From an uncultured Thermoleophilia bacterium (lineage in GTDB: Bacteria; Actinomycetota; Thermoleophilia; UBA2241): 64,000 nucleotides of DNA. Position numbers and translations under genes: made by a program. The number at the start of each line of letters is the position of its first letter. The first letter of the stretch is position 1. Under the pieces are notes generated by a model. The model was not told the origin of the DNA. It was given only the letters and a program-made list of their open reading frames with translations, and did not search any database. Positions 1 to 64,000 of the stretch are shown here, one piece after another. The stretch covers positions 210,363 through 274,362 of the forward strand of contig CAVXXF010000002.1 in NCBI GenBank assembly GCA_963765635.1, read 5' to 3'.

Positions 1-1187
1 CGCAGGCGGCCGTTGACGTGCTCACCCATGACCTGGGGGTTGTTGATGATGAGCAGGGTGAACACCAGGATCACCGGCAGCAGGATGCCGTTGAGGGACT
101 GGGCAACGAGGATGACCTTGACCAGCGGCAGCCCCGGGATCACGGCCACGGCCGCGGGCACGAGCAGGAGGAACGTGATGATGCCGTTGAAGACTGGCGC
201 TTCGCGGAACGAGCTGTCGAGGCCCGACTCGAAGCCGAAGGCCTCGCAGACCACGTAGGCGGTGGCAAGCGGCAGCACGCCCGCGGCGAGGATCGAGACG
301 CTGAGCAGGCCGAGGCCGAACAGGTAGTGAGCGGCCGCGCCCAGGAAGGGTTCGAGCGCCATGGCCGCTTCCTGGGCCGACTCGACGACGATGCCTTCTT
401 TGTAGAGCGTCCCCGCGCAGGCCAGCACGATGAAGAAATCGACGGTCGTCATCATCACCGAGCCCACGTAGATCTCGTACTTCGTGTAGACGAACTGTCG
501 CAGGGAGATCTTCTTGTCGACCACCGCGGCCTGGATGAAGAACTGGCCCCAGGGCGTGAGTGTCGTACCCACGGCGGCGACCACGGTGAACAGCCAGAGG
601 CTGCTCATCTGCGCGTGAGGCACCAGCGCGCCGCGGGCGGCGCCCGACCAGTCGGGGCTCGCGAGGATGCCTGCGACGACGTAGGTCACGAGCACGAACC
701 CGAGCACGAGCAGCACGCGCTCGACCTTGCGGTAGGAGCCTCGCGTGACAAGAAACCAGAGGCCGACTGCCACGACCGGCACGCCCACGTACGAGGGCAC
801 GCCGAACAGGCCTCCGGCCGCGGCGACCCCCGAGAACTCGGCCACCGTGGTGCCGAAGTTGGCGATCACCGTGGCGAGGATCGCGAGAGCGGTCACCTTG
901 AGGCTGAAATTCTCGCGGATCAGGGCCGCCAGCCCGCGGCCGGTGACGACGCCCACACGCGCGTTCATCTCCTGCACGATGGCCAGCACGGGGGTGATCA
1001 GCACGAGGATCCAGATCATGCTGTAGCCGTACCGCGAGCCGATCACCGACCACGTGGTGATGCCGCCGGCGTCGTTGCCGGCGTTGGCGGCGATCAGGCC
1101 GGGGCCGACCATGCTCAGGATGATGAGCAGGCGCGTACGGCCGACGCGGCGGAGGACCCTGCCGCCGAGGTTGTCGCGAAGCCTCGT
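1..1187 (-). CDS. NRAMP (SLC11)-family divalent cation transporter; C-terminal part lies beyond the window edge. TM1/TM6 signature residues deviate from the canonical Mn2+/Fe2+ type (GNDAGG instead of DPGN; TTLTPWGQ instead of A..MPH), so possibly an NRMT-like (Mg2+) variant
   Basis: Own translation of the minus strand from a GTG at ~1187 gives a continuous hydrophobic ORF with no stop down to position 1: ...RTRLLIILSMVGPGLIAANAGNDAGGITTWSVIGSRYGYSMIWILVLITPVLAIVQEMNARVGVVTGRGL...TLTPWGQFFIQAAVVDKK.... The ORF-track entries 18..1196(+) and 22..1053(-) covering this DNA are Arg/His/Asp-rich wrong-frame artefacts. Confidence 0.7.
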
Positions 1188-1199
1188 CACGGCTGAGCC

Positions 1200-2492
1200 T
1201 TAGTGGAAGATCCTCGGCAGCCGTTTCTTCCAGGCAAGGGGGAGCACGAGGTCGATGGCGTCGTCGATGGTGATGATGCCGTGCAGCTCGCCGGCTGCAT
1301 CGACGATCGGCAGGGCGAGCAGGTTGTACTTGGCGATGACCTCGGTCACGGTCTCCTCGCTGGCGTCGGTGTCCACCGAGATGGGGTTCGCGGTCATGAA
1401 GTCGCGCACCTTCTTGTCGGGCGGCGTCGTGAGCAGGTCGCGCAGCGAGAACACGCCGCGCAGGTGCTCCGCGCGGTCGACCACGTAGATGTAATACACG
1501 GTCTCGACGTACTCTGCCTGCTGGCGAAGCCGCTGCGTAGCCTCTTCGGCGGTGTCATCGAGGCGCGCCCAGGCGTACTCGGTGGTCATGATGCCGCCGG
1601 CTGAGTGCTCGGGGTAGCTGAGCAGCTCGCACATGTCTTCGGCGTCGTCCTTCTCCATCATCGTGATGAAATGCGCGCGCCGGTCGTCGGGCAGGTCGGC
1701 GAGCAGGTCGGCGGCGTCGTCGGGCGACATCTCGTTGAGGATCTCGCTGGCCTTCTCGTCGGGCAGCTCGAGCAGCAGCGACGCCTGGTACGAGGAGTGG
1801 AGCTCCTCGAAGGTGTCGGCGGCGAGGTCGTCCTCGAGCGCGTCCAGCACGGCGGCGCGCTCGTCCGGCGAGAGCTCGTGGACGAGCTCAGCGATGTCGG
1901 CCGGATGCAGCAACTCGAGCCGGGTCTGGGGGACCGCGAGACGCACCGTGGCTTCGTCCGTGCGCTCCACGTCGACGTCCTTCCAGTCGATGAGGTGAGG
2001 ACGCGGGTTCTGGCGGCTCTTGGCGAGACGCTCGCTGACCTTGCCGAGCCCCACGCGGCGCAGGATCGCGCTGCTCGAGATGTCGACGGCGACGACGTGC
2101 ACGTCGGCGCCCATGCGCAGCAGCTGGATGTCGTTGACGCGGATGACCTTGCGGCCGTCGGTGTCGACCAGCTGCTTGTCGAGGAAGGTGCTCGAGAGGT
2201 GCAGTTCGTCGGCCTGCAGCTCGCGCGGCCCCAGGCGGCCGCGGGGCACGCGCAGCATGGTGCCCGACTCCTCGAAGCTGGTCACGTCGGGCCACGCCGC
2301 GTAAAGGGTCTTGCCGCGGCGGCGGATGCCGACGGCCGTGACCCGCGGGTACGCGTGGCCGGCCGTTGTGACCACCAGATCGTGCACCAAACCGGCCGGC
2401 GTGTCGTCGACGTCTCGCACTGGGCTGCCCAGCAGCTTGCTCAGAAAGAACACCGGCCTCACCTCCTCCGCGGTCGGTCGACCTCGAGACAC
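1200..2492 (-). CDS. Soluble MgtE-like regulatory protein: PRC-barrel-like N-terminus, MgtE_N domain, tandem CBS pair; no membrane domain
   Basis: 430-aa ORF. MgtE_N-like acidic helical region (ELLHPADIAELVHELSPDERAAVLDALEDD...LLADLPDDRRAHFI...GGIMTTEYAWARLDDT). Two CBS motifs (YIYVVDRAEHLRGVFSLRDLL...; ANPISVDTDASEETVTEVIAKYNLLALPIVDAAGELHGIITIDDAIDLV). Ends 3 nt before the start of the NRAMP gene at 1187. Confidence 0.75.
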   Translation of the reverse strand: MSRGRPTAEEVRPVFFLSKLLGSPVRDVDDTPAGLVHDLVVTTAGHAYPRVTAVGIRRRGKTLYAAWPDVTSFEESGTMLRVPRGRLGPRELQADELHLSSTFLDKQLVDTDGRKVIRVNDIQLLRMGADVHVVAVDISSSAILRRVGLGKVSERLAKSRQNPRPHLIDWKDVDVERTDEATVRLAVPQTRLELLHPADIAELVHELSPDERAAVLDALEDDLAADTFEELHSSYQASLLLELPDEKASEILNEMSPDDAADLLADLPDDRRAHFITMMEKDDAEDMCELLSYPEHSAGGIMTTEYAWARLDDTAEEATQRLRQQAEYVETVYYIYVVDRAEHLRGVFSLRDLLTTPPDKKVRDFMTANPISVDTDASEETVTEVIAKYNLLALPIVDAAGELHGIITIDDAIDLVLPLAWKKRLPRIFH

Positions 2493-2853
2493 ACAAAAGC
2501 CTCCCTCGCGGAAGGCTCCGTGCGCGCAGCAGGAGGGCGATCCTCACTCGTCCCAGCTTTAGCACAACATACCGTAGAGGTCAGGGCCTCAGCCGTCTTG
2601 GGCAAAACCTTGATCCGGTAGTGCCTGTCCTACCCGTTGGCGTCTCTGGACGTTTCCGGGCAACGGCCTCTATGTATGTCGGAGCCTCACCTAACGAGGA
2701 ACGCGCCGTAATTGACGCTCACGAAACGTACCTCCGCGCCCGCACGGTGTCAAGGCCGCGCGCGGGTGCTATACTGTGCCGCCGTAGGGGCCGGCGCGGT
2801 CAGGGCGCCGGCTTTCGTGCGAAGACTCAGAGAACCTCTCACGGGAAGCCCGC

Positions 2854-3819
2854 GTGATCATCACCGTCACACCTAACACCGCCGTCGACAAGACGCTCAC
2901 GGTGCCCAACTTCCAGACCGGCTTCAAGCACCGTGCCAGCGAGAGCATCTCGATGCCGGGCGGCAAGGGTGTCAACATCGCGCGCGCCCTCAAGACGCTC
3001 GGCCAGCCGGTGGTCGCCACCGGCCTTGTGGGCGGCCGCGCCGGTCTGCAGATCGTGGAGGGACTGCAGCGCGAGAACGTGCTCAACGACTTCGTGCACA
3101 TCGGCGGCGAGTCGCGCACGTCCACGGCCGTCGTCGACCCGACCACCATGACCCAGACCGAGATCATCGAGTACGGGCCGGTGGTCACGGCGCCGGAGGT
3201 CGCGGCCTTCTTCGAGAAGATCGAATACCTCGCCAAGGGCTCGCGTTTCGTCCTGCTCGTCGGCTCGCTGCCGCGCAAGATGCAGGAGGATTTTTACGCC
3301 GTCGTCATGCAGCGCGTGCGCCGGCACCGCTGCTTCGTCGTGCTCGACAGCGCCGGCGAGCCGCTGCGCCTGGGCATGAAGGGGCGCCCGCATCTCGTGG
3401 TCCCCAACCTGCGCGAGGCCGAAGACCTCGTCGGCCACGAGTTCCACGACGACCAGGACATCGTCGACGCCACGGCCATGCTCTGCGAGATGGGGGCGCG
3501 CAACGCCATCATCAAGACGCAGTACGGCTGCGTCGCCCGCTTCCAGGTGGGCCGCCGGCAGCGCGTCTTTCGCGCACGCATCGCGCCCCTCGAGAGCGTG
3601 GTGAGCACCGTCGGTTCGGGCGACGCCTTTCTCGCCGGCTTCGTGAGTGCGCGCTTCGAGAAGCTCGAGCTGCCGGAATGCCTGCGTCAGGCGCTGGCCG
3701 CCGGCGCCGCCAACACGCAGCGTTTCGGCGCCGGCGTACTGGATCCCGACGACGCCCGTCGTCTTCTCGACACCACCGACGTCGTCGAGCTCGACGACGC
3801 CGGGCACGCCGTCTCTTAG
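2854..3819 (+). CDS. PfkB-family carbohydrate kinase (1-phosphofructokinase / tagatose-6-phosphate kinase-like)
   Basis: 321 aa, GTG start. N-terminal MIITVTPNTAVDKTLTV...GGKGVNIARAL and C-terminal GSGDAFLAGF anion-hole motif typical of the ribokinase/PfkB fold. Confidence 0.8.
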   Translation: MIITVTPNTAVDKTLTVPNFQTGFKHRASESISMPGGKGVNIARALKTLGQPVVATGLVGGRAGLQIVEGLQRENVLNDFVHIGGESRTSTAVVDPTTMTQTEIIEYGPVVTAPEVAAFFEKIEYLAKGSRFVLLVGSLPRKMQEDFYAVVMQRVRRHRCFVVLDSAGEPLRLGMKGRPHLVVPNLREAEDLVGHEFHDDQDIVDATAMLCEMGARNAIIKTQYGCVARFQVGRRQRVFRARIAPLESVVSTVGSGDAFLAGFVSARFEKLELPECLRQALAAGAANTQRFGAGVLDPDDARRLLDTTDVVELDDAGHAVS

Positions 3820-3828
3820 AGACTCCGG

Positions 3829-4872
3829 ATGTCGGCGATGCTTGGGTCCCCATCTCGACGCCGCCGCGGACGCAGCGTCCGCGGCGTCGCACTGCTGTTC
3901 TTCCTTACCTGTGCGGCGGCGCTCCTCGCCCTGACGGTCGCCGTGTTCGCGTTGCAGGGTACGGGCGCCCCCACCGCCGCTCATGACCCGCTGTACGTGC
4001 CCACCGATCGCGCGGTCAAGATGCGCCTGCTCGAGCGACTGCCGCGAGCCCCGCATCTCCTCGTATTCGGCGGCTCCCGGGCCACCCGCTTCGAGCCTGC
4101 GTACTTCGAAGAACTGACTGGCCTCCGCGGCTTCAACCTCGCCTTTCAGAACGGGCGTCCCGAAGACGCCTGGGCCTTCGTCAACTTGATTCATGAGCGG
4201 TTCCCGGGCGCCAGGCTCCGCGTCGTCTGGTTTCTCCACGTGGAGGCGTTTCGCAGGCAGGGGCTTTCTCCGGGCCTCCTCCAGGACGAGAGCCTGAGCC
4301 GCTGGTTCCCGGCAGGGCTGATCGAGTCCGAGCGCAACAAGCTGCCGCAGTCCCCGGCGGAGGTCCCCAAAGCGCGCGATCTGGCGCTCACCCGCTTCGC
4401 GTCCGACGGTGTCGTGCTGCGCAATCGCTACGACATCGCGGAGGAGCGGGGCCGACCCCTGTCGCGCTCGATCGACTGGTCGATCCAGACGGCGCTCGAA
4501 CGCTACGCGACGACAGAAGCGGCGCTGTACCCGCGTTCGCAGCGCTACTTCGAGCGGACCCTGCAGCTGCTCTCTGAGATGGGGACCACGCAGGCGGTTG
4601 TGCTGATGCCGCTGCACCCTCGTCTGCTGGCGGCGGTGCGAACGGCTGGCTGGCAAGCGCGGCGCGCCGAGGTCATGACCTACTTGAAGGGGCTCCAGGA
4701 CCGCTACGGATTCGGGCTGCTCGACCGCAGCGATCTTGCGACCTTTGGTGGCGATCCCGACGAGTTCTACGACGGCTTCCACATGAAGCGCGCCAACGCG
4801 CGCAAGCTGACCAGAAGCGTCGTCGCCCAGCTGCCGGGTCCGTTCGCGGACGCTGCCGCGCCGCAGCCGTGA
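3829..4872 (+). CDS. Hypothetical signal-anchored protein of unknown function
   Basis: 347-aa ORF with Arg-rich N-terminus followed by one hydrophobic helix (GVALLFFLTCAAALLALTVAVFAL). Good codon usage for this genome. No recognisable catalytic motif. Confidence 0.5.
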   Translation: MSAMLGSPSRRRRGRSVRGVALLFFLTCAAALLALTVAVFALQGTGAPTAAHDPLYVPTDRAVKMRLLERLPRAPHLLVFGGSRATRFEPAYFEELTGLRGFNLAFQNGRPEDAWAFVNLIHERFPGARLRVVWFLHVEAFRRQGLSPGLLQDESLSRWFPAGLIESERNKLPQSPAEVPKARDLALTRFASDGVVLRNRYDIAEERGRPLSRSIDWSIQTALERYATTEAALYPRSQRYFERTLQLLSEMGTTQAVVLMPLHPRLLAAVRTAGWQARRAEVMTYLKGLQDRYGFGLLDRSDLATFGGDPDEFYDGFHMKRANARKLTRSVVAQLPGPFADAAAPQP

Positions 4873-5009
4873 GGCGCGGGCGGGCAGGCAGGCGCGCGGC
4901 GCGGCCCCGCGCGCCCGCGTGTTGATTCCCGCGGGGGCCGCTGGTAGAGTCGAGAGACGTTGCCACCCGTAACAGCAAGCCCACACATCAGCGCCGCACA
5001 GAGCCCCGA

Positions 5010-5045
5010 GACCCCGGTACGTCCGTGCCCGGGTCTTTTGCTTAA
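5010..5045 (+). terminator. Imperfect GC-rich hairpin (gaccccgg...cccgggtc) followed by tcttttgc; candidate intrinsic terminator ahead of guaB3
   Basis: Read directly from the sequence. 7 of 8 stem pairs plus a T-run, about 140 nt downstream of the 3829..4872 ORF. An AGGAGG Shine-Dalgarno follows, 8 nt upstream of the guaB3 ATG. Confidence 0.3.
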
Positions 5046-5090
5046 TCCGAGATCATCTCACCCGGTTCGCGTTCCTGTGAGGAGGACGGC

Positions 5091-6249
5091 ATGGAAGTAG
5101 AGATCGGCCGCGGCAAGAAGGGTCGCCGCGCCTACGGCTTCGACGACATCGCCATCGTACCCAGTCGCCGTACGCGCGACGCGGAGGACGTCGACATCAC
5201 CTGGAAGCTCGGCCCGCACACGCTGCCGCTGCCGTGCCTCGCCTCCGCCATGGACGGCGTGGTCGACCCGCAATTCGCCGTCACCATGGGCAAGCTCGGC
5301 GGCCTCGCGGTGCTCAACCTCGAGGGCGTGCAGACGCGCTACGAGAACGCCGACGAGCAGCTCGACCGCATCGCTGCGCTGCCCAAGGAGTCGGCCACTC
5401 GCACAATGCAGGAGATCTACAAGGCGCCCATCAAGCCCGAGCTGGTCGGCCGGCGCATCAAGGAGATCAAGGCCGGCGGCGTCCTGGCCGCCGCCTCGCT
5501 CACCCCGCAACGCGTCGAGGACTTCTACCAGATCGCCCTCGAGGCCGGCCTCGACGTGCTGATCATCCAGGGCACCGTGGTCTCGGCCGAGCACGTGAGC
5601 ACCAGGGTCGAGCCCCTCGACCTGCGCAAGTTCATCGCCCAGTGCCCCGTGCCGGTGATCGTCGGCGGCGTGGCCAGCTACGCCACCACGCTGCACCTCA
5701 TGCGCACCGGCGCCGTGGGCGTGCTCGTGGGCGTCGGCCCCGGTCACGCCTGTACGACGCGCGGCGTGCTCGGCATCGGCGTGCCGCAGGCCACGGCCAT
5801 CGCCGACGCCGCGGCGGCGCGCGTGCAGCACGTGCTCGAGACGGGCCAGTACTGTCACGTCATCGCCGACGGCGGCATGCGCACCGGCGGCGACGTCAGC
5901 AAGGCCATCGCCCTCGGCGCCGACGCGGTCATGATCGGCTCGCCGCTGGCCGCGGCCAGCGAAGCGCCCGGCCGCGGCTACCACTGGGGCATGGCCACCT
6001 TCCACCCCGAGCTCCCGCGCGGCACGCGCGTGAAGGCCGGGGTCAAGGGTACCCTCGAAGAGATCCTCCTCGGCCCGGCCCACGAGAACGACGGCACGCT
6101 CAACCTGTTCGGCGCGCTTGCGCACGAGCATGGCCACCTGTGGCTACGAGACGCTGAGCTCGTTCCAGAAGGCCGAGGTCATGGTGGCGCCGTCGCTGAT
6201 GACCGAGGGCAAGAAGCTGCAGAAGGAGCAAGACGTCGGCATGGGCTGA
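5091..6249 (+). CDS. guaB3: GuaB3-type IMP dehydrogenase-family protein (IMPDH catalytic barrel without CBS insert), with an apparent +1 frameshift near 6117-6121
   Basis: N-terminus MEVEIGRGKKGRRAYGFDDIAIVPSRRTRDAEDVDI...GKLGGLAVLNLEGV is typical of GuaB3. After ...NLFGAL the track frame reads non-protein-like AHEHGHLWLRDAELV.... The +1 frame (own translation) gives the conserved family C-terminus LRTSMATCGYETLSSFQKAEVMVAPSLMTEGKKLQKEQDVGMG*, stop ~6247-6249. Sits immediately upstream of guaA, as in Actinobacteria. Confidence 0.8.
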
Positions 6250-6300
6250 GGCCCGTCGCCGGCCAGCTGTACGCATTGACATCAGACTGAGGGAGGCGCC

Positions 6301-7857
6301 GTGGCGCAGGGCTCGCCGCAAGTGAAGGGGTTCGACACCGTGCTCGTCCTCGACTTCGGGGCGCAGTACGGGCAGCTCATCGCGCGTCGCGTGCGCGAGT
6401 GCCGCGTGTACTCGGAGCTCGTGCCGCACGATATGCCCATCGAGCGCATCAAGGCCTACGCGCCCAAAGGCATCATCCTCTCCGGCGGTCCCATGAGCGT
6501 GTACGTCGACGATGCCCCGCAGCTCGACCCCGAGATCCTCGAGCTGGGCATCCCGGTGCTGGGCATCTGTTACGGCATGCAGAGCCTCGCCCTCCACCTC
6601 GGCGGCACGGTGGCGCGCACCGACCTCAGCGAGTTCGGCAAGACGGCGCTCAGCGTGCTCCAGCCGGGGCTGCTCCTCGAGGGACTGCGTGGCGAGGAGC
6701 AGGCCTGGATGAGCCACCGCGACAGCGTCACCAAGGCGCCGCCCGGCTTCGAGGTGCTGGCCGCGAGCGCGGCTTCGCCCGTCGCGGCCATGGAGGCGCG
6801 CTCGCGGGGCTTCTACGGCGTGCAGTTCCACCCCGAGGTGCTGCACACGCCCAAGGGCACCGAGGTGCTCAAGAACTTCCTCTACAAGGCCTGCGGCTGC
6901 GCCCCCGCGTTCACCCCGGCCTCCATCATCGAGGAGTCCATCAAGCAGATCCGCGCCCAGGTCGGCGACAACAAGGCGATCCTGGGGCTCTCCGGAGGCG
7001 TCGACTCGTCGGTCGCCGCGCTGCTCATGTACAAGGCCATCGGCGAGCGCCTCACCTGCGTGTTCGTCGACCAGGGCATGATGCGCATGCGCGAGGCCGA
7101 ACGTGTGGTCGAGACCTTCGCCGGCACGTTCGGCATCCCGCTCATCGCAGTCGACGCCAGCGACCGCTTTCTCGACAAGCTTGAGGGCGTCACCGAGCCG
7201 GAGCGCAAGCGCAAGATCATCGGCGAGGAGTTCATCCGCTGCTTCGAGGAGGAGGCGCGCAAGCTTGTCGACGCCAGGTTCCTCGTGCAGGGGACGCTCT
7301 ATAGCGACGTCATCGAGAGTGGCACGCGCCAGGCCGCCAAGATCAAGAGCCACCACAACGTGGGCGGCCTCCCCGAGAAGATGGATTTCGCGCTCGTCGA
7401 GCCGCTGCGCTGGCTGTTCAAGGACGAGGTCCGCGCCGTCGGCGAGGAGCTCGGCCTGCCCGAGCGCATCGTGTGGCGCCAGCCGTTCCCCGGGCCCGGG
7501 CTCGCCATCCGCATCATCGGCGAGATCACGCGCGAGCGCGTCGACATCCTGCAGCGCGCCGATGCCATCGTGCAGGAGGAGATCCGCACGGCCGGCCTCT
7601 ACCGCGAGCTATGGCAGTGCTTCGCCATCCTGCCCGTGATCCGCAGCGTGGGCGTGCAGGGCGACGAACGCACCTACGGCTACCCGATCGCCATCCGGGC
7701 GGTCAAGAGCGACGATGCCATGACCGCCGACTGGGCGCACCTGCCGTACGACCTCCTCGAGACGCTCTCCTCGCGCATCATCAACGAGGTGCCCGAGGTC
7801 AACCGCGTGGTCTACGACATCTCGAGCAAGCCGCCGAGCACCATCGAGTGGGAGTAG
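6301..7857 (+). CDS. guaA: GMP synthase (glutamine-hydrolysing)
   Basis: 518 aa. Class-I glutamine amidotransferase domain ([19 protein letters not shown]...GICYGMQ) plus ATP-pyrophosphatase domain (SGGVDSSV). Full-length, no disruption. Confidence 0.95.
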
Positions 7858-7938
7858 GGTAGACCCTCGCCCTTAGCTCGGCCTTTCGGCGGTATACTCG
7901 GAGAGCAGGCCGAGACGGTCCCCGACCGGAGGTGCAGT

Positions 7939-8237
7939 GTGAGCGTGCACGTCGAGATCGAGCACGAGCGCGTCGCCGAGTTCTGCCGCCGCACCCCATC
8001 CAGCGTCTCGCCTTCTTCGGGTCCGTACTGCGCGCCGACTTCGGCCCGCGGAGCGACGTGGATGTGCTGGTGGAGTTTGCGCCCCAGTCCCAGGTCACAC
8101 TCCTCGACATGGTCCGCATGGAGGACGAACTGAGCGAGATCATCGGCCGCCGCGTCGACCTGCGTACCAAGGGTTTCCTCAGCCGCTACTTCCGTGACGA
8201 GGTCGTGGCCGAAGCCGAGGTCGAGTTTGTCGCGTAG
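7939..8237 (+). CDS. Minimal nucleotidyltransferase (MNT, Pol-beta superfamily) antitoxin-like protein; N-terminus and NTase core lie in two different frames (possible 1-nt indel near 7990-7997)
   Basis: Track ORF 7939..8133 begins protein-like MSVHVEIEHERVAEFCRR.... ORF 7932..8237 carries the NTase core HPIQRLAFFGSVLRADFGPRSDVDVLVEF but has an Arg-rich junk N-terminus. Joining the two at the cccc run restores a typical MNT. Confidence 0.65.
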
Positions 8238-8577
8238 CGACGACTGGGTGCGCCTCCGCCACATGCTCGATGCCGCGTGCATGGCGGTCGATTTCGTGGC
8301 ATCGCGTGATGCCGGCGGTCCTGACCTCCACCCGATCGAACTCCTGGGTCTCGAGAAGCTCGTCGAGAACATCGGCGAGGCCGCGAGTCGGCTGTCTCAG
8401 GGCACGATGGACCGCATGCCGGAAATAGAATGGAAGCAGATGATCGGCATGCGATACGTACTCGTCCACGACTACTTCGACGTGGACGACATGGTGGTCC
8501 TCAACACAGTGCGCGCCTACCTGCCGTCGCTGGCGCAGGTGCTTGAGCGTGTCCTGGCAGAAGACGGCGCCGCCTGA
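8227..8577 (+). CDS. HepT-like HEPN (DUF86) RNase toxin partner of the MNT
   Basis: R-x4-H-x-Y motif (MRYVLVHDY). N-terminal DDWVRLRHMLDAACMAVDFV matches the HepT family. Start uncertain: a TTG at ~8227 overlaps the MNT stop, or the track start at 8194. Confidence 0.7.
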   Translation: MSRSDDWVRLRHMLDAACMAVDFVASRDAGGPDLHPIELLGLEKLVENIGEAASRLSQGTMDRMPEIEWKQMIGMRYVLVHDYFDVDDMVVLNTVRAYLPSLAQVLERVLAEDGAA

Positions 8578-8617
8578 CGCCCGCTCCGCACCAGCGTGGG
8601 CCGGTCATCATCCGCTG

Positions 8618-9400
8618 CTACAGCGTCCGCCCGTCGCCGCCGCCGCTTGGCTTCGGCTTCAGCTTGCCCGTCTCCGCGGCGTTGAGGTAGAGCACCACCA
8701 GCACGACGTCGGCGACGAAGAGGACGCTGCCCATGATCACGCACTGCACCAGCATCATGGGCAGGGCGCGAGCGACGCTCCCCGTGACGTTCTCGTCGAG
8801 CAGCTGCGTGGCGTAGATGCCGACGAGACTCACGGTCAGCAAGACCAGCGCCGAGGGTACCAGCGTTGCCTTCACCGTGCGCCACGAAAGGGCGACCGCC
8901 CGGAGCGGTCCCACATCGCCGATCACGATGATGTAGTCGGCGTACAGCACGACGAAGTTGAAGGCGAGCAGAGCGAGGAAGACCGCGTTGGCCGGCAGCG
9001 GGTCGTCGCCGGCGAGCACGACGGCGCCGGCGACGAGCGCGCCGACGACCTCCAATGCCAGCTGGAGGGCAAGGAGCCGCAGAAACTGGCGGCGGTCGGC
9101 GGGACCCAGGTGGAAGGTCCCTACCAGCGAGCGGATGTAGCCGGCGCGCAGCCACGTGCTCGCCAGCAGATACGCGACGAAGACCGCCGCGATGAGCGCG
9201 CTGCGCGCGGCGACGGCGTCGGCGAGCGGCCCACCACCGCGCAGCAACTCCGCGAGCGGCTCGCGCCGATACAGCCAGGCCGCGCCGAGGGCCACGGCGA
9301 GATCGAACGTGTACAGGCCGATGGCGAAGAAGACGATGTACTGCCTGGCGTGCAGGACGGCGGTCACCCGCTGGGGGAGCGTGTGACTCGTGCGATCCAT
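8618..9400 (-). CDS. Hypothetical integral membrane protein (about 6 predicted TM helices)
   Basis: 260-aa ORF on the minus strand. Strongly hydrophobic segments throughout; no catalytic motif recognised. Confidence 0.55.
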   Translation of the reverse strand: MDRTSHTLPQRVTAVLHARQYIVFFAIGLYTFDLAVALGAAWLYRREPLAELLRGGGPLADAVAARSALIAAVFVAYLLASTWLRAGYIRSLVGTFHLGPADRRQFLRLLALQLALEVVGALVAGAVVLAGDDPLPANAVFLALLAFNFVVLYADYIIVIGDVGPLRAVALSWRTVKATLVPSALVLLTVSLVGIYATQLLDENVTGSVARALPMMLVQCVIMGSVLFVADVVLVVLYLNAAETGKLKPKPSGGGDGRTL

Positions 9401-9473
9401 GGGGCGAGGGTATCATGGAGCCAGGAGATACCCACTCTGCCGCAGGCGACAGGCGGGAGGCGAAGTGAGGCCC

Positions 9474-9782
9474 ATGCAGGAAGTGCTCGACGAGCTGGTG
9501 AGGCGCATCGTCGCGGAGGTCGGCCCGCGGCGCGTCGTGTTATTCGGGTCGGCGGCGCGCGGCGACGCGCGGCCGGGCAGCGACATCGATCTCCTCATCG
9601 TGATGCCGGACGGCGCGCATCGCCGTCGGACTGCCCAGCATCTTTACGGGCGCCTGGGCAGCGACCGCCCCCCGGTCGACCTTCTCGTGGCCACCGAGTC
9701 CGACATCCTTGACCACGGCGACGAGCCAGGCTACGTCTACCTTACGGCACTACGCGAGGGGCGCGAGCACTACGCGGCCTGA
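9474..9782 (+). CDS. Nucleotidyltransferase-domain protein (MNT-like), second copy
   Basis: MQEVLDELVRRIVAEVGPRRVVLFGSAARGDARPGSDIDLLIVMPDG...VDLLVATESD. The G[SG]xARG and DxD signature of minimal NTases. Internal ATG at 9474 chosen over the track start at 9390. Confidence 0.75.
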   Translation: MQEVLDELVRRIVAEVGPRRVVLFGSAARGDARPGSDIDLLIVMPDGAHRRRTAQHLYGRLGSDRPPVDLLVATESDILDHGDEPGYVYLTALREGREHYAA

Positions 9783-10083
9783 GGCCGCCGCGCGCTGGCT
9801 CGCCTATGCCGAGAGCGATCTGGCCGTCGCGCGCGGCGTCGACCGGCCGGGAGTGATCGCCGAGACGCTCTGCTTCCATGCCCAGCAGGCGGCCGAGAAG
9901 GCGATCAAGGTAGTTCTGGTGGCCGCTGGCGTCGACCCTCAGAGGACCCACGATGTCGAGATGCTGCTTGCTGCTGTTCCCGGGGACGTATCGATGGGAT
10001 TCGACCGTCGATCACGCTCGCCTGGCTGTTCATCCTCGTCCCGGGGGCGTTCGCGGCTGGGTCGTCGTATCATGAGACCATGA
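9709..10083 (+). CDS. HEPN-domain protein, partner of the 9474 NTase; C-terminal ~35 aa may be out of frame
   Basis: WLAYAESDLAVARGVDRPGVIAETLCFHAQQAAEKAIKVVLVAAGVDPQRTHDVEMLL is a classic HEPN helix pair. Overlaps the NTase ORF by ~70 nt. The tail RRSRSPGCSSSSRGRSRLGRR looks like wrong-frame sequence. Confidence 0.6.
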   Translation: MTTATSQATSTLRHYARGASTTRPEAAARWLAYAESDLAVARGVDRPGVIAETLCFHAQQAAEKAIKVVLVAAGVDPQRTHDVEMLLAAVPGDVSMGFDRRSRSPGCSSSSRGRSRLGRRIMRP

Positions 10084-10805
10084 GATTCCCCCGCAGCCTG
10101 CTCGTCTTCCTCGCCCTCAGCTGGGTACTGGTGATGCTGTACCCGGATCCCGGCGTCCTGGTGCGGAGCGTGCGCAACACGTTGCGGCCGCGCGTGGAGC
10201 CGCAGGCCGCGGCCGCTCTGGCGCGCACCCTCCCCGACGATCCCCGGGCGATCGAAGCCTACGTGCTCGACCAGCAGGTGCCTTACGCCTACGACTGGCA
10301 GTCGGCCGGCGTGCCGTGGTACTTCCCCACGGCGAGCGAGGCGCTGCGCGCCGGCCGCGGCGACTGTGAGAGCCGCGCTATCGTGCTGGCGAGCCTCCTC
10401 ACGGCCAAGGGCATCCCCAATGAGCTGCGCATGAGCTTTGACCACATCTGGGTCGACTACCCCGGCAAGGTGGCCAACGCCATGGAGAACGCCGCCGTGC
10501 AGTTCGCCGGCCGGCAGGACGGCCGCTTCTTTCTCCACTGGCCGGCTGACTTTCACCTGAGGCAGGAGGTCGCCGACCAGGTGGCGATCCACTGGACGCC
10601 GGCGCCGCGGTGGAGGCTGCTGCTGCTCGCCCTGGGCCTCACCCTCATCCCGCTCTGGAACGTGCTTTCGCGGCGGCTCGCCGGCAGCGAACTCGCGATT
10701 CGAGAGGCGCGCGCCACCGACAGGGCGAAGAGCGCGCCGGGCCGTCTGCGCCGCCGGCACCGGGCGTATTCCGTCGCGGCCGTCTCAACCAGGAAGGTGA
10801 CATGA
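10080..10805 (+). CDS. Transglutaminase-like (Cys-protease core) domain membrane protein
   Basis: N-terminal TM helix. [22 protein letters not shown] matches the transglutaminase-like catalytic Cys motif. C-terminal TM helix. Confidence 0.6.
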
Positions 10806-11845
10806 AGACGATCGACCTGCGCAGCGACACCGTCACGCGTCCGTCGGCGGAGATGCGCCGCGCCATGTTCGAGGCCGAGGTCGGCGACGACGTGCTCGGC
10901 GACGACCCCACGGTGATCCGCCTGCAGGAGCACGCCGCCGGCCTGCTCGGCAAAGAGGCCGGCCTCTACTTCCCGTCGGGGACGATGTGCAACCAGGCGG
11001 CGGTGCGCGCGCTCACGCAGCGCGGCGACGAGGTCTTTCTGCACGCCCAGGCGCACATCATGTTCTACGAGCAGGGCGGGGCCTCGGCGCTGAGCAACGT
11101 GCAGCTGCGCTGCTTCGATTCGCCCGACGGGACGCTCGACCTCGAGAAGATGGAGGAGTACGTCCACACCGACGCCGACGTGCACTGGGCGCCCACCCGG
11201 ATGGTGTGCCTCGAGAACACGCACAACCACTGCGGCGGCCTCGTGCTGCCCCTCGAGCACGTGCGTGCCGTGCGCGAGCTCTGCGACCGGCACGATCTGA
11301 GGATGCACCTCGACGGCGCCCGGCTGTTCAACGCCGTGGCGGCCTCGGGCATCCCTGCCGCGGAGCACGCCGCTCCATTCGACACTGTCAGCATCTGCCT
11401 GTCGAAGGGCCTGGGCGCGCCGGTCGGCTCGATGCTCGTGGGGGACGCCGCCACCATCGCCCTGGCGCAGCGCGCCCGCAAGCTCTACGGCGGCGGCATG
11501 AGGCAGGCCGGCATCATCGCCGCGGCCGGCCTCTACGCGCTTCAGCACAACGTCGTGCGCCTCGCCGACGACCACCGGCGCGCGCGCGAGCTCGCGGAAC
11601 GGCTGGCCGCGCTGCCCGGTCTCGAGATCGACCTGGCCACGGTGCAGACCAACATGATCTTCGCCGGCACGCGGGGCACCGGGCTGCCGGCCGCCGACCT
11701 CGTGGTGCGTCTGGGCGAGGCCGGCGTGCTGTGCCTCGACGAAGGCCCGTGGACCGTGCGCTTCGTCACGCATCTCGATGTGGACGATGCTGACATCGAG
11801 CAGACGGCCGTCGCCGTCGAGCGCGAGCTGGCCGCGAAGGCCTGA
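10802..11845 (+). CDS. ltaE: Low-specificity L-threonine aldolase
   Basis: [38 protein letters not shown]...SGTMCNQAA...[15 protein letters not shown] Lys in the SKGLGAP context. ATGA overlap with the upstream gene. Confidence 0.85.
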
Positions 11846-12145
11846 CGGCCGCGCGGCCAATGCCGAGGTGCTGGCCGGCCTCACGCTGAGCCAGCTCACG
11901 CGGCTTGGGGCGGCGGTGATCTATGGAAGTTCGACCACGGCCATGGACCTGCGTCTGGCCTCCGCTTCGGTGGGCTCACCCGAGTGCGCCCTCATCAGCG
12001 CCGCCGCCGGCCAGATCGCGCGCTTCTACCTCCTGGCCGGTTGGGTGGCGGGTGCGTAGGGCGACGCCTACTGGGCGTGGGCTGACGAGCACGACGCGCA
12101 GCCGCCGGGGCTGCGGCTACGTCCTCAAGCAGCCACTCGCCGCCC

Positions 12146-12661
12146 TCAGAGCCGCAGCGAGAAGAGCACGACGTCCTCGCCGGTTCCGTGCACGTTTCGA
12201 GTCACGGGGACGCCATCCACGAGCTCGTCGCCGTCCTCCAAGGTGAAGCCGAGACGGCGATGAAACGCGATCGAGCGCGTGTTGAAGGCGCCGGTCTCAG
12301 CCACGACGACCGTTGCGCCGCGCCGTCGCACGACGGCCGAGAAGCGCTCGTAGAGCTCTCGCCCCAGGCTGAGGCCGCGGAAGTCGGGATGCACGCCCAT
12401 GAAATGCACGTAAGCCTGTCCGGCATGGCGTTGAGAGAGCATGCCGACCAGGAATGCGACCAACGCCCCGTCGTCTTCGACCACCAGGCAGGTGTCGCCG
12501 AAGTGCTCGAGGAAGAGGGGATGCACGAAATGTCGCAGGTGGCGGGCCCACCAGTCCTCGATCGCGGCGGCGATGGGATCTGCATCGGCCGCTGTGGCCG
12601 ACCGCCAGAGCAGGCCGTCGTGGCCTGACTGGCCCCCCGTCTGGATCGCTGCGCACATGGC
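12146..12661 (-). CDS. GNAT-family N-acetyltransferase
   Basis: Acetyl-CoA-binding segment VHPDFRGLSLGRELYERF and overall GNAT fold pattern. Internal ATG (MCAAIQTG...) preferred over the track's longer low-complexity N-terminus. Confidence 0.7.
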   Translation of the reverse strand, partial: AMCAAIQTGGQSGHDGLLWRSATAADADPIAAAIEDWWARHLRHFVHPLFLEHFGDTCLVVEDDGALVAFLVGMLSQRHAGQAYVHFMGVHPDFRGLSLGRELYERFSAVVRRRGATVVVAETGAFNTRSIAFHRRLGFTLEDGDELVDGVPVTRNVHGTGEDVVLFSLRL

Positions 12662-12968
12662 ACTCCTCACTGACCTCACAGTTCTAGCACAAACCACCGA
12701 GGTCGCGAATCCTGTCGGTGGGTCCATCGCGGGTGTCGAGGCGGACGTGCCCTCACTGTCGTACATTCGGCGTCCCCGAGCAGGGCTGGGAGTGTGCACT
12801 CCACTCGCCGATGGGGAGTGGTGTTGCCCGCAGAGGCTCCCGAAACCTCTGGCAAGTACCGGTGAGAACCTGAGTAGAGTTTTATTCGTCAGGAGCATGT
12901 CCGGTCAGTAAGTTGACAGTCAGGACATACGCCAGCTAGCATGCGGCCATCCGACTCAGGGGGACGAC

Positions 12969-13442
12969 GTGGACGCTCTCGACCGTCAGATACTCATCGC
13001 GTTGCAGCAGGACGGGAGCCTCACCAACGCCAGGCTGGCGCAGGCGCTCGGACTCTCGCAGTCGGCCATGTCCGAGCGCGTCAGGCGCCTCGAGCAGGAC
13101 GGCCACATCGCCGGCTATCGCGCCTTGGTCAACCCCACCAGTCTCGGGCTCGGCCTGCAGGCGTTCGTGGCCGCCGAGCTCGACCATCACAGCACCGAGA
13201 GCATCGAGTCCTTCGAGCACGGGGTCGTGAAGCTCCAGGCGGTGCGCGCCTGCTACCACGTGGCCGGCCGCTTCGACTACCTGCTCCACGTGGCCGTGCG
13301 CGACCTGGAGCACCTGGGTCATCTCATCAAGTACGACATCGCCGCGATCCCTGGAGTCGACAAGGTCGAGACCATGCTCGTGTACTCGGAGGTGAAGCCC
13401 GACGTGGGCTGGCCCGTTCATCCCGAGGGCCGGGAAGAGTGA
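12969..13442 (+). CDS. Lrp/AsnC-family transcriptional regulator
   Basis: 157 aa. N-terminal HTH (MDALDRQILIALQQDGSLTNARLAQALGLSQSAMSERVRRLEQDGHIAGYRA) plus C-terminal RAM/AsnC_C domain. Confidence 0.9.
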   Translation: MDALDRQILIALQQDGSLTNARLAQALGLSQSAMSERVRRLEQDGHIAGYRALVNPTSLGLGLQAFVAAELDHHSTESIESFEHGVVKLQAVRACYHVAGRFDYLLHVAVRDLEHLGHLIKYDIAAIPGVDKVETMLVYSEVKPDVGWPVHPEGREE

Positions 13443-13478
13443 GCGCCGCCGGCGCTGAGCCGGCGCAACTGCAGGACC

Positions 13479-14777
13479 ATGGAGGCAGGAGGACCGATGA
13501 CCACCCGAGACGCGATGCGCGCGCAGCTGCGCATCAAGCCCGCCGACCTGGAGGCCGTGAACGCGGTCCTCGCGGGCCCCGACAACGCTCTCGTGGACGG
13601 CCTCCTCGAGCTTGTCGAGAAGTACGGCGGCGTGGCGGAGATCAACCGCCGGGCCGACGAGGCGGGCCGCCTCGAGACCCGCCTTGCGCGCCTGCAGGAC
13701 GAGGCCTCCCCCTTCCTCTCCGGCCTCCACTGGCTCGCCGAGCAGCGCGACGCAGGCGCCTTCGTCTCGCTGCCCGAGTACCGGCGCAGCGTCCTCGGCC
13801 CTGAGGCCGACGCCATGACCGTCGACGAGCGCAACGCCGTGACCCTCGAGATCAGCGCCCTGCAGTACTTCCCCTGGCTGATCAGCGAGGCCGAGCAAGC
13901 CATCGAGCGCCGCGAGCTCATGCCGGGCCGCTACATCCGCGTGCGCACCATGGCCGAGCAGTGCGCCCCCGGCGAGGACGTCCTCGCCGTGGCCGCCGCC
14001 ATGCAGATCATCGGCGCCACGCACGTCGAGACCCTCGACACCAAGGGCATCGATGGCAGCAACGTCCACCTCGGCGGCCCCGCCACGATCACCGGCTACT
14101 TCGGCGGCATCGGCCAGCCCAACGACTACCCGCTCAAGTGGGCCGACGAGTACCTCGGCGTGCTCACGCAGTACGGAATCCGCCAGGTGCTCAACATCAA
14201 CAGCGGCACCATCCTCGTGGCCCTCCTGATGCACAAGCTGGGTATACGCAACGAGTTCAAAGTCTCGGTTTTCATGGGCGTCGACAACCCTTGGTCGGTG
14301 CTCTGGCTCCTGATTGGCGCCCGCCTGCTGGCGGCCGACGACGGCTCGACCAGCATGATCGGCCTCAATCTCTCCAACTCTGTCGAGTTGCCCACCCTGC
14401 TCGCCGCCGCCGAAGTGCGCCGCGGCCTGGGCTTTGACGGCGGCGTGCGTCTCGAGCACCACGTCACCGAGACCTGGAAGTCTATCGTGCGCCAGCCCTA
14501 CGACCGCCGCGGGGACGTGGTCGCCGCCGCGGCCACCGTGCCCAACATCTCCGCCAAGCACGAGGGCGGCGACCCGGAGACCGAGACGACCCGCGAGCAC
14601 CCCACCGACATCCTCGACTACTTCATCCCCAAGGAGCAGGTCATCGCCGACGGCCTCATGCCGCTGCTGGAACAGAACTACCTCGACAAGCACGCCGCCG
14701 TGAACCACACGGCCGCGGACCTCACCCGCGCCGGCATCGGAGTGCGCGCAGCCGCCCTGCTCCACGCACCGGCCTGA
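13479..14777 (+). CDS. Conserved hypothetical protein (432 aa), unknown function; sits between the Lrp regulator and the MttB-family gene
   Basis: Clean protein-like ORF with few Cys. No motif I can assign. The family was not identified. Confidence 0.55.
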   Translation: MEAGGPMTTRDAMRAQLRIKPADLEAVNAVLAGPDNALVDGLLELVEKYGGVAEINRRADEAGRLETRLARLQDEASPFLSGLHWLAEQRDAGAFVSLPEYRRSVLGPEADAMTVDERNAVTLEISALQYFPWLISEAEQAIERRELMPGRYIRVRTMAEQCAPGEDVLAVAAAMQIIGATHVETLDTKGIDGSNVHLGGPATITGYFGGIGQPNDYPLKWADEYLGVLTQYGIRQVLNINSGTILVALLMHKLGIRNEFKVSVFMGVDNPWSVLWLLIGARLLAADDGSTSMIGLNLSNSVELPTLLAAAEVRRGLGFDGGVRLEHHVTETWKSIVRQPYDRRGDVVAAAATVPNISAKHEGGDPETETTREHPTDILDYFIPKEQVIADGLMPLLEQNYLDKHAAVNHTAADLTRAGIGVRAAALLHAPA

Positions 14778-14873
14778 GGTTTCCCCCAGCGTTGCTGCCG
14801 CTCGAGGGGCGCAGAGGATGTATCATGACCCCCCCTGGGGCCGGAACCTGCCCGGCTGTCGACTACCTGAAGA

Positions 14874-16331
14874 GTGAAGGACAGTCTCGTGGACTGGAGT
14901 CTCACCTGCACGACCCCCGCCGAGCGGGACCTCGTGATCGAATCCGCCCTGGCGGTGCTCGAGCGCGTGGGTATGCGCATGATGGGGGCGACGCGCGCGC
15001 TCGACGCGCTGGCGAGCCTCGGCGCCGGGGTCGACGTGGCGACGGGGGTCGTGCGCCTGCCGCCGGAGATGGTGCACGCGGCCCTGGCCACGCTCCCGGA
15101 CCAGCTGTTCATCGCGGGCGCGGTCCCCGCGCGAGATGTCGTCCTCGACCGGCACAGCGGCCCCTTCTTCAATCCCTCGGGGTGTCACGCCAAGACCCTC
15201 GACTTCCGCACGGGGCGGCTGCGCCCGTCCAGCATCCAGGATCTCCGCGAGGGTACCGTCGTCATGGACGCCACCCCGGAGATCGACGTGATGTGGACGT
15301 TCGTGACGGCCAACGACGTGCCCCTCGAGCGGCGTGAGCTGGTGGAGTGCTACACGTATCTCGCGAACACCTCCAAGCCGCTGGTGCTCGTCGACTGCCC
15401 GACGGATGCCACCGACGTGCGGCGCATCATGGATGTCCTCGGCGGCGGCCTGGAGGGCTTCCGCCGCCGCCCGCGCCTCGGCGTGCTCTGCGCGGCGCGT
15501 GCGCCGCTCGCGGTCAACGGCGCCCTGCTGGACGTCACCTGCGAGCTGGCCGCTCTCGGCAGCCCCGTCTGGGCCTACTCGATGGCCATGGCGGGGGCGA
15601 CCGGTCCCATCACGGTCGCCGGCATGCTGAGCCTGATGTGGGCCGAGATCCTCGGCCTCGTCACGGCGGTCCAGGCGGTCGCCCCCGGCGCGGCCGTCCT
15701 GGCCTGTTGCGGCCCGGGGATCCTCGACATGCGCACCGGCAACATGTCCCTCGGCAGCCCCGAAAACACGCTCATGGGCGTTGCCTCGGTCGAGATCGGC
15801 CACCATCTGGGGTTGCCGGTCCACAACTCCGCCCTGTCGACGGACGCCCAGCATCCCGGCGTACAGGCCGGGTACGAGAAGGGCATGAAGGTCCTTCCCG
15901 CGGTGCTGGCGGGCGTCGATCTCATCAGCGGGGGTTTCGGCGCCCTGGCCTCGTCGAGCGTATGGCATCTGCCCATGGTGCCCATCGACGCCGAGGTGGC
16001 GGCTCTCGTGCGGCGCCTCGCCGCGGGAAGCCCCATACGCCCGGAGGACGTGATGCTCGACATCATCGAGCGCGTGGGGGTCGGCGGCAGCTATCTCAAG
16101 GAGCGGGTCACCCGCGAGCGCGTGCGCGCCCTCGAGCACTTCACGCCCACGATCGGCAGCCGGCTGCCGATCGAGCAGTGGGTCGCCGCGGGCAAGCAGG
16201 AGGTCGACGTGGCGCGCGAACGCGTGGAGCAGACCCTGGCCGCAGCGCCGGCCCGGGAGGGCGCCGCGGCGCTCATGGGGGAAGAGCAGTTGCGCGCGCT
16301 CGCCGACGTGTGCGGCGTCGGGGTCAGTTGA
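14874..16331 (+). CDS. MttB-superfamily (COG5598, trimethylamine methyltransferase-like) protein, non-pyrrolysine type; presumed quaternary-amine:corrinoid methyltransferase
   Basis: 485 aa. Family-typical length and TIM-barrel-like sequence pattern (LERVGMRM...LPDQLFIAGA...NTLMGVASVEIGHHLGLPVH...LISGGFGALASS). No in-frame amber codon. No corrinoid-protein gene (DxHxxG) seen nearby. Confidence 0.75.
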   Translation: MKDSLVDWSLTCTTPAERDLVIESALAVLERVGMRMMGATRALDALASLGAGVDVATGVVRLPPEMVHAALATLPDQLFIAGAVPARDVVLDRHSGPFFNPSGCHAKTLDFRTGRLRPSSIQDLREGTVVMDATPEIDVMWTFVTANDVPLERRELVECYTYLANTSKPLVLVDCPTDATDVRRIMDVLGGGLEGFRRRPRLGVLCAARAPLAVNGALLDVTCELAALGSPVWAYSMAMAGATGPITVAGMLSLMWAEILGLVTAVQAVAPGAAVLACCGPGILDMRTGNMSLGSPENTLMGVASVEIGHHLGLPVHNSALSTDAQHPGVQAGYEKGMKVLPAVLAGVDLISGGFGALASSSVWHLPMVPIDAEVAALVRRLAAGSPIRPEDVMLDIIERVGVGGSYLKERVTRERVRALEHFTPTIGSRLPIEQWVAAGKQEVDVARERVEQTLAAAPAREGAAALMGEEQLRALADVCGVGVS

Positions 16332-16392
16332 CGCGCGAGCGCTGACCCCTAGCGTTCCACCCAGGAGGACATCAGACCGAGAGGGAGGACCC

Positions 16393-17766
16393 ATGGCAGA
16401 TCTGCCGGAGACGCGTGAACACGAGGCGCTCGAGGAGGATTTCCTCGGCCACCTCTGGCCGCCGTTCACGCAGATGCAGGGCCTCAAGCCCGTGATCATG
16501 GACCACGCCGAGGGCGCGCTCGTCTACGACGCCGCCGGCAAGGCCTACATCGATGCCTTCGCCAGCCTGTGGACCGTCAACGTCGGCCACGGCCGCCAGG
16601 AGATCTTCGACGCCATCGCAGAGCAAGCGCAGAAGCTGGCGATCTACCACATCTTCCAGATCGCCAACGAGCCCTCCATCAAGCTCGCCGCCAAGGTCGC
16701 GGAGCACATGCCCGGCGACCTCAACCACGTCTTCTTCACACTCGGCGGCGGCGAGTCCGTGGAGACCGCCGTCAAGATGGCGCGCCAGTACTGGCGCAAC
16801 AAGGGCATGGGCACCAAGTACATGATCATGTTCCGCGACCGCTCCTACCACGGCACCACGATGACCAGCACGAGCGCCCAGGGCCTCTCCATGAACCGCG
16901 CCAAGTTCGAGCCCCTGCTGCCCGGGTTCATCAAGCTCGGCGCGCCCTACTGCTACCGCTGCTTCTGGGGCAAGACCTACGGCGAGGACTGCAAGATGGA
17001 GTGCGCCCGGCAGGTCGAGCAGGAGATCGCCTTCTACGGTCCCGAGAACGTTGGCACCATGCTCGGCGAGACGATGATCGGCACCGGCGGCGTGATCCCC
17101 CCGCCGCCCGAGTACTGGCCGATGGTCAACGAGATCTGCAAGGCGAGCGACGTGCTCGTGATCAACGACGAGGTGATCACCGGCTTCGGCCGCGCCGGCA
17201 CCTGGTTCGGCTTCGAGCAGTTCGGTTCCGACCCCGACCTCATCACCCTCGCCAAGGGCCTCTCTTCCGGCTACCTGCCGCTCGGCGCCGTGGGCGCCCG
17301 CGACCACGTCTTCGAGGCCTTCCTCGGCGACCCCGGCAGGACCTTCATGAGCGGCGCCACCTACAACGGGCACCCGCTCTGCTCGGCGGCCGGCATCGCC
17401 AACCTCGAGATCATCGAGCGCGAGCACCTCGTGGAGCGCTGCGCCGAGCTGGGCCCCTACCTCCAGGACGGCCTCGCGACGCTACTTGCGCACCCCATCG
17501 TCGGCGACGTGCGCGGCGTGGGCCTCGTGGCCGGGGTCGAGTTCGTCAAGGACAAGGAGACGCGCGAGTGGTTCGCCGCGGCACAGGGCGTGGCCGCCAA
17601 GGTCCGCGACGAGGCCTTCGCCCGCGGCGTCTTCGTACGCCTCCTCGGCGGCGGCCACGTGCTTGCCGTGGCGCCGCCGTTCATCATCAGCAAAGCGCAG
17701 ATCGACACTGTCGTGGCCGTCCTCGACGAAGCCATCGCCGTCGTCGAGCAGGAGCTCGGTCACTAG
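16393..17766 (+). CDS. Class-III PLP aminotransferase (omega-amino acid / GABA:pyruvate transaminase-like)
   Basis: 457 aa. Class-III signatures (VINDEVITGFGRAGTWFGFEQFG; GLSSGYLPLGAV). Complete. Confidence 0.85.
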   Translation: MADLPETREHEALEEDFLGHLWPPFTQMQGLKPVIMDHAEGALVYDAAGKAYIDAFASLWTVNVGHGRQEIFDAIAEQAQKLAIYHIFQIANEPSIKLAAKVAEHMPGDLNHVFFTLGGGESVETAVKMARQYWRNKGMGTKYMIMFRDRSYHGTTMTSTSAQGLSMNRAKFEPLLPGFIKLGAPYCYRCFWGKTYGEDCKMECARQVEQEIAFYGPENVGTMLGETMIGTGGVIPPPPEYWPMVNEICKASDVLVINDEVITGFGRAGTWFGFEQFGSDPDLITLAKGLSSGYLPLGAVGARDHVFEAFLGDPGRTFMSGATYNGHPLCSAAGIANLEIIEREHLVERCAELGPYLQDGLATLLAHPIVGDVRGVGLVAGVEFVKDKETREWFAAAQGVAAKVRDEAFARGVFVRLLGGGHVLAVAPPFIISKAQIDTVVAVLDEAIAVVEQELGH

Positions 17767-17846
17767 CGTAGGTACCGGCTGCGTACGCAGAAGAGGGCGG
17801 GCGGGGTGACCGTTCTGGTCGCCCCGCCCGCCCTCTTCGTGCGCGT

Positions 17847-19073
17847 CTACTTCTTGACGGGAGCCTTCTTGGCCGGCGCCTTCTTCTCCTTGACCGGCTC
17901 GGTCCCCGGCTTGACGGCCATGTTGCGGTAGACCTGCTCCATGTCCTCGGCAGTGAACTTGCGCGGGTTGTTGTTCCACAGGCGGGCCTGCGTAAGGGCG
18001 CCCTTGACGAGGTCGGGGATCGCCGACTCGGGGATGCCCACCTCGTTGAGGTACTGCGGCACCTCGAGGTCCTCGGCCAGCGTGCGCAGGGCCTGCAGCG
18101 TGACCTCGCAACCCTCGCGATCGCTGAGGCCTTCCATGTTCTCGCCCATGAACTCGCCGATCTCGCGGAAGAACTGCGGGCAGGCGAGCATGTTGTACTC
18201 CATGACCCACGGCAGCATGAGCGTGTTGGCGATGCCGTGCGGCACATGGAACATGCCGCCCACGGGGTAGCTCATGGCGTGCACGGCGCCCACACCGGCG
18301 TTGCCGAAGGAGATGCCGCCGAGCAGCGAGCCGATGGCCATGTTGTGGCGCGCCCAGGCGTTGCTGCCGTCGAACACCGCCGTGCGGATGCTCTTGCTGA
18401 CGAGCTTGATGCCTTCAGCGGCGAGCGGGTCGGTGTGCATCGTGGCGTTCACCGAGATGTAGGCCTCGATGTTGTGGATCAGGGCGTCCATGCCGCTGGC
18501 GGCGGTGACGCCCGCCGGGCAGCTGTAGGTGAGCACGGGGTCGACGAGAGCGATGTTGGGGATGAGGTGCGGGCTCACGACGCCCTGCTTCACGTTCAGC
18601 TTCTCGTTGCTGAAGATGGCGATGGCCGTGACTTCGGTGCCGGTGCCGGCGGTGGTGGGCACGGCGATGAAGGGCAGACCCTTGTGGGGTACCTGGTCGA
18701 TACCGACGTAGTCCTCGAGACGGTCGTCGTTGGGCGCGAGCACGGCGACCACCTTGGCGACATCGATGGCCGAGCCGCCGCCGAAGCCGACGATGAGGTC
18801 GTACTTGCCTTCTTTGGCGATATCGACGATCTCGTGCACGCTGCCCATGGGCGGCTCGGGGACGGCCTTGTCGTAGATGCCGACGTCCATGCCCGCCTCG
18901 CGCAGCGGGGCCTCCACGCTTTCCACGGTGCCGCAGCAGGCCACGCCGGGGTCGGTGATGATGAGCACCTTCTTGGCGTGCAGCTTCTTGGCCTCGGCGC
19001 CGATCTGGGCGACGCAGCCGTTGCCTGTGATTAGCGTCTTGGGCGCTCTGTGCACGCGGATCTTGGTATCCAT
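17847..19073 (-). CDS. Iron-containing (group III) alcohol dehydrogenase, contextually a 4-hydroxybutyrate dehydrogenase; unusual Lys/Ala/Pro-rich C-terminal tail
   Basis: 408 aa. GGGS nucleotide motif (GFGGGSAIDVAK) and Fe-binding His cluster (GAVHAMSYPVGGMFHVPHG). Tail ...KPGTEPVKEKKAPAKKAPVKK. Confidence 0.8.
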   Translation of the reverse strand: MDTKIRVHRAPKTLITGNGCVAQIGAEAKKLHAKKVLIITDPGVACCGTVESVEAPLREAGMDVGIYDKAVPEPPMGSVHEIVDIAKEGKYDLIVGFGGGSAIDVAKVVAVLAPNDDRLEDYVGIDQVPHKGLPFIAVPTTAGTGTEVTAIAIFSNEKLNVKQGVVSPHLIPNIALVDPVLTYSCPAGVTAASGMDALIHNIEAYISVNATMHTDPLAAEGIKLVSKSIRTAVFDGSNAWARHNMAIGSLLGGISFGNAGVGAVHAMSYPVGGMFHVPHGIANTLMLPWVMEYNMLACPQFFREIGEFMGENMEGLSDREGCEVTLQALRTLAEDLEVPQYLNEVGIPESAIPDLVKGALTQARLWNNNPRKFTAEDMEQVYRNMAVKPGTEPVKEKKAPAKKAPVKK

Positions 19074-19098
19074 GACTTCTTTCTCCTCCGTTGGACGG

Positions 19099-20409
19099 CT
19101 AGCGCGCGAGGCGGCCGGGGCCGTAGACGCCGGCCGCCTCCTCGCGGATCTGGTCTCTGAATGCTGGGTCGGCGATCTCGATGAGCGCTTCGGCGCGTTC
19201 GCGCAGGCCCATGCCGCGCAGGTGCGCGACGCCGTGCTCTGTGACGATGTAGTCGACGTCGGCGCGCATGGTGGTCACCGCCGTGCCGGGGCTGAGGGCG
19301 GCGACGATGCGCGACACGGCGCCCTTCTTCGCCGTGGACGGCAAGGCGATGATCGCCTTGCCGTCGCGGCTGCGGGCGGCGCCGCGCACGAAATCGACCT
19401 GCCCGCCGATGCCGGTGAACTGCACGGCGCCCATGGTGTCGGCCACCACCTGACCCTGCAGGTCGACCTGGATCGCCGAGTTGATGGCCACCACGCGGTC
19501 GTTCTGACCGATGAGATACGGGTCGTTGATGATGTTCACGGGGAACATGTTGACGGCGGGGTTGTCGTCGACGAAGTCGTACAGGCGGCGAGTGCCCATG
19601 AGGAAGGTCGCCGCCATCTTGTCGCGGTTGATGGTCTTGTTGCGGTTGGTGATGACGCCCTCGTTGTAGAGGTCGACGACGCCCTCGCTGAACATCTCGC
19701 TGTGGATGCCGAGGTCGTTCTTCTCGTGCAGAAAGAGGAGCACCGCGTCGGGGATGCCGCCGATGCCGAGCTGCAGGCAGGAGCCGTCCTCCACGAGGCC
19801 GGCGATGTGCTTGCCGATGGCCTCCTCGACGGGGCCGATGCGCGGCGGCTGCAGTTCGATGATCGCCTGCTCGCTCTCGACGACGAAGTCGATCTCGCTG
19901 ACATGGATGAACGAATCGCCGTGGGTGCGCGGCATGTTGGGGTTCACTTGGGCGACGACGGTCTTGGCGACCTGGGCGGCCGGCTTCGTGTAGTCCACCG
20001 AGACGCCGAAGGAGCAGAAGCCGTGCTTGTCGGGCGGCGACACATGGATGAGCACCACGTCGGGCGGCAGGTAGCCCTCGCAGAACAGCTTGGGGATCTC
20101 GTGGAAGAACACCGGGATGTAGTCGCCGCGCCCGTCCTTGACCGCCTCCCGCGAGGAGGCGCCGACGAACAGCGACTTGTGGAAGAAGGAGTCGGCGAAC
20201 TCGGGCTGGCAGTACTCGCCCTTGCCCATGGCGACCATGTGGTTGATCTCGACGCGCTCCAGATCGGCGGCCCGCGCCACGAGCGCGTCGACCAGCTCGA
20301 GGGGTTCGCCGCAGGCGTGCGCGAACACCACGCGGTCGCCCGACTTCACGCAGTCCATCGCCACGGCGGGGGAGACCCGTTTGCGATCGTAGTCCGACTT
20401 CCACTCCAT
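19099..20409 (-). CDS. abfT: 4-hydroxybutyrate CoA-transferase (acetyl-CoA hydrolase/transferase family)
   Basis: Start taken at internal MEWKSDYDRKRVSPAVAMDC. The track ORF has a Ser/Pro-rich extension. Family pattern throughout (GIGGIPDAV...; ...TEHGVAHLRG). Confidence 0.8.
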   Translation of the reverse strand: MEWKSDYDRKRVSPAVAMDCVKSGDRVVFAHACGEPLELVDALVARAADLERVEINHMVAMGKGEYCQPEFADSFFHKSLFVGASSREAVKDGRGDYIPVFFHEIPKLFCEGYLPPDVVLIHVSPPDKHGFCSFGVSVDYTKPAAQVAKTVVAQVNPNMPRTHGDSFIHVSEIDFVVESEQAIIELQPPRIGPVEEAIGKHIAGLVEDGSCLQLGIGGIPDAVLLFLHEKNDLGIHSEMFSEGVVDLYNEGVITNRNKTINRDKMAATFLMGTRRLYDFVDDNPAVNMFPVNIINDPYLIGQNDRVVAINSAIQVDLQGQVVADTMGAVQFTGIGGQVDFVRGAARSRDGKAIIALPSTAKKGAVSRIVAALSPGTAVTTMRADVDYIVTEHGVAHLRGMGLRERAEALIEIADPAFRDQIREEAAGVYGPGRLAR

Positions 20410-20413
20410 GCGC

Positions 20414-20671
20414 TTACTCCTTGAGCTTTCGCGTGACCGTGGGCGCGAGCTCGGCGGCCGGCGTGGGGACGCCGTCGACGAGCTCGCCGGCGACGACCAC
20501 GGTACCGGGGTCGTCGCTGACGAGCAGGTGGTCTGAGGCGCAGGCGCGAGGGCAGCCATTGACGTGCACGGTGACTCCCGGATCTACACCAGGGTCCTCG
20601 GCGAGCAGTTCGCCGGCCACGGCGGTACGGTCGATGTGGGGGTTGCAGCCCCCGCAGTACACGACCTTCAC
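20414..20671 (-). CDS. Small 85-aa four-cysteine protein (CxxC...CxxxC), thioredoxin-like or metal-binding; translationally coupled to abfD
   Basis: Own translation: MKVVYCGGCNPHIDRTAVAGELLAEDPGVDPGVTVHVNGCPRACASDHLLVSDDPGTVVVAGELVDGVPTPAAELAPTVTRKLKE. The GTG start overlaps the abfD TGA (GTGA). Stop is 4 nt before the abfT ATG. In the track this DNA is hidden inside the junk ORF 20414..21364. Confidence 0.55.
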   Translation of the reverse strand: MKVVYCGGCNPHIDRTAVAGELLAEDPGVDPGVTVHVNGCPRACASDHLLVSDDPGTVVVAGELVDGVPTPAAELAPTVTRKLKE

Positions 20672-22167
20672 GCGTCGGCTACCGCCGTGGGGGCCTTGAC
20701 CTTGCCCTTGTCCCACGGTTTGCCCACGCCGGCCAGCGCCTTGGCCAGATCCTTCTTGTGATCGATGTTGGACTGGCGCGCGATCATGATGCGCTGCGCC
20801 TGCGGTGAGCCCGCGCCGTGCATGCTCTCGGTGCGGTAGCCGACGGCCGCGGTGCCCAGCGTGAGGTTTTCGACGAGGCGCAGGATGCGCATGCGGTCGA
20901 TGGTCGGCGTGTCGCACTGCCCCACGAGATACTTCTCGACGATGGGGCCGAGCTTTTCGTCGGCGAGGTCGTGAGCCGACGGCATGGTGACCATGAGGCC
21001 GCCGGCGATGTCCTCGGCGAGGCGCGCGATCTCGTAGGGGAAGCGCGTGACGTTCTGCTTGCACACGTTGGCCAGCAGCATGTCGATCTGGAAGTTGCCG
21101 GCCGGCATCTTGACGCCCTCGTAGGAGCAGGCGAGCCCGCACGAGAACAAGGTCTCGTTGAGATGCGTCATCTCGATGAGCTTGTCCTTGATGTGGCTGG
21201 CCCTGGCGGCGCCGTTCATGTCGGCGGCTGTGGCGGCGGCGCCGATGAGCACGTCGCCGACGCCGACCTTGCAGCCGCCGTAGCTCTGGCGGTGGAAGCC
21301 GGCGAAGCGCTCGACGAGCGCTCCGGAGAACTCGATCTCGCCGCACAGGTACACCCTGTCCCACGGCACGAACACGTCGTCGAACACCATCAGTGCCTCT
21401 TGCCCGCCGAACTGGGCGTTGCCCACGTCGAGGTCGTTGCCCTCGAGCTTGCGCGTGTCGCAGCTCTGGCGGCCGTAGATGTAGTACACGCCCTCGGCGT
21501 TGGCCGGGCAGCTGAAGCTCACGGCGTAGTCCTCGTCGCCTTCGCGCATGGCGACCGTGGGCATGACGATGATCTCGTGAGAGTTGCAGGCGCCCGTCTG
21601 GTGCGCCTTGGCGCCGCGCACCACGATGCCGTCATCGCGCTTGTCGACGATGTGCAGGTACATGTCGGGGTCGGGCTGCTGGTGGGGCGCCAGGCCGCGA
21701 TCCCCCTTGGGATCGGTCATGGCGCCGTCGGCCACGAGGTCGTTGTCCTGCAGGTACTGGACGTACTTCTTGAAGCGCTCGTGGTACTGCGTGCCTCGCG
21801 CCTTGTCCGTCTCGTAGGTCACGGAGTACAGGGCGTTGATGGCATCCATGCCCACGCAGCGCTGGAAGCACGAGCCTGTCTTCTGGCCCAGCAGGCGCTG
21901 CATCTTGACCTTCTTGCTGAGGTCGTCGGTGGACTGGTGGATGTGGGTGAAGCGGTTGACCTTCTTGCCCGTGAGGTGGCTGGTGGCCAGCATGAGGTCT
22001 TCGTACTCGGGCAGAGCCGCCAGCTCGTAGGTCATGGCGATGCAGTTGATGCTGGGGCGGATCACGGGGTGGTCCACGTAGTCGTCGATCTGCTCGCCGA
22101 ACATGTAGATCTTCAGGTGCAGGTCGGCGATGCTCTGGCGGAACTCCTCGGGCGTCTTGAGAGCCAT
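20668..22167 (-). CDS. abfD: 4-hydroxybutyryl-CoA dehydratase / vinylacetyl-CoA delta-isomerase
   Basis: 500 aa from MALKTPEEFRQSIADLHLKIYMFGEQIDDYVDHPV.... Characteristic Cys/His [4Fe-4S]-FAD enzyme pattern (CFQRCVGMD; HQTGACNSHE; C..C). Confidence 0.85.
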   Translation of the reverse strand: MALKTPEEFRQSIADLHLKIYMFGEQIDDYVDHPVIRPSINCIAMTYELAALPEYEDLMLATSHLTGKKVNRFTHIHQSTDDLSKKVKMQRLLGQKTGSCFQRCVGMDAINALYSVTYETDKARGTQYHERFKKYVQYLQDNDLVADGAMTDPKGDRGLAPHQQPDPDMYLHIVDKRDDGIVVRGAKAHQTGACNSHEIIVMPTVAMREGDEDYAVSFSCPANAEGVYYIYGRQSCDTRKLEGNDLDVGNAQFGGQEALMVFDDVFVPWDRVYLCGEIEFSGALVERFAGFHRQSYGGCKVGVGDVLIGAAATAADMNGAARASHIKDKLIEMTHLNETLFSCGLACSYEGVKMPAGNFQIDMLLANVCKQNVTRFPYEIARLAEDIAGGLMVTMPSAHDLADEKLGPIVEKYLVGQCDTPTIDRMRILRLVENLTLGTAAVGYRTESMHGAGSPQAQRIMIARQSNIDHKKDLAKALAGVGKPWDKGKVKAPTAVADA

Positions 22168-22419
22168 CGGACAACTCCTCACGGGCGAGCGCGCGCTCTC
22201 GCGGGGCGCGCGCGGTGGCTAGCGGTGCGGTACTTCTGACTATAGAAGCGAGGCTGGGCTTCGTCAATTATCGCTAAAGACCAGCCAATCAGTGGCATCC
22301 AACTTGGACATTCCGTACAAGAACTGACGCTGCCCGAAGGTCCGCCGGGGGGTGGAGCGGGCCGCCTGCGGCCGCCGCCCCCGCCGGCACGTTTCGCCAA
22401 GGTGTACCAATTGGACTAG

Positions 22420-22448
22420 GCCCAGCGGGCAAGTTTGGCCCGCTGGGC
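22420..22448. promoter_or_regulatory. Perfect 11-bp inverted repeat (gcccagcgggc-N7-gcccgctgggc), about 100 nt upstream of gdhA; a CCAATTGG palindrome lies just upstream at ~22406-22413
   Basis: Read directly from the sequence in the divergent abfD/gdhA intergenic region. Confidence 0.35.
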
Positions 22449-22548
22449 GACTGCGGGGTGGCACGCGACGGCGTATACTCCGGGCGCCCCGCGCCGCTGT
22501 CTCAGACGCGCGAGGCATGCATCCGGACCGCCAAGTGGAGGGCACTAC

Positions 22549-23910
22549 ATGAGCACATTCGTCGACGAGTATATGGCCTGGCTGAAGGCCAAGAACCCTG
22601 CTGAGCCCGAGTTCCATCAGGCAGCGATGGAGGTCGCGGAGTCCCTCGAGGTCGTCCTCGACAGGCACCCGGTCTATCGCGAGAAGAAGATCCTCGAGCG
22701 CATCTCCGAGCCCGAGCGCGTCATCCTGTTCCGCGTGCCCTGGATCGACGACAAGGGCGAGGTCCAGCTCAACCGCGGCTTCCGCATCGAGATGAACAGC
22801 GCCATCGGCCCCTACAAGGGCGGCATGCGCTTCCACCCCACCGTGTACCTCGGCCTCCTCAAGTTCCTCGCCTTCGAACAGGTGTTCAAGAACTCTCTGA
22901 CCACGTTGCCCATGGGCGGCGGCAAGGGCGGCTCCGACTTCGATCCCAAGGGTAAGAGCGACAACGAGGTCATGCGCTTCTGCCAGAGCCTCATGACCGA
23001 GCTGTGCCGGCACATCGGCCAGTTCACCGACGTGCCCGCCGGCGACATCGGCGTGGGCGGCCGTGAGATCGGCTTCATGTTCGGCCAGTACAAGCGCGTG
23101 CGCAATGAGTTCGTCGGCGTGCTCACCGGCAAGGGTCTGAACTGGGGCGGTTCCCTGATCCGCCCGGAGGCCACGGGCTACGGCGCCGTGTACTTCGCCG
23201 CCGAGATGCTCGCCACGCGCGGCGAGACCCTTGAGGGCAAGACCTGCCTCGTCAGCGGCTCCGGCAACGTGTCGCAGTACGCCATGGAGAAGATCCTCGA
23301 CCTCGGCGGCAAGCCGGTCACCTGCTCCGACTCGGGCGGCTACATCTACGACGAGGCCGGCATCGATCGCGAGAAGCTCGCCTTCGTGCTCGAGCTCAAG
23401 AACGTCAAGCGCGGCCGCATCAGCGAGTACGCCGACAAGTTCCCGGGCGCCGTGTACACGCCCGTCGACAAGGCCAAGGACCACAACCCGCTGTGGGCCC
23501 ACAAGGCAGACTGCGCCTTCCCCTGCGCCACGCAGAACGAGATCAACGCCAAGGACGCCCAGAACCTGGTCGACAATGGCGTGTACCTGATCAGCGAGGG
23601 CGCCAACATGCCGACGGTGCCCGAGGGCGTCAACCTCTTCGTTGAGAAGAAGCTCCTCTACGGCCCCGGCAAGGCCGCCAACGCCGGCGGCGTGGCCACC
23701 TCGGGCCTCGAGATGAGCCAGAACAGCCTGCGCCTCGCCTGGACGCGTGAAGAAGTGGACGCGCGCCTGCACGGCATCATGAAGGCCATCCACAAGCAGT
23801 GCATCGACGCCTCCGCCGCCTACGGCTTCGAGGGCAACTACGTGGCGGGCGCCAACATCGCCGGCTTCCTCAAGGTCGCCGACTCGATGCTCGACCAGGG
23901 CGTCGTCTGA
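22549..23910 (+). CDS. gdhA: NADP-specific glutamate dehydrogenase
   Basis: MSTFVDEYMAWLKAKNPAEPEFHQA...KGGMRFHP...GGGKGGSDFDPKGKS. Hexameric GDH signature including the catalytic Lys region. Confidence 0.9.
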   Translation: MSTFVDEYMAWLKAKNPAEPEFHQAAMEVAESLEVVLDRHPVYREKKILERISEPERVILFRVPWIDDKGEVQLNRGFRIEMNSAIGPYKGGMRFHPTVYLGLLKFLAFEQVFKNSLTTLPMGGGKGGSDFDPKGKSDNEVMRFCQSLMTELCRHIGQFTDVPAGDIGVGGREIGFMFGQYKRVRNEFVGVLTGKGLNWGGSLIRPEATGYGAVYFAAEMLATRGETLEGKTCLVSGSGNVSQYAMEKILDLGGKPVTCSDSGGYIYDEAGIDREKLAFVLELKNVKRGRISEYADKFPGAVYTPVDKAKDHNPLWAHKADCAFPCATQNEINAKDAQNLVDNGVYLISEGANMPTVPEGVNLFVEKKLLYGPGKAANAGGVATSGLEMSQNSLRLAWTREEVDARLHGIMKAIHKQCIDASAAYGFEGNYVAGANIAGFLKVADSMLDQGVV

Positions 23911-23940
23911 CCGACCGAGCGACTCAAAGGAGCTAGTACG

Positions 23941-24282
23941 ATGAAAAAGATCGAGTGCTTCATTCAGCCCTACAACCTCGACACCGTCGCCGAGGCGCTG
24001 GCCGTCGAGGGCGTGCTCGGCATGTCCGTCGGCGAGGTCAAGGGCTTCGGCGTGCAGAAGGGCTTCACGCGCGGCGAGGACGTCAAGGCGCACGAGTACC
24101 GCTTCCACCCCAAGATGAAGGTCGAGATGGTCGTGCTCGAGAGGGACGTCGAGCGCATCGTGGCGGCCATCACCAAGTCGCTGAAGAGCAACCAGATCGG
24201 CGAGGGCAAGATCTTCGTGCTGCCGATCGACGACGCCGTGCGCACGCGCACCGGCGAGCGCGGTCGCGACGCTATCAAGTAG
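23941..24282 (+). CDS. P-II (GlnB/GlnK)-family nitrogen regulatory protein, divergent
   Basis: 113 aa. MKKIECFIQPYNLDTVAEALAVEGVLGMSVGEVKGFGVQKG...GKIFVLPIDDAVRTRTGERG. P-II fold with T-loop region. Confidence 0.75.
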   Translation: MKKIECFIQPYNLDTVAEALAVEGVLGMSVGEVKGFGVQKGFTRGEDVKAHEYRFHPKMKVEMVVLERDVERIVAAITKSLKSNQIGEGKIFVLPIDDAVRTRTGERGRDAIK

Positions 24283-24327
24283 CACGCCTGACTGCGGCTG
24301 CGGCCGCAGGCGCGACGAGTACACGAG

Positions 24328-24372
24328 GGGCCCGGCGCCGTTTCAGCGGCCGGGCCTCTCGGCTTTTCTGTC
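24328..24372 (+). terminator. Intrinsic terminator after the gdhA-P-II operon
   Basis: Stem ggcccggc / gccgggcc with an 11-nt loop, followed by tctcggcttttctg. Confidence 0.55.
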
Positions 24373-25038
24373 ACGCGCGCGAGAGCGGCGGCTGCGCCGC
24401 GCTCCCTCGCTTCGCGGGGGCGTCACGGGGCTGCCCCTGGGCTCGCTGTAGGGTCTGCGGCTTCAGCCCGCCGTCACTGCTGCCGATGATGGGAGCAGTC
24501 CTGAGGGGCTCCGCTGCGCTCCGCCCCGGGATATGAAGGTTTCGGGAGTTTCGTGTTGCACCGCTAACGGGCACACGGTAGAGTGCCCCACAACGGACGT
24601 GCCCGGACGGGCGTCCGACGGCGTGTAGGAGGCTACGAAGAGGGAGGTGGGTGCTTCTGCCGGAGAAGGAAAGTCGTGGCTCGCGTTGTAGAGAGACACC
24701 TGACCGAGTCTATCTGGAGGTCGTTCGACCTTGAGGGTCCCCAAAATCAGAAGCGCACAACTCGCGGCTCCGGTCCTCGCTGGACTCCCACGCCGCGGTC
24801 GTTATAGAGTGTGTAGTTGTGTGGAGTAAGCAGCACAGGGGGCGTTGTGTTCGTTCGTGCAGCGACGAGCAGAACGCGAAAGCGGGTCAGTGCATGGCCC
24901 CGACTCAGGCGGGTAGGGCTCTGCAAGCAAGCCTTGGAGGTGGTCGTGTCGTGAAAAAAATATGCGTCCCCGTGGGTGCATCATCCCACGTCAATTTGGC
25001 TGAAAGCCATCGTAGTGAACCACTCAGGAGGTCGTAAC

Positions 25039-27673
25039 ATGCAGCAAACGAAACGAAGGAGTAAGAAGGGCGTCATCCTTCTTGCGTTGACGATCGCCTT
25101 GCTGGTCTTGGCGTTCGTGCCGGCCGCGATGGCCGCCGGGCCGGGTTTCCTCACGGTGAACAACGGCGCCACCATCATCGGCGACACCACACGTCACGCT
25201 CCAGTTCAAGAGTGACGCTGTCGTTCTGGGCATCACTCAGTACACGATTCAGGACTCCAACGCAGGTGCTGGTCTCTTCGTTCCCCCGTCGCCGACCAAG
25301 GTGCCCTACGTCGCCGACGCGCTCATCGACATCGACTACACGATGGCGAGCACGGCGACCCCGGTCGTGGGCCAGTCCTTCACGGTGCGGGTGCGTTTCT
25401 ATGACGCCGGCAACAACGTCGTGGACACTTACGACCGCAACCGTGGTTTTCGACAATACCAAGACGGTCTCGGTGCTCGACTGGAACGGCTATGGCATCG
25501 CCGGCGACTACGGCACGACGCTGGTTCGGCGTACCGTCGCGCCTTCACGCCGGTCCGGGCCAATCTCTCCACCACCGGCGCTGCGCCTCACTCCATCGTC
25601 TGGAAGATCGACAGCGGCGCTTGGGCGGATCTTCTGTGCCCGCGGCTGTCGACCCGATCGACTTCGGTAGCATCTTCGCCGACGGCAAGCACACGATCGC
25701 AGCACTACGGTGTCGCAGCCGATACGCTGATCACTGACGGCGCAGTCACCTTCAGCGAGTTCGGCTGGGACATCGACTGCCTCCGACCGTGGACCTTCAG
25801 CAGAGGCCCCAGCACGACCAAGTGGTACGGCAACGCGCCGATCCCGTGGGCCGCGACGATCACTGACGACACCGGCTCGGGCGTGGCTCCGACGCCGCTC
25901 GTCAGCTATACCGACGCGGCGGCTCACTGGCGTTCGTGACGCCACCCCGCTGCCGTGGTCGATGTACCGCTATCAGGCCAGCGGCATCGTCCCGGTCGGC
26001 GCTGACGTGAATGTGCACCGCTGTCGACATGGTCGGCAATGGCGGCACCGATCTGGATACGCCTCTCAGGTGGGACCTCATCGCTCCTCATACCTCCTAC
26101 ACACTCGAACACCCAACTGCAAACGCAGACAGCATCGCGGGCTGGACCAACAAGGACGTCAAGGTGACGTTCCACGCGATGGACCCGGGCGCTCCCTTGA
26201 CGGGCTCCGGCGTGGCCTACACCGAGTACATCGAGGGTAACGCCACCTCGACCGCGCCTGCGTTCAGCGCGTCGGGCACCAAGCTCACAGTCGCTGCCGA
26301 TGGCACGTCTTCGATGACCGTCACCGAGACGGCTCCCACCGGCCCCCGCGTCGTCTGGTTCCGCTCGGTCGACAAGGCCGACCCGGCCAACAAAGAAGTC
26401 TGGCAGTCGGTCTATATCTTCATCGACAAGCTCGCCCCGACGTTCACAACCGACGCTCCGAGCTGGTGGATCAACGGCCCGACTGTCCAGATTTCTTGAT
26501 CTCCCTGACTGTGGAGGATCTGAACAGCGGCGTCCTCTCGCCTCCGGGCCTCGAGTACAAGGTCCCCGGCTGGCATGGAGCAATAGCCGACTGGACGGCC
26601 GGCACGTCCATCGCTCTCTCGGTGGACTATCTCGGCCACTTCACCGACGGGCTCTATGACTACATGTGGCGTGCCTCCGACTTGGCCGGCAACACGGGCG
26701 AGGGCAGCGGCAAGTTCGGTATCGACTCGCGTGCTCCCGTCACCGACGGCGCCGCGGGCTGGATCAACGGCACCAAGCCGTACGTCCTGACAGCGACCGA
26801 CCAGGTCATCGGCGCCGGTACTGCCGCGACGTCCTACCGCGTCGACCAGGCCACCCCATGGACCACTAACGTCGCCGGCACCGTGGCGACACAGCTCATG
26901 ACTGAGCTGCCGCTCTTCGCTCAGGTCCAGGGTGCTCTGCACACGATCGACTTCGCGTCCTTGGGACGCGGCGCTCCCGTACGGCTACACGCCCGTTACG
27001 GGCATTCCGAGCTGGCATTTCGGAAACTACGAAGGCCTGACGTTCGTGTGGGGCGGCATCAGTGAGCAGCGCATCACCACGATCACCGGCTACAAGACCC
27101 GCACCGTGCAGCTCGACATCACGGCTCCTGCGGTCACCGCCATGGATCCCAAGCTCGGCGAATGGCAGAAGGGCCCGGCCATCGTCAACTTCAGCGGCAC
27201 CGATGTTGGCTCCGGCTATGCCTACACCGAGTGGAAGACCAGCGGCTCCGACTGGACCAAGGGTGAGGTCGCCTCAGTCGGCGGCAACGGTGAGATCACC
27301 GTCACCTACCACGGCGTCGACAAGGTCGGCCTCGTGTCGGCCGACCAGACCATCATGGTCAAGGTCGCCTCGCACCCGTCCGAGCGTCACCGGCGGCAAC
27401 GTCACCGTCAAGAAGGGCCACAAGGCCACCATCCGCTTCAACGTCACTGCGGTCACGCCGACGGCCACCAGCGTCGTCATCGAGATCCGCAACAAGGCCA
27501 CTGGCAAGACGTACATCACCAAGCGTTATGCCAACGTGACCACGAATTCCGATCAGACCAGGTCCTTCAAGGTCAATCTCAAGAAGGGCAAGTACAACAT
27601 CCGCATCGGCGCCACCGATGCAGCCGGCAACGTGCAGGCCAAGAGGGGCGGCGGCACTCTGACGGTCAAGTAA
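25039..27673 (+). pseudogene. Secreted multi-Ig-like-domain surface protein, pseudogenized (at least 5 frameshifts/stops), paralog of the two downstream genes
   Basis: AGGAGG SD and signal peptide (MQQTKRRSKKGVILLALTIALLVLAFVPAAMAAGPG). Coding signal then continues through track ORFs 25212, 25301, 26011, 26466, 26932 and 27062 in changing frames. Repeated D-x-AGN motifs. C-terminal domain (...KGKYNIRIGATDAAGNVQAKRGGGTLTVK) homologous to the C-termini of 27918..29516 and 29679..31190. Confidence 0.7.
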
Positions 27674-27917
27674 GTCACGACCGCCTTCACTCGAAGGCAG
27701 CTGCAGTGGGCGGGGCGCCGAAAGGCGCCCCGCCCATTTTTTGTGCCCGGCAACAGGTTCGAGGGGCGGTCGGAGGGTACGCTGAGCAGTGTGGAAGGCC
27801 GCAGAACACGTGGCCGTCTCGAGAGGGCGCCTTGCCTTTGCAGGCTCAGCCCGGTAGAACTAAGGCAAGGGACCGCTGGCGCTTCGCCCGCCAGACCAAC
27901 GGCATCGGAGGTACCGC

Positions 27918-29516
27918 ATGGGCAGACTGACACATGGTTCACACAAGACGCGCCGACGTGGCGTCGCACGCGGCGTGAAGGTGGGGAGCCTGGTCGCGTT
28001 GCTGGCGCTGCTCGTGGCAGCGCCCGTGGCGCTGGCGGCGGTCGACAAGCAGCACGTCGTACTACGAACTTCGCACGACAACGGCAATCCGGGCGACAAC
28101 CACTGGAGGAACACCAACCAGACGGTGTCTGTCCTGGTCCAGCCCAGTGTGGGCACCACGGCCACGGCTTACTTCAGCTCCGACGGCGGCGCGACCTACA
28201 CTTCGAAGACCTACGGGACCATGGGTACCGCCGCCTTCGATTTCCTCGTGATCGCCGAGGGGTCCAATGCGGTAAGGTACGCCGCCACCGATAGTGGGGG
28301 GGCCACCGAGGCCACGAAGTCGCCCGGCTACGTCAACATCGACAAGACCGCCCCGGTCACCACGCCCACGGGCCTCGCACCAGTCTCGACGCAGACCGAT
28401 GACGCCAAGTGGTCCAAGGATGTCACGCGGACTGTCACGCTTGCGGCGACAGACGTAGTCGCGGGCATCAGCACGTCCGGCGTGCGCTGGAGCTTGCGGA
28501 GGATCAACAGCGGCTCTGTGGCCACGAGCGACACGGCCTCCGTCACCTTCACGCTGACCAAGGGCAGCGGTGGCGTGGTCGAAGGCGCCAACGCCGTGAC
28601 CTACTCGGCCGTGGATTGGGCGGGCAACTTCGAGACTACCCGCACCGGGTACGTCAACATCGACACCATCACGCCGACGACGACTCCCTCGCCGAATCTG
28701 GCCGCGAATGCGACGACCGGCTGGCGCAACACGCCGGCCACCGTCACGTTCGGTTGGACCGATGTCTCGTCGGGCGTGCCCACCGGGGGTACGACGTATC
28801 GGGTGAACGACGGAAACCCGACGGTCTATTTCAGCCCGTTCACGGTGAGCACGCAGGGCTCGACGAAGCTCTCGTATCGCTCGTTCGACAGGGCTCAGAA
28901 TGTTGAGGCCACGCAGACTGCGTACGTCAACATCGATGAGACGTCCCCGACCGTGAGCGCCGCGACGGCGCCGGCGGGCAGCTCGGGCTGGTACAACACC
29001 GACGTCGTGGTCAAGATTACGGGCGTCGATGCTCTATCGGGCATCGCGAAGACGCAGTACCGCCTCCAGGCAACTCCCCCGCTGCAGTGGGTCGACGCCG
29101 CGAGCGATCAGTTCACCGTGCTGTCGAGCGTCAATGCCAAGCAGACGTTCCAGTACCAGGCTGTGGACAAGGCCGGCAACGCGAGCGCTCTTGGCACGCT
29201 CGAGCTCAAGATGGACTCGGTCAGGCCCCAGGCCTCTGGCAAGGCGGCCTCGGGCAGGCACGGCAAGAACATCAAGCTCAAGTACAAGTTCACCGACAAC
29301 ATGAGTCCGTCGGCGACTGATGCATGGGTGAGGATCACGAAATCCAACGGCGCCGTGGTGAAGAACCAGAAGCTCAACGGCACCAAGGCTGTGAACAAGT
29401 GGTACTCCTTCAAGTGGAAGGCTGGGTCCAAGGGGACCTACAAGTACTACGTGCACGGCTTGGACCTCGCCGGGAACGCGTCGAAGACGAGCGCGGCGAA
29501 GATCAGGGTGAAGTAG
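27918..29516 (+). CDS. Secreted surface protein with tandem Ig-like (OmpL47/CHB_HEX_C-like, D-x-AGN-terminated) domains and a conserved C-terminal domain
   Basis: 532 aa. Signal peptide (VGSLVALLALLVAAPVALAAVD). Repeats ending YSAVDWAGNFE, YRSFDRAQNVE, YQAVDKAGNAS. C-terminal ...KGTYKYYVHGLDLAGNASKTSAAKIRVK. Confidence 0.7.
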   Translation: MGRLTHGSHKTRRRGVARGVKVGSLVALLALLVAAPVALAAVDKQHVVLRTSHDNGNPGDNHWRNTNQTVSVLVQPSVGTTATAYFSSDGGATYTSKTYGTMGTAAFDFLVIAEGSNAVRYAATDSGGATEATKSPGYVNIDKTAPVTTPTGLAPVSTQTDDAKWSKDVTRTVTLAATDVVAGISTSGVRWSLRRINSGSVATSDTASVTFTLTKGSGGVVEGANAVTYSAVDWAGNFETTRTGYVNIDTITPTTTPSPNLAANATTGWRNTPATVTFGWTDVSSGVPTGGTTYRVNDGNPTVYFSPFTVSTQGSTKLSYRSFDRAQNVEATQTAYVNIDETSPTVSAATAPAGSSGWYNTDVVVKITGVDALSGIAKTQYRLQATPPLQWVDAASDQFTVLSSVNAKQTFQYQAVDKAGNASALGTLELKMDSVRPQASGKAASGRHGKNIKLKYKFTDNMSPSATDAWVRITKSNGAVVKNQKLNGTKAVNKWYSFKWKAGSKGTYKYYVHGLDLAGNASKTSAAKIRVK

Positions 29517-29678
29517 GGACTGGGCTTCAGCAACGAAGCGCGTTCAGCGAGGGGCGGGGCGCCCGAAGGGGTCCCCGCCCCTCGCTCTTTGCGCGCGCGG
29601 CCGCTGTGGGCGCAGCGGGCATGCAGGCGACGTAGTACAATCAAGGGCGTTGCTCAATCGCTGAGGGGGCCTCAAGCA

Positions 29679-31190
29679 ATGCGCATCGTCGCCCGAGTAG
29701 GAGTCGTCACCGCCGTCCTTGCGGTCGTCCTTACAGGGGGCTTCTGGGGCTTCGCCACGCGCGCACAGGGTGCGGCGGTCCAGGGCGACAGCCCGGCGCC
29801 GTTCATCAGCACCCTGTCGCCCAGCGCGGCCGCGATCGGCGGTCCGGACTTCACGCTGACCGTAGACGGCAGCGGCTTCGTGCCGGGTTCCCAGGTGCAG
29901 TGGAACGGTGAGTCACGGCCGACCGCCTGTCTGTCGGCGAGGCAGCTCACCGCCCAGATCAGCGCCGCCGATATCGCGGCGGCACAGACGGCCGTCGTGA
30001 CCGTGCTCAACCCGCTCCCCGGCGGCGGCGTGTCACCGCCGTTCTCCTTCGCGGTCCAGGCGCCCAATCCGCTGCCGGACCTGACCGGCCTCAGCCCGGC
30101 TCAGGCTATGGTGGGCGACGGCGCCTTCGGCCTCACCGTCATCGGCAGCGGCTTCGTGCCGGGATCGACTGTGCTGTGGAACGGTGAGGACCGCACCACC
30201 GGCTACATCAACGAGTTCATGCTCGCGGCGACGATCCGCGCCGGTGACGTCGCCGCCGTCGGTACTGCGTTCGTGAGCGTACTGAACCCGGCGCCTGGCG
30301 GCGGCCAGTCGCTGTCGGCGAGGGTGTTCACCATCATGTATCCGGCGCCGACGATGCAGCTGCTCGAGCCGGCCTCTGTGTGGGCGGGCGGCCTCGCGTT
30401 CACGCTCGCGGTCGCGGGCAGCCGATTCACGCCCGTCTCCGTGGTGCAGTGGGCGGGCGTCGATCGCCCGACGATCTATGTATCACCCGAGCGCCTCGAG
30501 GCGCAGATCTCCGCCGCCGAGATTGCCCACGCGGGCGCCCTCAGCGTGCGCGTGTTCACGCCCGGCCCCGGGGGCGGGCTCAGCGCCCCGTTGCTCGTCG
30601 ACGTACGCGCCGACGACGTGGCCCCCGTCACCGCGGCGAGCGGGCTCAAGGGCACCTGGCATCGAGGCACCACCAGGTTCACCCTGGTGGCGACGGATGT
30701 TGGCCTCGGGGTCCAGTGGACCTACTACCGTCTCGGACAGCTCGGCGACCTCAAGGACGGCCCCACGGTCGTCGTCCCCGCACCGAAGAACCACTCGAAC
30801 GATGGTATGCACACGGTGGTCTTCTACTCCGTGGACAAGGTGGACAATCTGGAGGCGCCCAAGAGCGTACAGGTGGGCATCGACACGCGGCCGCCGGTCA
30901 CGACCGTGGCCGCCGCCAGAGTGGCCCGCGGCGGCACCCTGCGGCCCAAGTATCGCATCGACGACGCCATGAGCACGCGGGCTCTCGACGCCCGCCTGAC
31001 GGTCAGCACCGCGGCCGGCAAGGTGGTGCTGCGCTGCGACCTCGGGCATCCGGCCACGCGCACGTGGCGCACGGGAGGTGCGTGCCGGGTCACGCTCCCC
31101 AAGGGCACGTACCGGATGCGCGTCCTGGCCCACGACCTGGCCGGCAACGCGCAGTCAGGCACGAGATCCGGCACGCTGACGGTGTACTGA
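29679..31190 (+). CDS. Secreted surface protein: three tandem IPT/TIG-like repeats followed by Ig-like domains and the family C-terminal domain
   Basis: Start at MRIVARVGVVTAVLAVVLTGGFWGFATRAQGAA (signal). C-terminal ...KGTYRMRVLAHDLAGNAQSGTRSGTLTVY. Confidence 0.7.
   Translation: MRIVARVGVVTAVLAVVLTGGFWGFATRAQGAAVQGDSPAPFISTLSPSAAAIGGPDFTLTVDGSGFVPGSQVQWNGESRPTACLSARQLTAQISAADIAAAQTAVVTVLNPLPGGGVSPPFSFAVQAPNPLPDLTGLSPAQAMVGDGAFGLTVIGSGFVPGSTVLWNGEDRTTGYINEFMLAATIRAGDVAAVGTAFVSVLNPAPGGGQSLSARVFTIMYPAPTMQLLEPASVWAGGLAFTLAVAGSRFTPVSVVQWAGVDRPTIYVSPERLEAQISAAEIAHAGALSVRVFTPGPGGGLSAPLLVDVRADDVAPVTAASGLKGTWHRGTTRFTLVATDVGLGVQWTYYRLGQLGDLKDGPTVVVPAPKNHSNDGMHTVVFYSVDKVDNLEAPKSVQVGIDTRPPVTTVAAARVARGGTLRPKYRIDDAMSTRALDARLTVSTAAGKVVLRCDLGHPATRTWRTGGACRVTLPKGTYRMRVLAHDLAGNAQSGTRSGTLTVY
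29793..30618 (+). repeat. Three tandem ~85-aa (~255-nt) IPT/TIG-like coding repeats inside the 29679..31190 gene
   Basis: P-x-I/L-x-x-LSP-x-x-A-x-x-GG-x-F-x-LTV-x-GSGFVPGS-x-V-x-WNGE-x-R-x-T......NP-x-PGGG pattern recurs three times. Confidence 0.6.
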
Positions 31191-31204
31191 GGCGCGCGTA
31201 GCCC

Positions 31205-31564
31205 CTACGCCACCCACACCACTTCCGTGCGCAGGCGGTGCGCGAACGGCGCCTCCTGGGCCTCGAGCAGACGCCACTCATCGTGCGTGTAGACGAGCAG
31301 GTCCACCGGCACCGGGAAGCCGCTGATGGTGTCGAAAGCAAGGCCGCGCCGTAGCGGCGGCTCGCGGCACTCCGTGAGGACGACCACGAGGTCGAGGTCG
31401 CTGCCCACGCCCCAGTCGCCGCGCGCGTACGAGCCGAAATAGCCGACCCTCACGACATCCGAGCGGGAGGCTTTGAGGGCGGCGCCCCAGGCGCGCGCGG
31501 CCCCTGCTACCGCTTCAGGCGGCGGCCACGTAAGGACGTGCGAACTCGATGATCTCACGGGCAT
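31205..31564 (-). CDS. Nucleotidyltransferase (MNT)-domain protein, third copy
   Basis: ...VVRVGYFGSYARGDWGVGSDLDLVVVLTEC...VPVDLLVYTHDEW. Start (ATG MPVRSS..., or GTG 6 nt later) overlaps the upstream HEPN gene by ~45 nt. Confidence 0.65.
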   Translation of the reverse strand: MPVRSSSSHVLTWPPPEAVAGAARAWGAALKASRSDVVRVGYFGSYARGDWGVGSDLDLVVVLTECREPPLRRGLAFDTISGFPVPVDLLVYTHDEWRLLEAQEAPFAHRLRTEVVWVA

Positions 31565-31904
31565 AACGGAGTGCCTCGTCGCTGTGGATGACGCCGAAGT
31601 GCTCAAAGGGCGGGCCTTCGGCATGGCTGTTGGCGTAGCGCGTGGGGATGTAGAAGCCGTCGAGGACCTTGGCCTTCTCCACGAGATCCGTGGGAACAGC
31701 GACCGGCAGTTCACTCAAGAGGCGCGCCACCACGTGACCCCAGGCATCCTGAGCGAGAGAGAGGTGGACGGCCTTCACTGCCTTCTCGGCGGCCTGCTGG
31801 GCGGCGAAGCAGGCCCACTCGTGGCGTCCGTCACGGCGCGACGATTCCGCCTGCTCGAGATCGCGGAGTGCCTGTTCGAACCAATCGGCGGCGCGTGAAG
31901 TCAC
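31515..31904 (-). CDS. HEPN-domain protein partner of the third NTase; here HEPN precedes MNT
   Basis: 129 aa. WFEQALRDLEQAESSRRDGRHEWACFAAQQAAEKAVKAVHLSL...GFYIPTRYAN. HEPN helix pair plus R/Y-x-x-T-RY motif. Confidence 0.7.
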   Translation of the reverse strand: MTSRAADWFEQALRDLEQAESSRRDGRHEWACFAAQQAAEKAVKAVHLSLAQDAWGHVVARLLSELPVAVPTDLVEKAKVLDGFYIPTRYANSHAEGPPFEHFGVIHSDEALRYAREIIEFARPYVAAA

Positions 31905-32007
31905 GTCATTCCTTCTCTTGGGTTCGACGGCAGTCTACCACCTGCCTTGCGAGTTGCGTGGTCGCGACACAGCGGAGGTACTACAATCATGAGCGTCCTC
32001 AGGCCGT

Positions 32008-33892
32008 TCAATGACAGACGCTAGGACTCACCACGTGCTGAAGAGAATCTGGGACTTCCTCAACGAGTTCCTGCGCATCAACGCCATACGGCGGATGCTC
32101 GCCATCGTCGACGTGACGAGCCGCAGAAGTCGGCGGGCTGGTCGGGTTTGCCGTCCTCTTCGCGATCTTCGAAGGTATCGGCCTCGCGCTGCTGCTGCCC
32201 ATCCTGCAGTACGCCGACGGCGGTCAGACGGCCATCTTCGACAGCTCGGGCATCGTCTGGCAGGCGATCGCGAAGTTCATGGACTTCTTCCACCTCCCAG
32301 TCACGCTGCCGGTGCTCCTGGTGCTCGCGTTCATCCCCATTCTGCTGCGGCAGGTGGTGTTCTACTTCAACGCCTGGTACTCAGCCGTGGTCTCCACCCG
32401 CATCGGCATGCGCCTGCGGATGCAGACCCTCGACACCATCCTCGACGCCGACCCCGAGTTCTTCTCGCGCCACTCCGTCGGACATCTCGTGGGCGTCGTC
32501 ATCACCCAGACGGCAGTGGGCGGCAGCGCGATCCTTGCCGTCATCAAGCAGCTCTCGATCGCGCTGCTCATGCTGGTCTACGTCGCGATACTGCTGGCGC
32601 TCTCGGTGCCGCTCACGCTCAGCATCCTGTTCTTCGCGGTCATGGTGTCGCTGGCAGTCCGCGCCAACATCAGGCGCATCCGCGAGTACGGTCTCGTGAC
32701 CGCTCGGGTCACGCAAGAGGTATGGAGCACGATCGTCGAGCGCTTCGGCATGATGCGCCTGATCAAGCTGCGCGACCAGAAGCAGCTCGAATCGAACCGG
32801 GTCCGGGGTCTTCTGGAAAGGCTCCGCGCGGTCGATGTGCGGCAGGCCCGCCTGGGAGCGAACATCGAGGTGACGGCCGACCCCCTGCTCATGCTCTCGG
32901 CGTTCGTGACGCTCTACATCGGCATCGCGGTGCTGGGCATGACCCTGCCCCAGCTCGGGCTGCTGCTCTTCGTGCTCAACCGGCTCAACGCCAAGGTGAA
33001 GGAGTTCAACGCCGGCCGTCAGGCGATCTCGCAGAATATGGCCGGATTGCTGCTCGTCAAGGACCTGACTGTCGAGGCTGCGGCCGCCAACACCATACGT
33101 CGCAGGTCGGCGCCCTTCGAGGGCCTTCGAGCGCGAGCTCGTGCTCGCCGACGTGACGTTCGAGTATCCGGACACGGACGCGCCTGACGGTACGGTGGTG
33201 TCCGCGGACCGCTCCGTGCTGAAGGGGATCTCCGTCGCGATCCCCGCGGGGTCGTTCACGGCAGTGGTCGGTCGCTCCGGTACCGGCAAGTCGACGCTGG
33301 TGGAGCTCCTCCCTCGCCTGCGGGAGGCCACGAGCGGCAGCATCACGTACGACGGCACGGACATCAAGCCGAATTCGACGTGGGTACCCTGCGCCGGGGC
33401 ATCGGCTATCTCACCCAGGACGCGATGCTGTTCAACGACACCGTCCGCGAGAACCTCGTCTACGGTCTTGGCTTCGAGCCGTCGGACGGGCAGATCCGTG
33501 ACGCCCTCGAAGGCGCTCACGCCGGCTTCGTCTACGACCTCCCGCAGGGGCTCGAGACCATGCTGGGCGATCGAGGAGTGCGGTTCTCGGGGGGTGAGCA
33601 ACAGCGCATCGCCCTCGCGCGCGTGCTTCTGGAAGACACGTCGATCGTGATCCTCGACGAGCCGACCAGTGCGCTGGACTCCGAGTCCGAGACATACATC
33701 CAGGACGCGCTCGCAAAGCTGCATGGGCACAAGACTCTCATCGTCATCGCGCACCGCCTCGCGACAGTCATCCAGGCGGACCAGCTGTTGGTCATCGAGG
33801 ACGGGCGCATCGTGGAGCGCGGGACGCACCAGGAACTCGTGGCTCGAGCGGGCGCGTACCAGCAGCTGTTTCAGAGCCAGCTGCTGGCGTAG
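32008..33892 (+). pseudogene. ABC exporter (fused TMD-NBD, MsbA/polysaccharide-exporter type) disrupted by at least three frameshifts
   Basis: TMD spread over track ORFs 32008 and 32279; NBD over 33141 (Walker A GRSGTGKST) and 33380 (signature FSGGEQQRIALAR, Walker B IVILDEPTSALD, H-loop IAHRL). Frame changes at ~32118-32124, at 33114-33133 (10-bp tandem duplication ccttcgaggg/ccttcgagcg; removing one unit restores ...RRRSAPFERELVLADVTFEYP) and at ~33368-33376. Confidence 0.75.
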
Positions 33893-33898
33893 GGAAGT

Positions 33899-35896
33899 CT
33901 ACGAGACGAGCTTCCGGTACAGGCGCAGGTAGCCGTCGACCATGCGCTCGACGGGGAACCGCTCCTCGACCCGGCGCGCGCCGGCAGCGGCGAGGGCGCG
34001 TGACAGTACGGGGTCGTCCAGAAGCCGGGCGACGGCACGGGCGAGCGCTGCCTCGTCGGCGGGATCGACGAGCAGACCGGTCGCTCCATCGACGACCACC
34101 TCAGGGAGGCCACCCACACGCGTGGCGACGACGGGCACGCCGAGCGCGAGCGCTTCCATCGCAGTCAGCCCCGAGGCCTCTGAGAGCGACGGGACGACCA
34201 CGACGTCGAGCGCCGCGAGCAGGGGTGGCACAGATTCCACGTAGCCGAGGAACTCGATACGGTCGGCCATGCCGAGTGCTGCGGCGAGTGCTCGCAGTTC
34301 GTCCTCGTCGGATCCGTGGCCCGCGACGACGAAGCGCACACCGGGATGGTCTGCGGCCAGGATCGCCGCGGCGCTGACGAAGTACTCAGCGCCCTTGATG
34401 CGCTCGAGGCGCCCGATGAAGCCGACGCGCGCACTCGCCTGGCGGAGTGCGACGGCACTCTCGCCCTCAGCGTCGCGCCTGAGCCGAGCGAGGTCGATAC
34501 CGTTGGGGATCACGGTGATCCTGCTCGCGGCGACCTTGTCTGCGACAAGTCCCGTCGCGACGGCCTGCGAGACCGCGACGAAGCGGGTGACGTAGCGTCG
34601 CGTCAACCGGTCGAGAGTCATGCGGAGGGCAGAAACGGCTGGCGCTTCCCCGTCTAGGCGCGCGGCACCAGGGACGACGTGGACCGTATTCACGACCGGC
34701 ATGCGGGCACGCGACCCCACCAGCCGCGCAATCAGGTTCGTCAAGTAGCCCGTCCCCTGGATGAGCTGACCGCCTCGCAGCCGGTCGGAGAGGAGGGTGA
34801 TGAGCGACGGCAGGCAGCGCAGCGTGAAGTCGACGGGGATGACGTCGACGCTCTCGAGATCGCGTGTCTCGCGTTCCAGCGCCGAGCCTGCCGCGCAAAC
34901 GACGCACGGCCTGACGTCCGCGGCCGACAACCCGCGCAGCAGGGCCAGAAGCTGCACTTCTCCGCCGCCGAGCGACGGCCCGGGGAAGTTGTTGATGAAG
35001 GCGACCGCGAGACCGCCGGTCACGGGGGCATGCTTGGCGGGCGCGCCCGCGCGCAGAGAACGGATACTCGCCGTGAGCCGTTCGAGAGCAGTCGGCCCAA
35101 CGGTCTTCGCGAGGATCTTCCTGACCGCGATGTTCCACTGCAGTCGCGTGGTGGAACGACGGGCCGCGGCGAGCTGGGAGTTGGAGAGCAGCCCGCTGCC
35201 CACGACCTCGGTGATGACGCGCAGGTCTGTCTCGCGCATGAGGAGGGCGTTCGCGGACTTCTGCACCGTGCCGCGCCGGTGGACGGACAGCGGTTGGGCG
35301 ATGTGCTGGTGCCTGAAGCCGTGGGCCAAGGCGAGCAGCCAGAACAGATAGTCCTCCGCGTAGATGCCTTCGCGGAAGCCGCCGACGGCATCGAAGACCT
35401 CGCGTCGGTACACCGCGCCGACGCCGTAGAAGCAGGCCGCGAGCAGCTCCTCAAGAACGCAGCCGGCGGGGTCCGCCCAGAGCGCTTGAGGTCGCGCCGT
35501 CTCCCGGCGGCCGTCCTCGTACTCGTACCATCCGTCGGACGTGAAGACCGAGGCCTCGGGGTTATCGCGGATGCAGGCGTCGAACGTGGCCAGATGATCG
35601 GGGAGCAACAGGTCGTCGGCCGAGAGCATCACCAGGAGGTCGCCGCGCGCGCTGGGTACCGCCGCGTTGTACGCGCCGCCGGAGCCGCGGTTCGCCTGGG
35701 ATACCACGTGGACGCGCGCATCCTCCCTGGCGAATCGCTCGGCGAGCCGAGCGTCGCCGTCCGTTGAGCCGTCGTCGACGATGACGAGCTCCCAGTCGGT
35801 GATGGTCTGCGCCTGTACCGACTCGATCGTCCCGGCCAGCGTGGCCTGGGCGTTGAATGCGGGGATCGTGACCGAGAAGCGCGGATTATCAGCCAT
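33899..35896 (-). CDS. Bifunctional glycosyltransferase: N-terminal GT2 fused to C-terminal GT4, intact copy A
   Basis: From MADNPRFSVTIPAFNAQATL...VIVDDGSTDG...SADDLL (GT2). GT4 part ...EASGLTAMEALALGVPVVATRVGGLPEVV. The track ORF begins 39 nt further upstream at an alternative start. Confidence 0.8.
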   Translation of the reverse strand: MADNPRFSVTIPAFNAQATLAGTIESVQAQTITDWELVIVDDGSTDGDARLAERFAREDARVHVVSQANRGSGGAYNAAVPSARGDLLVMLSADDLLLPDHLATFDACIRDNPEASVFTSDGWYEYEDGRRETARPQALWADPAGCVLEELLAACFYGVGAVYRREVFDAVGGFREGIYAEDYLFWLLALAHGFRHQHIAQPLSVHRRGTVQKSANALLMRETDLRVITEVVGSGLLSNSQLAAARRSTTRLQWNIAVRKILAKTVGPTALERLTASIRSLRAGAPAKHAPVTGGLAVAFINNFPGPSLGGGEVQLLALLRGLSAADVRPCVVCAAGSALERETRDLESVDVIPVDFTLRCLPSLITLLSDRLRGGQLIQGTGYLTNLIARLVGSRARMPVVNTVHVVPGAARLDGEAPAVSALRMTLDRLTRRYVTRFVAVSQAVATGLVADKVAASRITVIPNGIDLARLRRDAEGESAVALRQASARVGFIGRLERIKGAEYFVSAAAILAADHPGVRFVVAGHGSDEDELRALAAALGMADRIEFLGYVESVPPLLAALDVVVVPSLSEASGLTAMEALALGVPVVATRVGGLPEVVVDGATGLLVDPADEAALARAVARLLDDPVLSRALAAAGARRVEERFPVERMVDGYLRLYRKLVS

Positions 35897-38048
35897 CGAG
35901 GACCTCCCGGTAGACGTCGAGGATCTGCTCGGCAACCACGTCGGGTGCGAAGCGCGCTCTGCGCGTATCGGTGAAGCGCTCGCGGGTCGAACTCAGTGAA
36001 GTGGTCGAGCATCCAGTCGAGACCCTCCGCCAGCGCGTCGACGCTCATCGGCTCGACGAGCCGGCCGACCTCCGGGGTGACGAACTCCTCGGGCCCCCCG
36101 CAGCGCGTCGAGACCACCGGGCGGCCGCACATGAGTGACTCCGCTGCCGATACCGAGAAGGTCTCGTGCGTGCTGCTCACAACGGTGAACGCCGATTCCG
36201 CGAGAATCTCGGCGGACCTCCTCGGCGGACATCGCGGCCGGTGAACTCGACCACGTCGGCTGAGCCCAGCGAGACGGCGATCGCTTCGGCTCGGCGCTGC
36301 GACTCCCCGTCGCCCACGAGCCTGAGCCGGAAGTCAGTCCGCCGTCCCGCAGAGTCTTCACCGCCTGTAGCAGGCCGGGAGGTTCTTTGCGGGCCCCATG
36401 ACCGAGATATGCGCGATCGTGGACGTCGGCCGAGACGGCATCGGCGCGGGCTCTGACACCGGCACCACGTTGGGGATGACGACGGGATCCACGGCGAGGC
36501 CGGAGCTCCACGAGCCGGTCGGCCAGAAAGCGGCTCACCGCGATGGTGCGCGATGCGTCTCGCGCGAGTGGCCTGTAGCAGCGATGGGCACGACGCCCGG
36601 GTACCTGACGAGCTTGCGCTCGCTGGCGGCCAGATACTCCTCGGAGTGCTCGGTGACCACGTACGGGATGCCGTAGCGGCGCTTGATGGCTCGCGCGATG
36701 AGCCCGGCGGGCCACAGCGCCTGGACGTGGACGATGTCTGGGGTGCCCCAGGCGTCGCGCAGGGCGTCGAATGCGGCCAGGGCGGTGCGCCTGTATGTCA
36801 CCAGCCATCCGTAGCGTCCGGCGGACCCGGCACTGACGCGGACCACGACGGCCCCCCCCTCTCCCTCCACCGTTGCAGGAAGCGACGTCTTGCTTGGATC
36901 CAGGTGGAGGACCGCAACGTCCCCCCTCCGCGCGAGGGCGTGCACCTGCTGCTGGATGAATACCCCAGCTGTAGGGTTGCCGGCGCTCGGGAACCAGCTG
37001 GGGACGACCAGGATGCTCAACGCTCGCTCCACACCGCCGACGGCGTCGGTCGGTGGCGTCGACGCGCAAAGGCGATGCATCCTTGTCTCCAGCGACTTGC
37101 GAGCTTTGCTCTCGGCGATCAGCCGACGGATGGGCCTGAAGAGCCAGGTCACTCTGTGCGCGGCGGCAAGGATCTCTCGAGCTGCGCGCTTCCCGAGATA
37201 CCGCTCGAGCGACTCTCTGAGGCGATCGGCCTGGCGAGCGAGCTCCTGCTCCTGCGCCACCGTCACCACTTGACGACGCTTGGCATCAAGCGCCGCCTCC
37301 ACTCTGGAGGCCATCTGCGGAGTGAGCGGGCACTCCTGCAGGAGGGCGGCAAGAGACACGACGAGCGCCTCCGCGCCAGCAAGCGCGTCTTCGCTGCGCC
37401 GTCCGGCCCTGTCTTGCCTGTAGTTGTACAGCGGGGTAGGCAGATACAGCGCCTTGGCTCCCTGTGCCGTTGCTCTCAACCAGAAGTCGTAGTCTTCGCA
37501 GTGAATGCCTGACCGGAAGCCTCCGAGCTTCTGGTAGCGGTCGCGGCTGACCATCGCGCCGCCCACGGCGATGACGCACTCCGTAAGGAGGTCGATCAGG
37601 CCAAACGAAGTCACCACGGTAGAAGCGCTGAACAGCGACTCCCGACCGTTGCGCGCCTACGACCTTGAGGTTGGGGTGGTAGATGTCGTGGCCTGGGTGG
37701 CCGCGTATGAATGCGTCCATCGCACGAAGGTAGTCCGGGTGCAGCTCATCGTCGGCATCGAGAAAGCCCACGTAGTCCCGTGGCGCACAACCCGACACCG
37801 GTGTTGCGCCCTTGGGCGACGCCGTGGTTCTCTTGTCTAGCCACGACGATCCGTGGGTCAGTCGCCGCGTACCGTGTGGCGATGGCCTCAGTGCCGTCAG
37901 TCGATCCGTCGTCGACGACGACAAGGCTCCAGTCGGGGAGGCTCTGGGCGCGCACCGACTCAATGGCCGCGCCGATTGTCGCCTCGGCGTTGAATGCCGA
38001 CATCACGATCGAGTATGCGCGATCCGCGCGTGTCTTGACGGTGCCCAC
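35889..38048 (-). pseudogene. GT2-GT4 bifunctional glycosyltransferase paralog, copy B, shattered by at least 5 frame changes
   Basis: Homologous pieces in five different minus-strand frames: GT2 N-terminus (ORF 37746..38048: YSIVMSAFNAEATIGAAIESV...VVVDDGSTDG); GT2 middle (37286..37963: DYVGFLDADDELHPDYL); GT2 C-terminus plus GT4 N-terminus (36535..37617: ...CEDYDFWLRA...ILVVPSWFPS...); GT4 middle (35993..37069 frame); GT4 C-terminus (35629..36180: SAAESLMCGRPVVSTRCGGPEEF). The true C-terminal RFAPDVVAEQILDVYREVLDG* (own translation) mirrors copy A's RFPVERMVDGYLRLYRKLVS*. Confidence 0.7.
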
Positions 38049-38959
38049 GGCCAGGCTACTTCCGGGCTCCGCGGCCGCTCACGGATCTCACTGCGCGAGA
38101 GACGCCGGGCTCTCCGCTCGCCAAGCAGACGAAGTGCGAGTGTCAACGCAGCGCTGCGCAGGCGGCCTGGGGTGGACCGTGGAGACGGGTCGAGCTGAGC
38201 TATCAGGCGCTGCCGCTCCAGAACACACTCGTCGACGGCGCGGCGATCCTCAGCGGAGAGCGCGAAATCCCGCCGCAAGTCGGTCACCAGACGGATGTCA
38301 GACCGATACGCGGTCTCCAGACTCGCCGACTTCTGAGTCGCGCTCACCCTGTGCAGCGATAGAGGCTCAGGCAGGTAGCGGTGCCGCGCCCCCGAGGCCA
38401 TGGCGCGAAGCCAGAAGTCGTAGTCCTCTCCGAACACGTCTGAGCGGTAGCCGCCGACCGTTGCGAACAGCTCCCGGCGGTACACGGCGCCGACGCTGTA
38501 GAAGCACAGACGGATCACGTCGCCGAGTTCAAGGGAGTGGACCTCGTCTCGCTTTCCCGGAATGTAGACGAGCTTCCGAGAATCGCCCGGACTCCAGAAG
38601 TATCCGTTCGTCGAGTAGATGTCGTAGCCGCTCTCTCGCGTGATGAAGTCGTGCATCTTGGAGAGGTGCTCTGGCAACAGGATGTCATCCGCCGAGCAGA
38701 GAACGATGAAGTCACCGGCAGCGGCCACGACGCCTGAGTTGTAGGCGCCGGCAGAACCCCGATTGTCCTGGTGGACGATCCGTATGCGGGGGTCTTGCTT
38801 AGCGTATGTCGACGCGATTCGAAAGGTCCCGTCCGTGGAGCCGTCATCCACAACGACACATTCCCAGTCGCCAACCGACTGGGCCGTGATCGCTTCAAGC
38901 GTTGCGGCGAGCGTCGCCTCGGCATTGTAGGCGGGCACGATAATCGAGAAGAGAGGCAC
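38003..38959 (-). CDS. GT2-family glycosyltransferase, intact copy C
   Basis: MPLFSIIVPAYNAEATLAATLEAITAQSVGDWECVVVDDGSTDG...CSADDILLPEHL...GEDYDFWLRA. DxD motif and family pattern; 318 aa. Confidence 0.8.
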   Translation of the reverse strand: MPLFSIIVPAYNAEATLAATLEAITAQSVGDWECVVVDDGSTDGTFRIASTYAKQDPRIRIVHQDNRGSAGAYNSGVVAAAGDFIVLCSADDILLPEHLSKMHDFITRESGYDIYSTNGYFWSPGDSRKLVYIPGKRDEVHSLELGDVIRLCFYSVGAVYRRELFATVGGYRSDVFGEDYDFWLRAMASGARHRYLPEPLSLHRVSATQKSASLETAYRSDIRLVTDLRRDFALSAEDRRAVDECVLERQRLIAQLDPSPRSTPGRLRSAALTLALRLLGERRARRLSRSEIRERPRSPEVAWPWAPSRHARIAHTRS

Positions 38960-39334
38960 GTCGATCCCCTAGGCCCGGCTAACCGGGGCGCTGTCTGCAT
39001 GCCGGCCTGAGTCTCAACGGCCGGATCGTCCAGGAGACGGAATGAAAGACCCCCGAGACGGGATCGGCCAGACGTGCGCCGACGACCTTTGCGACGCCGG
39101 TGCGAAGACGCTGGGGCTGCTCCTCCAGCCTGATCTCGGCAGCCTCCGCGAACGAGAAGAAACGCCGCCTCGCCAAGCGTCTTCGGCCTGTCGCCGAACT
39201 CAGCGCGGGCGGCGCCGGGGTGGACAGAGAAGACAAGGTGTTCACGTTCGACATGCCACAGGAGTGGGTCGCCCGGCTCATCTGGTCGCTCCTGCTTCTC
39301 TCTCCAGAACACGCGACGTCCTTTGCACGTGAAG

Positions 39335-40222
39335 CTACGACCGGCCCGAGACTGCAGCATCTGAGTGCTCCCGCGCCAGTTGCTCGAGCATCTCGTCCCA
39401 GTTCGGCGGAGTCCACCCCGTGCGCTCGCGGAAACGCGTGCTGTCGAGCGAGCGGTCGATGAGCGGCTCGTCCGCCGCGATGAGGTCCACGTCCCACCCG
39501 AGGTAGCCGGCGAGTCTGGCGAGCAGCGTGTACTTGTCGACAGGGTCCGCGGATACGTGCCAGAGGCCGCACAGGCTCTCGTCCGGCAGGATCACGTCGC
39601 GGATGAGGACGGTGAGCGCCTGCGTGGTCAAGCCGCTGAACACGGCTTTCGCGAAACCCGTGAGCGCCTCGGTGCGGTGGGCGGCGAACCAGCCCACCAG
39701 CCCGGTGGGTGCGCCGAGCTGCCAGCCGACGATGGACGTGCGAAGGGTGACGACGTGGTCGCGGTCGATGACCTCACCCAGCAGCTTCGAGCGGCCGTAG
39801 AGGTCGAAGGCGTCGGGCGCATCGTCCTCGGTGTAGCTTCCTCGCGCGCCGCTGAACACGCAGTCGGTGCTCACGTGCACCATGCGGGCACCATGAGCGG
39901 CGCAGGCGTCCGCGAGCACGTGCGGCCAGAGGCTGTTGACCGTGATGGAGGGGATGGCGGCCTTGGCGGCGGCGAGCTGCTTGACGATGCCGACGGCGTT
40001 GAGCACGAGGTCGGGCTTCACGCGCTCGACGAGAGCGTGTGCCGAAGTGCCATCGGTGGCGTCGAGACCGCCGAGCATTCGCTCGGCGGGTACGCCCAGG
40101 TCAGAGAGCGCTTCGGGATCGCGGCACGCACCCCACACCTTGAAGTCCGCGGCCAGTACGCGGATGGCCTCGTGGCCCAGCATCCCGCTGGCGCCGATCA
40201 CCAGGATGCGGGGTGCGCTCAC
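39335..40222 (-). CDS. RmlD/FnlB(Cap5F)-like NAD(P)-dependent sugar-nucleotide reductase
   Basis: MSAPRILVIGASGMLGHEAIRVL. SDR Rossmann fold. YxxxK in the ...DLYGRSKLLGE context. Confidence 0.75.
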   Translation of the reverse strand: MSAPRILVIGASGMLGHEAIRVLAADFKVWGACRDPEALSDLGVPAERMLGGLDATDGTSAHALVERVKPDLVLNAVGIVKQLAAAKAAIPSITVNSLWPHVLADACAAHGARMVHVSTDCVFSGARGSYTEDDAPDAFDLYGRSKLLGEVIDRDHVVTLRTSIVGWQLGAPTGLVGWFAAHRTEALTGFAKAVFSGLTTQALTVLIRDVILPDESLCGLWHVSADPVDKYTLLARLAGYLGWDVDLIAADEPLIDRSLDSTRFRERTGWTPPNWDEMLEQLAREHSDAAVSGRS

Positions 40223-41295
40223 GCGAGTCCCAGTACGATCCTCGCGACGACGTCGGAGACGTTCTCAGCGAGGTACTCGGCCGGCGGGTTCCACGTGCCG
40301 GCGGAGCGGACGGCGAGGTCGATCGCCGGCAGAATGCGCTCAGCCTCGACGCCGGCCAGCAGGTTGCTGCCGCACTCGATGGTCTCGGGCCGCTCTGTGA
40401 CATCGCGCATCGTGACCGTGGGCACACCGAAGATGCAGCATTCTTCCTGCACTGTTCCGCTGTCGGAGAGTACGCAGAACGCTTCCTTCTCGAGGCGCAC
40501 GAAATCAAAAAGCCCAAGAGGCGGGACGAAGCCGATCTTGCCGGCCTCCATGCCGAACTGCTGCATCTTGTCGGCCGTGCGTGGGTGCAACGAGGCCAGA
40601 ATCGGCAGGTCGTACTTCGCGATCGTCCGGTTGAGCGCCTCGATCAGGGCCGCGAGTCGCTCGGGATCGTCCACGGTCTCGGCGCGATGGGCGGTGACCA
40701 GGAAGTACTTGCCCGGCTCCACGCCGAACGTTGTGAAAGGGTCGGCCGCGTCGATCTGTGGGGCGTAGTGGTCCAGCACTTCCTTGATGGGGTTGCCGGT
40801 GACGTAGATTCTCCGGCGTTCGATGCCCTCGCGCACGAGATTCTCGGCGCTCCGATGCGTGTACGGCATCAGGACGGTGCTGGAATGGTCGATGACGCGG
40901 CGGTTGACCTCTTCCGGTACGCGGTCGTCATAGCAGCGGTTGCCGGCCTCCATGTGACAGACGCGGATGCCCATGCGCTTGGCCACGAATGCGGCGAGGC
41001 CGGTGTTGGTGTCGCCGAGGATGAGGACTGTGTCGGGGCTCTCCGCGCGGAAGAGCTCTTCGCATCTGGCGAGTATCTGCCCGATCTGATCGGCGAACCC
41101 CGCACCGCGCACGCCCATGAAGAGGCCGGGCTCACGCAGCCCGAGATCGCGGAAGAACATGCCGCTCAGCCGGTCGTCGTAGTTCTGGCCGGTGTGGACG
41201 AGCAGGTGCTCGCACGAAGCATCAAAGACTGGAATCACTCGCGAGAGACGGATGATCTCGGGCCGCGTGCCCAGCAGCGTGATGACCTTGGCCAC
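40219..41295 (-). CDS. UDP-N-acetylglucosamine 2-epimerase (non-hydrolysing; FnlC/Cap5G-like)
   Basis: MAKVITLLGTRPEIIRLSRVI...HTGQNYD...VLILGDTNT...HMEAGNRC. Classic WecB-family motifs. Confidence 0.85.
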   Translation of the reverse strand: MAKVITLLGTRPEIIRLSRVIPVFDASCEHLLVHTGQNYDDRLSGMFFRDLGLREPGLFMGVRGAGFADQIGQILARCEELFRAESPDTVLILGDTNTGLAAFVAKRMGIRVCHMEAGNRCYDDRVPEEVNRRVIDHSSTVLMPYTHRSAENLVREGIERRRIYVTGNPIKEVLDHYAPQIDAADPFTTFGVEPGKYFLVTAHRAETVDDPERLAALIEALNRTIAKYDLPILASLHPRTADKMQQFGMEAGKIGFVPPLGLFDFVRLEKEAFCVLSDSGTVQEECCIFGVPTVTMRDVTERPETIECGSNLLAGVEAERILPAIDLAVRSAGTWNPPAEYLAENVSDVVARIVLGLA

Positions 41296-41296
41296 G

Positions 41297-42352
41297 TTAC
41301 GCCTCCAGGTAGCGCTCGCCGAGGACCTCGGGGACCTTACTTGCGAGGAAGCCGGCGAGCTCCTCGGTGCTCATCAGCGCGTTCGCCGAACCGTAGTCGC
41401 CGACGAGCGCCGGCTCGTCGACCGGACCAGCCAGCTCGGGGAGCATGGGGCGAAGCGCGAAGTAGCCCTCCTGCCCGTGGATGGTGCGGGTGGCTTCTTC
41501 TTCGGAGAGCAGGATCTCGTGGATCTTCTCTCCGGGGCGGATACCGGTGACGACCATCTCGATGTCGCGGTCGCCGATGAGGTAGGCGGCGAGGTCGGTC
41601 ATCCTGGCGCTTGGGCAGCGCGGGATGTAAGTCTCACCGGCTGCCCCGGATCGCACCGCCGCGAAGATCGTGTCTACAGCGTCCTCGAGCGTCAAGAGGA
41701 AGCGCGTCATGTCTGAGGTCGTGATGGTGACCGGGCCGCCGGCGGCGATCTGATCGAGGAACAGCGGCACCACGGAGCCGCGCGAGGCCAGCACATTGCC
41801 GTATCGCGCGCAGATGAAGCGCGTCTGCGGGCAATGGATGTTGCCGTCGATGTAGACGCGCTCCTGGATGGCCTTGGTCATGCCCATGACATTGACCGGC
41901 TTGCACGCCTTGTCGGTGGAGATGCCAACGACGGTCTCGACCGGCAGATGCGACTCCGCGATGGCTCGCACGAGATTCACGGCGCCTTCGACGTTCGTGC
42001 GGCAGGCCTCCCATGGGTAGTACTCGCAGCTCGGGACCTGCTTGAGGGCCGCCGCGGCGAAGACGATGTCGGCCTTCTCGGCGGCGCGAACGACACTCGC
42101 GTAGTCACGCACGTCCCCGATCATGAACTTCAGCCGCTGTCTGCTGTTCTCGAAGATGACTTCGTCGGTGGCGGCGCTCTGGTTCATGAAATCCAGACGC
42201 ATGTAGTGCTGCTTGGCTTCGTCCCGCGAGAAGACGGTGACGCTCTCAGGGACGCCCTCGGCGCCGGTCATCAGACGACGCGTGAGCACCTGCCCGAGCG
42301 AGCCGGTGCCTCCTGTGATGAGGATGCGTTTGCCTTCGAACATGCCTGCCAT
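41297..42352 (-). CDS. UDP-GlcNAc 4,6-dehydratase/epimerase (FnlA/CapD/Cap5E-like short polysaccharide-biosynthesis protein)
   Basis: KRILITGGTGSLGQVLTRRL...FMIGDVRD...GMTKAIQE. Extended-SDR pattern of the CapD subfamily. Confidence 0.8.
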   Translation of the reverse strand: MAGMFEGKRILITGGTGSLGQVLTRRLMTGAEGVPESVTVFSRDEAKQHYMRLDFMNQSAATDEVIFENSRQRLKFMIGDVRDYASVVRAAEKADIVFAAAALKQVPSCEYYPWEACRTNVEGAVNLVRAIAESHLPVETVVGISTDKACKPVNVMGMTKAIQERVYIDGNIHCPQTRFICARYGNVLASRGSVVPLFLDQIAAGGPVTITTSDMTRFLLTLEDAVDTIFAAVRSGAAGETYIPRCPSARMTDLAAYLIGDRDIEMVVTGIRPGEKIHEILLSEEEATRTIHGQEGYFALRPMLPELAGPVDEPALVGDYGSANALMSTEELAGFLASKVPEVLGERYLEA

Positions 42353-42832
42353 CGTCGATACCCCTGTCCGATTCGCTGCTGGGCGCCCCGCAATTCGAGC
42401 GGCTTCTGCATTCTAGACCATGTGGACCAGCCCGACGCCTGAGTGCGTAGTCTGGCGCGGGACGCGGTGCGAGTGCCGGGCCTTGCCGAGGAGGCCGCCC
42501 GCGACCTGGTGCGCGCCCGTGAGGACGCCTGCGGCGACCTGATGGGCGCGCGGCACTGGCGGCGGCACTGTTCCGCGGAGCATTGCAGCTTCGGGCCGGG
42601 CTACCTGGCGCCCCCTGAGTAGACCATCAAACGTCTCCGGCAAACGTCCACCTTGTCGCACGCTCGCGAGATGCTACTCTGGGATAGCACGCCGAAGATG
42701 CCTCCTTGCTTGCCACCAAGACCTCCGCCCCGAGGCGCTCATGGCGGTCACCGGCAAGCAGCGCATAGGGTAGATGGGCGGTCCATCAGCGGTGACTCGC
42801 TGTACTGACGTCAATCGGAAAGGAGATCCTCG

Positions 42833-43060
42833 ATGCATGGAATGGAAGAAATAATCGAAGAAGCGGAATGTCTTCCTGTTGAAGAACGGGTCATAGTCAT
42901 CGATTCCCTGCTCCGAACGATCAATCCACCTCTGGCCGAAGTCGAGATCGAATGGATCATGGTCGCCAAACGCCGTCTCGCCGAGCTGCGATCCGGCCAG
43001 GTAACGGCTGTTCCCGGGAATGAGGTGTTCGCCAAGATCCGTGACCGTTTCGAGACATGA
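42833..43060 (+). CDS. Putative addiction-module antitoxin (small acidic protein preceding a ParE/RelE toxin)
   Basis: 75 aa. MHGMEEIIEEAECLPVEERVIVIDSLLRTINPP...VAKRRLAELRSGQV. Local GC markedly lower than the surroundings. Confidence 0.6.
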   Translation: MHGMEEIIEEAECLPVEERVIVIDSLLRTINPPLAEVEIEWIMVAKRRLAELRSGQVTAVPGNEVFAKIRDRFET

Positions 43061-43347
43061 CCTTTTCGTTTCACCCCGAGGCAGAAGAGGACTTACGCTC
43101 AGCCATCGACCACTATGAGTGTCTCGAAGCCGGCCTTGGCCACGAATTCTCCCTTGAAGTCCTCACAGCCATCTACAGCATCGTCACGCACCCGAATGCC
43201 TGGCCGGTCATAGAAGACGACGTTCGTCGTTGCCTTGTGAACCGTCTTCCCTTCGGCGTTCTCTACAGCCTCGAACCGACGAGCATCTTCGTTCCTGCAG
43301 TGATGCATCACCGGAGGCGGCCCGGCTACTGGAAGAACAGAGAATAG
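43057..43347 (+). CDS. ParE/RelE-superfamily toxin
   Basis: 96 aa. ATGA overlap with the antitoxin. ...AIDHYECLEAGLGHEFSLEV...RRCLVNRLPFGVLYSLEPTSIFVPAVMH is typical of ParE/RelE. Confidence 0.65.
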   Translation: MTFSFHPEAEEDLRSAIDHYECLEAGLGHEFSLEVLTAIYSIVTHPNAWPVIEDDVRRCLVNRLPFGVLYSLEPTSIFVPAVMHHRRRPGYWKNRE

Positions 43348-43439
43348 AGACGAGCGATCCCCTCGGCCGCACGCACGAGTCTGGACTGCCAGAGCGCTGA
43401 CCCGTCGCTTTCCGCTCGGGCGTGAGAGAATGGCGCCGG

Positions 43440-44637
43440 ATGAAGCTGCCCTCCCACCCGCTGCGCGTCACGATGGTCAACAAGTACTACTCGCCGCCGC
43501 ACCTTGGCGGTGTGGAGATCAGTCGTGCGCACCCTGTCCGAGGGCCTCGTGGAGCATGCCGGGGCGCGGGTGCGCGCGCTGGTGAGCAACGAGGGCCGCG
43601 AGCGCCTGGAGGAGAGCATCGGCGGCGTGGACGTGGTGCGCCTGCCGCGGCAGCTGGCGCTGTCGTCGGCGCCGGTGGCCGCAGGCATGCCCGGCGCGCT
43701 GCGCGACGAGATGCGACACGCGGGACCCGACGGCCCGGAGCCGCCCGACGTCGTCAACCTGCACTCTCCGTACCCGTGGGGCGAGCTGTCGTTTCTGCAG
43801 GCGAGCCCAGACGTACCCAGCGTCGTGCTGTACCACAGCGACATCGTGCGCCAGAAGCGCCTGCTCGCCGCCTACCGGCCCTTTCTGGAACGGTTTCTCG
43901 ATAGAGTCGACCTCATCGTGACGTCGTCGCCCAACATGGTCAGGAGCTCGCCGTTTCTCGCGCCGCGCGCCGAGAAGTGCCGCGTGGTGCCGTTCGGCCT
44001 GCCGGCGGCGCGTCTGGCAGCCACGCCCGCCGTTCTGCGGCGCGCCGCGGAGCTGCGCGCCGCCCATGCCGGGCGCAAGGTCGTGCTCTTCGTCGGCCGG
44101 CTCGTGTACTACAAGGGCGTCGATGTGCTCGTGCGCGCCATGGCACAAGTCGATGCTGACCTCGTGCTGATCGGCCGCGGCCCGCTCGAGGCAGAGCTGC
44201 GCGAGCTCGCCTCCGCCGCCGGTATCGCCTCGCGCGTGACCTTCCTCGCCCCGCAGGGCGACGAGGAGCTCTCCGCCTGGTACCACGCCGCCGACGTCTT
44301 CTGCCTGCCCAGCGTGGCCCGTAGCGAGGCGTTCGGCCTTGTGCAGATCGAGGCGCACGCCGCCGGCACGCCGGTGGTGTCCACCGACGTGCCCACCGGC
44401 GTCCCGTACGCCAATCCCGACGGCGTCACCGGGTTCACGGTGCCGCCCGGTGATGCGCTGGCGCTGGGCGCGGCGCTGATCCGCCTGCTCGGCGACGACG
44501 AGCTGCGCGCGCGCCTCGGCGGCCAGGCGCAGGCGCGCGCGCAGCGCGTGTTCACGGTCCCGCGCATGGTCGCCGGTACGCTCGAGGTGTATGCCGAGGC
44601 GGCCGGGCGGCACGCGGCCAGGCGCGGCAGAGCGTAG
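43440..44637 (+). CDS. GT4-family glycosyltransferase with an apparent 1-nt frameshift at ~43521
   Basis: N-terminus MKLPSHPLRVTMVNKYYSPPHLGGVEI is in the frame of ORF 43422. The rest (VVRTLSEGLVEHAGARV...GLVQIEAHAAGTPVVSTDV) is in the frame of ORF 43504. Deleting one base at gagatcAgtcgtg gives the canonical ...GGVEIVVRTL... Confidence 0.7.
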
Positions 44638-46011
44638 ATGTCGCGCAACCGCTTCATCGCGCTTTCCATCGCTGTCGATGCCGTGCTCGTCAACGTCGGT
44701 TTCGTGCTTGCCTTCTTGGTGCGCTTCGAGGGCCGGCTGCCGGCGTTCAACTTCCAGGCCTACCTCTTCCTCGCGCCGCTGCTCACGGTGCTCTACATCG
44801 GCGGCGCCTGGACATACGGTCTCTACGATCCCGAGCGCGCCGATACCGCCTGGGCGGTGGTCCGCGGCGCCGTGGCGGCGGTGACGGTCGGCACGCTGCT
44901 CACCGCCGCGATCGCCTTCTTCGGCGGCGCGCGCACGGCCTCGTTCGCGCGCTCCACCATTCTGCTCGCCTGGGTCATCGACCTCGTGCTGCTCACGGGC
45001 TGGCGGCTCGCCTTCCTGCGCCTGGCACGCGTGAGCTGGCCGGAGCAGCGCGTGCTCATCGTCGGCACCGGCACGGCGTCGGTGGAGCTCGCCCAGAAGG
45101 TGTCGCAGCGCGACCGCTGGGGCTGGACGGTGACCGGCCTCATCGACGCGAGCACCGATCCCGGCCATACGCGGCCGGCCGAGGTCGGCGGCTTCCCCGT
45201 TCTCGGCGGCGCTCACGACGTGGCGCGCATCGCCGGCGAGCACCATGCCAACCGCGTTATCGTCGTCAGCCCGATCGCTCTGCGCGAGCTCGTCGAGTCG
45301 CTGGTGCTCGCCGACGAGGCGAACGTGCGCGTCGACGTAGTGCCCGAGCTCTACGAGATCTTCATCGGCACGGTGGACGCCATCGTCGGCGACGTGCCGC
45401 TCATGGAGATCACGCACGCCAGCGTGCCGCGCTACTACGCCGCCGCCAAGCGCACGATCGATGTGCTGGTCGCCCTCGTCGGTCTTGTCGTGACCAGCCC
45501 ACTTCTGCTGGCGGCGGTCATCGCCATCGCCATCGACGACGGCTTCCCGGCGCTCTTCTCCCAGGAGCGCGTCGGCCGGAGGATGAAGCCGTTCCGCATG
45601 CACAAGCTGCGCACCATGGTCAAGGACGCCGAAGGCGACAGCGGGCCGGTGCTCGCCGCGGAGAACGACGCGCGCGTCACGGCCGCCGGCCGCGTGCTGC
45701 GCAAGTACCGCATCGACGAGATCCCCCAGTTCGTCAACATCATCAAGGGTGAGATGAGCTTCGTGGGTCCGCGCCCCGAGCGCGCCTACTTCGTTGAGCA
45801 GTACAGCCTCGAGACGCCGGGCTACCGCGAGCGCTTCAACGTCAAGCCGGGAGTCACCGGCTTGGCCCAGGTCAGCGGCGGCTACGCGACTACGCCTGAG
45901 CGCAAGCTCAAGTACGACCTCATCTACATGTATCATCAGACCCTGGCCATGGACGCACAGATCGTGGCCGAGACCCTGCGCGTGGTGCTCACCGGGCGCG
46001 GAGCCAGATAG
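44638..46011 (+). CDS. Polyprenyl-phosphate sugar phosphotransferase (WbaP/WcaJ/EpsL 'sugar transferase' family); priming glycosyltransferase
   Basis: 457 aa. N-terminal TM helices. C-terminal ...IDEIPQFVNIIKGEMSFVGPRPERAYFV...KPGVTGLAQVSG is the bacterial sugar-transferase signature. ATGA overlap with the upstream GT4. Confidence 0.85.
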   Translation: MSRNRFIALSIAVDAVLVNVGFVLAFLVRFEGRLPAFNFQAYLFLAPLLTVLYIGGAWTYGLYDPERADTAWAVVRGAVAAVTVGTLLTAAIAFFGGARTASFARSTILLAWVIDLVLLTGWRLAFLRLARVSWPEQRVLIVGTGTASVELAQKVSQRDRWGWTVTGLIDASTDPGHTRPAEVGGFPVLGGAHDVARIAGEHHANRVIVVSPIALRELVESLVLADEANVRVDVVPELYEIFIGTVDAIVGDVPLMEITHASVPRYYAAAKRTIDVLVALVGLVVTSPLLLAAVIAIAIDDGFPALFSQERVGRRMKPFRMHKLRTMVKDAEGDSGPVLAAENDARVTAAGRVLRKYRIDEIPQFVNIIKGEMSFVGPRPERAYFVEQYSLETPGYRERFNVKPGVTGLAQVSGGYATTPERKLKYDLIYMYHQTLAMDAQIVAETLRVVLTGRGAR

Positions 46012-46023
46012 GGGAGCAGGCGC

Positions 46024-48285
46024 TTGGCCAAGGCCGATCAGAACCGCCGCGCCGCGCGGCGTCAGGCGGAGCGCAAGCAGGCCGCCGGCAAGAAGGCCGC
46101 CGGCAAGCAGCCGCCGTCTGAGCAGCCGCCGGCCAAGCGACAGTCGGCCAAGCAGGTCGCCGGTGCGCCGGCGCCCAAGCCGGCGGCGCGCGCGGCCGCG
46201 CCTGCGGAGGCTTCCGCCGAGTCCATGAGCGTCGCCCGCCGGGTCTCCTGGTGGGCGCTGCTGGCCATGGTGTTCCTCGTCCCCATCGCCTTCAGCAACC
46301 TCACCTTCCTCGGCTTCCAGACTCCCTTCACCTTCGACGCCTTCGACATCGTCAAGGTGTCTCTCGAGCGCGTGCTGGGGCTCGTCGCGCTGGGCGCCTG
46401 GGCCTGGGACATGCTACGCAAGGGCGGCCGCATACGGCGCACGCCGGTGGACTGGCTCATCCTCGCCTTCCTCGCTTGGGTGGCGCTCACCACGGTGACG
46501 TCCATCCACTGGCCCACGGCGCTGTTCGGCAAGCCGCGGCGCTATGAGGGGCTGCTCTCTTTCGTCAACTACGCCGTCATCTACTTCCTCGTCCTGCAGT
46601 TCGCCGATCACGCGCCACGAGTCCGGCGCCTCGCGCAGTCCCTGTTCTGGGCGAGTGTGATCGTGGCCGGCTACGGCCTTCTGCAGTTCGCCGGCCTGGA
46701 GTTCGTCAGCTGGGGCACCCTCCCGTTTGAGACCAACCGCGCCTTCTCCACCTACGGCAACCCCGATCTGCTCGGTGGCTTCCTGATCTTCTCGGTCACG
46801 GTCGCCCTCGGGCTCGCACTCCTCGAGCAGCGACTTGCGTGGCGCCTGGTGTACTGGGTGGGCTTCGGCCTCAACGGATTGGCGCTGATCGTCGCCTTCA
46901 CGCGCGGCGCCTGGATCGGCGGCGCCGTCAGCCTCGTCCTTCTAGGCGTCATCGCCTGGCGGCAACGCGCCACAATGCGCCGCATCGACTGGGCACCCGC
47001 CGGAGTCTCCATCGCCGTCGGCGCCGCCGTCATCTGGCGCAGCCTCTCCAGCCCCAACGAGGTCATGAACTTCGGCAAGCGCCTGGCCTCGATCTTCCAG
47101 TTCAGCGGCGGCAGCGGGCAGACGCGCACCGAGATCTGGCAGGCGGCCATCGCGGCCATCAAGGAGCGCCCGGTCCTCGGCTACGGCGCCGACACCTTCC
47201 GTCTTGTATTCCCCACGTTCAAGCCGGTCGAGTACGTGCGCGACGCCGGCGGCTCGTCGGTGGCCGACAACGTGCACGACTATCCGCTGCAGCTGGCCGC
47301 CGGCATCGGCATCCCCGGCATGCTCCTGTTCTACGGCATCTTCGTCTGGGCCGGGGTGCGGTCCTTCAGCACCGTGTTCCGGCGCTCGAGCGACCCCACG
47401 CGCCTCATCCTGGGGGCGTTCTGGGCCGCCGCGGTGGGCTACCTTGTGCAGCTGCTCTTCGGCATCTCGGTCACTGGCAACACGTTTCTGCTATGGATCG
47501 CGCTGGCGGTCGTGCTCGTGCCGACCGCGCGGTGCGTCGAGGTGAAGGCTCTCCGCTGGGGCACCGCGGCCGGCGTGATCGTCCTCGCAACCGTCGCGCT
47601 GGCCATTGGCTACCAGGGGGTATTCGTTCTGGCGGACAACGCCTACCTGCAGGCGCAAACGGCGCCGTCGCTGGCCGACCGCACCGCAGCGGCGGTTCGG
47701 GCGGTCAAGCTCAACTCGCTCAATCCGACCTATCGGGGCGCCGTGGGCTTTGCCTACCTCGATGAAGTCCGCGCCGCCCTGCAGGCCGGCGCTCAGGCGC
47801 AGCAGAACGGCGAGGACACAGCCCCGTATGCGGAGGCGGTCAAGCGGAGCTTCGCGAACGCGGAGACCGCGCTCAAGGATGCCATCGCCTTCGCTCCCGA
47901 CGAGTACGACAACTACGTGACCCTGGCCGACCTCTACAACGTCGGCGGCGGAGCCCTGACCGAGGACCTCTACCAGAGCGCCATCGAGGTCGCCGAGCAA
48001 GCGCTCGAGGTGGCGCCCTTCGGCACCGCGATCCGCGTGCAGTTGGCGCGATCACTGCTCGCCGTCGGCAAGACCGCCGAGGCCGTGAAGACGCTGGAGT
48101 ACGTGGTGCGCATCGACCCGACCGGCGGTCAGGCGGCGCTCATGCTGGCGGACGTCTATCAGCAGCAGGGGAAGCCGGCCAAGGCGCTCGCCGTGTTGAA
48201 GTCGCTGGAGGCGATCGCTCCCGGCCAGCCCGGCATCGCCGAGGCCATCCAGCAGCTCGAAGCGAGCGTCACGCCGGCTCCATAG
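46024..48285 (+). CDS. Wzy/O-antigen ligase-like polytopic membrane protein with Lys/Ala/Pro-rich N-terminal tail and C-terminal TPR domain
   Basis: 753 aa. ~67-aa low-complexity N-terminus (KADQNRRAARRQAERKQAAGKKAAGKQPP...), ~10 TM helices with a large loop (O-antigen ligase/Wzy-like), then TPR-like helical repeats at the C-terminus. Confidence 0.7.
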   Translation: MAKADQNRRAARRQAERKQAAGKKAAGKQPPSEQPPAKRQSAKQVAGAPAPKPAARAAAPAEASAESMSVARRVSWWALLAMVFLVPIAFSNLTFLGFQTPFTFDAFDIVKVSLERVLGLVALGAWAWDMLRKGGRIRRTPVDWLILAFLAWVALTTVTSIHWPTALFGKPRRYEGLLSFVNYAVIYFLVLQFADHAPRVRRLAQSLFWASVIVAGYGLLQFAGLEFVSWGTLPFETNRAFSTYGNPDLLGGFLIFSVTVALGLALLEQRLAWRLVYWVGFGLNGLALIVAFTRGAWIGGAVSLVLLGVIAWRQRATMRRIDWAPAGVSIAVGAAVIWRSLSSPNEVMNFGKRLASIFQFSGGSGQTRTEIWQAAIAAIKERPVLGYGADTFRLVFPTFKPVEYVRDAGGSSVADNVHDYPLQLAAGIGIPGMLLFYGIFVWAGVRSFSTVFRRSSDPTRLILGAFWAAAVGYLVQLLFGISVTGNTFLLWIALAVVLVPTARCVEVKALRWGTAAGVIVLATVALAIGYQGVFVLADNAYLQAQTAPSLADRTAAAVRAVKLNSLNPTYRGAVGFAYLDEVRAALQAGAQAQQNGEDTAPYAEAVKRSFANAETALKDAIAFAPDEYDNYVTLADLYNVGGGALTEDLYQSAIEVAEQALEVAPFGTAIRVQLARSLLAVGKTAEAVKTLEYVVRIDPTGGQAALMLADVYQQQGKPAKALAVLKSLEAIAPGQPGIAEAIQQLEASVTPAP

Positions 48286-48336
48286 CGGGCGCCTGGCGGG
48301 GGGTATGCGCCCGACCGAGCGGCCCGCTCGTACGCG

Positions 48337-48380
48337 AAAAGGGGAGAGAGGGAACTCAGCGCCCCTCTCTCCCCCTTGTC
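48337..48380. terminator. Bidirectional intrinsic terminator between the Wzy-like gene (+) and trxA (-)
   Basis: aaaa-GGGGAGAGAGGG-aactcagcgc-CCCTCTCTCCCC-ttgtc. 12-bp perfect stem flanked by A-run and T-rich tail. Confidence 0.6.
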
Positions 48381-48406
48381 ACTAGACGATCCCGATCGCG
48401 TGTGAC

Positions 48407-48730
48407 TCAGACCAGTTCGAACTCCCGCTCGAAATCGGCCTTCGAGCGCGCCCCGATGACCTTCTTGGCGGGCTCGCCGTCCTTGAACAGGATGATCGTG
48501 GGGATGCTCATGATGCCGAGCTTGCCGGCGATGCCCGGGTTCTCGTCGACGTTGACCTTGCCGATGGCCACCTTGTCGCCGTGCTCTTGGGCGATCTCAT
48601 CGATGATAGGGCCGACCATGCGGCACGGGCCGCACCACGGCGCCCAGAAATCGACGATCATCGGCGTCGTGGATTTGCCTATCTCGTCGTCGAACGTCGC
48701 ATCGGTCAGGGTCTTCACTTCGCTTGCCAC
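48407..48730 (-). CDS. trxA: Thioredoxin
   Basis: 107 aa with WCGPC active site (MIVDFWAPWCGPCRMVGPIIDEIA). Confidence 0.95.
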   Translation of the reverse strand: MASEVKTLTDATFDDEIGKSTTPMIVDFWAPWCGPCRMVGPIIDEIAQEHGDKVAIGKVNVDENPGIAGKLGIMSIPTIILFKDGEPAKKVIGARSKADFEREFELV

Positions 48731-48742
48731 CTGGGTTCCTCC

Positions 48743-49135
48743 TTAGAGACTCTCGAGCACGCGCGTGAGGCGTGCCTGGACTTCGTCGGCGATGGGGGCG
48801 AGCTCGGGGTTGCCCACCATGCCGAGCATGGCGCCGGCGTTGACGGCCGCTACCCTCGTGCCGGCGTCCGTCTCGTAGACTACGACGTTGCAGGGAAGCA
48901 GTAGACCCAGGTCGGCCTCCACGCCGAGCGCCGCGTGCGCGAGCTTGGGATTGCAGGCGCCGAGAATCACGGACGGGCGCGTGTCCACGCCGAGCTTGTC
49001 TTTCATCGTCTTCTGGACGTCGATCTCGGTGATCACGCCGAAGCCCTCAGCCTTGAGGGCCTCGAGGACGCGCTGAAGCACTGTGTCGTATGACCCGGTC
49101 AGGTCGCGTCCAACGCCGTACTCGACTGCCTGCAT
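48743..49135 (-). CDS. DUF302-domain protein
   Basis: MQAVEYGVGRDLTGSYDTVLQRVLEALKAEGFGVITEIDVQKTMKDKLG...ILGACNP...GLLLPCNVVVYE. Start at internal ATG rather than the track's Arg-rich extension. Confidence 0.7.
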   Translation of the reverse strand: MQAVEYGVGRDLTGSYDTVLQRVLEALKAEGFGVITEIDVQKTMKDKLGVDTRPSVILGACNPKLAHAALGVEADLGLLLPCNVVVYETDAGTRVAAVNAGAMLGMVGNPELAPIADEVQARLTRVLESL

Positions 49136-49166
49136 GGTGAACCTCCTGGGGGAACGGGGACGCCGT

Positions 49167-49189
49167 GATATACCCAAGGGGGTATATTC
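49167..49189. promoter_or_regulatory. Perfect palindrome ATATACCC-aagg-GGGTATAT in the divergent DUF302 / ilvD intergenic region; candidate operator
   Basis: Read directly from the sequence. AT-rich palindrome in an otherwise ~70 % GC context. ~30 nt upstream of the DUF302 start and ~200 nt upstream of ilvD. Confidence 0.4.
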
Positions 49190-49383
49190 TCACGCCTCAA
49201 CCCGTCCGAGTGCTCAGGGCTACCATGCCCACGGCGGGCGCTGGTCAATCCCGGCGCGGGCCGGGCACGGGACTCGAGTCCTACGCCTTGCCGACCGTTT
49301 CGGGTATCATTCTGGGTTCTCGGCCGGCGCCGCCCGCGGCTCCGCCGGCCGCAGCCGGTCCCCGCGGAAAGGGCGTGGTGAGC

Positions 49384-51045
49384 GTGAGAAGCGACGAGAT
49401 CAAACGCGGCGTGGCGCGCGCCCCGCACCGCTCGCTGCTGCGCGCGCTGGGCATCAGCGACGCCGAGATGGAGAAGCCGTTCATCGGTGTGGCCAACGCC
49501 TTCAGCGAAGTGGTGCCCGGCCACGTGCACCTGCGCAGCGTCGTCGAGGCCGTCAAGGCCGGCGTGCGCGGCGCCGGCGGCGTGCCCCTGGAGTTCGGCG
49601 TCATGGGCATCTGCGACGGCATCGCCATGAACCATCTGGGCATGAACTACTCGCTGCCCAGCCGCGAGCTCATCGCCGACACCGTCGAATCGATGACCAT
49701 CGCCCATGCCTTCGACGCGCTGGTGCTGGTGCCCACCTGCGACAAGATCGTGCCCGGCATGCTCATGGCCGCCATGCGCCTCAACGTGCCCGCCATCATG
49801 GTGGGGGGCGGGCCCATGCTCGCCGGCCACCTGGACGGGCGCACCATCGACCTCAACAGCGTGTTCGAGGCCGTGGGCCGCCACCAGGCAGGCACCCTCG
49901 ACGACGACGGCCTCAAGGCCATCGAATGTGGCGCCTGCCCCACCTGCGGCTCGTGTTCGGGCATGTTCACCGCCAATTCCATGAACTGCCTCGCCGAGGT
50001 CATCGGCATGGCGCTGCCCGGCAACGGCACCATCCCGGCGGCCTACAGCGAGCGCCTGCGCTATGCCAAGGACGCCGGCGCCAAGGTCATGGACGTGCTG
50101 GCCGCCGACCTCAAGCCGCGCGACCTGCTCACGGAGGCCGCGGTCGGCAACGCTCTCGCAGCAGACGCCGGCCTGGGCTGCAGCACCAATACCGTCCTTC
50201 ACCTTGCGGCGATCGCCACCGAGGCGGGCCTCGAGTTCGATCTGCAGAGCATCAACGAGGTCGCCGCTCGGGTGCCGCACATCTGCCTGCTCGCGCCGGC
50301 GGGCGTTCATCACATGGAAGACCTGTACCGGGCCGGCGGCGTGCAGGCCGTGATGAAGCAGCTCATCGGCGCCGGCCTCATGGACGGCTCCGCCCTCAGC
50401 GTGGCCGGCGGCACCGTCGCCGAGGCAGTGGCCGGCGCCCGCGTCGTCGACGACGACGTGATCCGGCCCCTCGACAAGGCCTACCACGCCACCGGCGGCC
50501 TGGCCGTGCTCTTCGGCAACCTCGCCCCCGACGGCGCCGTGGTCAAGGAGGGCGCCGTGGCCGACGAGATGCTGCGCCACGGCGGCCCCGCCCAGGTCTT
50601 CGAGAGTGAGAGAGACGCCGTGGCGGCTATCGCCGACGGCGCTATCCGCACCGGCTCGGTGGTCGTGATCCGCGGCGAGGGCCCCAAAGGTGCGCCCGGC
50701 ATGCCCGAGATGCTCAGCGCCACGTCGATGCTCGCCGGCCAGGGCCGCGACAAGGACGTCGCGCTCCTCACCGACGGGCGCTTCAGCGGCGCCACGCGCG
50801 GCGCCGCCATCGGCCACGTGGCGCCCGAAGCGTACGCCGGCGGACTCATCGGCCTCGTCCACGAGGGCGACACCATCAGCATCGACATCCCCGCACGCAG
50901 CCTCACCCTCGACGTCGACGAAGAGGAGATCGCGCGGCGCCGGGCGGCGCAGCCGCCCATCACGCCGCGTGCCGGCGTAACCGGCTACCTCGCCCGTTAC
51001 GTCAAACTCGTCTCCGGCGCGGAGAAGGGAGCCGTGCTCCGATGA
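49384..51045 (+). CDS. ilvD: Dihydroxy-acid dehydratase
   Basis: GTG start giving MRSDEIKRGVARAPHRSLLRALGISD.... The track ORF extends upstream through a Pro/Ala-rich leader. [2Fe-2S] Cys ligands (CDKIVPGM; CGACPTCGSCSG). Full-length. Confidence 0.9.
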   Translation: MRSDEIKRGVARAPHRSLLRALGISDAEMEKPFIGVANAFSEVVPGHVHLRSVVEAVKAGVRGAGGVPLEFGVMGICDGIAMNHLGMNYSLPSRELIADTVESMTIAHAFDALVLVPTCDKIVPGMLMAAMRLNVPAIMVGGGPMLAGHLDGRTIDLNSVFEAVGRHQAGTLDDDGLKAIECGACPTCGSCSGMFTANSMNCLAEVIGMALPGNGTIPAAYSERLRYAKDAGAKVMDVLAADLKPRDLLTEAAVGNALAADAGLGCSTNTVLHLAAIATEAGLEFDLQSINEVAARVPHICLLAPAGVHHMEDLYRAGGVQAVMKQLIGAGLMDGSALSVAGGTVAEAVAGARVVDDDVIRPLDKAYHATGGLAVLFGNLAPDGAVVKEGAVADEMLRHGGPAQVFESERDAVAAIADGAIRTGSVVVIRGEGPKGAPGMPEMLSATSMLAGQGRDKDVALLTDGRFSGATRGAAIGHVAPEAYAGGLIGLVHEGDTISIDIPARSLTLDVDEEEIARRRAAQPPITPRAGVTGYLARYVKLVSGAEKGAVLR

Positions 51046-52766
51046 CACCAGACAAGAGAATGAAAGGCTCGCAGGCCCTCGTGGCCGCCCTCGAGCACGA
51101 GGGCTGCGAGGTCATCTTCGGCTATCCCGGCGGCGTCGCGATCCCTTTCTACGACGCCCTGTACGACGCCAAGAAGCTGCGCCACGTGCTGGTGCGCCAC
51201 GAGCAGGGTGCGGCGCACGCCGCCGACGGCTACGCGCGCGCCACCGGCAAGGTGGGCGTCTGCACCGCGACCAGCGGCCCCGGGGCCACCAACCTCGTCA
51301 CCGGCATCGCTACGGCCTACCTCGACTCGTCGCCGTTGGTGGTCATCACCTGGCAGGTGCGCAGCGACCTCATCGGTACCGACGCCTTTCAGGAGGCCGA
51401 CATCACCGGCATCACCCTGCCGATCGTCAAGCACTCCTACCTTGTCAAGGCCTCGGCCGACCTGCCGCAGATCGTCCACGAGGCCTTCCACATCGCCTCG
51501 ACGGGGCGTCCCGGCCCGGTGGTCATCGACATCCCCGTCGACATCGCCCTGGGTGAGCTCGCCTACCACGACGCCGACTCCATCGATCTGCCTGGCTACC
51601 GGCCCACGTTCAAGGGGCATATAAAGCAGATCCGCGCCGCCGCCAAGGCGATCAACGACGCCCAGCGCCCGGTGCTGTACCTGGGCGGGGGCGCTATCGC
51701 CTCCGACGCGGCCCCCGAGATCTTGCGGCTCGCCGAGTTGCGCCGGTTACCTGTGGCGACCACGCTCATGGCCCTCGGCGCCTTCCCCGAGACGCACGAG
51801 CTCTCCATGGGCATGCTGGGCATGCACGGTACCGTCACCGCCAACTACGCGGTGCACGAGTGCGACCTGCTCATCAATCTGGGAGCGCGCTTCGACGACC
51901 GCGTCACCGGCAAGCTCAAGGCGTTCGCGCCGCATGCGCGCGTCATCCACGCCGACGTGGATCCAGCCGAGATCGGCAAGAACGTCGTGCCGCTCATCCC
52001 CATCGTCGGCGACGCCAGGCACGTGGCTGCGGGGCTGGTCAAGGAGCTCGAGGGTATGGAGTGGCCGCCCGAGCGCACCGCCGAGTGGCTGGCGCGCATC
52101 GCCGCCCGCAAGGAGGAGTTCCCCCTGCATTACGAGGACCCCAAGGACGGCAAGCTCGCGCCCCAGCTCGTGATCCAGGAGATCGACCGCGTCACCGCTC
52201 ACGACGCCATCATCTGTACCGACGTGGGCCAGCACCAGATGTGGGCGACCCAGTACTACACGTACCTTTATCCGCGGCAGTTCATCAGCTCCGGCGGCCT
52301 CGGCACGATGGGCTTCGGGCTGCCGGCGAGCATCGGCGCCAAGATCGCCTACCCCGACAAGACGGTGATCGACGTCAGCGGCGACGGTGGCTTCCAGATG
52401 ACGATGCAGGAGCTCGCGACGGCCGTGAGCTACGACGTCCCGGTCGTGGTCTGCATCCTCAACAACGGCTATCTGGGCATGGTCCGCCAGTGGCAGGACC
52501 TCTTCTGGAACAAACGCTACTCGTTCACCTGCATCGAGGCGCAGCCCGACTTCAAGATGCTGGCCGAGGCGTTCGGCGCCGTGGGCTTCCTGGTCACAGA
52601 GAAGGACGAGATCGAGCCGGCCCTGCGCGAGGCCATCGGCTGCGGCCGCCCGGCGGTGATCGACTTCCGGACCTCCGCCGAGGAGAACGTGTTCCCGATG
52701 GTGCCGGCGGGGCAGGAGATCACCGAGATGATCGGCGGCCAGAGCCGCAAGGGGAGAAAGTCATGA
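51042..52766 (+). CDS. ilvB: Acetolactate synthase large subunit
   Basis: 574 aa. TPP-binding (GDGGFQMTMQEL) and FAD-binding regions. ATGA overlap with ilvD. Confidence 0.95.
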   Translation: MTPDKRMKGSQALVAALEHEGCEVIFGYPGGVAIPFYDALYDAKKLRHVLVRHEQGAAHAADGYARATGKVGVCTATSGPGATNLVTGIATAYLDSSPLVVITWQVRSDLIGTDAFQEADITGITLPIVKHSYLVKASADLPQIVHEAFHIASTGRPGPVVIDIPVDIALGELAYHDADSIDLPGYRPTFKGHIKQIRAAAKAINDAQRPVLYLGGGAIASDAAPEILRLAELRRLPVATTLMALGAFPETHELSMGMLGMHGTVTANYAVHECDLLINLGARFDDRVTGKLKAFAPHARVIHADVDPAEIGKNVVPLIPIVGDARHVAAGLVKELEGMEWPPERTAEWLARIAARKEEFPLHYEDPKDGKLAPQLVIQEIDRVTAHDAIICTDVGQHQMWATQYYTYLYPRQFISSGGLGTMGFGLPASIGAKIAYPDKTVIDVSGDGGFQMTMQELATAVSYDVPVVVCILNNGYLGMVRQWQDLFWNKRYSFTCIEAQPDFKMLAEAFGAVGFLVTEKDEIEPALREAIGCGRPAVIDFRTSAEENVFPMVPAGQEITEMIGGQSRKGRKS

Positions 52767-53242
52767 AGCACACCCTCTCCATCCTCGTCGAGAACAAGCC
52801 CGGCGTGCTCACGCGGGTCGCCGGGCTCTTCGCACGGCGCGGCTTCAACATCGAGAGCCTGGCGGTGGGGCTCAGCGAAGACCCCAAGCTCTCGCGCATC
52901 ACGATCGTCATCGACGGCGACGAGCACCCCGTCGATCAGGTCACCAAACAGCTGCACAAGCTCATCAACGTGGTCAAGATACGCGACCTCGACGCGGGCA
53001 ACTCCGTGTCGGCCGAACTGCTGTTCGTGCGCGTCGCCGGTGAGGGGGAGAAGCGCACCGAAGCGCTGCAGATCGCCGAGATCTTCAAGGCCAAGATCGT
53101 CGATGTGGATCGCCGCGCGCTCACGTTGCGCGTCGTGGGCGTGAACGACAAGCTCGAAGCGCTTCTCGAGTTGCTGCAGCCCCTGGGCATCCTCGAAGTC
53201 GTGCGCACGGGCACGATCGCCATGGGGCGCGGGCGCGGCTGA
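52763..53242 (+). CDS. ilvN: Acetolactate synthase small (regulatory) subunit
   Basis: MKHTLSILVENKPGVLTRVAGLFARRGFNIESLAVG. ACT domain. ATGA overlap with ilvB. Confidence 0.9.
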   Translation: MKHTLSILVENKPGVLTRVAGLFARRGFNIESLAVGLSEDPKLSRITIVIDGDEHPVDQVTKQLHKLINVVKIRDLDAGNSVSAELLFVRVAGEGEKRTEALQIAEIFKAKIVDVDRRALTLRVVGVNDKLEALLELLQPLGILEVVRTGTIAMGRGRG

Positions 53243-53312
53243 CGCCAGCCCGCGCCGCGTCCCTTTCACTCAGAAGTCTTCCCAGCAAAGCAGACACGTC
53301 ACGAGGTGATGA

Positions 53313-54545
<1,233 letters not shown>

Positions 54546-54585
54546 GCGCCCGTCCGGGGGACCCGTGGCCACGAGAGGAAGGACC

Positions 54586-55416
54586 ATGAGAACCGTGCGT
54601 CTGTTCATGACCCTTGCCGGCGCTCTTCTGCTCATCTCGGGGTGCGGGGCAGGGGGGTCAGGCGATGTGCGGTCTCCTTCGTCCAGTCCCTCCCCGGTCG
54701 CCACCGAGCCGGCGACCGCCCCACCGGCGTCCGGCGTCACGATCCGCTATGAAGGCAACGCCCAGGTCGAGGTGAGCCTGAACGGCGGCGCCCGGGTGCT
54801 GATCGACGTCTACGACCCGTCTGCTCTCTCGGCGCCGCCGACGGCCGACGACATTTTGTTGACCACGCACACTCACGACGACCACCTGTCGCACGGCTTT
54901 CGCGGCAGCTTTCCCGGCCGCCAGCTGTTCGTGAGGGAGGGTACGATCGAGACGCCCGACGCGGTCATCACGGGCATGGCGGCGGCGCACAACGAGGGCG
55001 ACCCACTGCTGCCGAAGAACGGCACCGACTACATCTTCGTCATCGACATCGGTGGCCTGCGCATCGCCCACTTCGGCGACCTCGGGCAGACCGTTCTGAC
55101 GGCCGGGCAGCTGGAGAAGCTGGGCGACGTCGACATCGCCGTCACCCAGTTCGAGAACTCCTTCAGCCATATGGACGCGATCAACCAGAAGGGCTTCCGC
55201 CTCATGGAGCAGGTCAAGCCGCCGCTCATCCTCCAGACGCACACGAGCCCAGCCGCGGTGCAGTATGCCGGGACCCTGTGGCCGGTGCTGTTCTCGGGGC
55301 GATCCGCGGTGACGATCGCAGCCACCGATCTCCCCGCCGAGACCAGCCTGCTGCTGCTCGGCGACGACGCCGCCTTCTACGCTGGGCTCGTGCCCGCGGA
55401 GAAGGTGGACTGGTGA
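54586..55416 (+). CDS. MBL-fold metallo-hydrolase lipoprotein
   Basis: Lipobox LLISGCG. THTHDDHL (HxHxDH) metal-binding motif. Confidence 0.7.
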   Translation: MRTVRLFMTLAGALLLISGCGAGGSGDVRSPSSSPSPVATEPATAPPASGVTIRYEGNAQVEVSLNGGARVLIDVYDPSALSAPPTADDILLTTHTHDDHLSHGFRGSFPGRQLFVREGTIETPDAVITGMAAAHNEGDPLLPKNGTDYIFVIDIGGLRIAHFGDLGQTVLTAGQLEKLGDVDIAVTQFENSFSHMDAINQKGFRLMEQVKPPLILQTHTSPAAVQYAGTLWPVLFSGRSAVTIAATDLPAETSLLLLGDDAAFYAGLVPAEKVDW

Positions 55417-55420
55417 GGCC

Positions 55421-56674
55421 GTGTCGTCGGCTCCGGGACTGGGCGACGTGACCGCCGCCGGCGACCCCGTCCTCGAGAAGGCGGGCCTGGACGAGGCAGC
55501 CCTGGAGGCCGCTGAAGACAGCGGCCGCCATGCTACCAACCTGGAGCTCTTCCTTGACCTCGTCTTCGTCTTCGCGGTCACGCAGGTCGCCGGGGTGCTC
55601 GCCTCCGACCTGAGCGTGGCCGGCTTCGCCAGGGGGCTGCTCCTGGCTTGGCTGGTGTGGTGGTTGTGGTCGCAGTTCACCTGGCTGGGCACCGCGATCG
55701 ACCTGGGCGGCCGCTCGGCGACCCAGTTCCTGGTGCTGGCCACGGTGCCGCTCACCTTGCTCATGGCGGTCGCCTTGCCGGGGGCCTACGGGTCATCGGG
55801 GCTCGAGTTCGCGGGCGCGTATCTGGCCGTGAACCTGTGGGCGCTGGCGATCCAGGGCTGGGGCTTGCGGCGGGAGCCGGCGACTCGAAGAGCGTGGCTC
55901 CGCTACGCGCCGCTGGCGGCCCTGGCGCCGCTGGTGCTGCTCGGCGGCGCCTTTCTCCCCGATGGCGCGCGCTTCGGCGTGTGGTGCGCGGTCGCGGCGT
56001 TCAGCGTCGCCAGCGCCCTGGCCGGCGGACGAGGCCAGGAGGGGACCATCGAATGGACGGTCGACCCCGGGCATTTCACCGAACGGCACGCGCTCTTCGT
56101 CATCATCTCTCTCGGTGAGATCCTGGTCGCAGTGGGCGCCTCGGCCGCCGGAGTGCGTCTCAGCCCGGTGGTCGGCGCCGGCCTGCTCGCCACCGTGGCC
56201 GTCGCCTGCGTGTTCTGGTGGACCTACTTCGCTTATGTGCCTGAGGCGGTCGAGCGGGCCCTGCGCTCGGCCAGTCACCACGAACGTGGGCGCATCGCCC
56301 GCGACCGCTTCACCCTCGGCCACTTCCCGATCGTCTTCGGCCTGGTCCTCTTCGCCGTGGTCGCCGAACACGTCGTCGCGCATCCGACCGACTCCCCGTC
56401 TGGCGGCGAGCTCGCGGTGCTGGCCGGCGCCGTCGCGTTCTTCGTGGGCGGTCTCCTGGGCCTGCAATGGCAGGCCGTGCGTCGGCTGGCGCCTGAGCGC
56501 GTCGCGGCCATCGTCGCTGTGGCGGCGCTGTGCTGGGTCGCCGGGCCCAGGGTGCCCGGCGTGGTGCTGGTCGCCGTGGTCGCGGTCATCATCGCGATCA
56601 TGCAGACGATCTCGTTGCGCCGCTACGATCGGCTCGTGGCCGAGCGGACGAAGTCCGGGGAGGAGCCGACATGA
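55421..56674 (+). CDS. LtrA (low-temperature-requirement A)-family membrane protein
   Basis: NLELFLDLVFVFAVTQV start motif and ~10 TM helices typical of LtrA/bacilliredoxin-associated family. Confidence 0.7.
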   Translation: MSSAPGLGDVTAAGDPVLEKAGLDEAALEAAEDSGRHATNLELFLDLVFVFAVTQVAGVLASDLSVAGFARGLLLAWLVWWLWSQFTWLGTAIDLGGRSATQFLVLATVPLTLLMAVALPGAYGSSGLEFAGAYLAVNLWALAIQGWGLRREPATRRAWLRYAPLAALAPLVLLGGAFLPDGARFGVWCAVAAFSVASALAGGRGQEGTIEWTVDPGHFTERHALFVIISLGEILVAVGASAAGVRLSPVVGAGLLATVAVACVFWWTYFAYVPEAVERALRSASHHERGRIARDRFTLGHFPIVFGLVLFAVVAEHVVAHPTDSPSGGELAVLAGAVAFFVGGLLGLQWQAVRRLAPERVAAIVAVAALCWVAGPRVPGVVLVAVVAVIIAIMQTISLRRYDRLVAERTKSGEEPT

Positions 56675-57099
56675 AACAGCTGGTCGTGGCCATCGTTCTC
56701 CTGGGTCTCGCGGGGGTCGCTGCCGGCGGGTGCGCAGCGTCCGAAGCGGACGCAGAGGGCGACCCCGGAGACGCGATCCTGGCTGCGGCTTTCAGGGATC
56801 GCGCGAACGACCTGCAGGTGCAGGGCCGCGGCACGGTGTCGAGGCTGCTCACCGATGACGACGAGGGCAGCCGTCACCAGCGCTTCATCGTGCGCCTGGA
56901 TTCCGGTCAGACGCTTCTCGTGGCGCACAACCTCGATGTGGCCCCCCGCGTCGTGGGTCTGGCGGTCGGCGACGAGATCGCCTTCAGCGGAGTCTATGAG
57001 TGGAGTGCCGAGGGCGGCACCATTCACTGGACGCATGCGGACCCGGACGGGGATCACGCCCCGGGATGGCTGCGCCGCGACAAGAAGACGTACCAGTAG
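56671..57099 (+). CDS. DUF3465-like lipoprotein
   Basis: MKQLVVAIVLLGLAGVAAGGCAAS lipoprotein signal. HQRFIVRLDSGQTLLVAHNLDVAPRV...GVYEWSAEGGTIHWTHADPDGDHAPGWL. ATGA overlap with ltrA. Confidence 0.6.
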   Translation: MKQLVVAIVLLGLAGVAAGGCAASEADAEGDPGDAILAAAFRDRANDLQVQGRGTVSRLLTDDDEGSRHQRFIVRLDSGQTLLVAHNLDVAPRVVGLAVGDEIAFSGVYEWSAEGGTIHWTHADPDGDHAPGWLRRDKKTYQ

Positions 57100-57204
57100 G
57101 CGCACCGCGGGCGGCGTCCACGTTGCCGCACCAGGCGCGACGCAGTAAAGTTCATCGTTCGGAGTGCACCCGCCCCGTGGGGCGTACACAGGAGGAGACA
57201 TCGC

Positions 57205-58209
<1,005 letters not shown>

Positions 58210-58225
58210 GCTGGGGGGCCGTGAG

Positions 58226-59779
58226 ATGAGCGAGAAGAAGAGAGTCATCGTTCTCGAGGAGCTTGCTCCCGAGGGCATCGACCTTCTTCGCGGCGAAGGC
58301 CTCGCGGTCGACGTCGGCATAGGCTGGGACGACGACGAGCTTCTCATCAGGATCCCCGGATGCCACGGTCTGATCGTCGGCCCGGCGCATGGCGTCACGG
58401 CGGACATGCTCCGGGCCGGCGGCGACCTTCAGGTGGTGGGTCGCACCGGGCTGAGCGTGGCCGACATCGACGTCGCCGAGGCGACCAGGCGCGGCGTCGT
58501 CGTGGTCCACACTCCGCAGAGCAACGCGATCTCCGCGGCTGAGCAGGCGCTGGCGCTCGTGCTGGCGTGCGCGCGCGACCTGGCGGGTACGCACGCCGAC
58601 CTTCGCGCCGGCCGCTGGGAGCCGGATGCCTGGGCGCGGTCTGGCGTCGAGGTGCGGGGCCGGACGCTCGGTATCGTGGGGCCCGGACACGTCGCGCTGC
58701 TGCTCAGCGAAGCCGCTTCAGCCTTGGGCATGAACGTGCTGACGGCGGCCGACGATTCCGAGCGCCTCTACGCCGAAGCCGATTTCATCCTGGTGGATCT
58801 GCCCGGCGACCCGCAGCCTGGGGAGCTCGTCGGTGAGGCCGAGTTCGCACTCATGAAGGACGGTGTGCGGGTCATCAGTCTGGCGCCGGCGGGCGTCGTC
58901 GACCCGGCGGCATGGGCGGCCGCTATCGCCGGAGGCAAGGTGGCGGCCTCGGCCGCCGCGGTGCACGCCGGCGATCCGCCGCTCAGCGGCCCTCTCGCGA
59001 CGCATGACCGCCTACTTCTCGCGCCCCACCTTGAAGAGTCGACCCTCGATGCACGACTGCGCGCGGGCCTCATGATCGCCGAGCAGGTCGCCGCCGTGCT
59101 GCGCGGCGAGTTCGCCAGCAATGCCGTCAACGTGCCGGTCACGCTGGTCGACGACGCCGACGAGCTCATGCCGTATCTGGGTCTGTGCGCCCAGCTGGGG
59201 CGGTTGCTCGTGGGTCTCGCCGGCGGCTCAGTCGAAGAGGTCGAGATCAGCTACGGCGGCAGCTTCGCCTTCTTCGACACGCGGATCCTCACGCTCGGCG
59301 TGCTTGGCGGCGTGCTCGCCGACCAGGTGGAGGGCCGCGTCAACTACGTCAACGTCCAGTCCATCGCGGAGGCGCGGGGTGTGAGCGCCCGCGAGACGAA
59401 GCAGTCGGACCTTCCCGACTTCCCGCGGCTCATCACGGTGTCGACGCGCGGTCCTCAGGGCCTCGTGTCGGTCTCGGGCACCTCACTTGGTCCGGAGCAC
59501 AAAGCGCGACTCGTGAGGGTCTTCGGCGAAGACATCGATATCGATCCGGCGCCGCACATGCTGTTCCTGCGGTACGTCGACGCACCGGGCGTGGGCGGTG
59601 CGGTCGGCACCATGCTCGGGCAGTGGGGGATCAACATCCGCCACATGTCTGTCGGTCGTGGTACGGCTCAGCGAGAGTCGGTCATGGCCCTCACCCTCGA
59701 CGAGCCGCTCGACGCGGATCAGCTCGAGCAGCTTGTCGCGCGCTGCGGGCTGGCGTTCGGCAAGGGCGTCGAGCTGTAG
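58226..59779 (+). CDS. SerA-like paralog (D-3-phosphoglycerate dehydrogenase architecture with ASB and ACT domains) lacking the NAD-binding and catalytic signatures; probable pseudo-enzyme
   Basis: Aligned to the bona fide serA at 61309. GLGRIG -> GPGHVA. A ~20-aa deletion removes the AYDP NAD-Asp segment. Catalytic VARGGIID -> LAPAGVVD. AVDVYPKEP -> AAAVHAGDP. Flanking segments and the C-terminal ASB/ACT half are well conserved (e.g. RILTLGVLGGVLADQVEGRVNYVNVQSIAEARG). Confidence 0.7.
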   Translation: MSEKKRVIVLEELAPEGIDLLRGEGLAVDVGIGWDDDELLIRIPGCHGLIVGPAHGVTADMLRAGGDLQVVGRTGLSVADIDVAEATRRGVVVVHTPQSNAISAAEQALALVLACARDLAGTHADLRAGRWEPDAWARSGVEVRGRTLGIVGPGHVALLLSEAASALGMNVLTAADDSERLYAEADFILVDLPGDPQPGELVGEAEFALMKDGVRVISLAPAGVVDPAAWAAAIAGGKVAASAAAVHAGDPPLSGPLATHDRLLLAPHLEESTLDARLRAGLMIAEQVAAVLRGEFASNAVNVPVTLVDDADELMPYLGLCAQLGRLLVGLAGGSVEEVEISYGGSFAFFDTRILTLGVLGGVLADQVEGRVNYVNVQSIAEARGVSARETKQSDLPDFPRLITVSTRGPQGLVSVSGTSLGPEHKARLVRVFGEDIDIDPAPHMLFLRYVDAPGVGGAVGTMLGQWGINIRHMSVGRGTAQRESVMALTLDEPLDADQLEQLVARCGLAFGKGVEL

Positions 59780-59884
59780 GGGCCGCGCTCACCGGGACCC
59801 TGGCGCTTGTGCATCTGGACACAAGGCGTGGCCCTGAGCTATCATGTCCGCCATGCGAGACTCGACACATCGCCCGTCGTGACG

Positions 59885-59927
59885 GCTGGAGCGGGCGGGG
59901 CGGATCTACCGCCCCGCCCGCTCCAGC
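59885..59927. other. Perfect 19-bp-arm inverted repeat (gctggagcgggcggggcgg-atcta-ccgccccgcccgctccagc); strong stem-loop after serA', candidate factor-independent terminator or REP-like element
   Basis: Read directly from the sequence. No T-tract follows. Confidence 0.5.
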
Positions 59928-60133
59928 CGGCTCCCGCATCTAACCGTGACGCTCCACTCTTTCTCAGGGCCGTGCGGCTGCAGCCGCGCCTGATCATCCC
60001 CCGATCGTCCGTCTGACGTCCAACAGTTGTGAGGGCCGCCGCCGATTGGCTACGATGGCGACTTCGCCCACTCACTCGCTCACTCCGCGGCCCTCTGCGC
60101 CCCGGCCCCGAACCGCCCGGAAAGGACACTCCG

Positions 60134-61294
60134 ATGCAGAAGCGTTTCCTCATCACTCCCGGCCCCACGCCTGTGCCGCCAGAGGTGCTCTCGGCCCTGG
60201 CCGAACCGGTCATCCACCACCGCGCGCCGCGCTTCACCGAGATCCTCACGCAGGTCGTCGCGGGCATGAAGTACATCTACCAGACCGAGAACGACATCAT
60301 GGTGTACGCCGCCAGCGGCACCGGCGCCATGGAGGGCGCGGTCGTCAATGTCGTGAACCCGGGCGACCACGTCCTGGTCGCCTCCATCGGCAACTTCGGC
60401 GAGCGCTGGAAGAAGCTGAACGCCACGTGGGGCGCCGAGGTCACCGTGCTCGACTACGCGTGGGGCACCAAGGCCGACCCGGCCGACATCGAGAAGGCGC
60501 TGGCCGCCGACCCGGCGATCAAGGCCGTTTTCGTGCAGCACAGCGAGACGTCCACCGGCGTCGTCAACGACATCGAGGCGCTCGGCGCGATCGTCGCCAG
60601 GACGCCGGCGATCCTCGTCGTCGACGCGATCAGCGGCCTCGGCGCCAGCGATCTCAAGACCGACGCGTGGCACGTGGACATCTGCGTGGCCGGCTCCCAG
60701 AAGGCCCTGATGGTGCCGCCGGGCCTCGCCTACGCCGCCGTCAGCGAAAAGGCCTGGGCCGTCATCGACCAGTGCAAGACCCCACGCTTCTACTTTGACT
60801 TCGTCGCCATGCGCAAGAAGATGACCGGCGACTCCGCGCAGACGCCGTACACGCCGGCCGTGAACCTCATGGTCGCGCAGAACGCCGCCATCGACCTGAT
60901 CAAGGAAGAGGGCCTCCAGAACGTGTTCGAGCGGCATCGCGTGCTCGGCAAGGCCGCCCGCGAGGGCGTCAAGGCGCTCGGCCTCGAGCTGTTCGCGGTC
61001 GAGGATCCGGAGGCCAACTCCGTGACCGCCGTCAAGGTGCCGGAGGGCGTCGACGGCGGCAAGATCGGTAAGATCGCCCGCGACAAATGGGGCGTATGGC
61101 TCGCCGGCGGCCAGGGCGCCGTCAAGGGCAAGATCTTCCGCTTCGGCCACTGTGGCTACTTCGGCCACAGCGACATCATCGTCGGGCTCACCACGGTCGA
61201 GATGGTGCTGGCCGAGCTGGGCTACGACGTCAAGTTCGGCGCCTCCGCGGCCGCCGCCGAAAAGGTGTTCATGCAGAGCACCGTGCAGCTCTGA
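60134..61294 (+). CDS. Class-V PLP aminotransferase (serine-pyruvate / phosphoserine aminotransferase family), likely the SerC-equivalent
   Basis: MQKRFLITPGPTPVPPEVL.... Class-V fold pattern with SQKALMVPPGLA (PLP Lys). Located between the two serA homologs. Confidence 0.75.
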   Translation: MQKRFLITPGPTPVPPEVLSALAEPVIHHRAPRFTEILTQVVAGMKYIYQTENDIMVYAASGTGAMEGAVVNVVNPGDHVLVASIGNFGERWKKLNATWGAEVTVLDYAWGTKADPADIEKALAADPAIKAVFVQHSETSTGVVNDIEALGAIVARTPAILVVDAISGLGASDLKTDAWHVDICVAGSQKALMVPPGLAYAAVSEKAWAVIDQCKTPRFYFDFVAMRKKMTGDSAQTPYTPAVNLMVAQNAAIDLIKEEGLQNVFERHRVLGKAAREGVKALGLELFAVEDPEANSVTAVKVPEGVDGGKIGKIARDKWGVWLAGGQGAVKGKIFRFGHCGYFGHSDIIVGLTTVEMVLAELGYDVKFGASAAAAEKVFMQSTVQL

Positions 61295-61308
61295 AGGGGG
61301 CGACCGAG

Positions 61309-62910
61309 ATGATCGACAAGAAGAAGGTCCTGATCAAGGAGAAGCTCGCCCCCGAGGGCATCTCGTACCTCGAAGAGCAGGGTTTCCAGGTGGACGTGGG
61401 CACGGACTGGGATGCGGACGAGCTCCTTGCCCGCATCCCCGAGTACAACGGCATCATCATCCGCTCCGCCACCAAGGTGACGGCGGACGTCATCGCGGCC
61501 GGCGCGAAGCTCCAGGTGGTGGGCCGCGCCGGCGTCGGCGTCGACAACGTCGACGTCGCCGCGGCGACCAAGCGCGGCGTCATCGTCGTCAACGCGCCGC
61601 AGAGCAACGTGCTCTCTGCCGCCGAGCATACGGTGGCTCTGATCATGGCCACTGCGCGCAACATCCCGCAGGCCCACGCCGACCTCAAGGACGGCCGCTG
61701 GGAGAAGGGCAAGTGGGGCAAGGGCGGCGTGGAGCTGCGCGGCAAGACGCTCGGCATCCTCGGCCTGGGGCGCATTGGCTTTCTGGTCGCCGAGGACGCT
61801 CGCGGTCTCGGCATGGACGTGCTCGCCTACGACCCGTTCGTGCCCGCCGAGAAGTTCCACGAGCTCGGCCTCAAGCGCGCCGACAACCCCGACAAGATCT
61901 ACCGCGAGGCCGATTTCATCACCGTACACCTGCCGAAGAACGCCGAGACCCTCGGCTTCATCGGCGACGAGGAGTTCGCCAAGATGAAGGACGGCGTGCG
62001 CGTGGTCAACGTCGCCCGCGGCGGTATCATCGACGAGGACGCCTGGGCGCGCGCCATCGAAAACGGTAAGGTCGCCGTCTCCGCGGTCGACGTGTACCCC
62101 AAGGAGCCCACCACCGAGAGCCCCTTGTTCAAGTACGACAGCGTCATCGCCACGCCGCATCTCGGGGCCAGCACCGTGGAAGCTCAGCTGCGCGCCGGCA
62201 CGATCATCGCCGAGCAGGTGGCGGCGGTGCTCAACGGCGAGTTCGCCAGCAACGCCGTGAACATCCCGCTGGCGCCCGGCGAGGACGCCGACGAGCTGAT
62301 GCCGTTCCTTGGGCTCTGCAAGCAGCTCGGCAAGCTCGTGGTGCAGCTCGCCGAGGGCCCGGTCGACGCCTTCGAGATCGGCTACGGCGGCGGCATCGCC
62401 CGCTACGACACCCGCATCCTCACGCTCGGCGTGCTGCAGGGGGTGCTCGCCGACAAGGTGGACGGGCCGGTGAACTTCGTCAACGTGCAGAACATCGCCG
62501 AGGAGCGCGGCATCACCGCCAAGGAGACCAAGCAGCCGGCGGCTATCGACTTCCTCAACCTCATCACGGTGACGACCCGCGACGCGCAGGGCGAGCTCTC
62601 GGTGTCCGGGACGACCCTGGGCCCGAAGCATCGGCCGCGCCTGGTCAGGGTGTACCGGCAGGACGTCGACATCGAGCCGGCGCCGCACATGGTCTTTCTG
62701 CGCTACTCGGACGTGCCCGGCATGATCGGCCGCATCGGCACCAAAGTCGGCGAGTTCGGCATCAACATCGGCCAGATGGGCGTGGGGCGCGATCTCAAGG
62801 AGCACGAAGCCATGATGGGCCTCACGCTCGACGAGTCCCTCACCGCCGACCAGCTCGCCGATCTCGTGGCGAGCTGCGATCTGCTCGGCGGCCGGCGGGT
62901 GGAGCTCTAG
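61309..62910 (+). CDS. serA: D-3-phosphoglycerate dehydrogenase (long form with ASB and ACT domains)
   Basis: GKTLGILGLGRIGFLVA; catalytic R (VARGGIID), E and H (TPHLGAST); ACT domain at the C-terminus. Confidence 0.9.
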   Translation: MIDKKKVLIKEKLAPEGISYLEEQGFQVDVGTDWDADELLARIPEYNGIIIRSATKVTADVIAAGAKLQVVGRAGVGVDNVDVAAATKRGVIVVNAPQSNVLSAAEHTVALIMATARNIPQAHADLKDGRWEKGKWGKGGVELRGKTLGILGLGRIGFLVAEDARGLGMDVLAYDPFVPAEKFHELGLKRADNPDKIYREADFITVHLPKNAETLGFIGDEEFAKMKDGVRVVNVARGGIIDEDAWARAIENGKVAVSAVDVYPKEPTTESPLFKYDSVIATPHLGASTVEAQLRAGTIIAEQVAAVLNGEFASNAVNIPLAPGEDADELMPFLGLCKQLGKLVVQLAEGPVDAFEIGYGGGIARYDTRILTLGVLQGVLADKVDGPVNFVNVQNIAEERGITAKETKQPAAIDFLNLITVTTRDAQGELSVSGTTLGPKHRPRLVRVYRQDVDIEPAPHMVFLRYSDVPGMIGRIGTKVGEFGINIGQMGVGRDLKEHEAMMGLTLDESLTADQLADLVASCDLLGGRRVEL

Positions 62911-62912
62911 CT

Positions 62913-64000
62913 TCAGCCGCCGTTGAACACGACCCGCAGGCGGGCGCTGCGGGAGACGCCCGCCTCGTGGTCGCTGTGCGCCGGGAGCAGCGTGCGGAAC
63001 AGGTAGGTGGCCGCGCGCAGCGGCAGCGGCCAAGAGACGCGGTAGCGGGAGCGGCCGTCGAGCGAGCCGCCGGCCACCGTGCGCCAGGAACCGCCGCTGC
63101 GCCGCTGCACGAGCACCCGGCTGCCCGGGTGGGCCGGTTTGACGGCCCCCGAGAAGATCTCGACGTATCCGCTGCCGGCCCGGCGGCTGGCGAGCGCGAT
63201 CGAGACCTGGGGCGCCACCGTGAGGTCGCGGAACGCCTCGCTGACGATGCTTTCGCCGGCTGGGCCCGTGGCCGCGGCGGTCCACACAACGGTGGCGTCG
63301 GGGGCGATCGTCGCTCGGTAGAAACCGTTGCCGTCGGTGGTCGCCGTCGCCGCCGTCTTCTTGACGCCGCCGGCGCTGGCCCAGCGGATCTCGACGCAGC
63401 GTTCGGCGAGCGGGCCTCCGGCGGCCGTGAGGTACCCGGAAACGCCGACCTTCTCTCCGTAGGTGATCTGGGAGGCGCGGGGGCGTAAGGTGAGCGCCGC
63501 GCCCGCTTCGCCCAGCCGCCAGAGCCGGGCGCCGGGGCCCATACCGAGGGCGTACTCGCCGCCGGCTTGGTCGGGAGCGATGGCCTCTAAGGCTGCCGGG
63601 ATGGGGCTCAGGGCGGGGTTCGACCAGGCGCCGAGATAGGTCATCCGCGCCACGCCGGCGGAGGTTCTGCCGTCGCCGTAGGCGACGGCGAGGTCGCCGG
63701 CGCTGTTCCACGAGACGCCGTCCACGCTGGGGTCGGCCAGGCCGAGGCGCAAGGCGCTGCCGCCGGGATCGCCCACGAGGCTGCCATCCTCGGCGATGTG
63801 CTGTACGCGCAGGCCATCGCCGGACGTGCCCGCGAGGTAGCAGCCGCCCCAGGCATCGTCGGCGAGCGTCGTCTCACCGCTCACGCTCACGGCGGCAGGT
63901 CGCAGCCACAGGCGGTCTCCGGCGGCGGCGAAGCGCTGCACCTTGAGCGCGCCGCCTTCGCGCCATGCCATCGTCGCGCTCGACGCCGCGACGATGCCCA
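62913..64000 (-). CDS. Hypothetical secreted/beta-rich protein; N-terminus lies beyond the window end
   Basis: Minus-strand ORF running off the 3-prime edge of the window. Gly/Ser/Thr-rich beta-strand-like composition. No motif identified. Confidence 0.4.
   Translation of the reverse strand, partial: GIVAASSATMAWREGGALKVQRFAAAGDRLWLRPAAVSVSGETTLADDAWGGCYLAGTSGDGLRVQHIAEDGSLVGDPGGSALRLGLADPSVDGVSWNSAGDLAVAYGDGRTSAGVARMTYLGAWSNPALSPIPAALEAIAPDQAGGEYALGMGPGARLWRLGEAGAALTLRPRASQITYGEKVGVSGYLTAAGGPLAERCVEIRWASAGGVKKTAATATTDGNGFYRATIAPDATVVWTAAATGPAGESIVSEAFRDLTVAPQVSIALASRRAGSGYVEIFSGAVKPAHPGSRVLVQRRSGGSWRTVAGGSLDGRSRYRVSWPLPLRAATYLFRTLLPAHSDHEAGVSRSARLRVVFNGG

Follow-up and report, generated by a model that had tools for sequence, protein, structure and literature searches.

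The locus described here raises the question of what kind of proteins three adjacent genes encode, and whether the first of them, in which the reading frame is repeatedly broken, is decayed or intact in the living cell. The analyzed window comprises 64,000 nt (GCA_963765635.1, contig CAVXXF010000002.1, positions 210,363-274,362, forward strand) of an uncultured soil Thermoleophilia (Actinomycetota) bacterium. The three genes are located on the + strand at 25039-27673, 27918-29516 and 29679-31190 and are here named copies 1 to 3. The best joint explanation, which we consider likely, is an old trio of Ig-like paralogs with a terminal domain that would act as an anchor, in which the frameshifts of copy 1 are consensus errors of the assembly.

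Copy 1 was read in all three frames, by a GC3 frame plot and by frameshift-aware alignment to four intact orthologs (P0001-P0004). It corresponds to a signal-peptide protein of about 873 aa that consists solely of beta-sandwich modules and a cationic C-terminal Ig domain. The product of copy 2 has 532 aa, with a signal peptide and beta-sandwich modules of the OmpL47 type. That of copy 3 has 503 aa, a signal peptide, three TIG/CoaZ repeats and one OmpL47-type module, and both products end in a cationic C-terminal Ig domain. The ORF of copy 3 opens with a TTG at 29589, but the ATG at 29679 is backed by 505-aa orthologs that align from there. All three N-termini are signal-like, with a basic n-region, a hydrophobic core and AMA, ALA or AQG. 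The OmpL47-type model NF047446 (cut-off 40) scored 120.1 bits in three stretches of copy 2 and 44.9 bits in copy 3. In copy 1 the fragment 26932-27400 reached 40.3 bits, in addition to two weaker fragments, and intact orthologs scored 68 to 95 bits. The N-terminal 320 aa of the ortholog P0001 were modelled as three beta-sandwiches, the nearest structure being SiiE BIg50-52. Overall, each protein is composed of OmpL47-type, Big_13 or TIG beta-sandwich modules and ends with a distinct shared domain of about 100 aa. The domain matches and the cross-family profiles given below agree with a preliminary description of the trio as predicted secreted Ig-like proteins with a common C-terminal domain, and support a secreted all-beta family of surface-type proteins as far as sequence can indicate. 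The same description had the modules end in D-x-AGN, which holds for some of them; others end in DRAQN, DKVDN or DMVGN.

The TIG/choice-of-anchor-Z PGGG repeats of copy 3 span 29793-30620 on the + strand (outer coordinates approximate) with a period of 273-276 nt (DNA repeat family D1). NF058597 (CoaZ_rpt_PGGG) matched with 281.7 bits in three stretches (cut-off 30) and Pfam TIG PF01833 with 46.5 bits (cut-off 20.9). Neither repeat was found in copies 1 and 2 by the Pfam and NCBIfam scans. Three tandem TIG repeats are thus present as initially described. A recent acquisition of them is contradicted by full-length orthologs with 66-86% identity in four related loci.

The terminal domain is found on the + strand at 27365-27670 in copy 1 (Big_13-type Ig, net charge +15, pI 11.0), at 29205-29513 in copy 2 (Ig, +17, pI 10.4) and at 30879-31187 in copy 3 (Ig, +11, pI 11.3). 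Pfam Big_13 (PF19077), with a gathering cut-off of 27 bits, scored 27.6 in copy 1, 23 in copy 2 and 22.8 in copy 3. Orthologs of copy 1 scored 29.8-35.4 bits, and in P0001 and P0005 the best stretch was the terminal domain itself. Pairwise BLASTP among the copies gave weak to moderate similarities (E 0.003, E 4e-7 and, over a longer stretch, E 2e-13). In a formal test the C-terminal similarity was significant. With a profile made solely from the last 100 aa of the copy 1 orthologs, the last 100 residues were recovered in copy 3 at 29.1 bits (E 2e-7) and in copy 2 at 20.9 bits (E 6.5e-5). The reciprocal search yielded 35.8 and 28.7 bits. None of 3000 shuffled decoys exceeded 8.6 bits, and internal modules reached at most 6.5 bits. 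An AlphaFold2 model of the copy 2 domain (mean pLDDT 89.8) has eight beta-strands, and Foldseek returned generic PKD, Fn3 and Ig matches with a TM of about 0.5-0.65. Its fold is of the Big_13-type Ig kind and not a new one, and the domain probably belongs to the Big_13 family already known. Its profile (A1) recovered 21,426 representative proteins, thousands of them Ig-like repeat proteins, with giants of up to 58 repeats at the top.

Among 155 fetched relatives the terminal domain was present in 98. It ended within 8 aa of the C-terminus in 96 of them, and only one protein had it more than once. The passengers vary according to the precomputed Pfam list (PF14870 in P0078/P0083, PF01436 in P0082/P0084/P0090, PF13517 in P0074/P0098). 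The net charge of the domain had a median of +14 and was at least +5 in 97% of the copies; the remainder of these proteins carries -3.4 charges per 100 aa.

Gene order was compared with five related loci on MAG contigs (L001-L005), of which L003-L005 belong to uncultured Thermoleophilia or Actinomycetes. L001 and L002 have the same series of genes as the window, namely gdh, P-II, copy 1, copy 2, copy 3, MNT, HEPN and ABC, and most of this series was found in L003-L005 as well. Since the paralogs are only about 28% identical and the trio is arranged alike in five or more related loci, a recent tandem expansion is not supported. We rather propose old paralogs, each coding for a Sec-exported chain of Ig-like beta-sandwich modules. 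They would form three separate transcription units, with gdh/glnB-like genes on one side and a cluster for synthesis and export of cell-envelope glycans on the other. A strong intrinsic-terminator-like hairpin of 15 pairs (12 G-C) and a T run is located directly 3' of copy 1 (27705-27738, + strand), and a related hairpin is present 3' of copy 2 (I2/I3). The region between copies 2 and 3 contains a G+C-rich hairpin (I3; 29546-29586, + strand; 19-nt arms, 89% complementary, 3-nt loop).

Rapid evolution of the family, proposed in the preliminary description, was supported. In comparison with L002, the amino acid identity was about 70% for copy 1 (dS 0.42), 87.5-89.6% depending on the method for copy 2 and 85-86% for copy 3, whereas the adjacent metabolic genes showed 97-99% (dS 0.08-0.16). 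Copy 2 orthologs in L001 and L002 were 81-88% identical, and overall the trio orthologs shared 69-88% between strains. The proteins are probably located at the surface, and outward-facing modules would vary between strains like surface or glycan loci under phage or predator pressure.

Copy 1 had been described as split over at least six frames or stops. The gene is indeed broken, and more severely: 11-13 frameshifts were counted per alignment to the four intact orthologs, with a consensus of about 11 events of 1-2 nt each. The approximate sites are 25189-25198, 25430-25439, 25521, 25528-25549, 25640-25652, 25699-25702, 25892-25925, 26016, 26482-26491, 26961 and 27373-27379, and nine of the eleven events moved the frame by +1. 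Once the frame was corrected by the frameshift-aware alignment to the four orthologs, none of the 873 codons was an in-frame stop. Intact orthologs of 872-880 aa shared 65-69% identity across 100% of the query, and L001 carries one of 804 aa. The corrected copy 1 was 66-71% identical to P0001-P0004, which were 66-73% identical among each other.

Small indels were not restricted to copy 1. About 27 were found in the window: about 11 in copy 1, three in copy 2, three in an ABC exporter and about 10 in a glycosyltransferase. The exporter (32035-33892, + strand), with fused membrane and ATPase domains, has 617 aa in relatives and carries insertions here of A at 32116, G at 33131 and CG at 33370-33371. 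Once corrected, it was 93% identical to that of L002 (amino acids). The GT2-GT4 fusion glycosyltransferase (35937-38048, - strand) has about eight one-base insertions and two one-base deletions but no stop codon; its corrected product was about 88% identical to the L002 ortholog, with a dN/dS of 0.37 compared to 0.32 for an intact neighbour. In copy 2, three single-base insertions (28043 C, 28063 T and about 28079, + strand) were identified relative to L001 and L002 by DNA and protein alignments. Their net effect of +3 restores the frame and re-codes about 12 residues right after the signal peptide; this could be genuine compensatory evolution. Among 31 other reading frames scanned, 27 had Pfam matches at near-complete domain coverage, and an IMPDH-family gene showed a single frameshift.

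Similar damage was found at other positions in related loci, namely about eight lesions in copy 1, up to seven in copy 2 and one in the ABC gene of L003, and 6-10 in copy 1, three in copy 2 and two in copy 3 of L005. In L001, L002 and L004 the trio and the ABC gene are free of lesions, and the intact copy 1 orthologs of other strains range from 804 to 880 aa. L003-L005 are Microflora Danica long-read MAGs, assembled from Nanopore reads only with metaFlye and one round of Medaka; L001 and L002 carry Flye-style contig names as well. A protein identical to copy 2 (P0030) is located on a 1.25-Mb contig. As this contig shares its sources (ncbi, ena) with the MFD relatives, the window itself may derive from a Nanopore-only assembly. 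The locus was present on three variant contigs (7606, 7607 and 7612), two from ENA ERZ25039459 and one from MAG MFD00032.bin.3.236, which were taken as one assembly because of the consecutive contig numbers. Consensus errors would arise where co-occurring strains differ at the locus.

We regard it as unlikely that copy 1 is a genuine recent pseudogene, as the preliminary description had it, which decayed together with the exporter and one glycosyltransferase as an unneeded surface glycoprotein module or by loss under phage pressure. The three products could act jointly as surface protein, exporter and glycosyltransferase in a strain-variable envelope locus, and within the region dN/dS peaks at copy 1 (0.50). 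Moreover, the lesions are limited to particular genes. Roughly 4 kb (copy 3, MNT, HEPN and the larger part of copy 2) and a glycosyltransferase of 2 kb that lie among the broken genes are clean; such an uneven spread is not expected of a region that is simply of low quality, and speaks against an artefact. However, not a single nonsense mutation was found in about 2150 corrected codons despite at least 23 frameshifts. If 10 substitutions accompany each indel, 6-8 stops would be expected from natural decay (P of none at most 0.002), although at a ratio of 3:1 their absence is not significant (P 0.10-0.15). The indels lie outside long homopolymers. Of 16 events resolved at the DNA level, 14 were insertions and just two deletions, opposite to the deletion bias reported for bacterial pseudogenes by Mira, Ochman and Moran (2001). 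Large deletions and IS elements were absent, the lineage of copy 1 in the window showed no extra divergence, its terminator was retained, and the broken ABC gene had a dN/dS of 0.11. Like damage at differing sites was found in independent MAGs that belong to one Nanopore-only catalogue. Most likely, therefore, the lesions are errors in the consensus of a metagenome assembled from Nanopore reads alone, and copy 1 is probably an intact gene of about 875 aa in the living cell. An even more doubtful proposal is a phase- or antigen-variable adhesin system in which reversible slippage turns copy 1 off, or in which copy 1 is kept as a silent donor cassette. Tandem paralogs with common ends and the fast divergence between strains would fit. 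Phase variation is nevertheless unsupported because repeat tracts are absent: no simple-sequence or homopolymer tract was seen, the best result of Tandem Repeats Finder in or upstream of the trio genes was 2-2.7 copies of 9-12-nt units, and the shifts lie in ordinary sequence outside repeats. Eleven separate shifts cannot form a switch. For cassette-type antigenic variation, any DNA stretch common to the paralogs is too short to permit gene conversion, the longest DNA repeat being one of 80 nt with 64-75% identity within copy 3, and neither inverted repeats of the invertible-promoter type nor a recombinase gene was seen beside the trio. As far as can be judged from sequence, such a system is refuted, and we consider it extremely improbable.

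For the terminal domain, the conserved charge asymmetry and the terminal position make an anchoring role plausible, and the sequence suggests a non-covalent envelope anchor: the cationic Big_13-type Ig domain would hold an acidic passenger to the anionic cell envelope. The proposal of an uncharacterised anchoring module is plausible as to function, but the fold is of a known type. Another reading, possible but improbable in our opinion, is a secretion or sorting signal for a dedicated machinery, perhaps cleaved, or simply a module with which freely secreted proteins bind a ligand. The domain is always extreme C-terminal and single on passengers that differ in domain content, and the ABC exporter lies 1 kb downstream of the trio. 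The C-terminal domains of the T9SS, which are cleaved in Bacteroidota, are likewise terminal and single beta-sandwiches of about 80-100 aa. But no T9SS, PEP-CTERM or other NCBIfam sorting tail, and no SLH, LysM or GW domain, was found at E <= 0.1 in the three proteins by Pfam and NCBIfam scans. There was no LPx[TSA][GAN] motif of the sortase (LPXTG) type in copies 1-3, whose C-termini are the beta-strands ...TLTVK, ...KIRVK and ...TLTVY, and a conserved cleavage motif was not seen in alignment A1. In addition, the proteins already carry Sec-type signal peptides, and the conserved charge, +11 to +17 in proteins that are otherwise acidic, suits an electrostatic wall-binding module rather than a targeting signal. 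The anchor proposed here would be analogous to the non-covalent SLH, GW, LysM and CWB2 modules of Gram-positive surface proteins, which sit at one end of varied passengers and keep exported proteins on a wall polymer. It differs from these by its Ig-like sandwich fold and gave no sequence match to them in the Pfam and NCBIfam scans.

Several known systems share parts of this architecture. OmpL47 is described as a surface-exposed protein of L. interrogans (PMC2698987). Like it, copies 1-3 are predicted to be exported and contain several modules of about 68 aa, with NF047446 reaching its cut-off in all three. They are not OmpL47 orthologs, since the equivalog model NF047441 scored 87.5, 20 and 17.5 bits compared to a cut-off of 250. 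In addition, the host belongs to a high-G+C actinobacterial lineage and not to the spirochaetes, and within these data OmpL47 did not match the cationic terminal domain. The terminal-domain profile matched Salmonella SiiE (PDB 2yn3/2yn5) with an E of 1e-8, and the DxAGN strand is common to both; the Marinomonas RTX adhesin (4p99) is a further giant with BIg/Big_13 repeats. In these giants the homologous repeats are internal, present in tens of copies and acidic (median charge -6, 0.5% at +5 or above). In the trio family the domain is cationic, single and last, and the proteins have 500-880 aa instead of thousands. The term choice-of-anchor refers to passenger domains with lineage-dependent C-terminal sorting signals. 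Copy 3 resembles choice-of-anchor Z proteins by its three PGGG repeats, but here the sorting position is occupied by an OmpL47-type module and the cationic Ig domain in place of an LPXTG, PEP-CTERM or T9SS tail.

The genes for the three secreted Ig-like proteins (copies 1, 2 and 3) were located next to each other on the forward strand of the window, which had a G+C content of ~68%. Copy 1 spanned 25039-27673 and copy 2 27918-29516 (532 aa). The ORF of copy 3 opened with a TTG at 29589, the start backed by its orthologs was the ATG at 29679 and the gene ended at 31190 (503 aa). Each N-terminus combined a basic n-region and a hydrophobic core with an AxA-like site, and each gene had a terminator-like hairpin of its own. 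The trio was bordered by a glutamate dehydrogenase/P-II pair (22549-24282) on the 5' side and by a nucleotidyltransferase/HEPN pair on the reverse strand (31208-31904) on the 3' side. Downstream followed a glycan cluster with glycosyltransferases, a UDP-GlcNAc 2-epimerase, a Polysacc_synt_2 dehydratase, an initiating sugar transferase and a Wzy_C protein with TPR repeats. A sigma-70 scan found no promoters, and an Rfam scan of 24200-32100 returned no riboswitch or other RNA besides chance miRNA-type matches (E 0.14-0.9). The tandem arrangement of three genes with a common C-terminal domain, as reported in the preliminary description, was confirmed in the sequence.

The family identification given there was right as well. 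OmpL47-type beta-barrel domains (NCBIfam NF047446) were detected in all three copies. The score against the Leptospira OmpL47 equivalog model was far under its cut-off, and the copies are therefore not OmpL47 orthologs. Copy 3 additionally carried three 'choice-of-anchor Z' PGGG repeats (NCBIfam), corresponding to TIG in Pfam. Pfam Big_13 was matched marginally by the last ~100 aa of copy 1 (27.6 bits, cut-off 27) and above the cut-off by its orthologs (29.8-35.4 bits); the same part of copies 2 and 3 stayed under the threshold. The N-terminal 320 aa of the intact copy 1 ortholog P0001, a stretch lacking annotation, were modelled as three further beta-sandwiches, nearest to BIg50-52 of SiiE. 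All three copies were devoid of detectable enzymatic domains. The trio, made of known Ig-like building blocks, adds a new member to the family from a so far unstudied lineage.

Intact orthologs of copy 1 (872-880 aa) aligned to the whole query (100%) at 65-69% identity. Two related loci of the ENA assembly ERZ25039459 (L001 and L002) showed the order gdh, P-II, copy 1, copy 2, copy 3, MNT, HEPN and ABC exporter, with an intact copy 1 of 804 or 872 aa and an exporter of 617 aa. Most of this gene order was kept in three further loci of GTDB representatives (L003-L005) from the Microflora Danica MAG series, whose titles name uncultured Thermoleophilia or Actinomycetes. These were recovered by a contig scan seeded with alignment A2; with copy 2 alone as seed the scan found no relatives.

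Compared with L002, the flanking metabolic genes were 97-99% identical on the amino acid level (dS 0.08-0.16, dN/dS 0.06-0.16). Identity was 87.5-89.6%, depending on the method, for copy 2 (dS 0.19, dN/dS 0.31), 85-86% for copy 3 (dS 0.31, dN/dS 0.27) and ~70% for the corrected copy 1 (dS 0.42, dN/dS 0.50). The rapid evolution proposed earlier thus held for orthologs between strains (~70-89.6% vs 97-99% in the flanks). The paralogs themselves shared only ~28% identity, and no DNA repeats usable for conversion between the copies were found. The trio is old and conserved, yet quickly evolving between strains. Such divergence, with a glycan cluster downstream, is typical of an envelope locus that varies from strain to strain. 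In soil Thermoleophilia, whose cell surface has hardly been studied by experiment, it marks an envelope region that is hypervariable at strain level.

The stretch separating P-II from copy 1 (24283-25038) was strain-variable as well. It comprised ~750 nt without a convincing gene in the window, an AAA_14/DUF4143 ATPase gene in L002 (8160-9413) and a 140-aa ORF in L001 (5663-6085).

The coding signal of copy 1 switched frame many times in the G+C third-position plot and the three-frame translation. A purpose-written frameshift-tolerant protein-to-DNA alignment against four intact orthologs (P0001-P0004) placed 11-13 events; of the ~11 in the consensus, nine shifted the frame by +1 and two by +2. 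The corrected gene was free of in-frame stops and clean homology returned right at every junction. Its identity to the four orthologs was 66-71%, and these shared 66-73% mutually; copy 1 is consequently as near to them as they are to each other, without extra divergence in its own lineage. Homopolymer errors were rejected as cause of the shifts, the contexts being ordinary sequence with an extended run of 2-3 bases at most. A methylation motif was unconvincing, with TCGA near some sites by eye only. An enrichment of the shifts at strain differences is a test without power here, because ~9% divergence puts a difference in most 11-nt windows.

Similar lesions were present in other genes. The ABC exporter (32035-33892, forward strand; 617 aa in relatives) carried an extra A at 32116, a G at 33131 and a CG at 33370-33371, which shifted the Walker A region into another frame. 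After correction it was 93% identical to its ortholog with a dN/dS of 0.11. The site 33126-33131 reads as a merge of L001-type and L002-type sequence, an anecdotal case of one site. A GT2-GT4 fusion glycosyltransferase (35937-38048, reverse strand) was broken into at least five ORFs by ~8 one-base insertions and two one-base deletions, without stop codons; the adjacent glycosyltransferase (33899-35935) and GT2 gene (38003-38959) look intact. Compared with both relatives, copy 2 contained an extra base at each of three positions in a stretch of 37 nt (28043, 28063 and ~28079, forward strand). Here the frame was restored and ~12 residues after the signal peptide were re-coded, reading VDKQHVVLRTSHD vs VTSSTSYANFAP in the relatives. 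The deposited record identical to copy 2 (P0030) probably carries this insertion error.

An IMPDH-family gene (5079-6290, forward strand) had a single frameshift near 6146 that placed the conserved C-terminal ~33 aa (…RTSMATCGYETLSSFQKAEVMVAPSLMTEGKKLQKEQDVGMG*) in another frame. In a Pfam scan of 31 other reading frames, domain coverage was near-complete in 27, and the IMPDH-family gene gave a partial match. On the otherwise clean contig L001, an HpaB-family gene (1571-3069, reverse strand) was divided into calls of 51 aa and 460 aa by a one-base deletion near 1743. Sporadic single frameshifts therefore also occur outside the variable locus in these assemblies.

Taken as a whole, the sequence data make an assembly artefact the probable origin of the frameshifts. 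Real recent decay of copy 1 and the other broken genes, possibly as the joint loss of a surface module, is unlikely, although the lesions were grouped by gene and not evenly spread. At DNA level, 16 events could be resolved, 14 insertions and two deletions; bacterial pseudogenes are biased toward deletions. Neither large deletions nor IS elements were found. Against decay also stands the count of zero in-frame stops in ~2150 corrected codons. With a computed probability of a stop per substitution of 0.028-0.033 and 23 indels, 6-8 stops are expected at ten substitutions per indel (P(0) <= 0.002); at a ratio of 5:1 P(0) is 0.02-0.04 and at 3:1 an unremarkable 0.10-0.15.

Damage of the same kind was found in independent MAGs, at other positions, in other genes and again without in-frame stops. 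In L003, copy 1 had ~8 frameshifts, copy 2 as many as 7 and the ABC gene one, and L005 had 6-10, 3 and 2 in copies 1, 2 and 3, respectively; L001, L002 and L004 were clean for the trio and the ABC genes. The close relatives L003-L005 belong to the Microflora Danica long-read catalogue, which is Nanopore-only, was assembled with metaFlye and polished in a single Medaka round, and whose authors treat Nanopore-associated errors and microdiversity (PMC12313526). Variant contigs with this locus were numbered 7606, 7607 and 7612, two of them in ERZ25039459 and one in MAG MFD00032.bin.3.236. The consecutive Flye-style numbering is read here as that of a single assembly in which strains coexist. The sole link of the window itself to a Nanopore-only origin is P0030, identical to copy 2 and encoded on a contig of 1.25 Mb that has the same sources as the Microflora Danica relatives.

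With no stops, an excess of insertions, no extra divergence and like lesions in other MAGs, the pseudogene status once assigned to copy 1 is unsupported. For annotation hygiene, the case illustrates that a surface gene which is intact and strain-variable can look like a heavily degraded pseudogene in a Nanopore-only MAG. The same errors silently corrupt its neighbours, here probably the ABC exporter, the glycosyltransferase and, in the deposited copy 2 protein, 12 residues. At hypervariable loci, the reads behind such MAGs need to be checked before pseudogenes are counted or surface proteins catalogued.

The suggestion of a phase- or antigen-variable adhesin family was rejected from the sequence. 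No repeat tracts were found for the trio, the shift sites lay in ordinary sequence and similarity between the copies was below conversion grade. The separate terminator-like hairpins also counted against both forms of variation.

Copy-to-copy BLASTP of the C-termini gave weak to moderate similarity. A profile built from copy 1 orthologs only matched the terminal 100 aa end to end in copy 3 (29.1 bits) and copy 2 (20.9 bits), and the reciprocal profile gave 35.8 bits for copy 3 and 28.7 bits for copy 1. Shuffled decoys (n = 3000) did not exceed 8.6 bits, and the internal modules of these proteins stayed at or below 6.5 bits. The three termini therefore form a subfamily apart from the internal modules, and the common domain is real. 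AlphaFold2 predicted the terminal domain of copy 2 confidently as eight beta-strands (pLDDT 89.8). Foldseek against the PDB returned generic Ig/PKD/Fn3/CARDB/RhoGDI-type sandwiches alone, so the fold gives no functional lead. By sequence, the nearest solved structure was that of the BIg repeats in SiiE, an adhesin of Salmonella.

The terminal domain was present in 98 of the 155 fetched relatives. It ended at most 8 residues from the C-terminus in 96 of these and occurred in more than one copy in a single protein. The preceding passengers differed according to precomputed Pfam matches (for example PF14870 in P0078 and P0083, PF01436 in P0082, P0084 and P0090, PF13517 in P0074 and P0098). The net charge of the domain was +15, +17 and +11 in copies 1, 2 and 3, respectively (pI 10.4-11.3), and the passengers had a pI of 4.6-5.4. 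Across 93 relatives the median charge was +14, with at least +5 in 97%, and the remainder of each protein had -3.4 per 100 aa.

Searched against 1.84 billion representatives, the terminal-domain profile matched 21,426 proteins with giant adhesins at the top. The giant-adhesin repeats matched by it had a median charge of -6, and 0.5% reached at least +5. Big_13-type repeats of giant adhesins are internal, up to 58 in number and acidic, whereas the domain in the relatives of the trio is single, terminal and cationic. The fold is therefore ordinary, and the single, terminal, charge-inverted form is a lineage-specific speciality.

The motif check and the Pfam/NCBIfam scans matched no LPXTG motif, T9SS tail, PEP-CTERM, SLH, LysM or GW in the three copies. 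The charge inversion would fit a possible electrostatic binding of the terminal domain to an anionic wall polymer. The C-terminal anchoring proposed in the preliminary description is strengthened by these charge data and seems a reasonable hypothesis. Only tentatively, the domain may represent an undescribed module with which Thermoleophilia and their uncultured relatives among the Actinomycetota anchor proteins non-covalently to the cell envelope (or sort them). If true, it would take the slot occupied elsewhere by LPXTG, SLH or T9SS tails, and would be a cheap candidate for protein retention on the wall in these bacteria.

In three Actinomycetes MAGs (MFD03726, MFD04492 and MFD02138; loci L006, L007 and L008) tblastn with copy 2 gave unbroken overlapping same-frame matches of ~8-9.5 kb each. 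This suggests very long frames of tandem OmpL47-type modules, putatively a giant-adhesin version of the same block.

Further features were observed in the window. By G+C content at third codon positions, the regions 42306-43521 and 38960-39335 gave no clear sign of coding, the sole candidate being a 96-aa ORF at 43057-43347. An MttB-superfamily (trimethylamine methyltransferase-like) gene (14871-16331, forward strand) adjoined a class-III aminotransferase. On the reverse strand (17850-22167), an Fe-alcohol dehydrogenase, an acetyl-CoA hydrolase/transferase family gene, a small AF_0334-family gene and an HpaB-family gene formed a row, 97-99% identical to L002, that by its Pfam families resembles a 4-hydroxybutyrate fermentation set. 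Two more nucleotidyltransferase/HEPN-type (MNT-HepT-like) pairs were located at 7983-8566 and 9387-~10100, making three in 64 kb. The HEPN gene of the pair next to the trio (31515-31904) was full length in the window (129 aa) and carried internal deletions of ~50 aa in L001 and L002.

Follow-up and report, generated by a model that had tools for sequence, protein, structure and literature searches.

WbdA is a multi-domain transferase of ABC-transporter-dependent O-antigen pathways, and the chondroitin polymerase K4CP (PDB 2z86) carries two catalytic domains on one chain. When bacterial genes decay, the resulting pseudogenes are deletion-biased, and substitutions accumulate in them far beyond indels. 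Frameshifts are also a concern in metagenome-assembled genomes (MAGs) built from long reads: L012 and L021, two MAGs related to the DNA studied here, come from a Nanopore-only catalogue assembled with Flye and one round of Medaka, for which the authors checked Nanopore-associated errors (PMC12313526). Here, we analyzed 64,000 nucleotides of an uncultured actinobacterium, referred to as the window, in which the middle one (B) of three adjacent glycosyltransferase genes is broken by frameshifts. These frameshifts are probably consensus errors of a long-read metagenome assembly and not mutations in the organism, where B would encode an intact GT2-GT4 enzyme of about 715 amino acids. The three genes are arranged as follows:

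Gene C, 38003..38959, minus strand: stand-alone GT2 glycosyltransferase, 318 aa as read; Pfam PF00535 positions 1-164 of 168, E 2e-33.
Gene B, 35889..38048, minus strand: GT2 domain, linker of about 110 aa and GT4 in one fusion; GTG start at 38048, TGA at 35891-35889.
Gene A, 33899..35896, minus strand: intact GT2-GT4 fusion, 665 aa from the ATG; Pfam GT2, GT4 N-domain and Glycos_transf_1.

An earlier note on this DNA had described three consecutive minus-strand genes with shared GT2 N-termini, C as GT2 only and A and B as GT2 fused to GT4, and Pfam searches of C, A and corrected B bore out its genes, coordinates and domains. PF00535 scored 99.7 bits in A, 116 in C and 106.9 in corrected B, against a curated cut-off of 23.3. 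As read, the pieces of the GT2 domain, the GT4 N-domain and Glycos_transf_1 of B are scattered over different frames. In the corrected protein, GT2 spans residues 13-117 and is followed by Glyco_transf_4 (PF13439, 361-529) and Glycos_transf_1 (PF00534, 546-678), so that both Rossmann-like halves of GT4 lie in order on one chain, as they do in A (PF13439 310-471, PF00534 489-640). The translations contain predicted acidic DxD-type metal/nucleotide-binding motifs, namely VVDDGSTD and LDADD in B and VDDGSTD and SADD in A and C, and an E-x7-E motif can be read, from the sequence alone, in the C-terminal half of GT4 (ETFSVSAAE in B, EASGLTAME in A). The C-terminus of B, RFAPDVVAEQILDVYREVLDG followed by the stop codon, is present and conserved, as the earlier note had pointed out, and the stop indeed overlaps the start of A: the junction ATGGCTGA is an 8-nt overlap, with the ATG of A at 35896-35894 and the TGA of B at 35891-35889. 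Gene A contains a single, compensated pair of private indels (35758/35748). In C, a three-way alignment revealed a window-private 2-nt deletion at ~38103, which puts the final ~15 codons out of frame; relatives terminate at the position of the window's TAG at 38058-38056. All three glycosyltransferase genes are long-established and non-redundant; together they encode five transferase domains and belong to a cell-surface polysaccharide cluster.

Frameshift-aware protein-to-DNA alignment divided B into nine in-frame segments separated by eight net frameshifts, at ~37778, 37651, 36582, 36502, 36378, 36349, 36236 and 35955; the earlier reading, by which B could be followed only by hopping between at least five frames, thus understated the damage. 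Behind these frameshifts are 15 window-private indels, all of 1-2 nt (nine insertions, six deletions). After frame correction, the gene comprises 715 codons encoding a 715-aa product and contains no stops. A majority-rule consensus of the window and its two closest relatives (L001 and L002) also gave an open "B" ORF, of 729 codons, which was rejected as proof of an intact ancestor because ~270 codons of its translation are in the wrong frame and only the high GC content keeps it open. For the same reason, consensus-based codon-position counts are invalid for the middle of B, and the frameshift-aware alignment was used instead.

The earlier note had further regarded the three N-termini as near-identical and the locus as a record of recent duplication of a bifunctional glycosyltransferase; our comparisons contradict both views. 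The shared FSI-VPAYNAEAT is a generic N-terminal motif of GT2, and the A and B proteins are 38% identical across GT2 and 35% in part of GT4, while their linkers and GT4 N-domains do not permit any alignment. At the nucleotide level, A, B and C resemble one another only in patches of ~47-129 nt at 65-77% identity, including one 129-nt patch of B that matches A at 74%. Ortholog comparison, one of the checks that the note had proposed, showed that the order C-B-A, with B as a single intact ORF, is found in a scaffold-named groundwater MAG (L010, 56%), a closed 2.5-Mb chromosome (L011, 54%) and a JGI contig (L031, 73%). Orthologs of C are 74% identical in L031 and 63% in L011. The ortholog of A is a fusion in L011, L012 and L031 but is split in L003, L013 and L019, and many relatives encode the GT2 and GT4 parts by separate genes. 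The epimerase-sharing contigs L004-L009 contain no ortholog of B and have a different transferase set. Given the low identity of A and B and their separate orthologs, in the same order, in relatives down to 54%, these genes are not recent duplicates. Since the linkers and GT4 N-domains cannot be aligned, A and B appear to have arisen by separate fusions rather than by duplication of one fused gene.

These comparisons also bear on the possibility that B was garbled by collapse or mis-polishing between recently duplicated paralogs, which is suggested by the tandem arrangement of three genes whose GT2 N-terminal motifs are similar and by the 129-nt patch shared with A. We consider this very improbable, because the divergence among A, B and C is much too great for the copies to collapse or for reads to be mis-mapped: short patches of 65-77% and partial protein identities of 35-38% are far below the level that confuses long or short reads. 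Furthermore, most frameshifts of B fall within its GT4 half, for which no nucleotide similarity to A was detected; corrected B is a full-length, clean ortholog of the B genes of L031, L010 and L011 and not an A-C chimera; and no paralogous DNA was found within the window for the other broken genes. Of the proposed mis-assembly or polishing error in a paralogous repeat, the artifact thus stands as the best explanation, but paralogy as its cause does not.

The window contains further broken genes, together with intact members of the same cluster:

guaB3-type IMP-dehydrogenase-related housekeeping gene, 5091..6250, plus strand: one frameshift near 6141.
Ig-like (Big_13) secreted surface protein of ~872 aa, 25039..27673, plus strand: 13 frameshifts, 10 of them single extra bases.
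ABC exporter, a fused ABC_membrane and ABC_tran half-transporter convergent with A, 32011..33892, plus strand: three frameshifts at ~32116, 33128 and 33369.
RmlD-like reductase (Pfam), 39335-40222, minus strand: intact.
UDP-GlcNAc 2-epimerase family gene (Pfam), 40219-41295, minus strand: intact.
Polysacc_synt_2 dehydratase (Pfam), 41297-42352, minus strand: one private deletion at 41341, near the 3' end.
GT4 gene (Pfam), 43504-44637, plus strand: in a divergent operon of the same cluster.
Bac_transf phosphoglycosyl transferase (Pfam), 44638-46011, plus strand: in the divergent operon.
Wzy_C and TPR protein (Pfam), 46024-48285, plus strand: in the divergent operon.

The surface protein was segmented by a codon-usage Viterbi procedure, used in place of a GC-phase strand track that was too noisy; most of the frame switches flagged by this procedure proved to be ordinary gene boundaries and not lesions. 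Its joined translation matches intact proteins of 872-880 aa at 69% identity over 100% coverage, and frameshift-aware alignment to P0112 gave 13 frameshifts, no stops and 72% identity. Two other Big_13 genes between the indel clusters are intact. The frameshifts of the ABC exporter, with four private indels, were mapped on the intact 616-aa ortholog of L003, and the ABC_tran profile (1-137) continues across the 33368/33369 junction. In guaB3, the last ~19 conserved residues sit in another frame, and the TIGR01304 match grows from 1-346 of 365 (500 bits) as read to 1-365 of 365 (516 bits) after frame correction. The sugar-nucleotide trio upstream of C (39335..42352) aligns to L012 without gaps over 3043 nt, the gene order of the divergent operon (43504..48285) is identical in L003, and an Rfam scan of 24-49 kb gave no match. 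Unrelated genes of the same contig are therefore hit in the same way as B (13 frameshifts in the surface protein, three in the ABC exporter, one each in guaB3 and at the 3' end of C), which supports an artifact and contradicts the idea that the damage is selective to the middle copy.

A similar picture emerged from the two closest relatives, L001 and L002, which are 91% identical to the window and have Flye-style contig_N names. Their B genes contain 12 and eight frameshifts, respectively, at other positions and with none in common with the window, so that an ancestral pseudogene common to the relatives was ruled out. Three-way comparison over 10.5 kb identified 111 indel events, 109 of which are not multiples of three. 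The window has 24 private events, L001 48 and L002 39, with insertion-to-deletion ratios of 14:10, 44:4 and 29:10, respectively. Damage of this kind falls on different genes in the two relatives, clustering in A in L001 and in C in L002. The classic Nanopore homopolymer signature is absent, since only seven of the 24 private window indels extend a homopolymer and only one of these extends a run of three or more; a homopolymer error model was ruled out on these grounds, and a uniform error model by the strong clustering, which places ~24 of ~27 net window frameshifts in three genes totaling ~6.7 kb. The concentration of indels in few genes and their mostly non-homopolymer nature are unexplained under a consensus-error reading. 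Because the indels are clustered and lie mostly outside homopolymers, local strain heterogeneity or a local drop in coverage would be needed. Judging from its length of 1.25 Mb and from the related Nanopore-only MAGs, the contig itself is probably a long-read-only assembly; a second assembly of the same species was sought and not found.

The errors may concentrate at sites of difference between co-existing strains. One specific mechanism that the artifact reading would allow is a contig consensus that forms a mosaic of two or more co-existing strain alleles at hypervariable surface genes, with indels at the places of merging. Between 35956 and 36955, the private substitution rate of the window reaches 11.5-15.7%, compared with a background of 2.4-6.4%, and in all three assemblies private substitution rates are locally raised where the indels cluster. 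Synonymous divergence between the window and L002 rises from 0.09 in the GT2 part of B to 0.33-0.61 in the GT4 part with a dN/dS of ~0.3 throughout, which points to a real divergent allele. In addition, the gene content of the polysaccharide cluster is variable among relatives. On the other hand, gene A and the two Big_13 genes between the clusters are intact, and we put the mosaic forward tentatively, as a quite possible source of the errors.

Gene B is under purifying selection. Compared with its two closest orthologs, it has a dN/dS of 0.23-0.34 in all four segments, and this range also covers codons 491-605, where five of the eight frameshifts are located. Window-private substitutions at the three codon positions number 56/48/111 in B, similar to the 25/17/51 in intact A, and relaxed selection was not found in B by either measure. 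Moreover, among 133 columns without variation in 14 homologs, corrected B retains 128; intact orthologs deviate at 0-9 of these columns, and three of the five deviating columns of B adjoin frameshift sites. Consequently, a genuine, recently inactivated pseudogene, as implied by the earlier suggestion that the middle duplicate had selectively decayed, is unlikely. In its favor, the frameshifts are present in the sequence, the lesions are unevenly spread and cluster in three cell-envelope genes, and most indels are not homopolymer changes. Window-derived replacements, polarized with L031, are also somewhat enriched in the most broken segment of B (17 of 114 sites in codons 491-605), where several of them fall in short out-of-frame stretches between unresolved indel pairs. 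However, one disabling mutation suffices to inactivate a gene, and 8-13 per gene imply a long neutral decay that is not seen in the substitutions: a rough decomposition of the counts leaves room for at most ~34 neutral-phase substitutions in B against 15 indels. The absence of stops in the corrected frame, the small size of all indels, the excess of insertions over deletions and the lack of larger deletions likewise argue against decay, as do the frameshift in the housekeeping gene guaB3 and the damage to different genes in the closest relatives, none of which share the lesions of B.

If the frameshifts were nevertheless real, B, the polysaccharide ABC exporter and the large Ig-like protein would have been inactivated in this lineage recently and simultaneously by many small indels that spared the remainder of the cluster, a scenario that we regard as quite improbable. 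Such a pattern would point to a genuine loss of function in surface glycans or glycoproteins, phage or immune-like pressure being one conceivable driver, and it would indicate either that a surface glycoconjugate was abandoned in a coordinated manner or that an unusual mutational process generates indels locally at surface genes.

The main import of the consensus-error reading is one of quality control. Annotation of this contig would yield B as four to six fragment proteins, with the surface protein and the ABC exporter fragmented as well, and one 360-aa fragment of B is already in public protein collections. Such fragments should not be taken for pseudogenes, gene loss or novel short ORFs. 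Indel errors in long-read MAGs can cluster locally in variable surface genes and need not be homopolymeric, and simple checks that rely on homopolymers or on mean coding density would overlook them. Biologically, what remains is modest: uncultured Coriobacteriia-related actinobacteria have a conserved C-B-A transferase module, in which some lineages fuse the GT2 and GT4 halves and others keep them apart. Based on the domain families, C, B and A would lengthen a lipid-linked sugar chain that the Bac_transf enzyme initiates. One of their substrates would probably be a 6-deoxy-L-HexNAc-type sugar supplied by the adjacent dehydratase, epimerase and reductase trio, and the neighboring ABC exporter and Wzy_C protein would probably take over the product.

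Among known bifunctional transferases, B and A share with K4CP the presence of two catalytic domains on one chain, and like such enzymes they lie in a polysaccharide cluster next to an ABC exporter. The GT2 domain of B matches a GT2 domain of K4CP (E 1.5e-19), and for its GT4 half a match to MshA, a GT4 enzyme, was obtained (7qsg; E 2e-13). K4CP, however, contains two GT2 domains, whereas B and A combine a GT2 of the GT-A fold with a GT4 of the GT-B fold; furthermore, their halves are separate genes in many relatives. With pseudogenes of reductive decay, B has in common multiple frameshifts in one gene with intact neighbors, but it differs from them in the absence of relaxed selection, stops, lost invariant residues, larger deletions and shared lesions. 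Finally, the locus departs from the consensus errors of Flye and Medaka type MAGs in that its indels are clustered in few genes and lie mostly outside homopolymers, but it resembles them in its dense 1-2 nt indels that are not multiples of three, in the insertion bias of the related contig_N assemblies, in positions private to each assembly, and in several unrelated genes being hit that become readable after correction and are under purifying selection.

ORF listing and Pfam scans bore out the earlier note in finding three consecutive minus-strand glycosyltransferase genes, here called A, B, and C. Pieces of GT2, GT4 N-domain, and Glycos_transf_1 lie in different frames between A and C (Pfam). 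These genes and the other broken genes of the window are as follows:

38003-38959, minus strand: C, 318 aa, GT2 only (ORF listing and Pfam)
35889-38048, minus strand: B, broken GT2 and GT4 gene
33899-35896, minus strand: A, 665 aa from its ATG, unbroken fusion of GT2 and GT4 (Glyco_transf_4 and Glycos_transf_1; ORF listing and Pfam)
32011-33892, plus strand: ABC exporter, convergent with A, three frameshifts (~32116, 33128, 33369) against the intact 616-aa orthologue of the related locus L003
25039-27673, plus strand: Big_13 Ig-like secreted surface protein, a single ~872-aa protein with 13 frameshifts
5091-6250, plus strand: guaB3-type housekeeping gene, one frameshift near 6141

Frameshift-aware protein-to-DNA alignment, which used a hybrid of the orthologue P0002 and the homologue P0087 as reference, placed eight net frameshifts in B (at ~37778, 37651, 36582, 36502, 36378, 36349, 36236, and 35955), between a GTG start at 38048 and a TGA stop at 35891-35889. 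The overlap of this stop with the ATG of A (35896-35894) is real and lies in the octamer ATGGCTGA. Once frame-corrected, B encodes 715 aa with zero stop codons and full-length matches to GT2, Glyco_transf_4, and Glycos_transf_1 (Pfam). In C, a 2-nt deletion at 38103 that is private, i.e. present in only one of the compared sequences, alters the final ~15 codons. The shattered copy is real as sequence, but the meaning attached to it, selective decay and recent duplication, is not upheld; it is probably an artefact of assembly.

B is not a special case among the window genes. Codon-usage Viterbi segmentation located further broken regions, among them the Big_13 gene, which is stop-free once frame-corrected and has intact homologues of 872-880 aa elsewhere (69% identity, 100% coverage). 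Two intact genes downstream of it (27918-29516 and 29589-31190) have weak, sub-threshold Big_13 matches, the second also a TIG domain. In the ABC exporter, the ABC_tran profile runs continuously over one frameshift junction. A window-private 10-nt insertion at ~33904 parts the stop codons of this gene and A, which abut or overlap in the related loci L001 and L002. One correction extends the TIGR01304 match of guaB3 from 1-346/365 to 1-365/365, the final 19 profile positions being encoded in another frame.

L001 and L002, taken from ENA assemblies with Flye-style contig names (contig_N), are syntenic with the window at 91% identity across >10 kb. Their three-way alignment with the window contains 111 indel events, 109 of them not multiples of three; 24 are private to the window, 48 to L001 (insertions to deletions 44:4), and 39 to L002 (29:10). 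Both loci likewise carry a broken B, with 12 frameshifts in L001 and 8 in L002, and in the frameshift-aware alignment none of these is common to the window and either locus, their positions being different. Other genes are damaged there instead: in L001, A and the ABC gene; in L002, C and the dehydratase.

Frame-corrected codon alignment of window B with its orthologues gave dN/dS values of 0.23-0.34 in all four segments, the most damaged included, and the L001–L002 comparison gave 0.14-0.29. Window-private substitutions at codon positions 1/2/3 number 56/48/111 in B and 25/17/51 in the intact gene A. Window B departs from 5 of the 133 columns invariant across 14 homologues, three of these changes adjoining frameshift sites, and intact orthologues depart from 0-9. 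Bacterial pseudogenes are generally deletion-biased and carry ~10 substitutions per indel. The 15 private indels of B are all of 1-2 nt (nine insertions, six deletions), and modelling its private substitutions as a 1:1:1 neutral class plus a class with the codon-position shape of A left room for only ~34 neutral-type substitutions, a rough estimate from a two-class fit. This indel spectrum argues against decay. Given also the lack of stops, the dN/dS values, and the like breakage of other window genes, selective decay of B fails as an explanation, and a genuine pseudogene is unlikely.

Some features sit poorly with a simple error model. The lesions are clustered, with ~24 of the ~27 net frameshifts of the window in B, the Big_13 gene, and the ABC exporter, and 3 kb of sugar-nucleotide genes align with the related locus L012 without a single gap. 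Homopolymer extension accounts for only 7 of the 24 window-private indels, and in all three assemblies indel clusters coincide with locally higher private substitution rates. Between window B and L002, synonymous divergence is 0.09 in the GT2 part (36950-38048) and climbs to 0.33-0.61 in the GT4 part (35889-36950), with dN/dS ~0.3 on both sides. The GT4 part looks like a real divergent allele, and this mosaic divergence at steady dN/dS suggests allele replacement by recombination in that half. Within the assembly-artefact reading, we infer that consensus quality would suffer at sites of variation between co-existing strains or of falling coverage. L012 and L021, two related MAGs, are part of a Nanopore-only catalogue (Flye assembly, a single Medaka polishing round) whose authors looked for Nanopore-associated errors in it (PMC12313526); the 1.25-Mb contig of the window is consistent with such an origin. 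In L001 (5691-7826) and L002 (5697-7235), indels yield artificial fusions as well as splits, such as a 711-aa "dehydratase-epimerase" in L001. Public protein collections therefore hold chimeric and truncated products of these loci, e.g. P0002, P0003, P0005, and P0023, which contain out-of-frame tails or internal stretches.

The earlier note had also given the triplet near-identical GT2 N-termini and read the locus as a record of recent duplication of a bifunctional glycosyltransferase. Pairwise blastn of A, B, and C found nothing beyond 47-129-nt patches at 65-77% identity, which leaves collapse of paralogues in assembly, conceivable for adjacent related genes, a very remote explanation of the broken B. 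By BLASTP, A and B share 38% identity in the GT2 domain and 35% across 154 residues of the GT4 C-domain, with no alignment of their linkers or GT4 N-domains. The same C-B-A order is present in L031 (a JGI contig; identities of 74% for C, 73% for B, and 77% for A) and L011 (closed 2.5-Mb chromosome OW818687.1; 63%, 54%, and 44%), and L010 has a B orthologue (56%) flanked by C and A. Recent duplication is contradicted by these values. Since distant relatives hold their own orthologue of each gene in the same order, the arrangement is old. The unalignable linkers and GT4 N-domains point to separate origins of the A and B fusions from adjacent gene pairs, rather than duplication of a single fused gene. 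Many other Coriobacteriia-type MAGs encode the GT2 and GT4 halves as separate neighbouring genes: L019 has five separate genes, and in L003 A is divided into 284 and 355 aa overlapping by 4 nt. Across Coriobacteriia-type genomes, the halves of both A and B are fused in some (L010, L011, L031, L012) and separate, often with 4-nt overlaps, in others (L003, L013-L021, L019), which is repeated fusion or fission inside one conserved gene order.

The three genes belong to a polysaccharide cluster (~32.0-48.3 kb; Pfam) comprising:

ABC half-transporter
Transferase genes A, B, and C
Polysacc_synt_2 dehydratase, Epimerase_2 2-epimerase, and RmlD-like reductase
Divergent operon of GT4, Bac_transf phosphoglycosyl transferase, and a Wzy_C + TPR protein

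Between its two divergent operons lies a ~985-bp segment (42417-43400) of lower GC (0.61), missing from the same intergenic site in L001 and L002, with a toxin–antitoxin pair (Unstab_antitox 42833-43060, ParE toxin 43057-43347). Outside the cluster, three small gene pairs (7984-8573, 9413-10005, and 31208-31823) have translations that resemble nucleotidyltransferase + HEPN pairs, judging by eye and by motifs only. The cluster content fits a predicted role in making a lipid-linked heteropolysaccharide or oligosaccharide with a 6-deoxy-L-HexNAc-type sugar, for which C, B, and A would, from their domain families, account for as many as five transfer steps. Among solved structures, the closest in sequence are those of the GT4 enzyme MshA and of the GT2 domain in the chondroitin polymerase K4CP.

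Follow-up and report, generated by a model that had tools for sequence, protein, structure and literature searches.

We found that the 64,000-nucleotide stretch of DNA analysed here (the window) encodes, upstream of an intact phosphoglycerate dehydrogenase (PGDH) gene, serA, a degenerate full-length type I paralog, serA', whose product is very probably a pseudoenzyme kept by selection. The preliminary description had already suggested that SerA' is a pseudo-enzyme, and the comparative analysis bears this out: SerA' proteins form a monophyletic degenerate clade encoded beside an intact serA, purifying selection on them is strongest on the ASB and ACT domains, and their former catalytic positions are drifting. 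Whether SerA' is, beyond being a pseudoenzyme, also a non-catalytic regulatory partner of SerA is a matter on which we consider the chances of the two statements holding together to be about even. The features of the locus are collected in Table 1.

Table 1. Features of the serA' locus, in window coordinates
Feature	Position	Strand	Description
ilvC	57205..58209	+	ketol-acid reductoisomerase; Pfam KARI_N E 1e-73, KARI_C E 3e-66
serA'	58226..59779	+	degenerate type I phosphoglycerate dehydrogenase paralog; 517 aa plus stop; ATG at 58226, stop codon at 59777-59779
SerA' substrate-binding domain, N-terminal part	58226..58519	+	aa 1-98; Arg-Ser replaced by Gly-Pro, GVDN by SVAD
SerA' nucleotide-binding (Rossmann) remnant	58520..59035	+	aa 99-270; NAD and catalytic residues degraded
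SerA' substrate-binding domain, C-terminal return and hinge helix	59036..59137	+	aa 271-304; His kept (PHLEEST)
SerA' ASB (intervening) domain	59138..59533	+	aa 305-436; PGDH_inter 75 bits
SerA' ACT domain	59534..59776	+	aa 437-517; Pfam ACT 27.9 bits, cut-off 27
Hairpin	59883..59929	+	perfect 21-bp stem downstream of serA', no U tail; identified by eye and by folding
Promoter-like element TTGTGA-N18-TACGAT	60027..60056	+	upstream of the aminotransferase-serA pair
Class-V (AGXT/SGAT-type) aminotransferase	60131..61294	+	Pfam Aminotran_5
serA	61309..62910	+	intact type I phosphoglycerate dehydrogenase; 533 aa; TIGR01327 623 bits

The start codon of serA' is preceded by a GGGGGG Shine-Dalgarno-like run and lies 16 nt from the ilvC stop codon. 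We discarded an alternative in-frame ATG at 58181: the longer ORF would overlap ilvC, and the orthologs (514-533 aa, with the N-terminus MSEKKR) do not start there. BLASTP aligned SerA' and SerA over their full length, with 55% identity and one 16-residue gap. The full long-form PGDH architecture was said to be kept, and Pfam indeed recognizes all four domains (2-Hacid_dh, 2-Hacid_dh_C, PGDH_inter and ACT); the NAD-domain score, however, is half that of SerA (88.5 vs 183.7 bits). Similarly, SerA' scores 396 bits with the NCBIfam equivalog model TIGR01327, under the cut-off of 454, vs 623.1 bits for SerA. We found no new family signature for SerA' in Pfam or NCBIfam, and no DNA-binding or other output domain with Pfam. 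The C-terminal half had been described as well conserved against SerA; this holds, but the difference is modest (62% identity vs 54% in the N-terminal half), and the contrast between the two halves is far sharper in the selection analysis (below) than in this identity.

The loss of the active site is more extensive than originally proposed. Alignment to SerA confirmed the replacement of GLGRIG by GPGHVA in the NAD fingerprint, of VARGGIID by LAPAGVVD, which turns the catalytic Arg into Pro (R237P), and of AVDVYP by AAAVHA, which turns the conserved Asp into Ala (D261A). A loss of about 20 residues from the dinucleotide-binding segment had also been reported; the deletion is real, but its size is 16 aa. 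It removes the beta-B/alpha-D region and with it the Asp of the YDP motif, which sets NAD specificity. Beyond these changes, SerA' lacks the SERA-invariant Arg-Ser phosphate motif, IIRSAT being replaced by IVGPAH (R52G, S53P); the Arg of this motif binds the phosphate of the substrate (PMC6303947). GVDN has become SVAD, the catalytic Glu is replaced by Asp (KEP to GDP; E266D), HLP reads DLP, and K133, the basic residue that each subunit gives to the active site of its partner, is a Pro. From the catalytic triad of 2-hydroxyacid dehydrogenases (2HADH), Arg-Glu-His (PMC6303947), the His (His284) is the sole member left in the SerA' of the window, as in many of its close relatives. SerA in the window has the GLGRIG motif and the full set of diagnostic residues (RSRDEH).

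The same pattern is seen across sequences. Position 52 is an Arg in 61/61 outgroup SerAs and in 9/9 partner SerAs (those encoded beside a serA'), and a Gly, Ala or Val in 10/10 SerA'. We then considered the positions conserved in at least 90% of the 61 outgroup long-form SerAs. SerA' keeps 19 of the 31 such residues in the substrate-binding domain and 15 of the 44 in the NAD domain, together with 9/9 in ASB and 9/10 in ACT, while the partner SerA keeps 31/31, 38/44, 8/9 and 10/10, respectively. Judging from its residues, SerA' cannot be expected to catalyse the PGDH reaction.

The preliminary description had suggested examining the distribution of such genes in related genomes. We found that degenerate serA' genes constitute a conserved clade and adjoin an intact serA. 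Overall, we identified 73 non-redundant degenerate SerA' orthologs, and the ORFs are full-length and intact in dozens of divergent ones, down to ~55% identity. The carriers form a group of uncultured bacteria from soil and sediment. In one uncultured Thermoleophilia lineage, the gene order serA', class-V aminotransferase, serA was present in 15/15 loci, with 127 to 2347 bp separating serA' from the aminotransferase gene. Every SerA' locus with available flank had an intact serA 1.5-4 kb downstream and, reciprocally, all loci with a partner-type SerA and enough flank had SerA' upstream. The ilvC gene precedes serA' in 12 of the 15 loci (L001, L002, L003, L004, L007, L008, L010, L011, L012, L015, L017 and L019); it is not found before serA' in L084 and L085, and L013 ends at a contig edge. 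A genome scan with an N-terminal SerA' profile gave mostly true SerAs, because the motifs in the profile are common to true SerA; this outcome served as a negative control for other lineages.

In a neighbour-joining tree built on Kimura distances with 100 bootstraps, SerA' was monophyletic in 100/100 bootstraps and sister to the partner SerA, and the clade joining the two was also recovered in 100/100, within Thermoleophilia-like SerAs. By this topology, SerA' goes back to one old serA duplication. The gene was duplicated once, beside an ancestral ilvC-aminotransferase-serA cluster at the base of this uncultured Thermoleophilia lineage, and serA' has been inherited vertically with the intact serA ever since.

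SerA' is wholly under purifying selection; in its ASB and ACT domains, constraint equals or exceeds that seen in SerA. The ratio omega (dN/dS) of the whole serA' gene was 0.20-0.42. In five independent pairs, omega was 0.27-0.61 for the dead catalytic half (bootstrap upper 95% limits of at most 0.80) and 0.14-0.28 for the regulatory half, and it was significantly below 1 in every domain. Constraint was most relaxed in the NAD-binding core (omega of 0.48 vs 0.06 in SerA, about 8-fold); the N-terminal substrate-binding segment had 0.43 vs 0.15, and the C-terminal return and hinge of SerA' 0.22. Constraint on ASB was unchanged (0.21 vs 0.17), and that on ACT was tighter in SerA' than in SerA (0.19 vs 0.34).

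These omega values already largely refute the possibility that serA' is a decaying duplicate, i.e., a functionless relic or a pseudogene heading for loss, which we consider very improbable. Such a decay would fit the dN of serA', 3-6 times that of serA, its weaker codon bias (GC3 of 0.85 and ENC of 36.6, against 0.94-0.95 and 28-29 in neighbouring genes) and its compositional drift toward GC-rich codons (7 Lys in SerA' vs 30 in SerA). It would also fit the frameshifts in serA' at three nanopore-derived loci (L015, L017 and L019). We rejected true pseudogenisation in these three, however, and attribute the frameshifts to assembly errors, because ilvC, the aminotransferase gene or serA is also frameshifted in the same assemblies. 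Along with the significant constraint in all domains, the intact ORFs of divergent orthologs, an ACT domain more constrained than that of SerA and a confidently folded structural model (see below) all argue against decay. The weaker codon bias suggests lower expression, so that an obligate 1:1 complex with SerA is not obviously expected.

Purifying selection on the catalytic half could also be read as the sign of a new activity. SerA' would then be a neofunctionalised enzyme with a remodelled cleft, performing an NAD-independent reaction or using another cofactor or substrate, and the catalytic His of the window SerA' and many close relatives is consistent with this, as is the conservation of PHLEEST, and of GP where SerA has RS, among the closer members of the clade. 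Nevertheless, the former active-site positions vary among SerA' orthologs (GPPADH, GPGAER, APGEDH, GPSTAA, GASAAA and others) with no new consensus, and the His is replaced by Arg, Ala, Leu or Val in deeper branches. The size of the beta-B/alpha-D deletion differs between subclades (0, 16 and 19 aa among others), the cofactor core is the most relaxed part of the protein, and there is no new family signature in Pfam or NCBIfam. We thus regard a new enzymatic activity as improbable.

The sequence downstream of serA' contains signals that bear on its transcription. The hairpin is probably a terminator closing an ilvC-serA' transcription unit, and perfect hairpins of at least 20 bp, starting with CGGCTGG, occur in the same spacer of L002, L007, L008, L011 and L012. 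A scan for consensus terminators, which requires a U tail, found none in 56900-63100. A consensus scan for promoters also returned a candidate promoter-like site at 59816-59845, before the hairpin. The TTGTGA-N18-TACGAT element aligns in 9/9 loci compared, 75-100 nt ahead of the aminotransferase start, with a conserved AAAGGAC ribosome-binding site after it. The aminotransferase-serA pair thus appears to have its own conserved promoter-like element and to be parted from serA' by the hairpin, and the two would be separate transcription units. We found no riboswitch or leader around serA' with Rfam (56500-63500, E of at most 1), which gave only two chance-level eukaryotic matches. Every NCBIfam match of the aminotransferase falls under its cut-off; we presume that the protein is the pathway's phosphoserine aminotransferase. 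The aminotransferase-serA pair is also found in loci of Gaiellales, Rubrobacter, Solirubrobacterales and Chloroflexota.

In the regulatory half, the serine site of the M. tuberculosis enzyme is formed by Y461, D463 and N481 (PMC8238522), and the equivalent Tyr, Asp and Asn are present in 10/10 SerA' and 9/9 SerA. Retention of the Asp and Asn is no proof of serine binding, since both are conserved in serine-insensitive plant PGDHs too (PMC8238522). Two substitutions in the ACT effector loop are invariant in the SerA' clade. Position 473, an Ile in 55 of the 61 outgroups (Ile, Leu or Val in 61/61), is a Gly in 10/10 SerA' (I473G), and Gln489, three residues past the serine-binding Asn, is a His (Q489H). 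The ASB domain of SerA' also bears clade-specific fixed substitutions. AlphaFold2 predicted the SerA' monomer with a pLDDT of 89.9 and a pTM of 0.81, in the fold of the M. tuberculosis-type PGDH; the nucleotide-binding remnant is still predicted to fold, and the ACT domain is predicted as beta-alpha-beta-beta-alpha-beta. The best structure matches of the model with Foldseek were M. tuberculosis PGDH structures (3DDN, 1YGY and 3DC2, ~530 columns). We rejected subfunctionalisation, in which SerA would have lost regulatory residues that SerA' keeps: SerA retains 8/9 universal residues in ASB and 10/10 in ACT.

The selected function of SerA' would be non-catalytic and seated in the ASB-ACT module. 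SerA' would most probably join SerA by way of the ASB/ACT interfaces on which type I PGDH tetramers are built, and perhaps through nucleotide-domain contacts as well. This assembly would yield effector sites of changed affinity or specificity, which in turn would alter the response of SerA activity to serine or another amino acid. A mixed-oligomer regulatory subunit of this kind is plausible, and it fits the strict co-occurrence of the two genes, the retained serine-site residues and the constrained ACT domain; we consider it possible, with somewhat less than even confidence, that SerA' acts as a hetero-oligomeric regulator of SerA. Several observations count against a partnership with SerA: serA' lies outside the aminotransferase-serA operon, the spacer is variable, codon bias is weaker, and K133 is lost. 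The loss of this basic residue, donated in trans, would be expected if the nucleotide-domain partner of SerA' were another dead SerA', not SerA.

Some of these points would suit a stand-alone amino-acid sensor, in which an ASB/ACT homo-oligomer of SerA' has serine or some other small molecule as its ligand and works on a target other than SerA (the adjacent aminotransferase, branched-chain amino-acid enzymes or gene expression), or merely buffers the ligand. The loss of K133 fits a SerA' that pairs with itself; ACT is more tightly constrained in SerA' than in SerA, and the invariant I473G and Q489H hint at an altered ligand or interface. According to the predicted signals, serA' is also transcribed apart from the aminotransferase-serA pair, and in the window it follows directly behind ilvC. 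On the other hand, serA' still adjoins serA where the linkage to ilvC is gone (L084 and L085), SerA' carries no DNA-binding or other output domain, and a dead catalytic half of 300 residues is not needed for pure sensing, yet it is under purifying selection. We consider a stand-alone sensor unlikely.

Returning to a role as partner of SerA, a more specific version can be put forward only tentatively, and we consider it somewhat unlikely as stated: in SerA', the D-2-hydroxyacid dehydrogenase family may have its first bacterial prozyme-like subunit, which would form mixed tetramers with SerA via ASB/ACT, with hybrid ACT-ACT sites remodelled by I473G and Q489H that would alter effector specificity or sensitivity. 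If so, the first step of serine synthesis would be controlled by a separately expressed regulatory subunit, and the hybrid sites could bring in input from branched-chain or other amino acids; a branched-chain input to SerA would be in keeping with serA' lying behind ilvC.

SerA' resembles M. tuberculosis SerA1 (1YGY, 3DC2, 3DDN) in its four domains, its predicted fold and the Tyr/Asp/Asn of the ACT domain, and the tree places it within type I SerA, with the local SerA as its sister. It differs from SerA1 in lacking the Arg-Ser motif, the NAD fingerprint and its Asp, two catalytic residues (Arg and Glu) and the basic residue that acts in trans, and in scoring below the TIGR01327 cut-off. Among the land-plant isozymes, AtPGDH1 and AtPGDH3 are serine-sensitive and AtPGDH2 is insensitive (PMC8238522). 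Like the genes studied here, these are duplicated long-form PGDHs whose ACT/ASB regulatory behaviour has diverged between paralogs; in contrast to SerA', which has apparently lost catalysis and is strongly constrained only in its regulatory half, all of them are catalytically active. Inactive paralogs that selection retains alongside an active enzyme are known in the trypanosome AdoMetDC prozyme (PMC5201418, PMC6221367) and in HisZ, the regulatory subunit of the short-form ATP phosphoribosyltransferase (PMC10795190). The mechanism proposed for SerA', in which a heteromer tunes activity or allostery, is of the same kind, but in those systems both the complex and its effect have been demonstrated, whereas for SerA' they are only proposed. 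HisZ, moreover, is a paralog of HisRS and not of its own partner HisG.

Non-catalytic polypeptides bearing ACT domains are found in the beta subunit of alpha2beta2 aspartokinase and in IlvN/IlvH of acetohydroxyacid synthase, with effector sites at ACT-ACT interfaces with the catalytic subunit. The pairing proposed for SerA' would be similar, that is, a non-catalytic ACT polypeptide with a catalytic subunit. Those subunits, however, are small and consist of regulatory domains only, whereas SerA' keeps a dead catalytic body of 300 residues under purifying selection. CtBP still binds NAD(H) and keeps the catalytic triad, with NADH serving as a signal; in SerA', by contrast, both the NAD(H)-binding motifs and the triad have been lost. 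The two are alike in that CtBP is a protein of 2HADH fold whose main role is not metabolic catalysis (PMC6303947).

The arrangement was thought to be undescribed, and our literature searches agree: they returned no PGDH pseudoenzyme, inactive paralog or hetero-oligomer, nor any description of a regulatory dead paralog of PGDH or of any other 2-hydroxyacid dehydrogenase. A match to "hetero-oligomer" concerned the cysteine synthase complex, not PGDH. Dead paralogs that regulate active enzymes are well documented in eukaryotes (prozymes, pseudokinases) but seldom so in bacterial central metabolism. The SerA' clade offers a natural experiment in the conversion of an allosteric enzyme into a regulatory protein, with one duplication and dozens of orthologs in which the core has been released and ACT tightened, and it is informative on the roles of ASB and ACT independent of catalysis. 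Annotation pipelines name SerA' proteins D-3-phosphoglycerate dehydrogenase (JGI names), and metabolic reconstructions of these Thermoleophilia therefore count a probable non-enzyme as an enzyme.

Over their full length, SerA', the degenerate paralog of the D-3-phosphoglycerate dehydrogenase (PGDH) SerA, and SerA itself are 55% identical, with a single 16-residue gap (BLASTP). Pfam found 2-Hacid_dh, 2-Hacid_dh_C, PGDH_inter and ACT in both proteins, in agreement with the full long-form (type I) architecture claimed for SerA' in the preliminary description; the NAD domain scored 88.5 bits in SerA' vs 183.7 in SerA. The closest solved relative of SerA' is the Mycobacterium tuberculosis type I PGDH (1YGY/3DDN), and M. 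tuberculosis PGDH structures were the top Foldseek matches of its AlphaFold2 model (mean pLDDT 89.9, pTM 0.81), in which all four domains are intact and the Rossmann fold is shortened. The ilvC stop and the serA' start are 16 nt apart, with a GGGGGG run ahead of the start. A second in-frame ATG, at 58181, overlaps ilvC and was rejected as the start: the orthologs make no use of it, measure 514-533 aa and begin with MSEKKR. The DUF3465 gene ahead of ilvC was also seen in two related loci (L002 and L003).

Features in and around the serA'-serA gene group (window coordinates)
Feature	Position	Strand	Length	Gene order
Metallo-beta-lactamase-fold protein	54565-55416			5' of ilvC
LtrA-family membrane protein	55421-56674			5' of ilvC
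DUF3465 protein	~56671-57099			5' of ilvC
ilvC	57205-58209			first
serA'	58226-59779	+	517 aa	second
Hairpin	59883-59929
Promoter-like element	60027-60056
Class-V aminotransferase gene	60131-61294			third
serA	61309-62910		533 aa	fourth

In type I PGDHs, a basic residue of each subunit enters the active site of the neighbouring subunit. This trans-inserted residue is Arg or Lys in 61/61 outgroup SerAs and Lys133 in SerA; of 10 SerA' orthologs, one has Lys and nine have Pro, Ala or some other residue. We compared SerA' with the residues that define the SERA subfamily in the D-2-hydroxyacid dehydrogenase (2HADH) knowledgebase paper (PMC6303947). SerA' falls outside the functional definition of type I SerA, its ancestor, by its Arg-Ser motif, its catalytic triad, its NAD site and its score of 396 bits for the curated model TIGR01327 (NCBIfam equivalog, cut-off 454 bits), for which SerA scored 623. 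The earlier reading that the Gly-rich fingerprint, the catalytic Arg and the AVDVYP Asp had been lost was confirmed; the dinucleotide-binding segment is indeed missing, its length being 16 residues rather than about 20. The degeneracy is real, and wider than had been described.

Defining motifs in SerA and SerA'
Motif	SerA	SerA'
Arg-Ser phosphate motif	IIRSAT	IVGPAH
Substrate loop	GVGVDNVD	GLSVADID
NAD fingerprint	GLGRIG	GPGHVA
NAD-specificity Asp (AYDP)	present	within 16-aa deletion
(unlabelled)	HLP	DLP
Catalytic Arg	ARGG	APAG
Conserved Asp of AVDVYP	VDVY	AAVH
Catalytic Glu	KEP	GDP
Catalytic His	PHLGAST	PHLEEST (His kept)

Matches to SerA' among 5.8 billion proteins formed a graded series, their identity falling from 94% to about 55%. 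Among the best 120 there were 76 degenerate proteins (73 once two fragments and an apparent chimera were set aside), together with 45 intact SerAs (46 with the window's own SerA). At the six diagnostic positions (52, 53, 237, 261, 266 and 284), where intact SerA reads RSRDEH, the orthologs have GPPADH, GPRADH, GPGAER, APGEDH, GPSTAA, GASAAA, GPAGEL and others; there is no new consensus at the old catalytic positions, and deep branches lack the His too. A neofunctionalised enzyme is improbable, given this drift of the cleft residues among orthologs. The beta-B/alpha-D segment is full length yet scrambled in 533-aa members and carries deletions, for instance of 16 or 19 residues, in others, a pattern that we read as stepwise erosion of a site predicted to be no longer needed.

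In related genomes, serA'-aminotransferase-serA was found in 15 loci (L001, L002, L003, L004, L007, L008, L010, L011, L012, L013, L015, L017, L019, L084, and L085; the L084 contig stops inside serA). The MAGs that hold these loci are labelled Thermoleophilia or Actinomycetota and were sampled in Danish soils, in Lake Pavin sediment and elsewhere. The lineage carrying SerA' is uncultured. Among loci with enough flank, none had this SerA type without SerA'; in Gaiellales, Solirubrobacterales, Rubrobacter, Acidimicrobiia, Chloroflexota, Clostridia and archaea, intact SerA stood alone within ±6 kb. ilvC precedes serA' in 12/15 loci. In two close relatives its place is taken by toxin-antitoxin-like pairs (L084 5767-6496; L085 6296-7002), one pair combining HEPN with a nucleotidyltransferase and the other PIN with DUF6364; thus the ilvC-serA' linkage appears dispensable and the serA'-aminotransferase-serA linkage obligatory. 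Pseudogenisation was rejected for the frameshifted serA' of L015, L017 and L019, attributed to assembly error since ilvC, the aminotransferase gene or serA is frameshifted in the same nanopore assemblies. In one database protein, P0045, an N-terminal part of SerA' type (GP, GHGQVV, deletion, SLAPAG) is joined to a VDVYPKEP/PHLGAST segment of SerA type. This protein appears to be a chimera of the adjoining paralogs made in metagenome assembly, suggesting that short-read assemblies may collapse the pair.

In a neighbour-joining tree of 49 long-form sequences (Kimura distances), SerA' monophyly, partner-SerA monophyly and the union of both clades each had bootstrap support of 100/100. The outcome was the same with all columns, the catalytic half alone and the intervening domain (ASB) plus ACT alone, where SerA' monophyly had 99/100. 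Branching order is broadly congruent between the two clades, with SerA' branches several-fold longer. Clade support and congruence together indicate a single old duplication of serA followed by vertical co-inheritance. The order ilvC-aminotransferase-serA occurs in Solirubrobacterales (L020), and aminotransferase-serA in Gaiellales, Rubrobacter and Chloroflexota; both arrangements look ancestral, so that the duplicate would have been placed between ilvC and the aminotransferase gene. The pairing across these lineages, Solirubrobacterales included, also suggests that the class-V protein may be their phosphoserine aminotransferase. It is AGXT/SGAT-like (top NCBIfam match BhcA, 352 bits vs a cut-off of 650), and classical SerC was rejected as its identity.

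Whole-gene dN/dS (NG86, same genome pairs for all four genes) was 0.20-0.42 in serA' and 0.09-0.21 in serA; the aminotransferase gene and ilvC gave values of 0.07-0.22. By codon bootstrap in five phylogenetically independent pairs, omega was 0.27-0.61 in the dead catalytic half of SerA' (upper 95% limits at most 0.80); in the regulatory half it was 0.14-0.28 in SerA' and 0.11-0.31 in SerA. A decaying pseudogene is contradicted by these bootstrapped values and by those for each segment, and we regard it as highly improbable. Relative to SerA, constraint on SerA' is about 8-fold looser exactly at the NAD-binding core, essentially the same in ASB and tighter in ACT.

Pooled omega by segment
Segment	SerA'	SerA
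Substrate-binding domain, N-terminal part	0.43	0.15
NAD-domain N-terminal helices	0.37	0.25
NAD cofactor core	0.48	0.06
Hinge and C-terminal part of substrate-binding domain	0.22	0.09
ASB	0.21	0.17
ACT	0.19	0.34

Among positions at least 90% conserved in the 61 outgroup SerAs, SerA' kept 19 of 31 in the substrate-binding domain and 15 of 44 in the NAD domain (SerA, 31 and 38), as well as 9 of 9 in ASB and 9 of 10 in ACT (SerA, 8 and 10). On these sequence comparisons SerA' is best described as a PGDH paralog that is under selection and predicted to be catalytically dead, with the ASB-ACT module as the part under constraint, and we infer that it works non-catalytically.

The serine-binding residues of the M. 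tuberculosis enzyme, Tyr461, Asp463 and Asn481 (PMC8238522), have Tyr/Asp/Asn equivalents in every SerA' and every partner SerA. Serine-insensitive plant isozymes also keep the Asp and Asn (PMC8238522), so the ligand of SerA' cannot be read from its sequence. The sole universally conserved ACT residue altered in SerA' is Ile473, in the Gly-rich effector loop: 55/61 outgroups have Ile at this position, the remaining six have Leu or Val, and 10/10 SerA' have Gly. At Gln489, three positions past the serine-binding Asn, 10/10 SerA' have His. Other clade-fixed differences group in ASB (413, 416, 417, 425, 442, 449-451), some of which, such as G450R, date to the SerA branch and not to the SerA' branch.

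The most economical model is that SerA' forms mixed oligomers with SerA and would thereby alter its allostery, since serA' always adjoins serA, SerA' has kept the domains from which type I PGDH tetramers and their effector sites are built, it retains the serine-site residues, and the rest of its body is under purifying, scaffold-like selection. The missing trans-acting Lys points to pairing of SerA' with a second SerA' through the nucleotide domain, and SerA' would then attach to SerA dimers via ASB and ACT; alternatively, SerA'-SerA pairing at the nucleotide domain would weaken that active site. A stand-alone sensor, with a target other than SerA, seems rather unlikely.

The proposed mixed-oligomer mechanism resembles that of the aspartokinase beta subunit and IlvN, which are ACT-only regulatory subunits. 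It also resembles those of the dead-paralog regulators AdoMetDC prozyme (PMC5201418) and HisZ (PMC10795190), and of plant PGDH isozymes, duplicates that may diverge in regulation yet, unlike SerA', stay active (PMC8238522). Our literature search found no description of a pseudoenzyme partner of PGDH or any 2HADH, in line with the initial impression that the arrangement is undescribed. Among 1.84 billion cluster representatives, 141 full-length long-form relatives were scored at the six diagnostic residues, and 130 kept all of them, so dead long-form SerA is uncommon. Two of the 11 deviants represent the SerA' clade; otherwise there were isolated sequences only. One of these, P0179 (L086 129-1730; GCA_001577815.1, 3.1-kb contig), is an unrelated long-form homolog 35% identical to SerA', with SDSGEH at the diagnostic positions and GFSATG replacing GxGxxG; possibly this is a second dead SerA of independent origin. 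Cluster representatives P0158, P0167, P0199, P0225 and P0272 deviate at one or two positions.

About 100 nt past the serA' stop lies a GC-rich hairpin with a perfect 21-bp stem and no U tail (GGCTGGAGCGGGCGGGGCGG-atcta-complement), which a U-tail-based terminator scan did not pick up. The same spacer of L002, L007, L008, L011 and L012 holds perfect hairpins of at least 20 bp that start with CGGCTGG and differ in stem sequence. The hairpin of the window is probably a terminator of a kind common in high-GC actinobacteria. Upstream of the aminotransferase gene, a promoter-like TTGTGA-N18-TA(C/G)(G/A)AT and an AAAGGAC ribosome-binding site are kept in 9/9 loci compared; the element lies about 75-100 nt ahead of the start in L001, L002, L007, L008, L011, L012, L084 and L085. 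Its conservation suggests that the aminotransferase-serA pair has its own promoter, and with the hairpin it predicts expression of serA' apart from that pair, while serA' is probably co-transcribed with ilvC in the window. Codon bias is weaker in serA' (GC3 0.85, ENC 36.6) than in ilvC, the aminotransferase gene and serA (GC3 0.94-0.95, ENC 28-29), and its between-genome dS is about twice that of its neighbours. SerA' is poor in Lys, with Arg instead (7 Lys and 33 Arg, vs 30 and 28 in SerA); the weak bias and Lys depletion would fit lower expression and composition drift.
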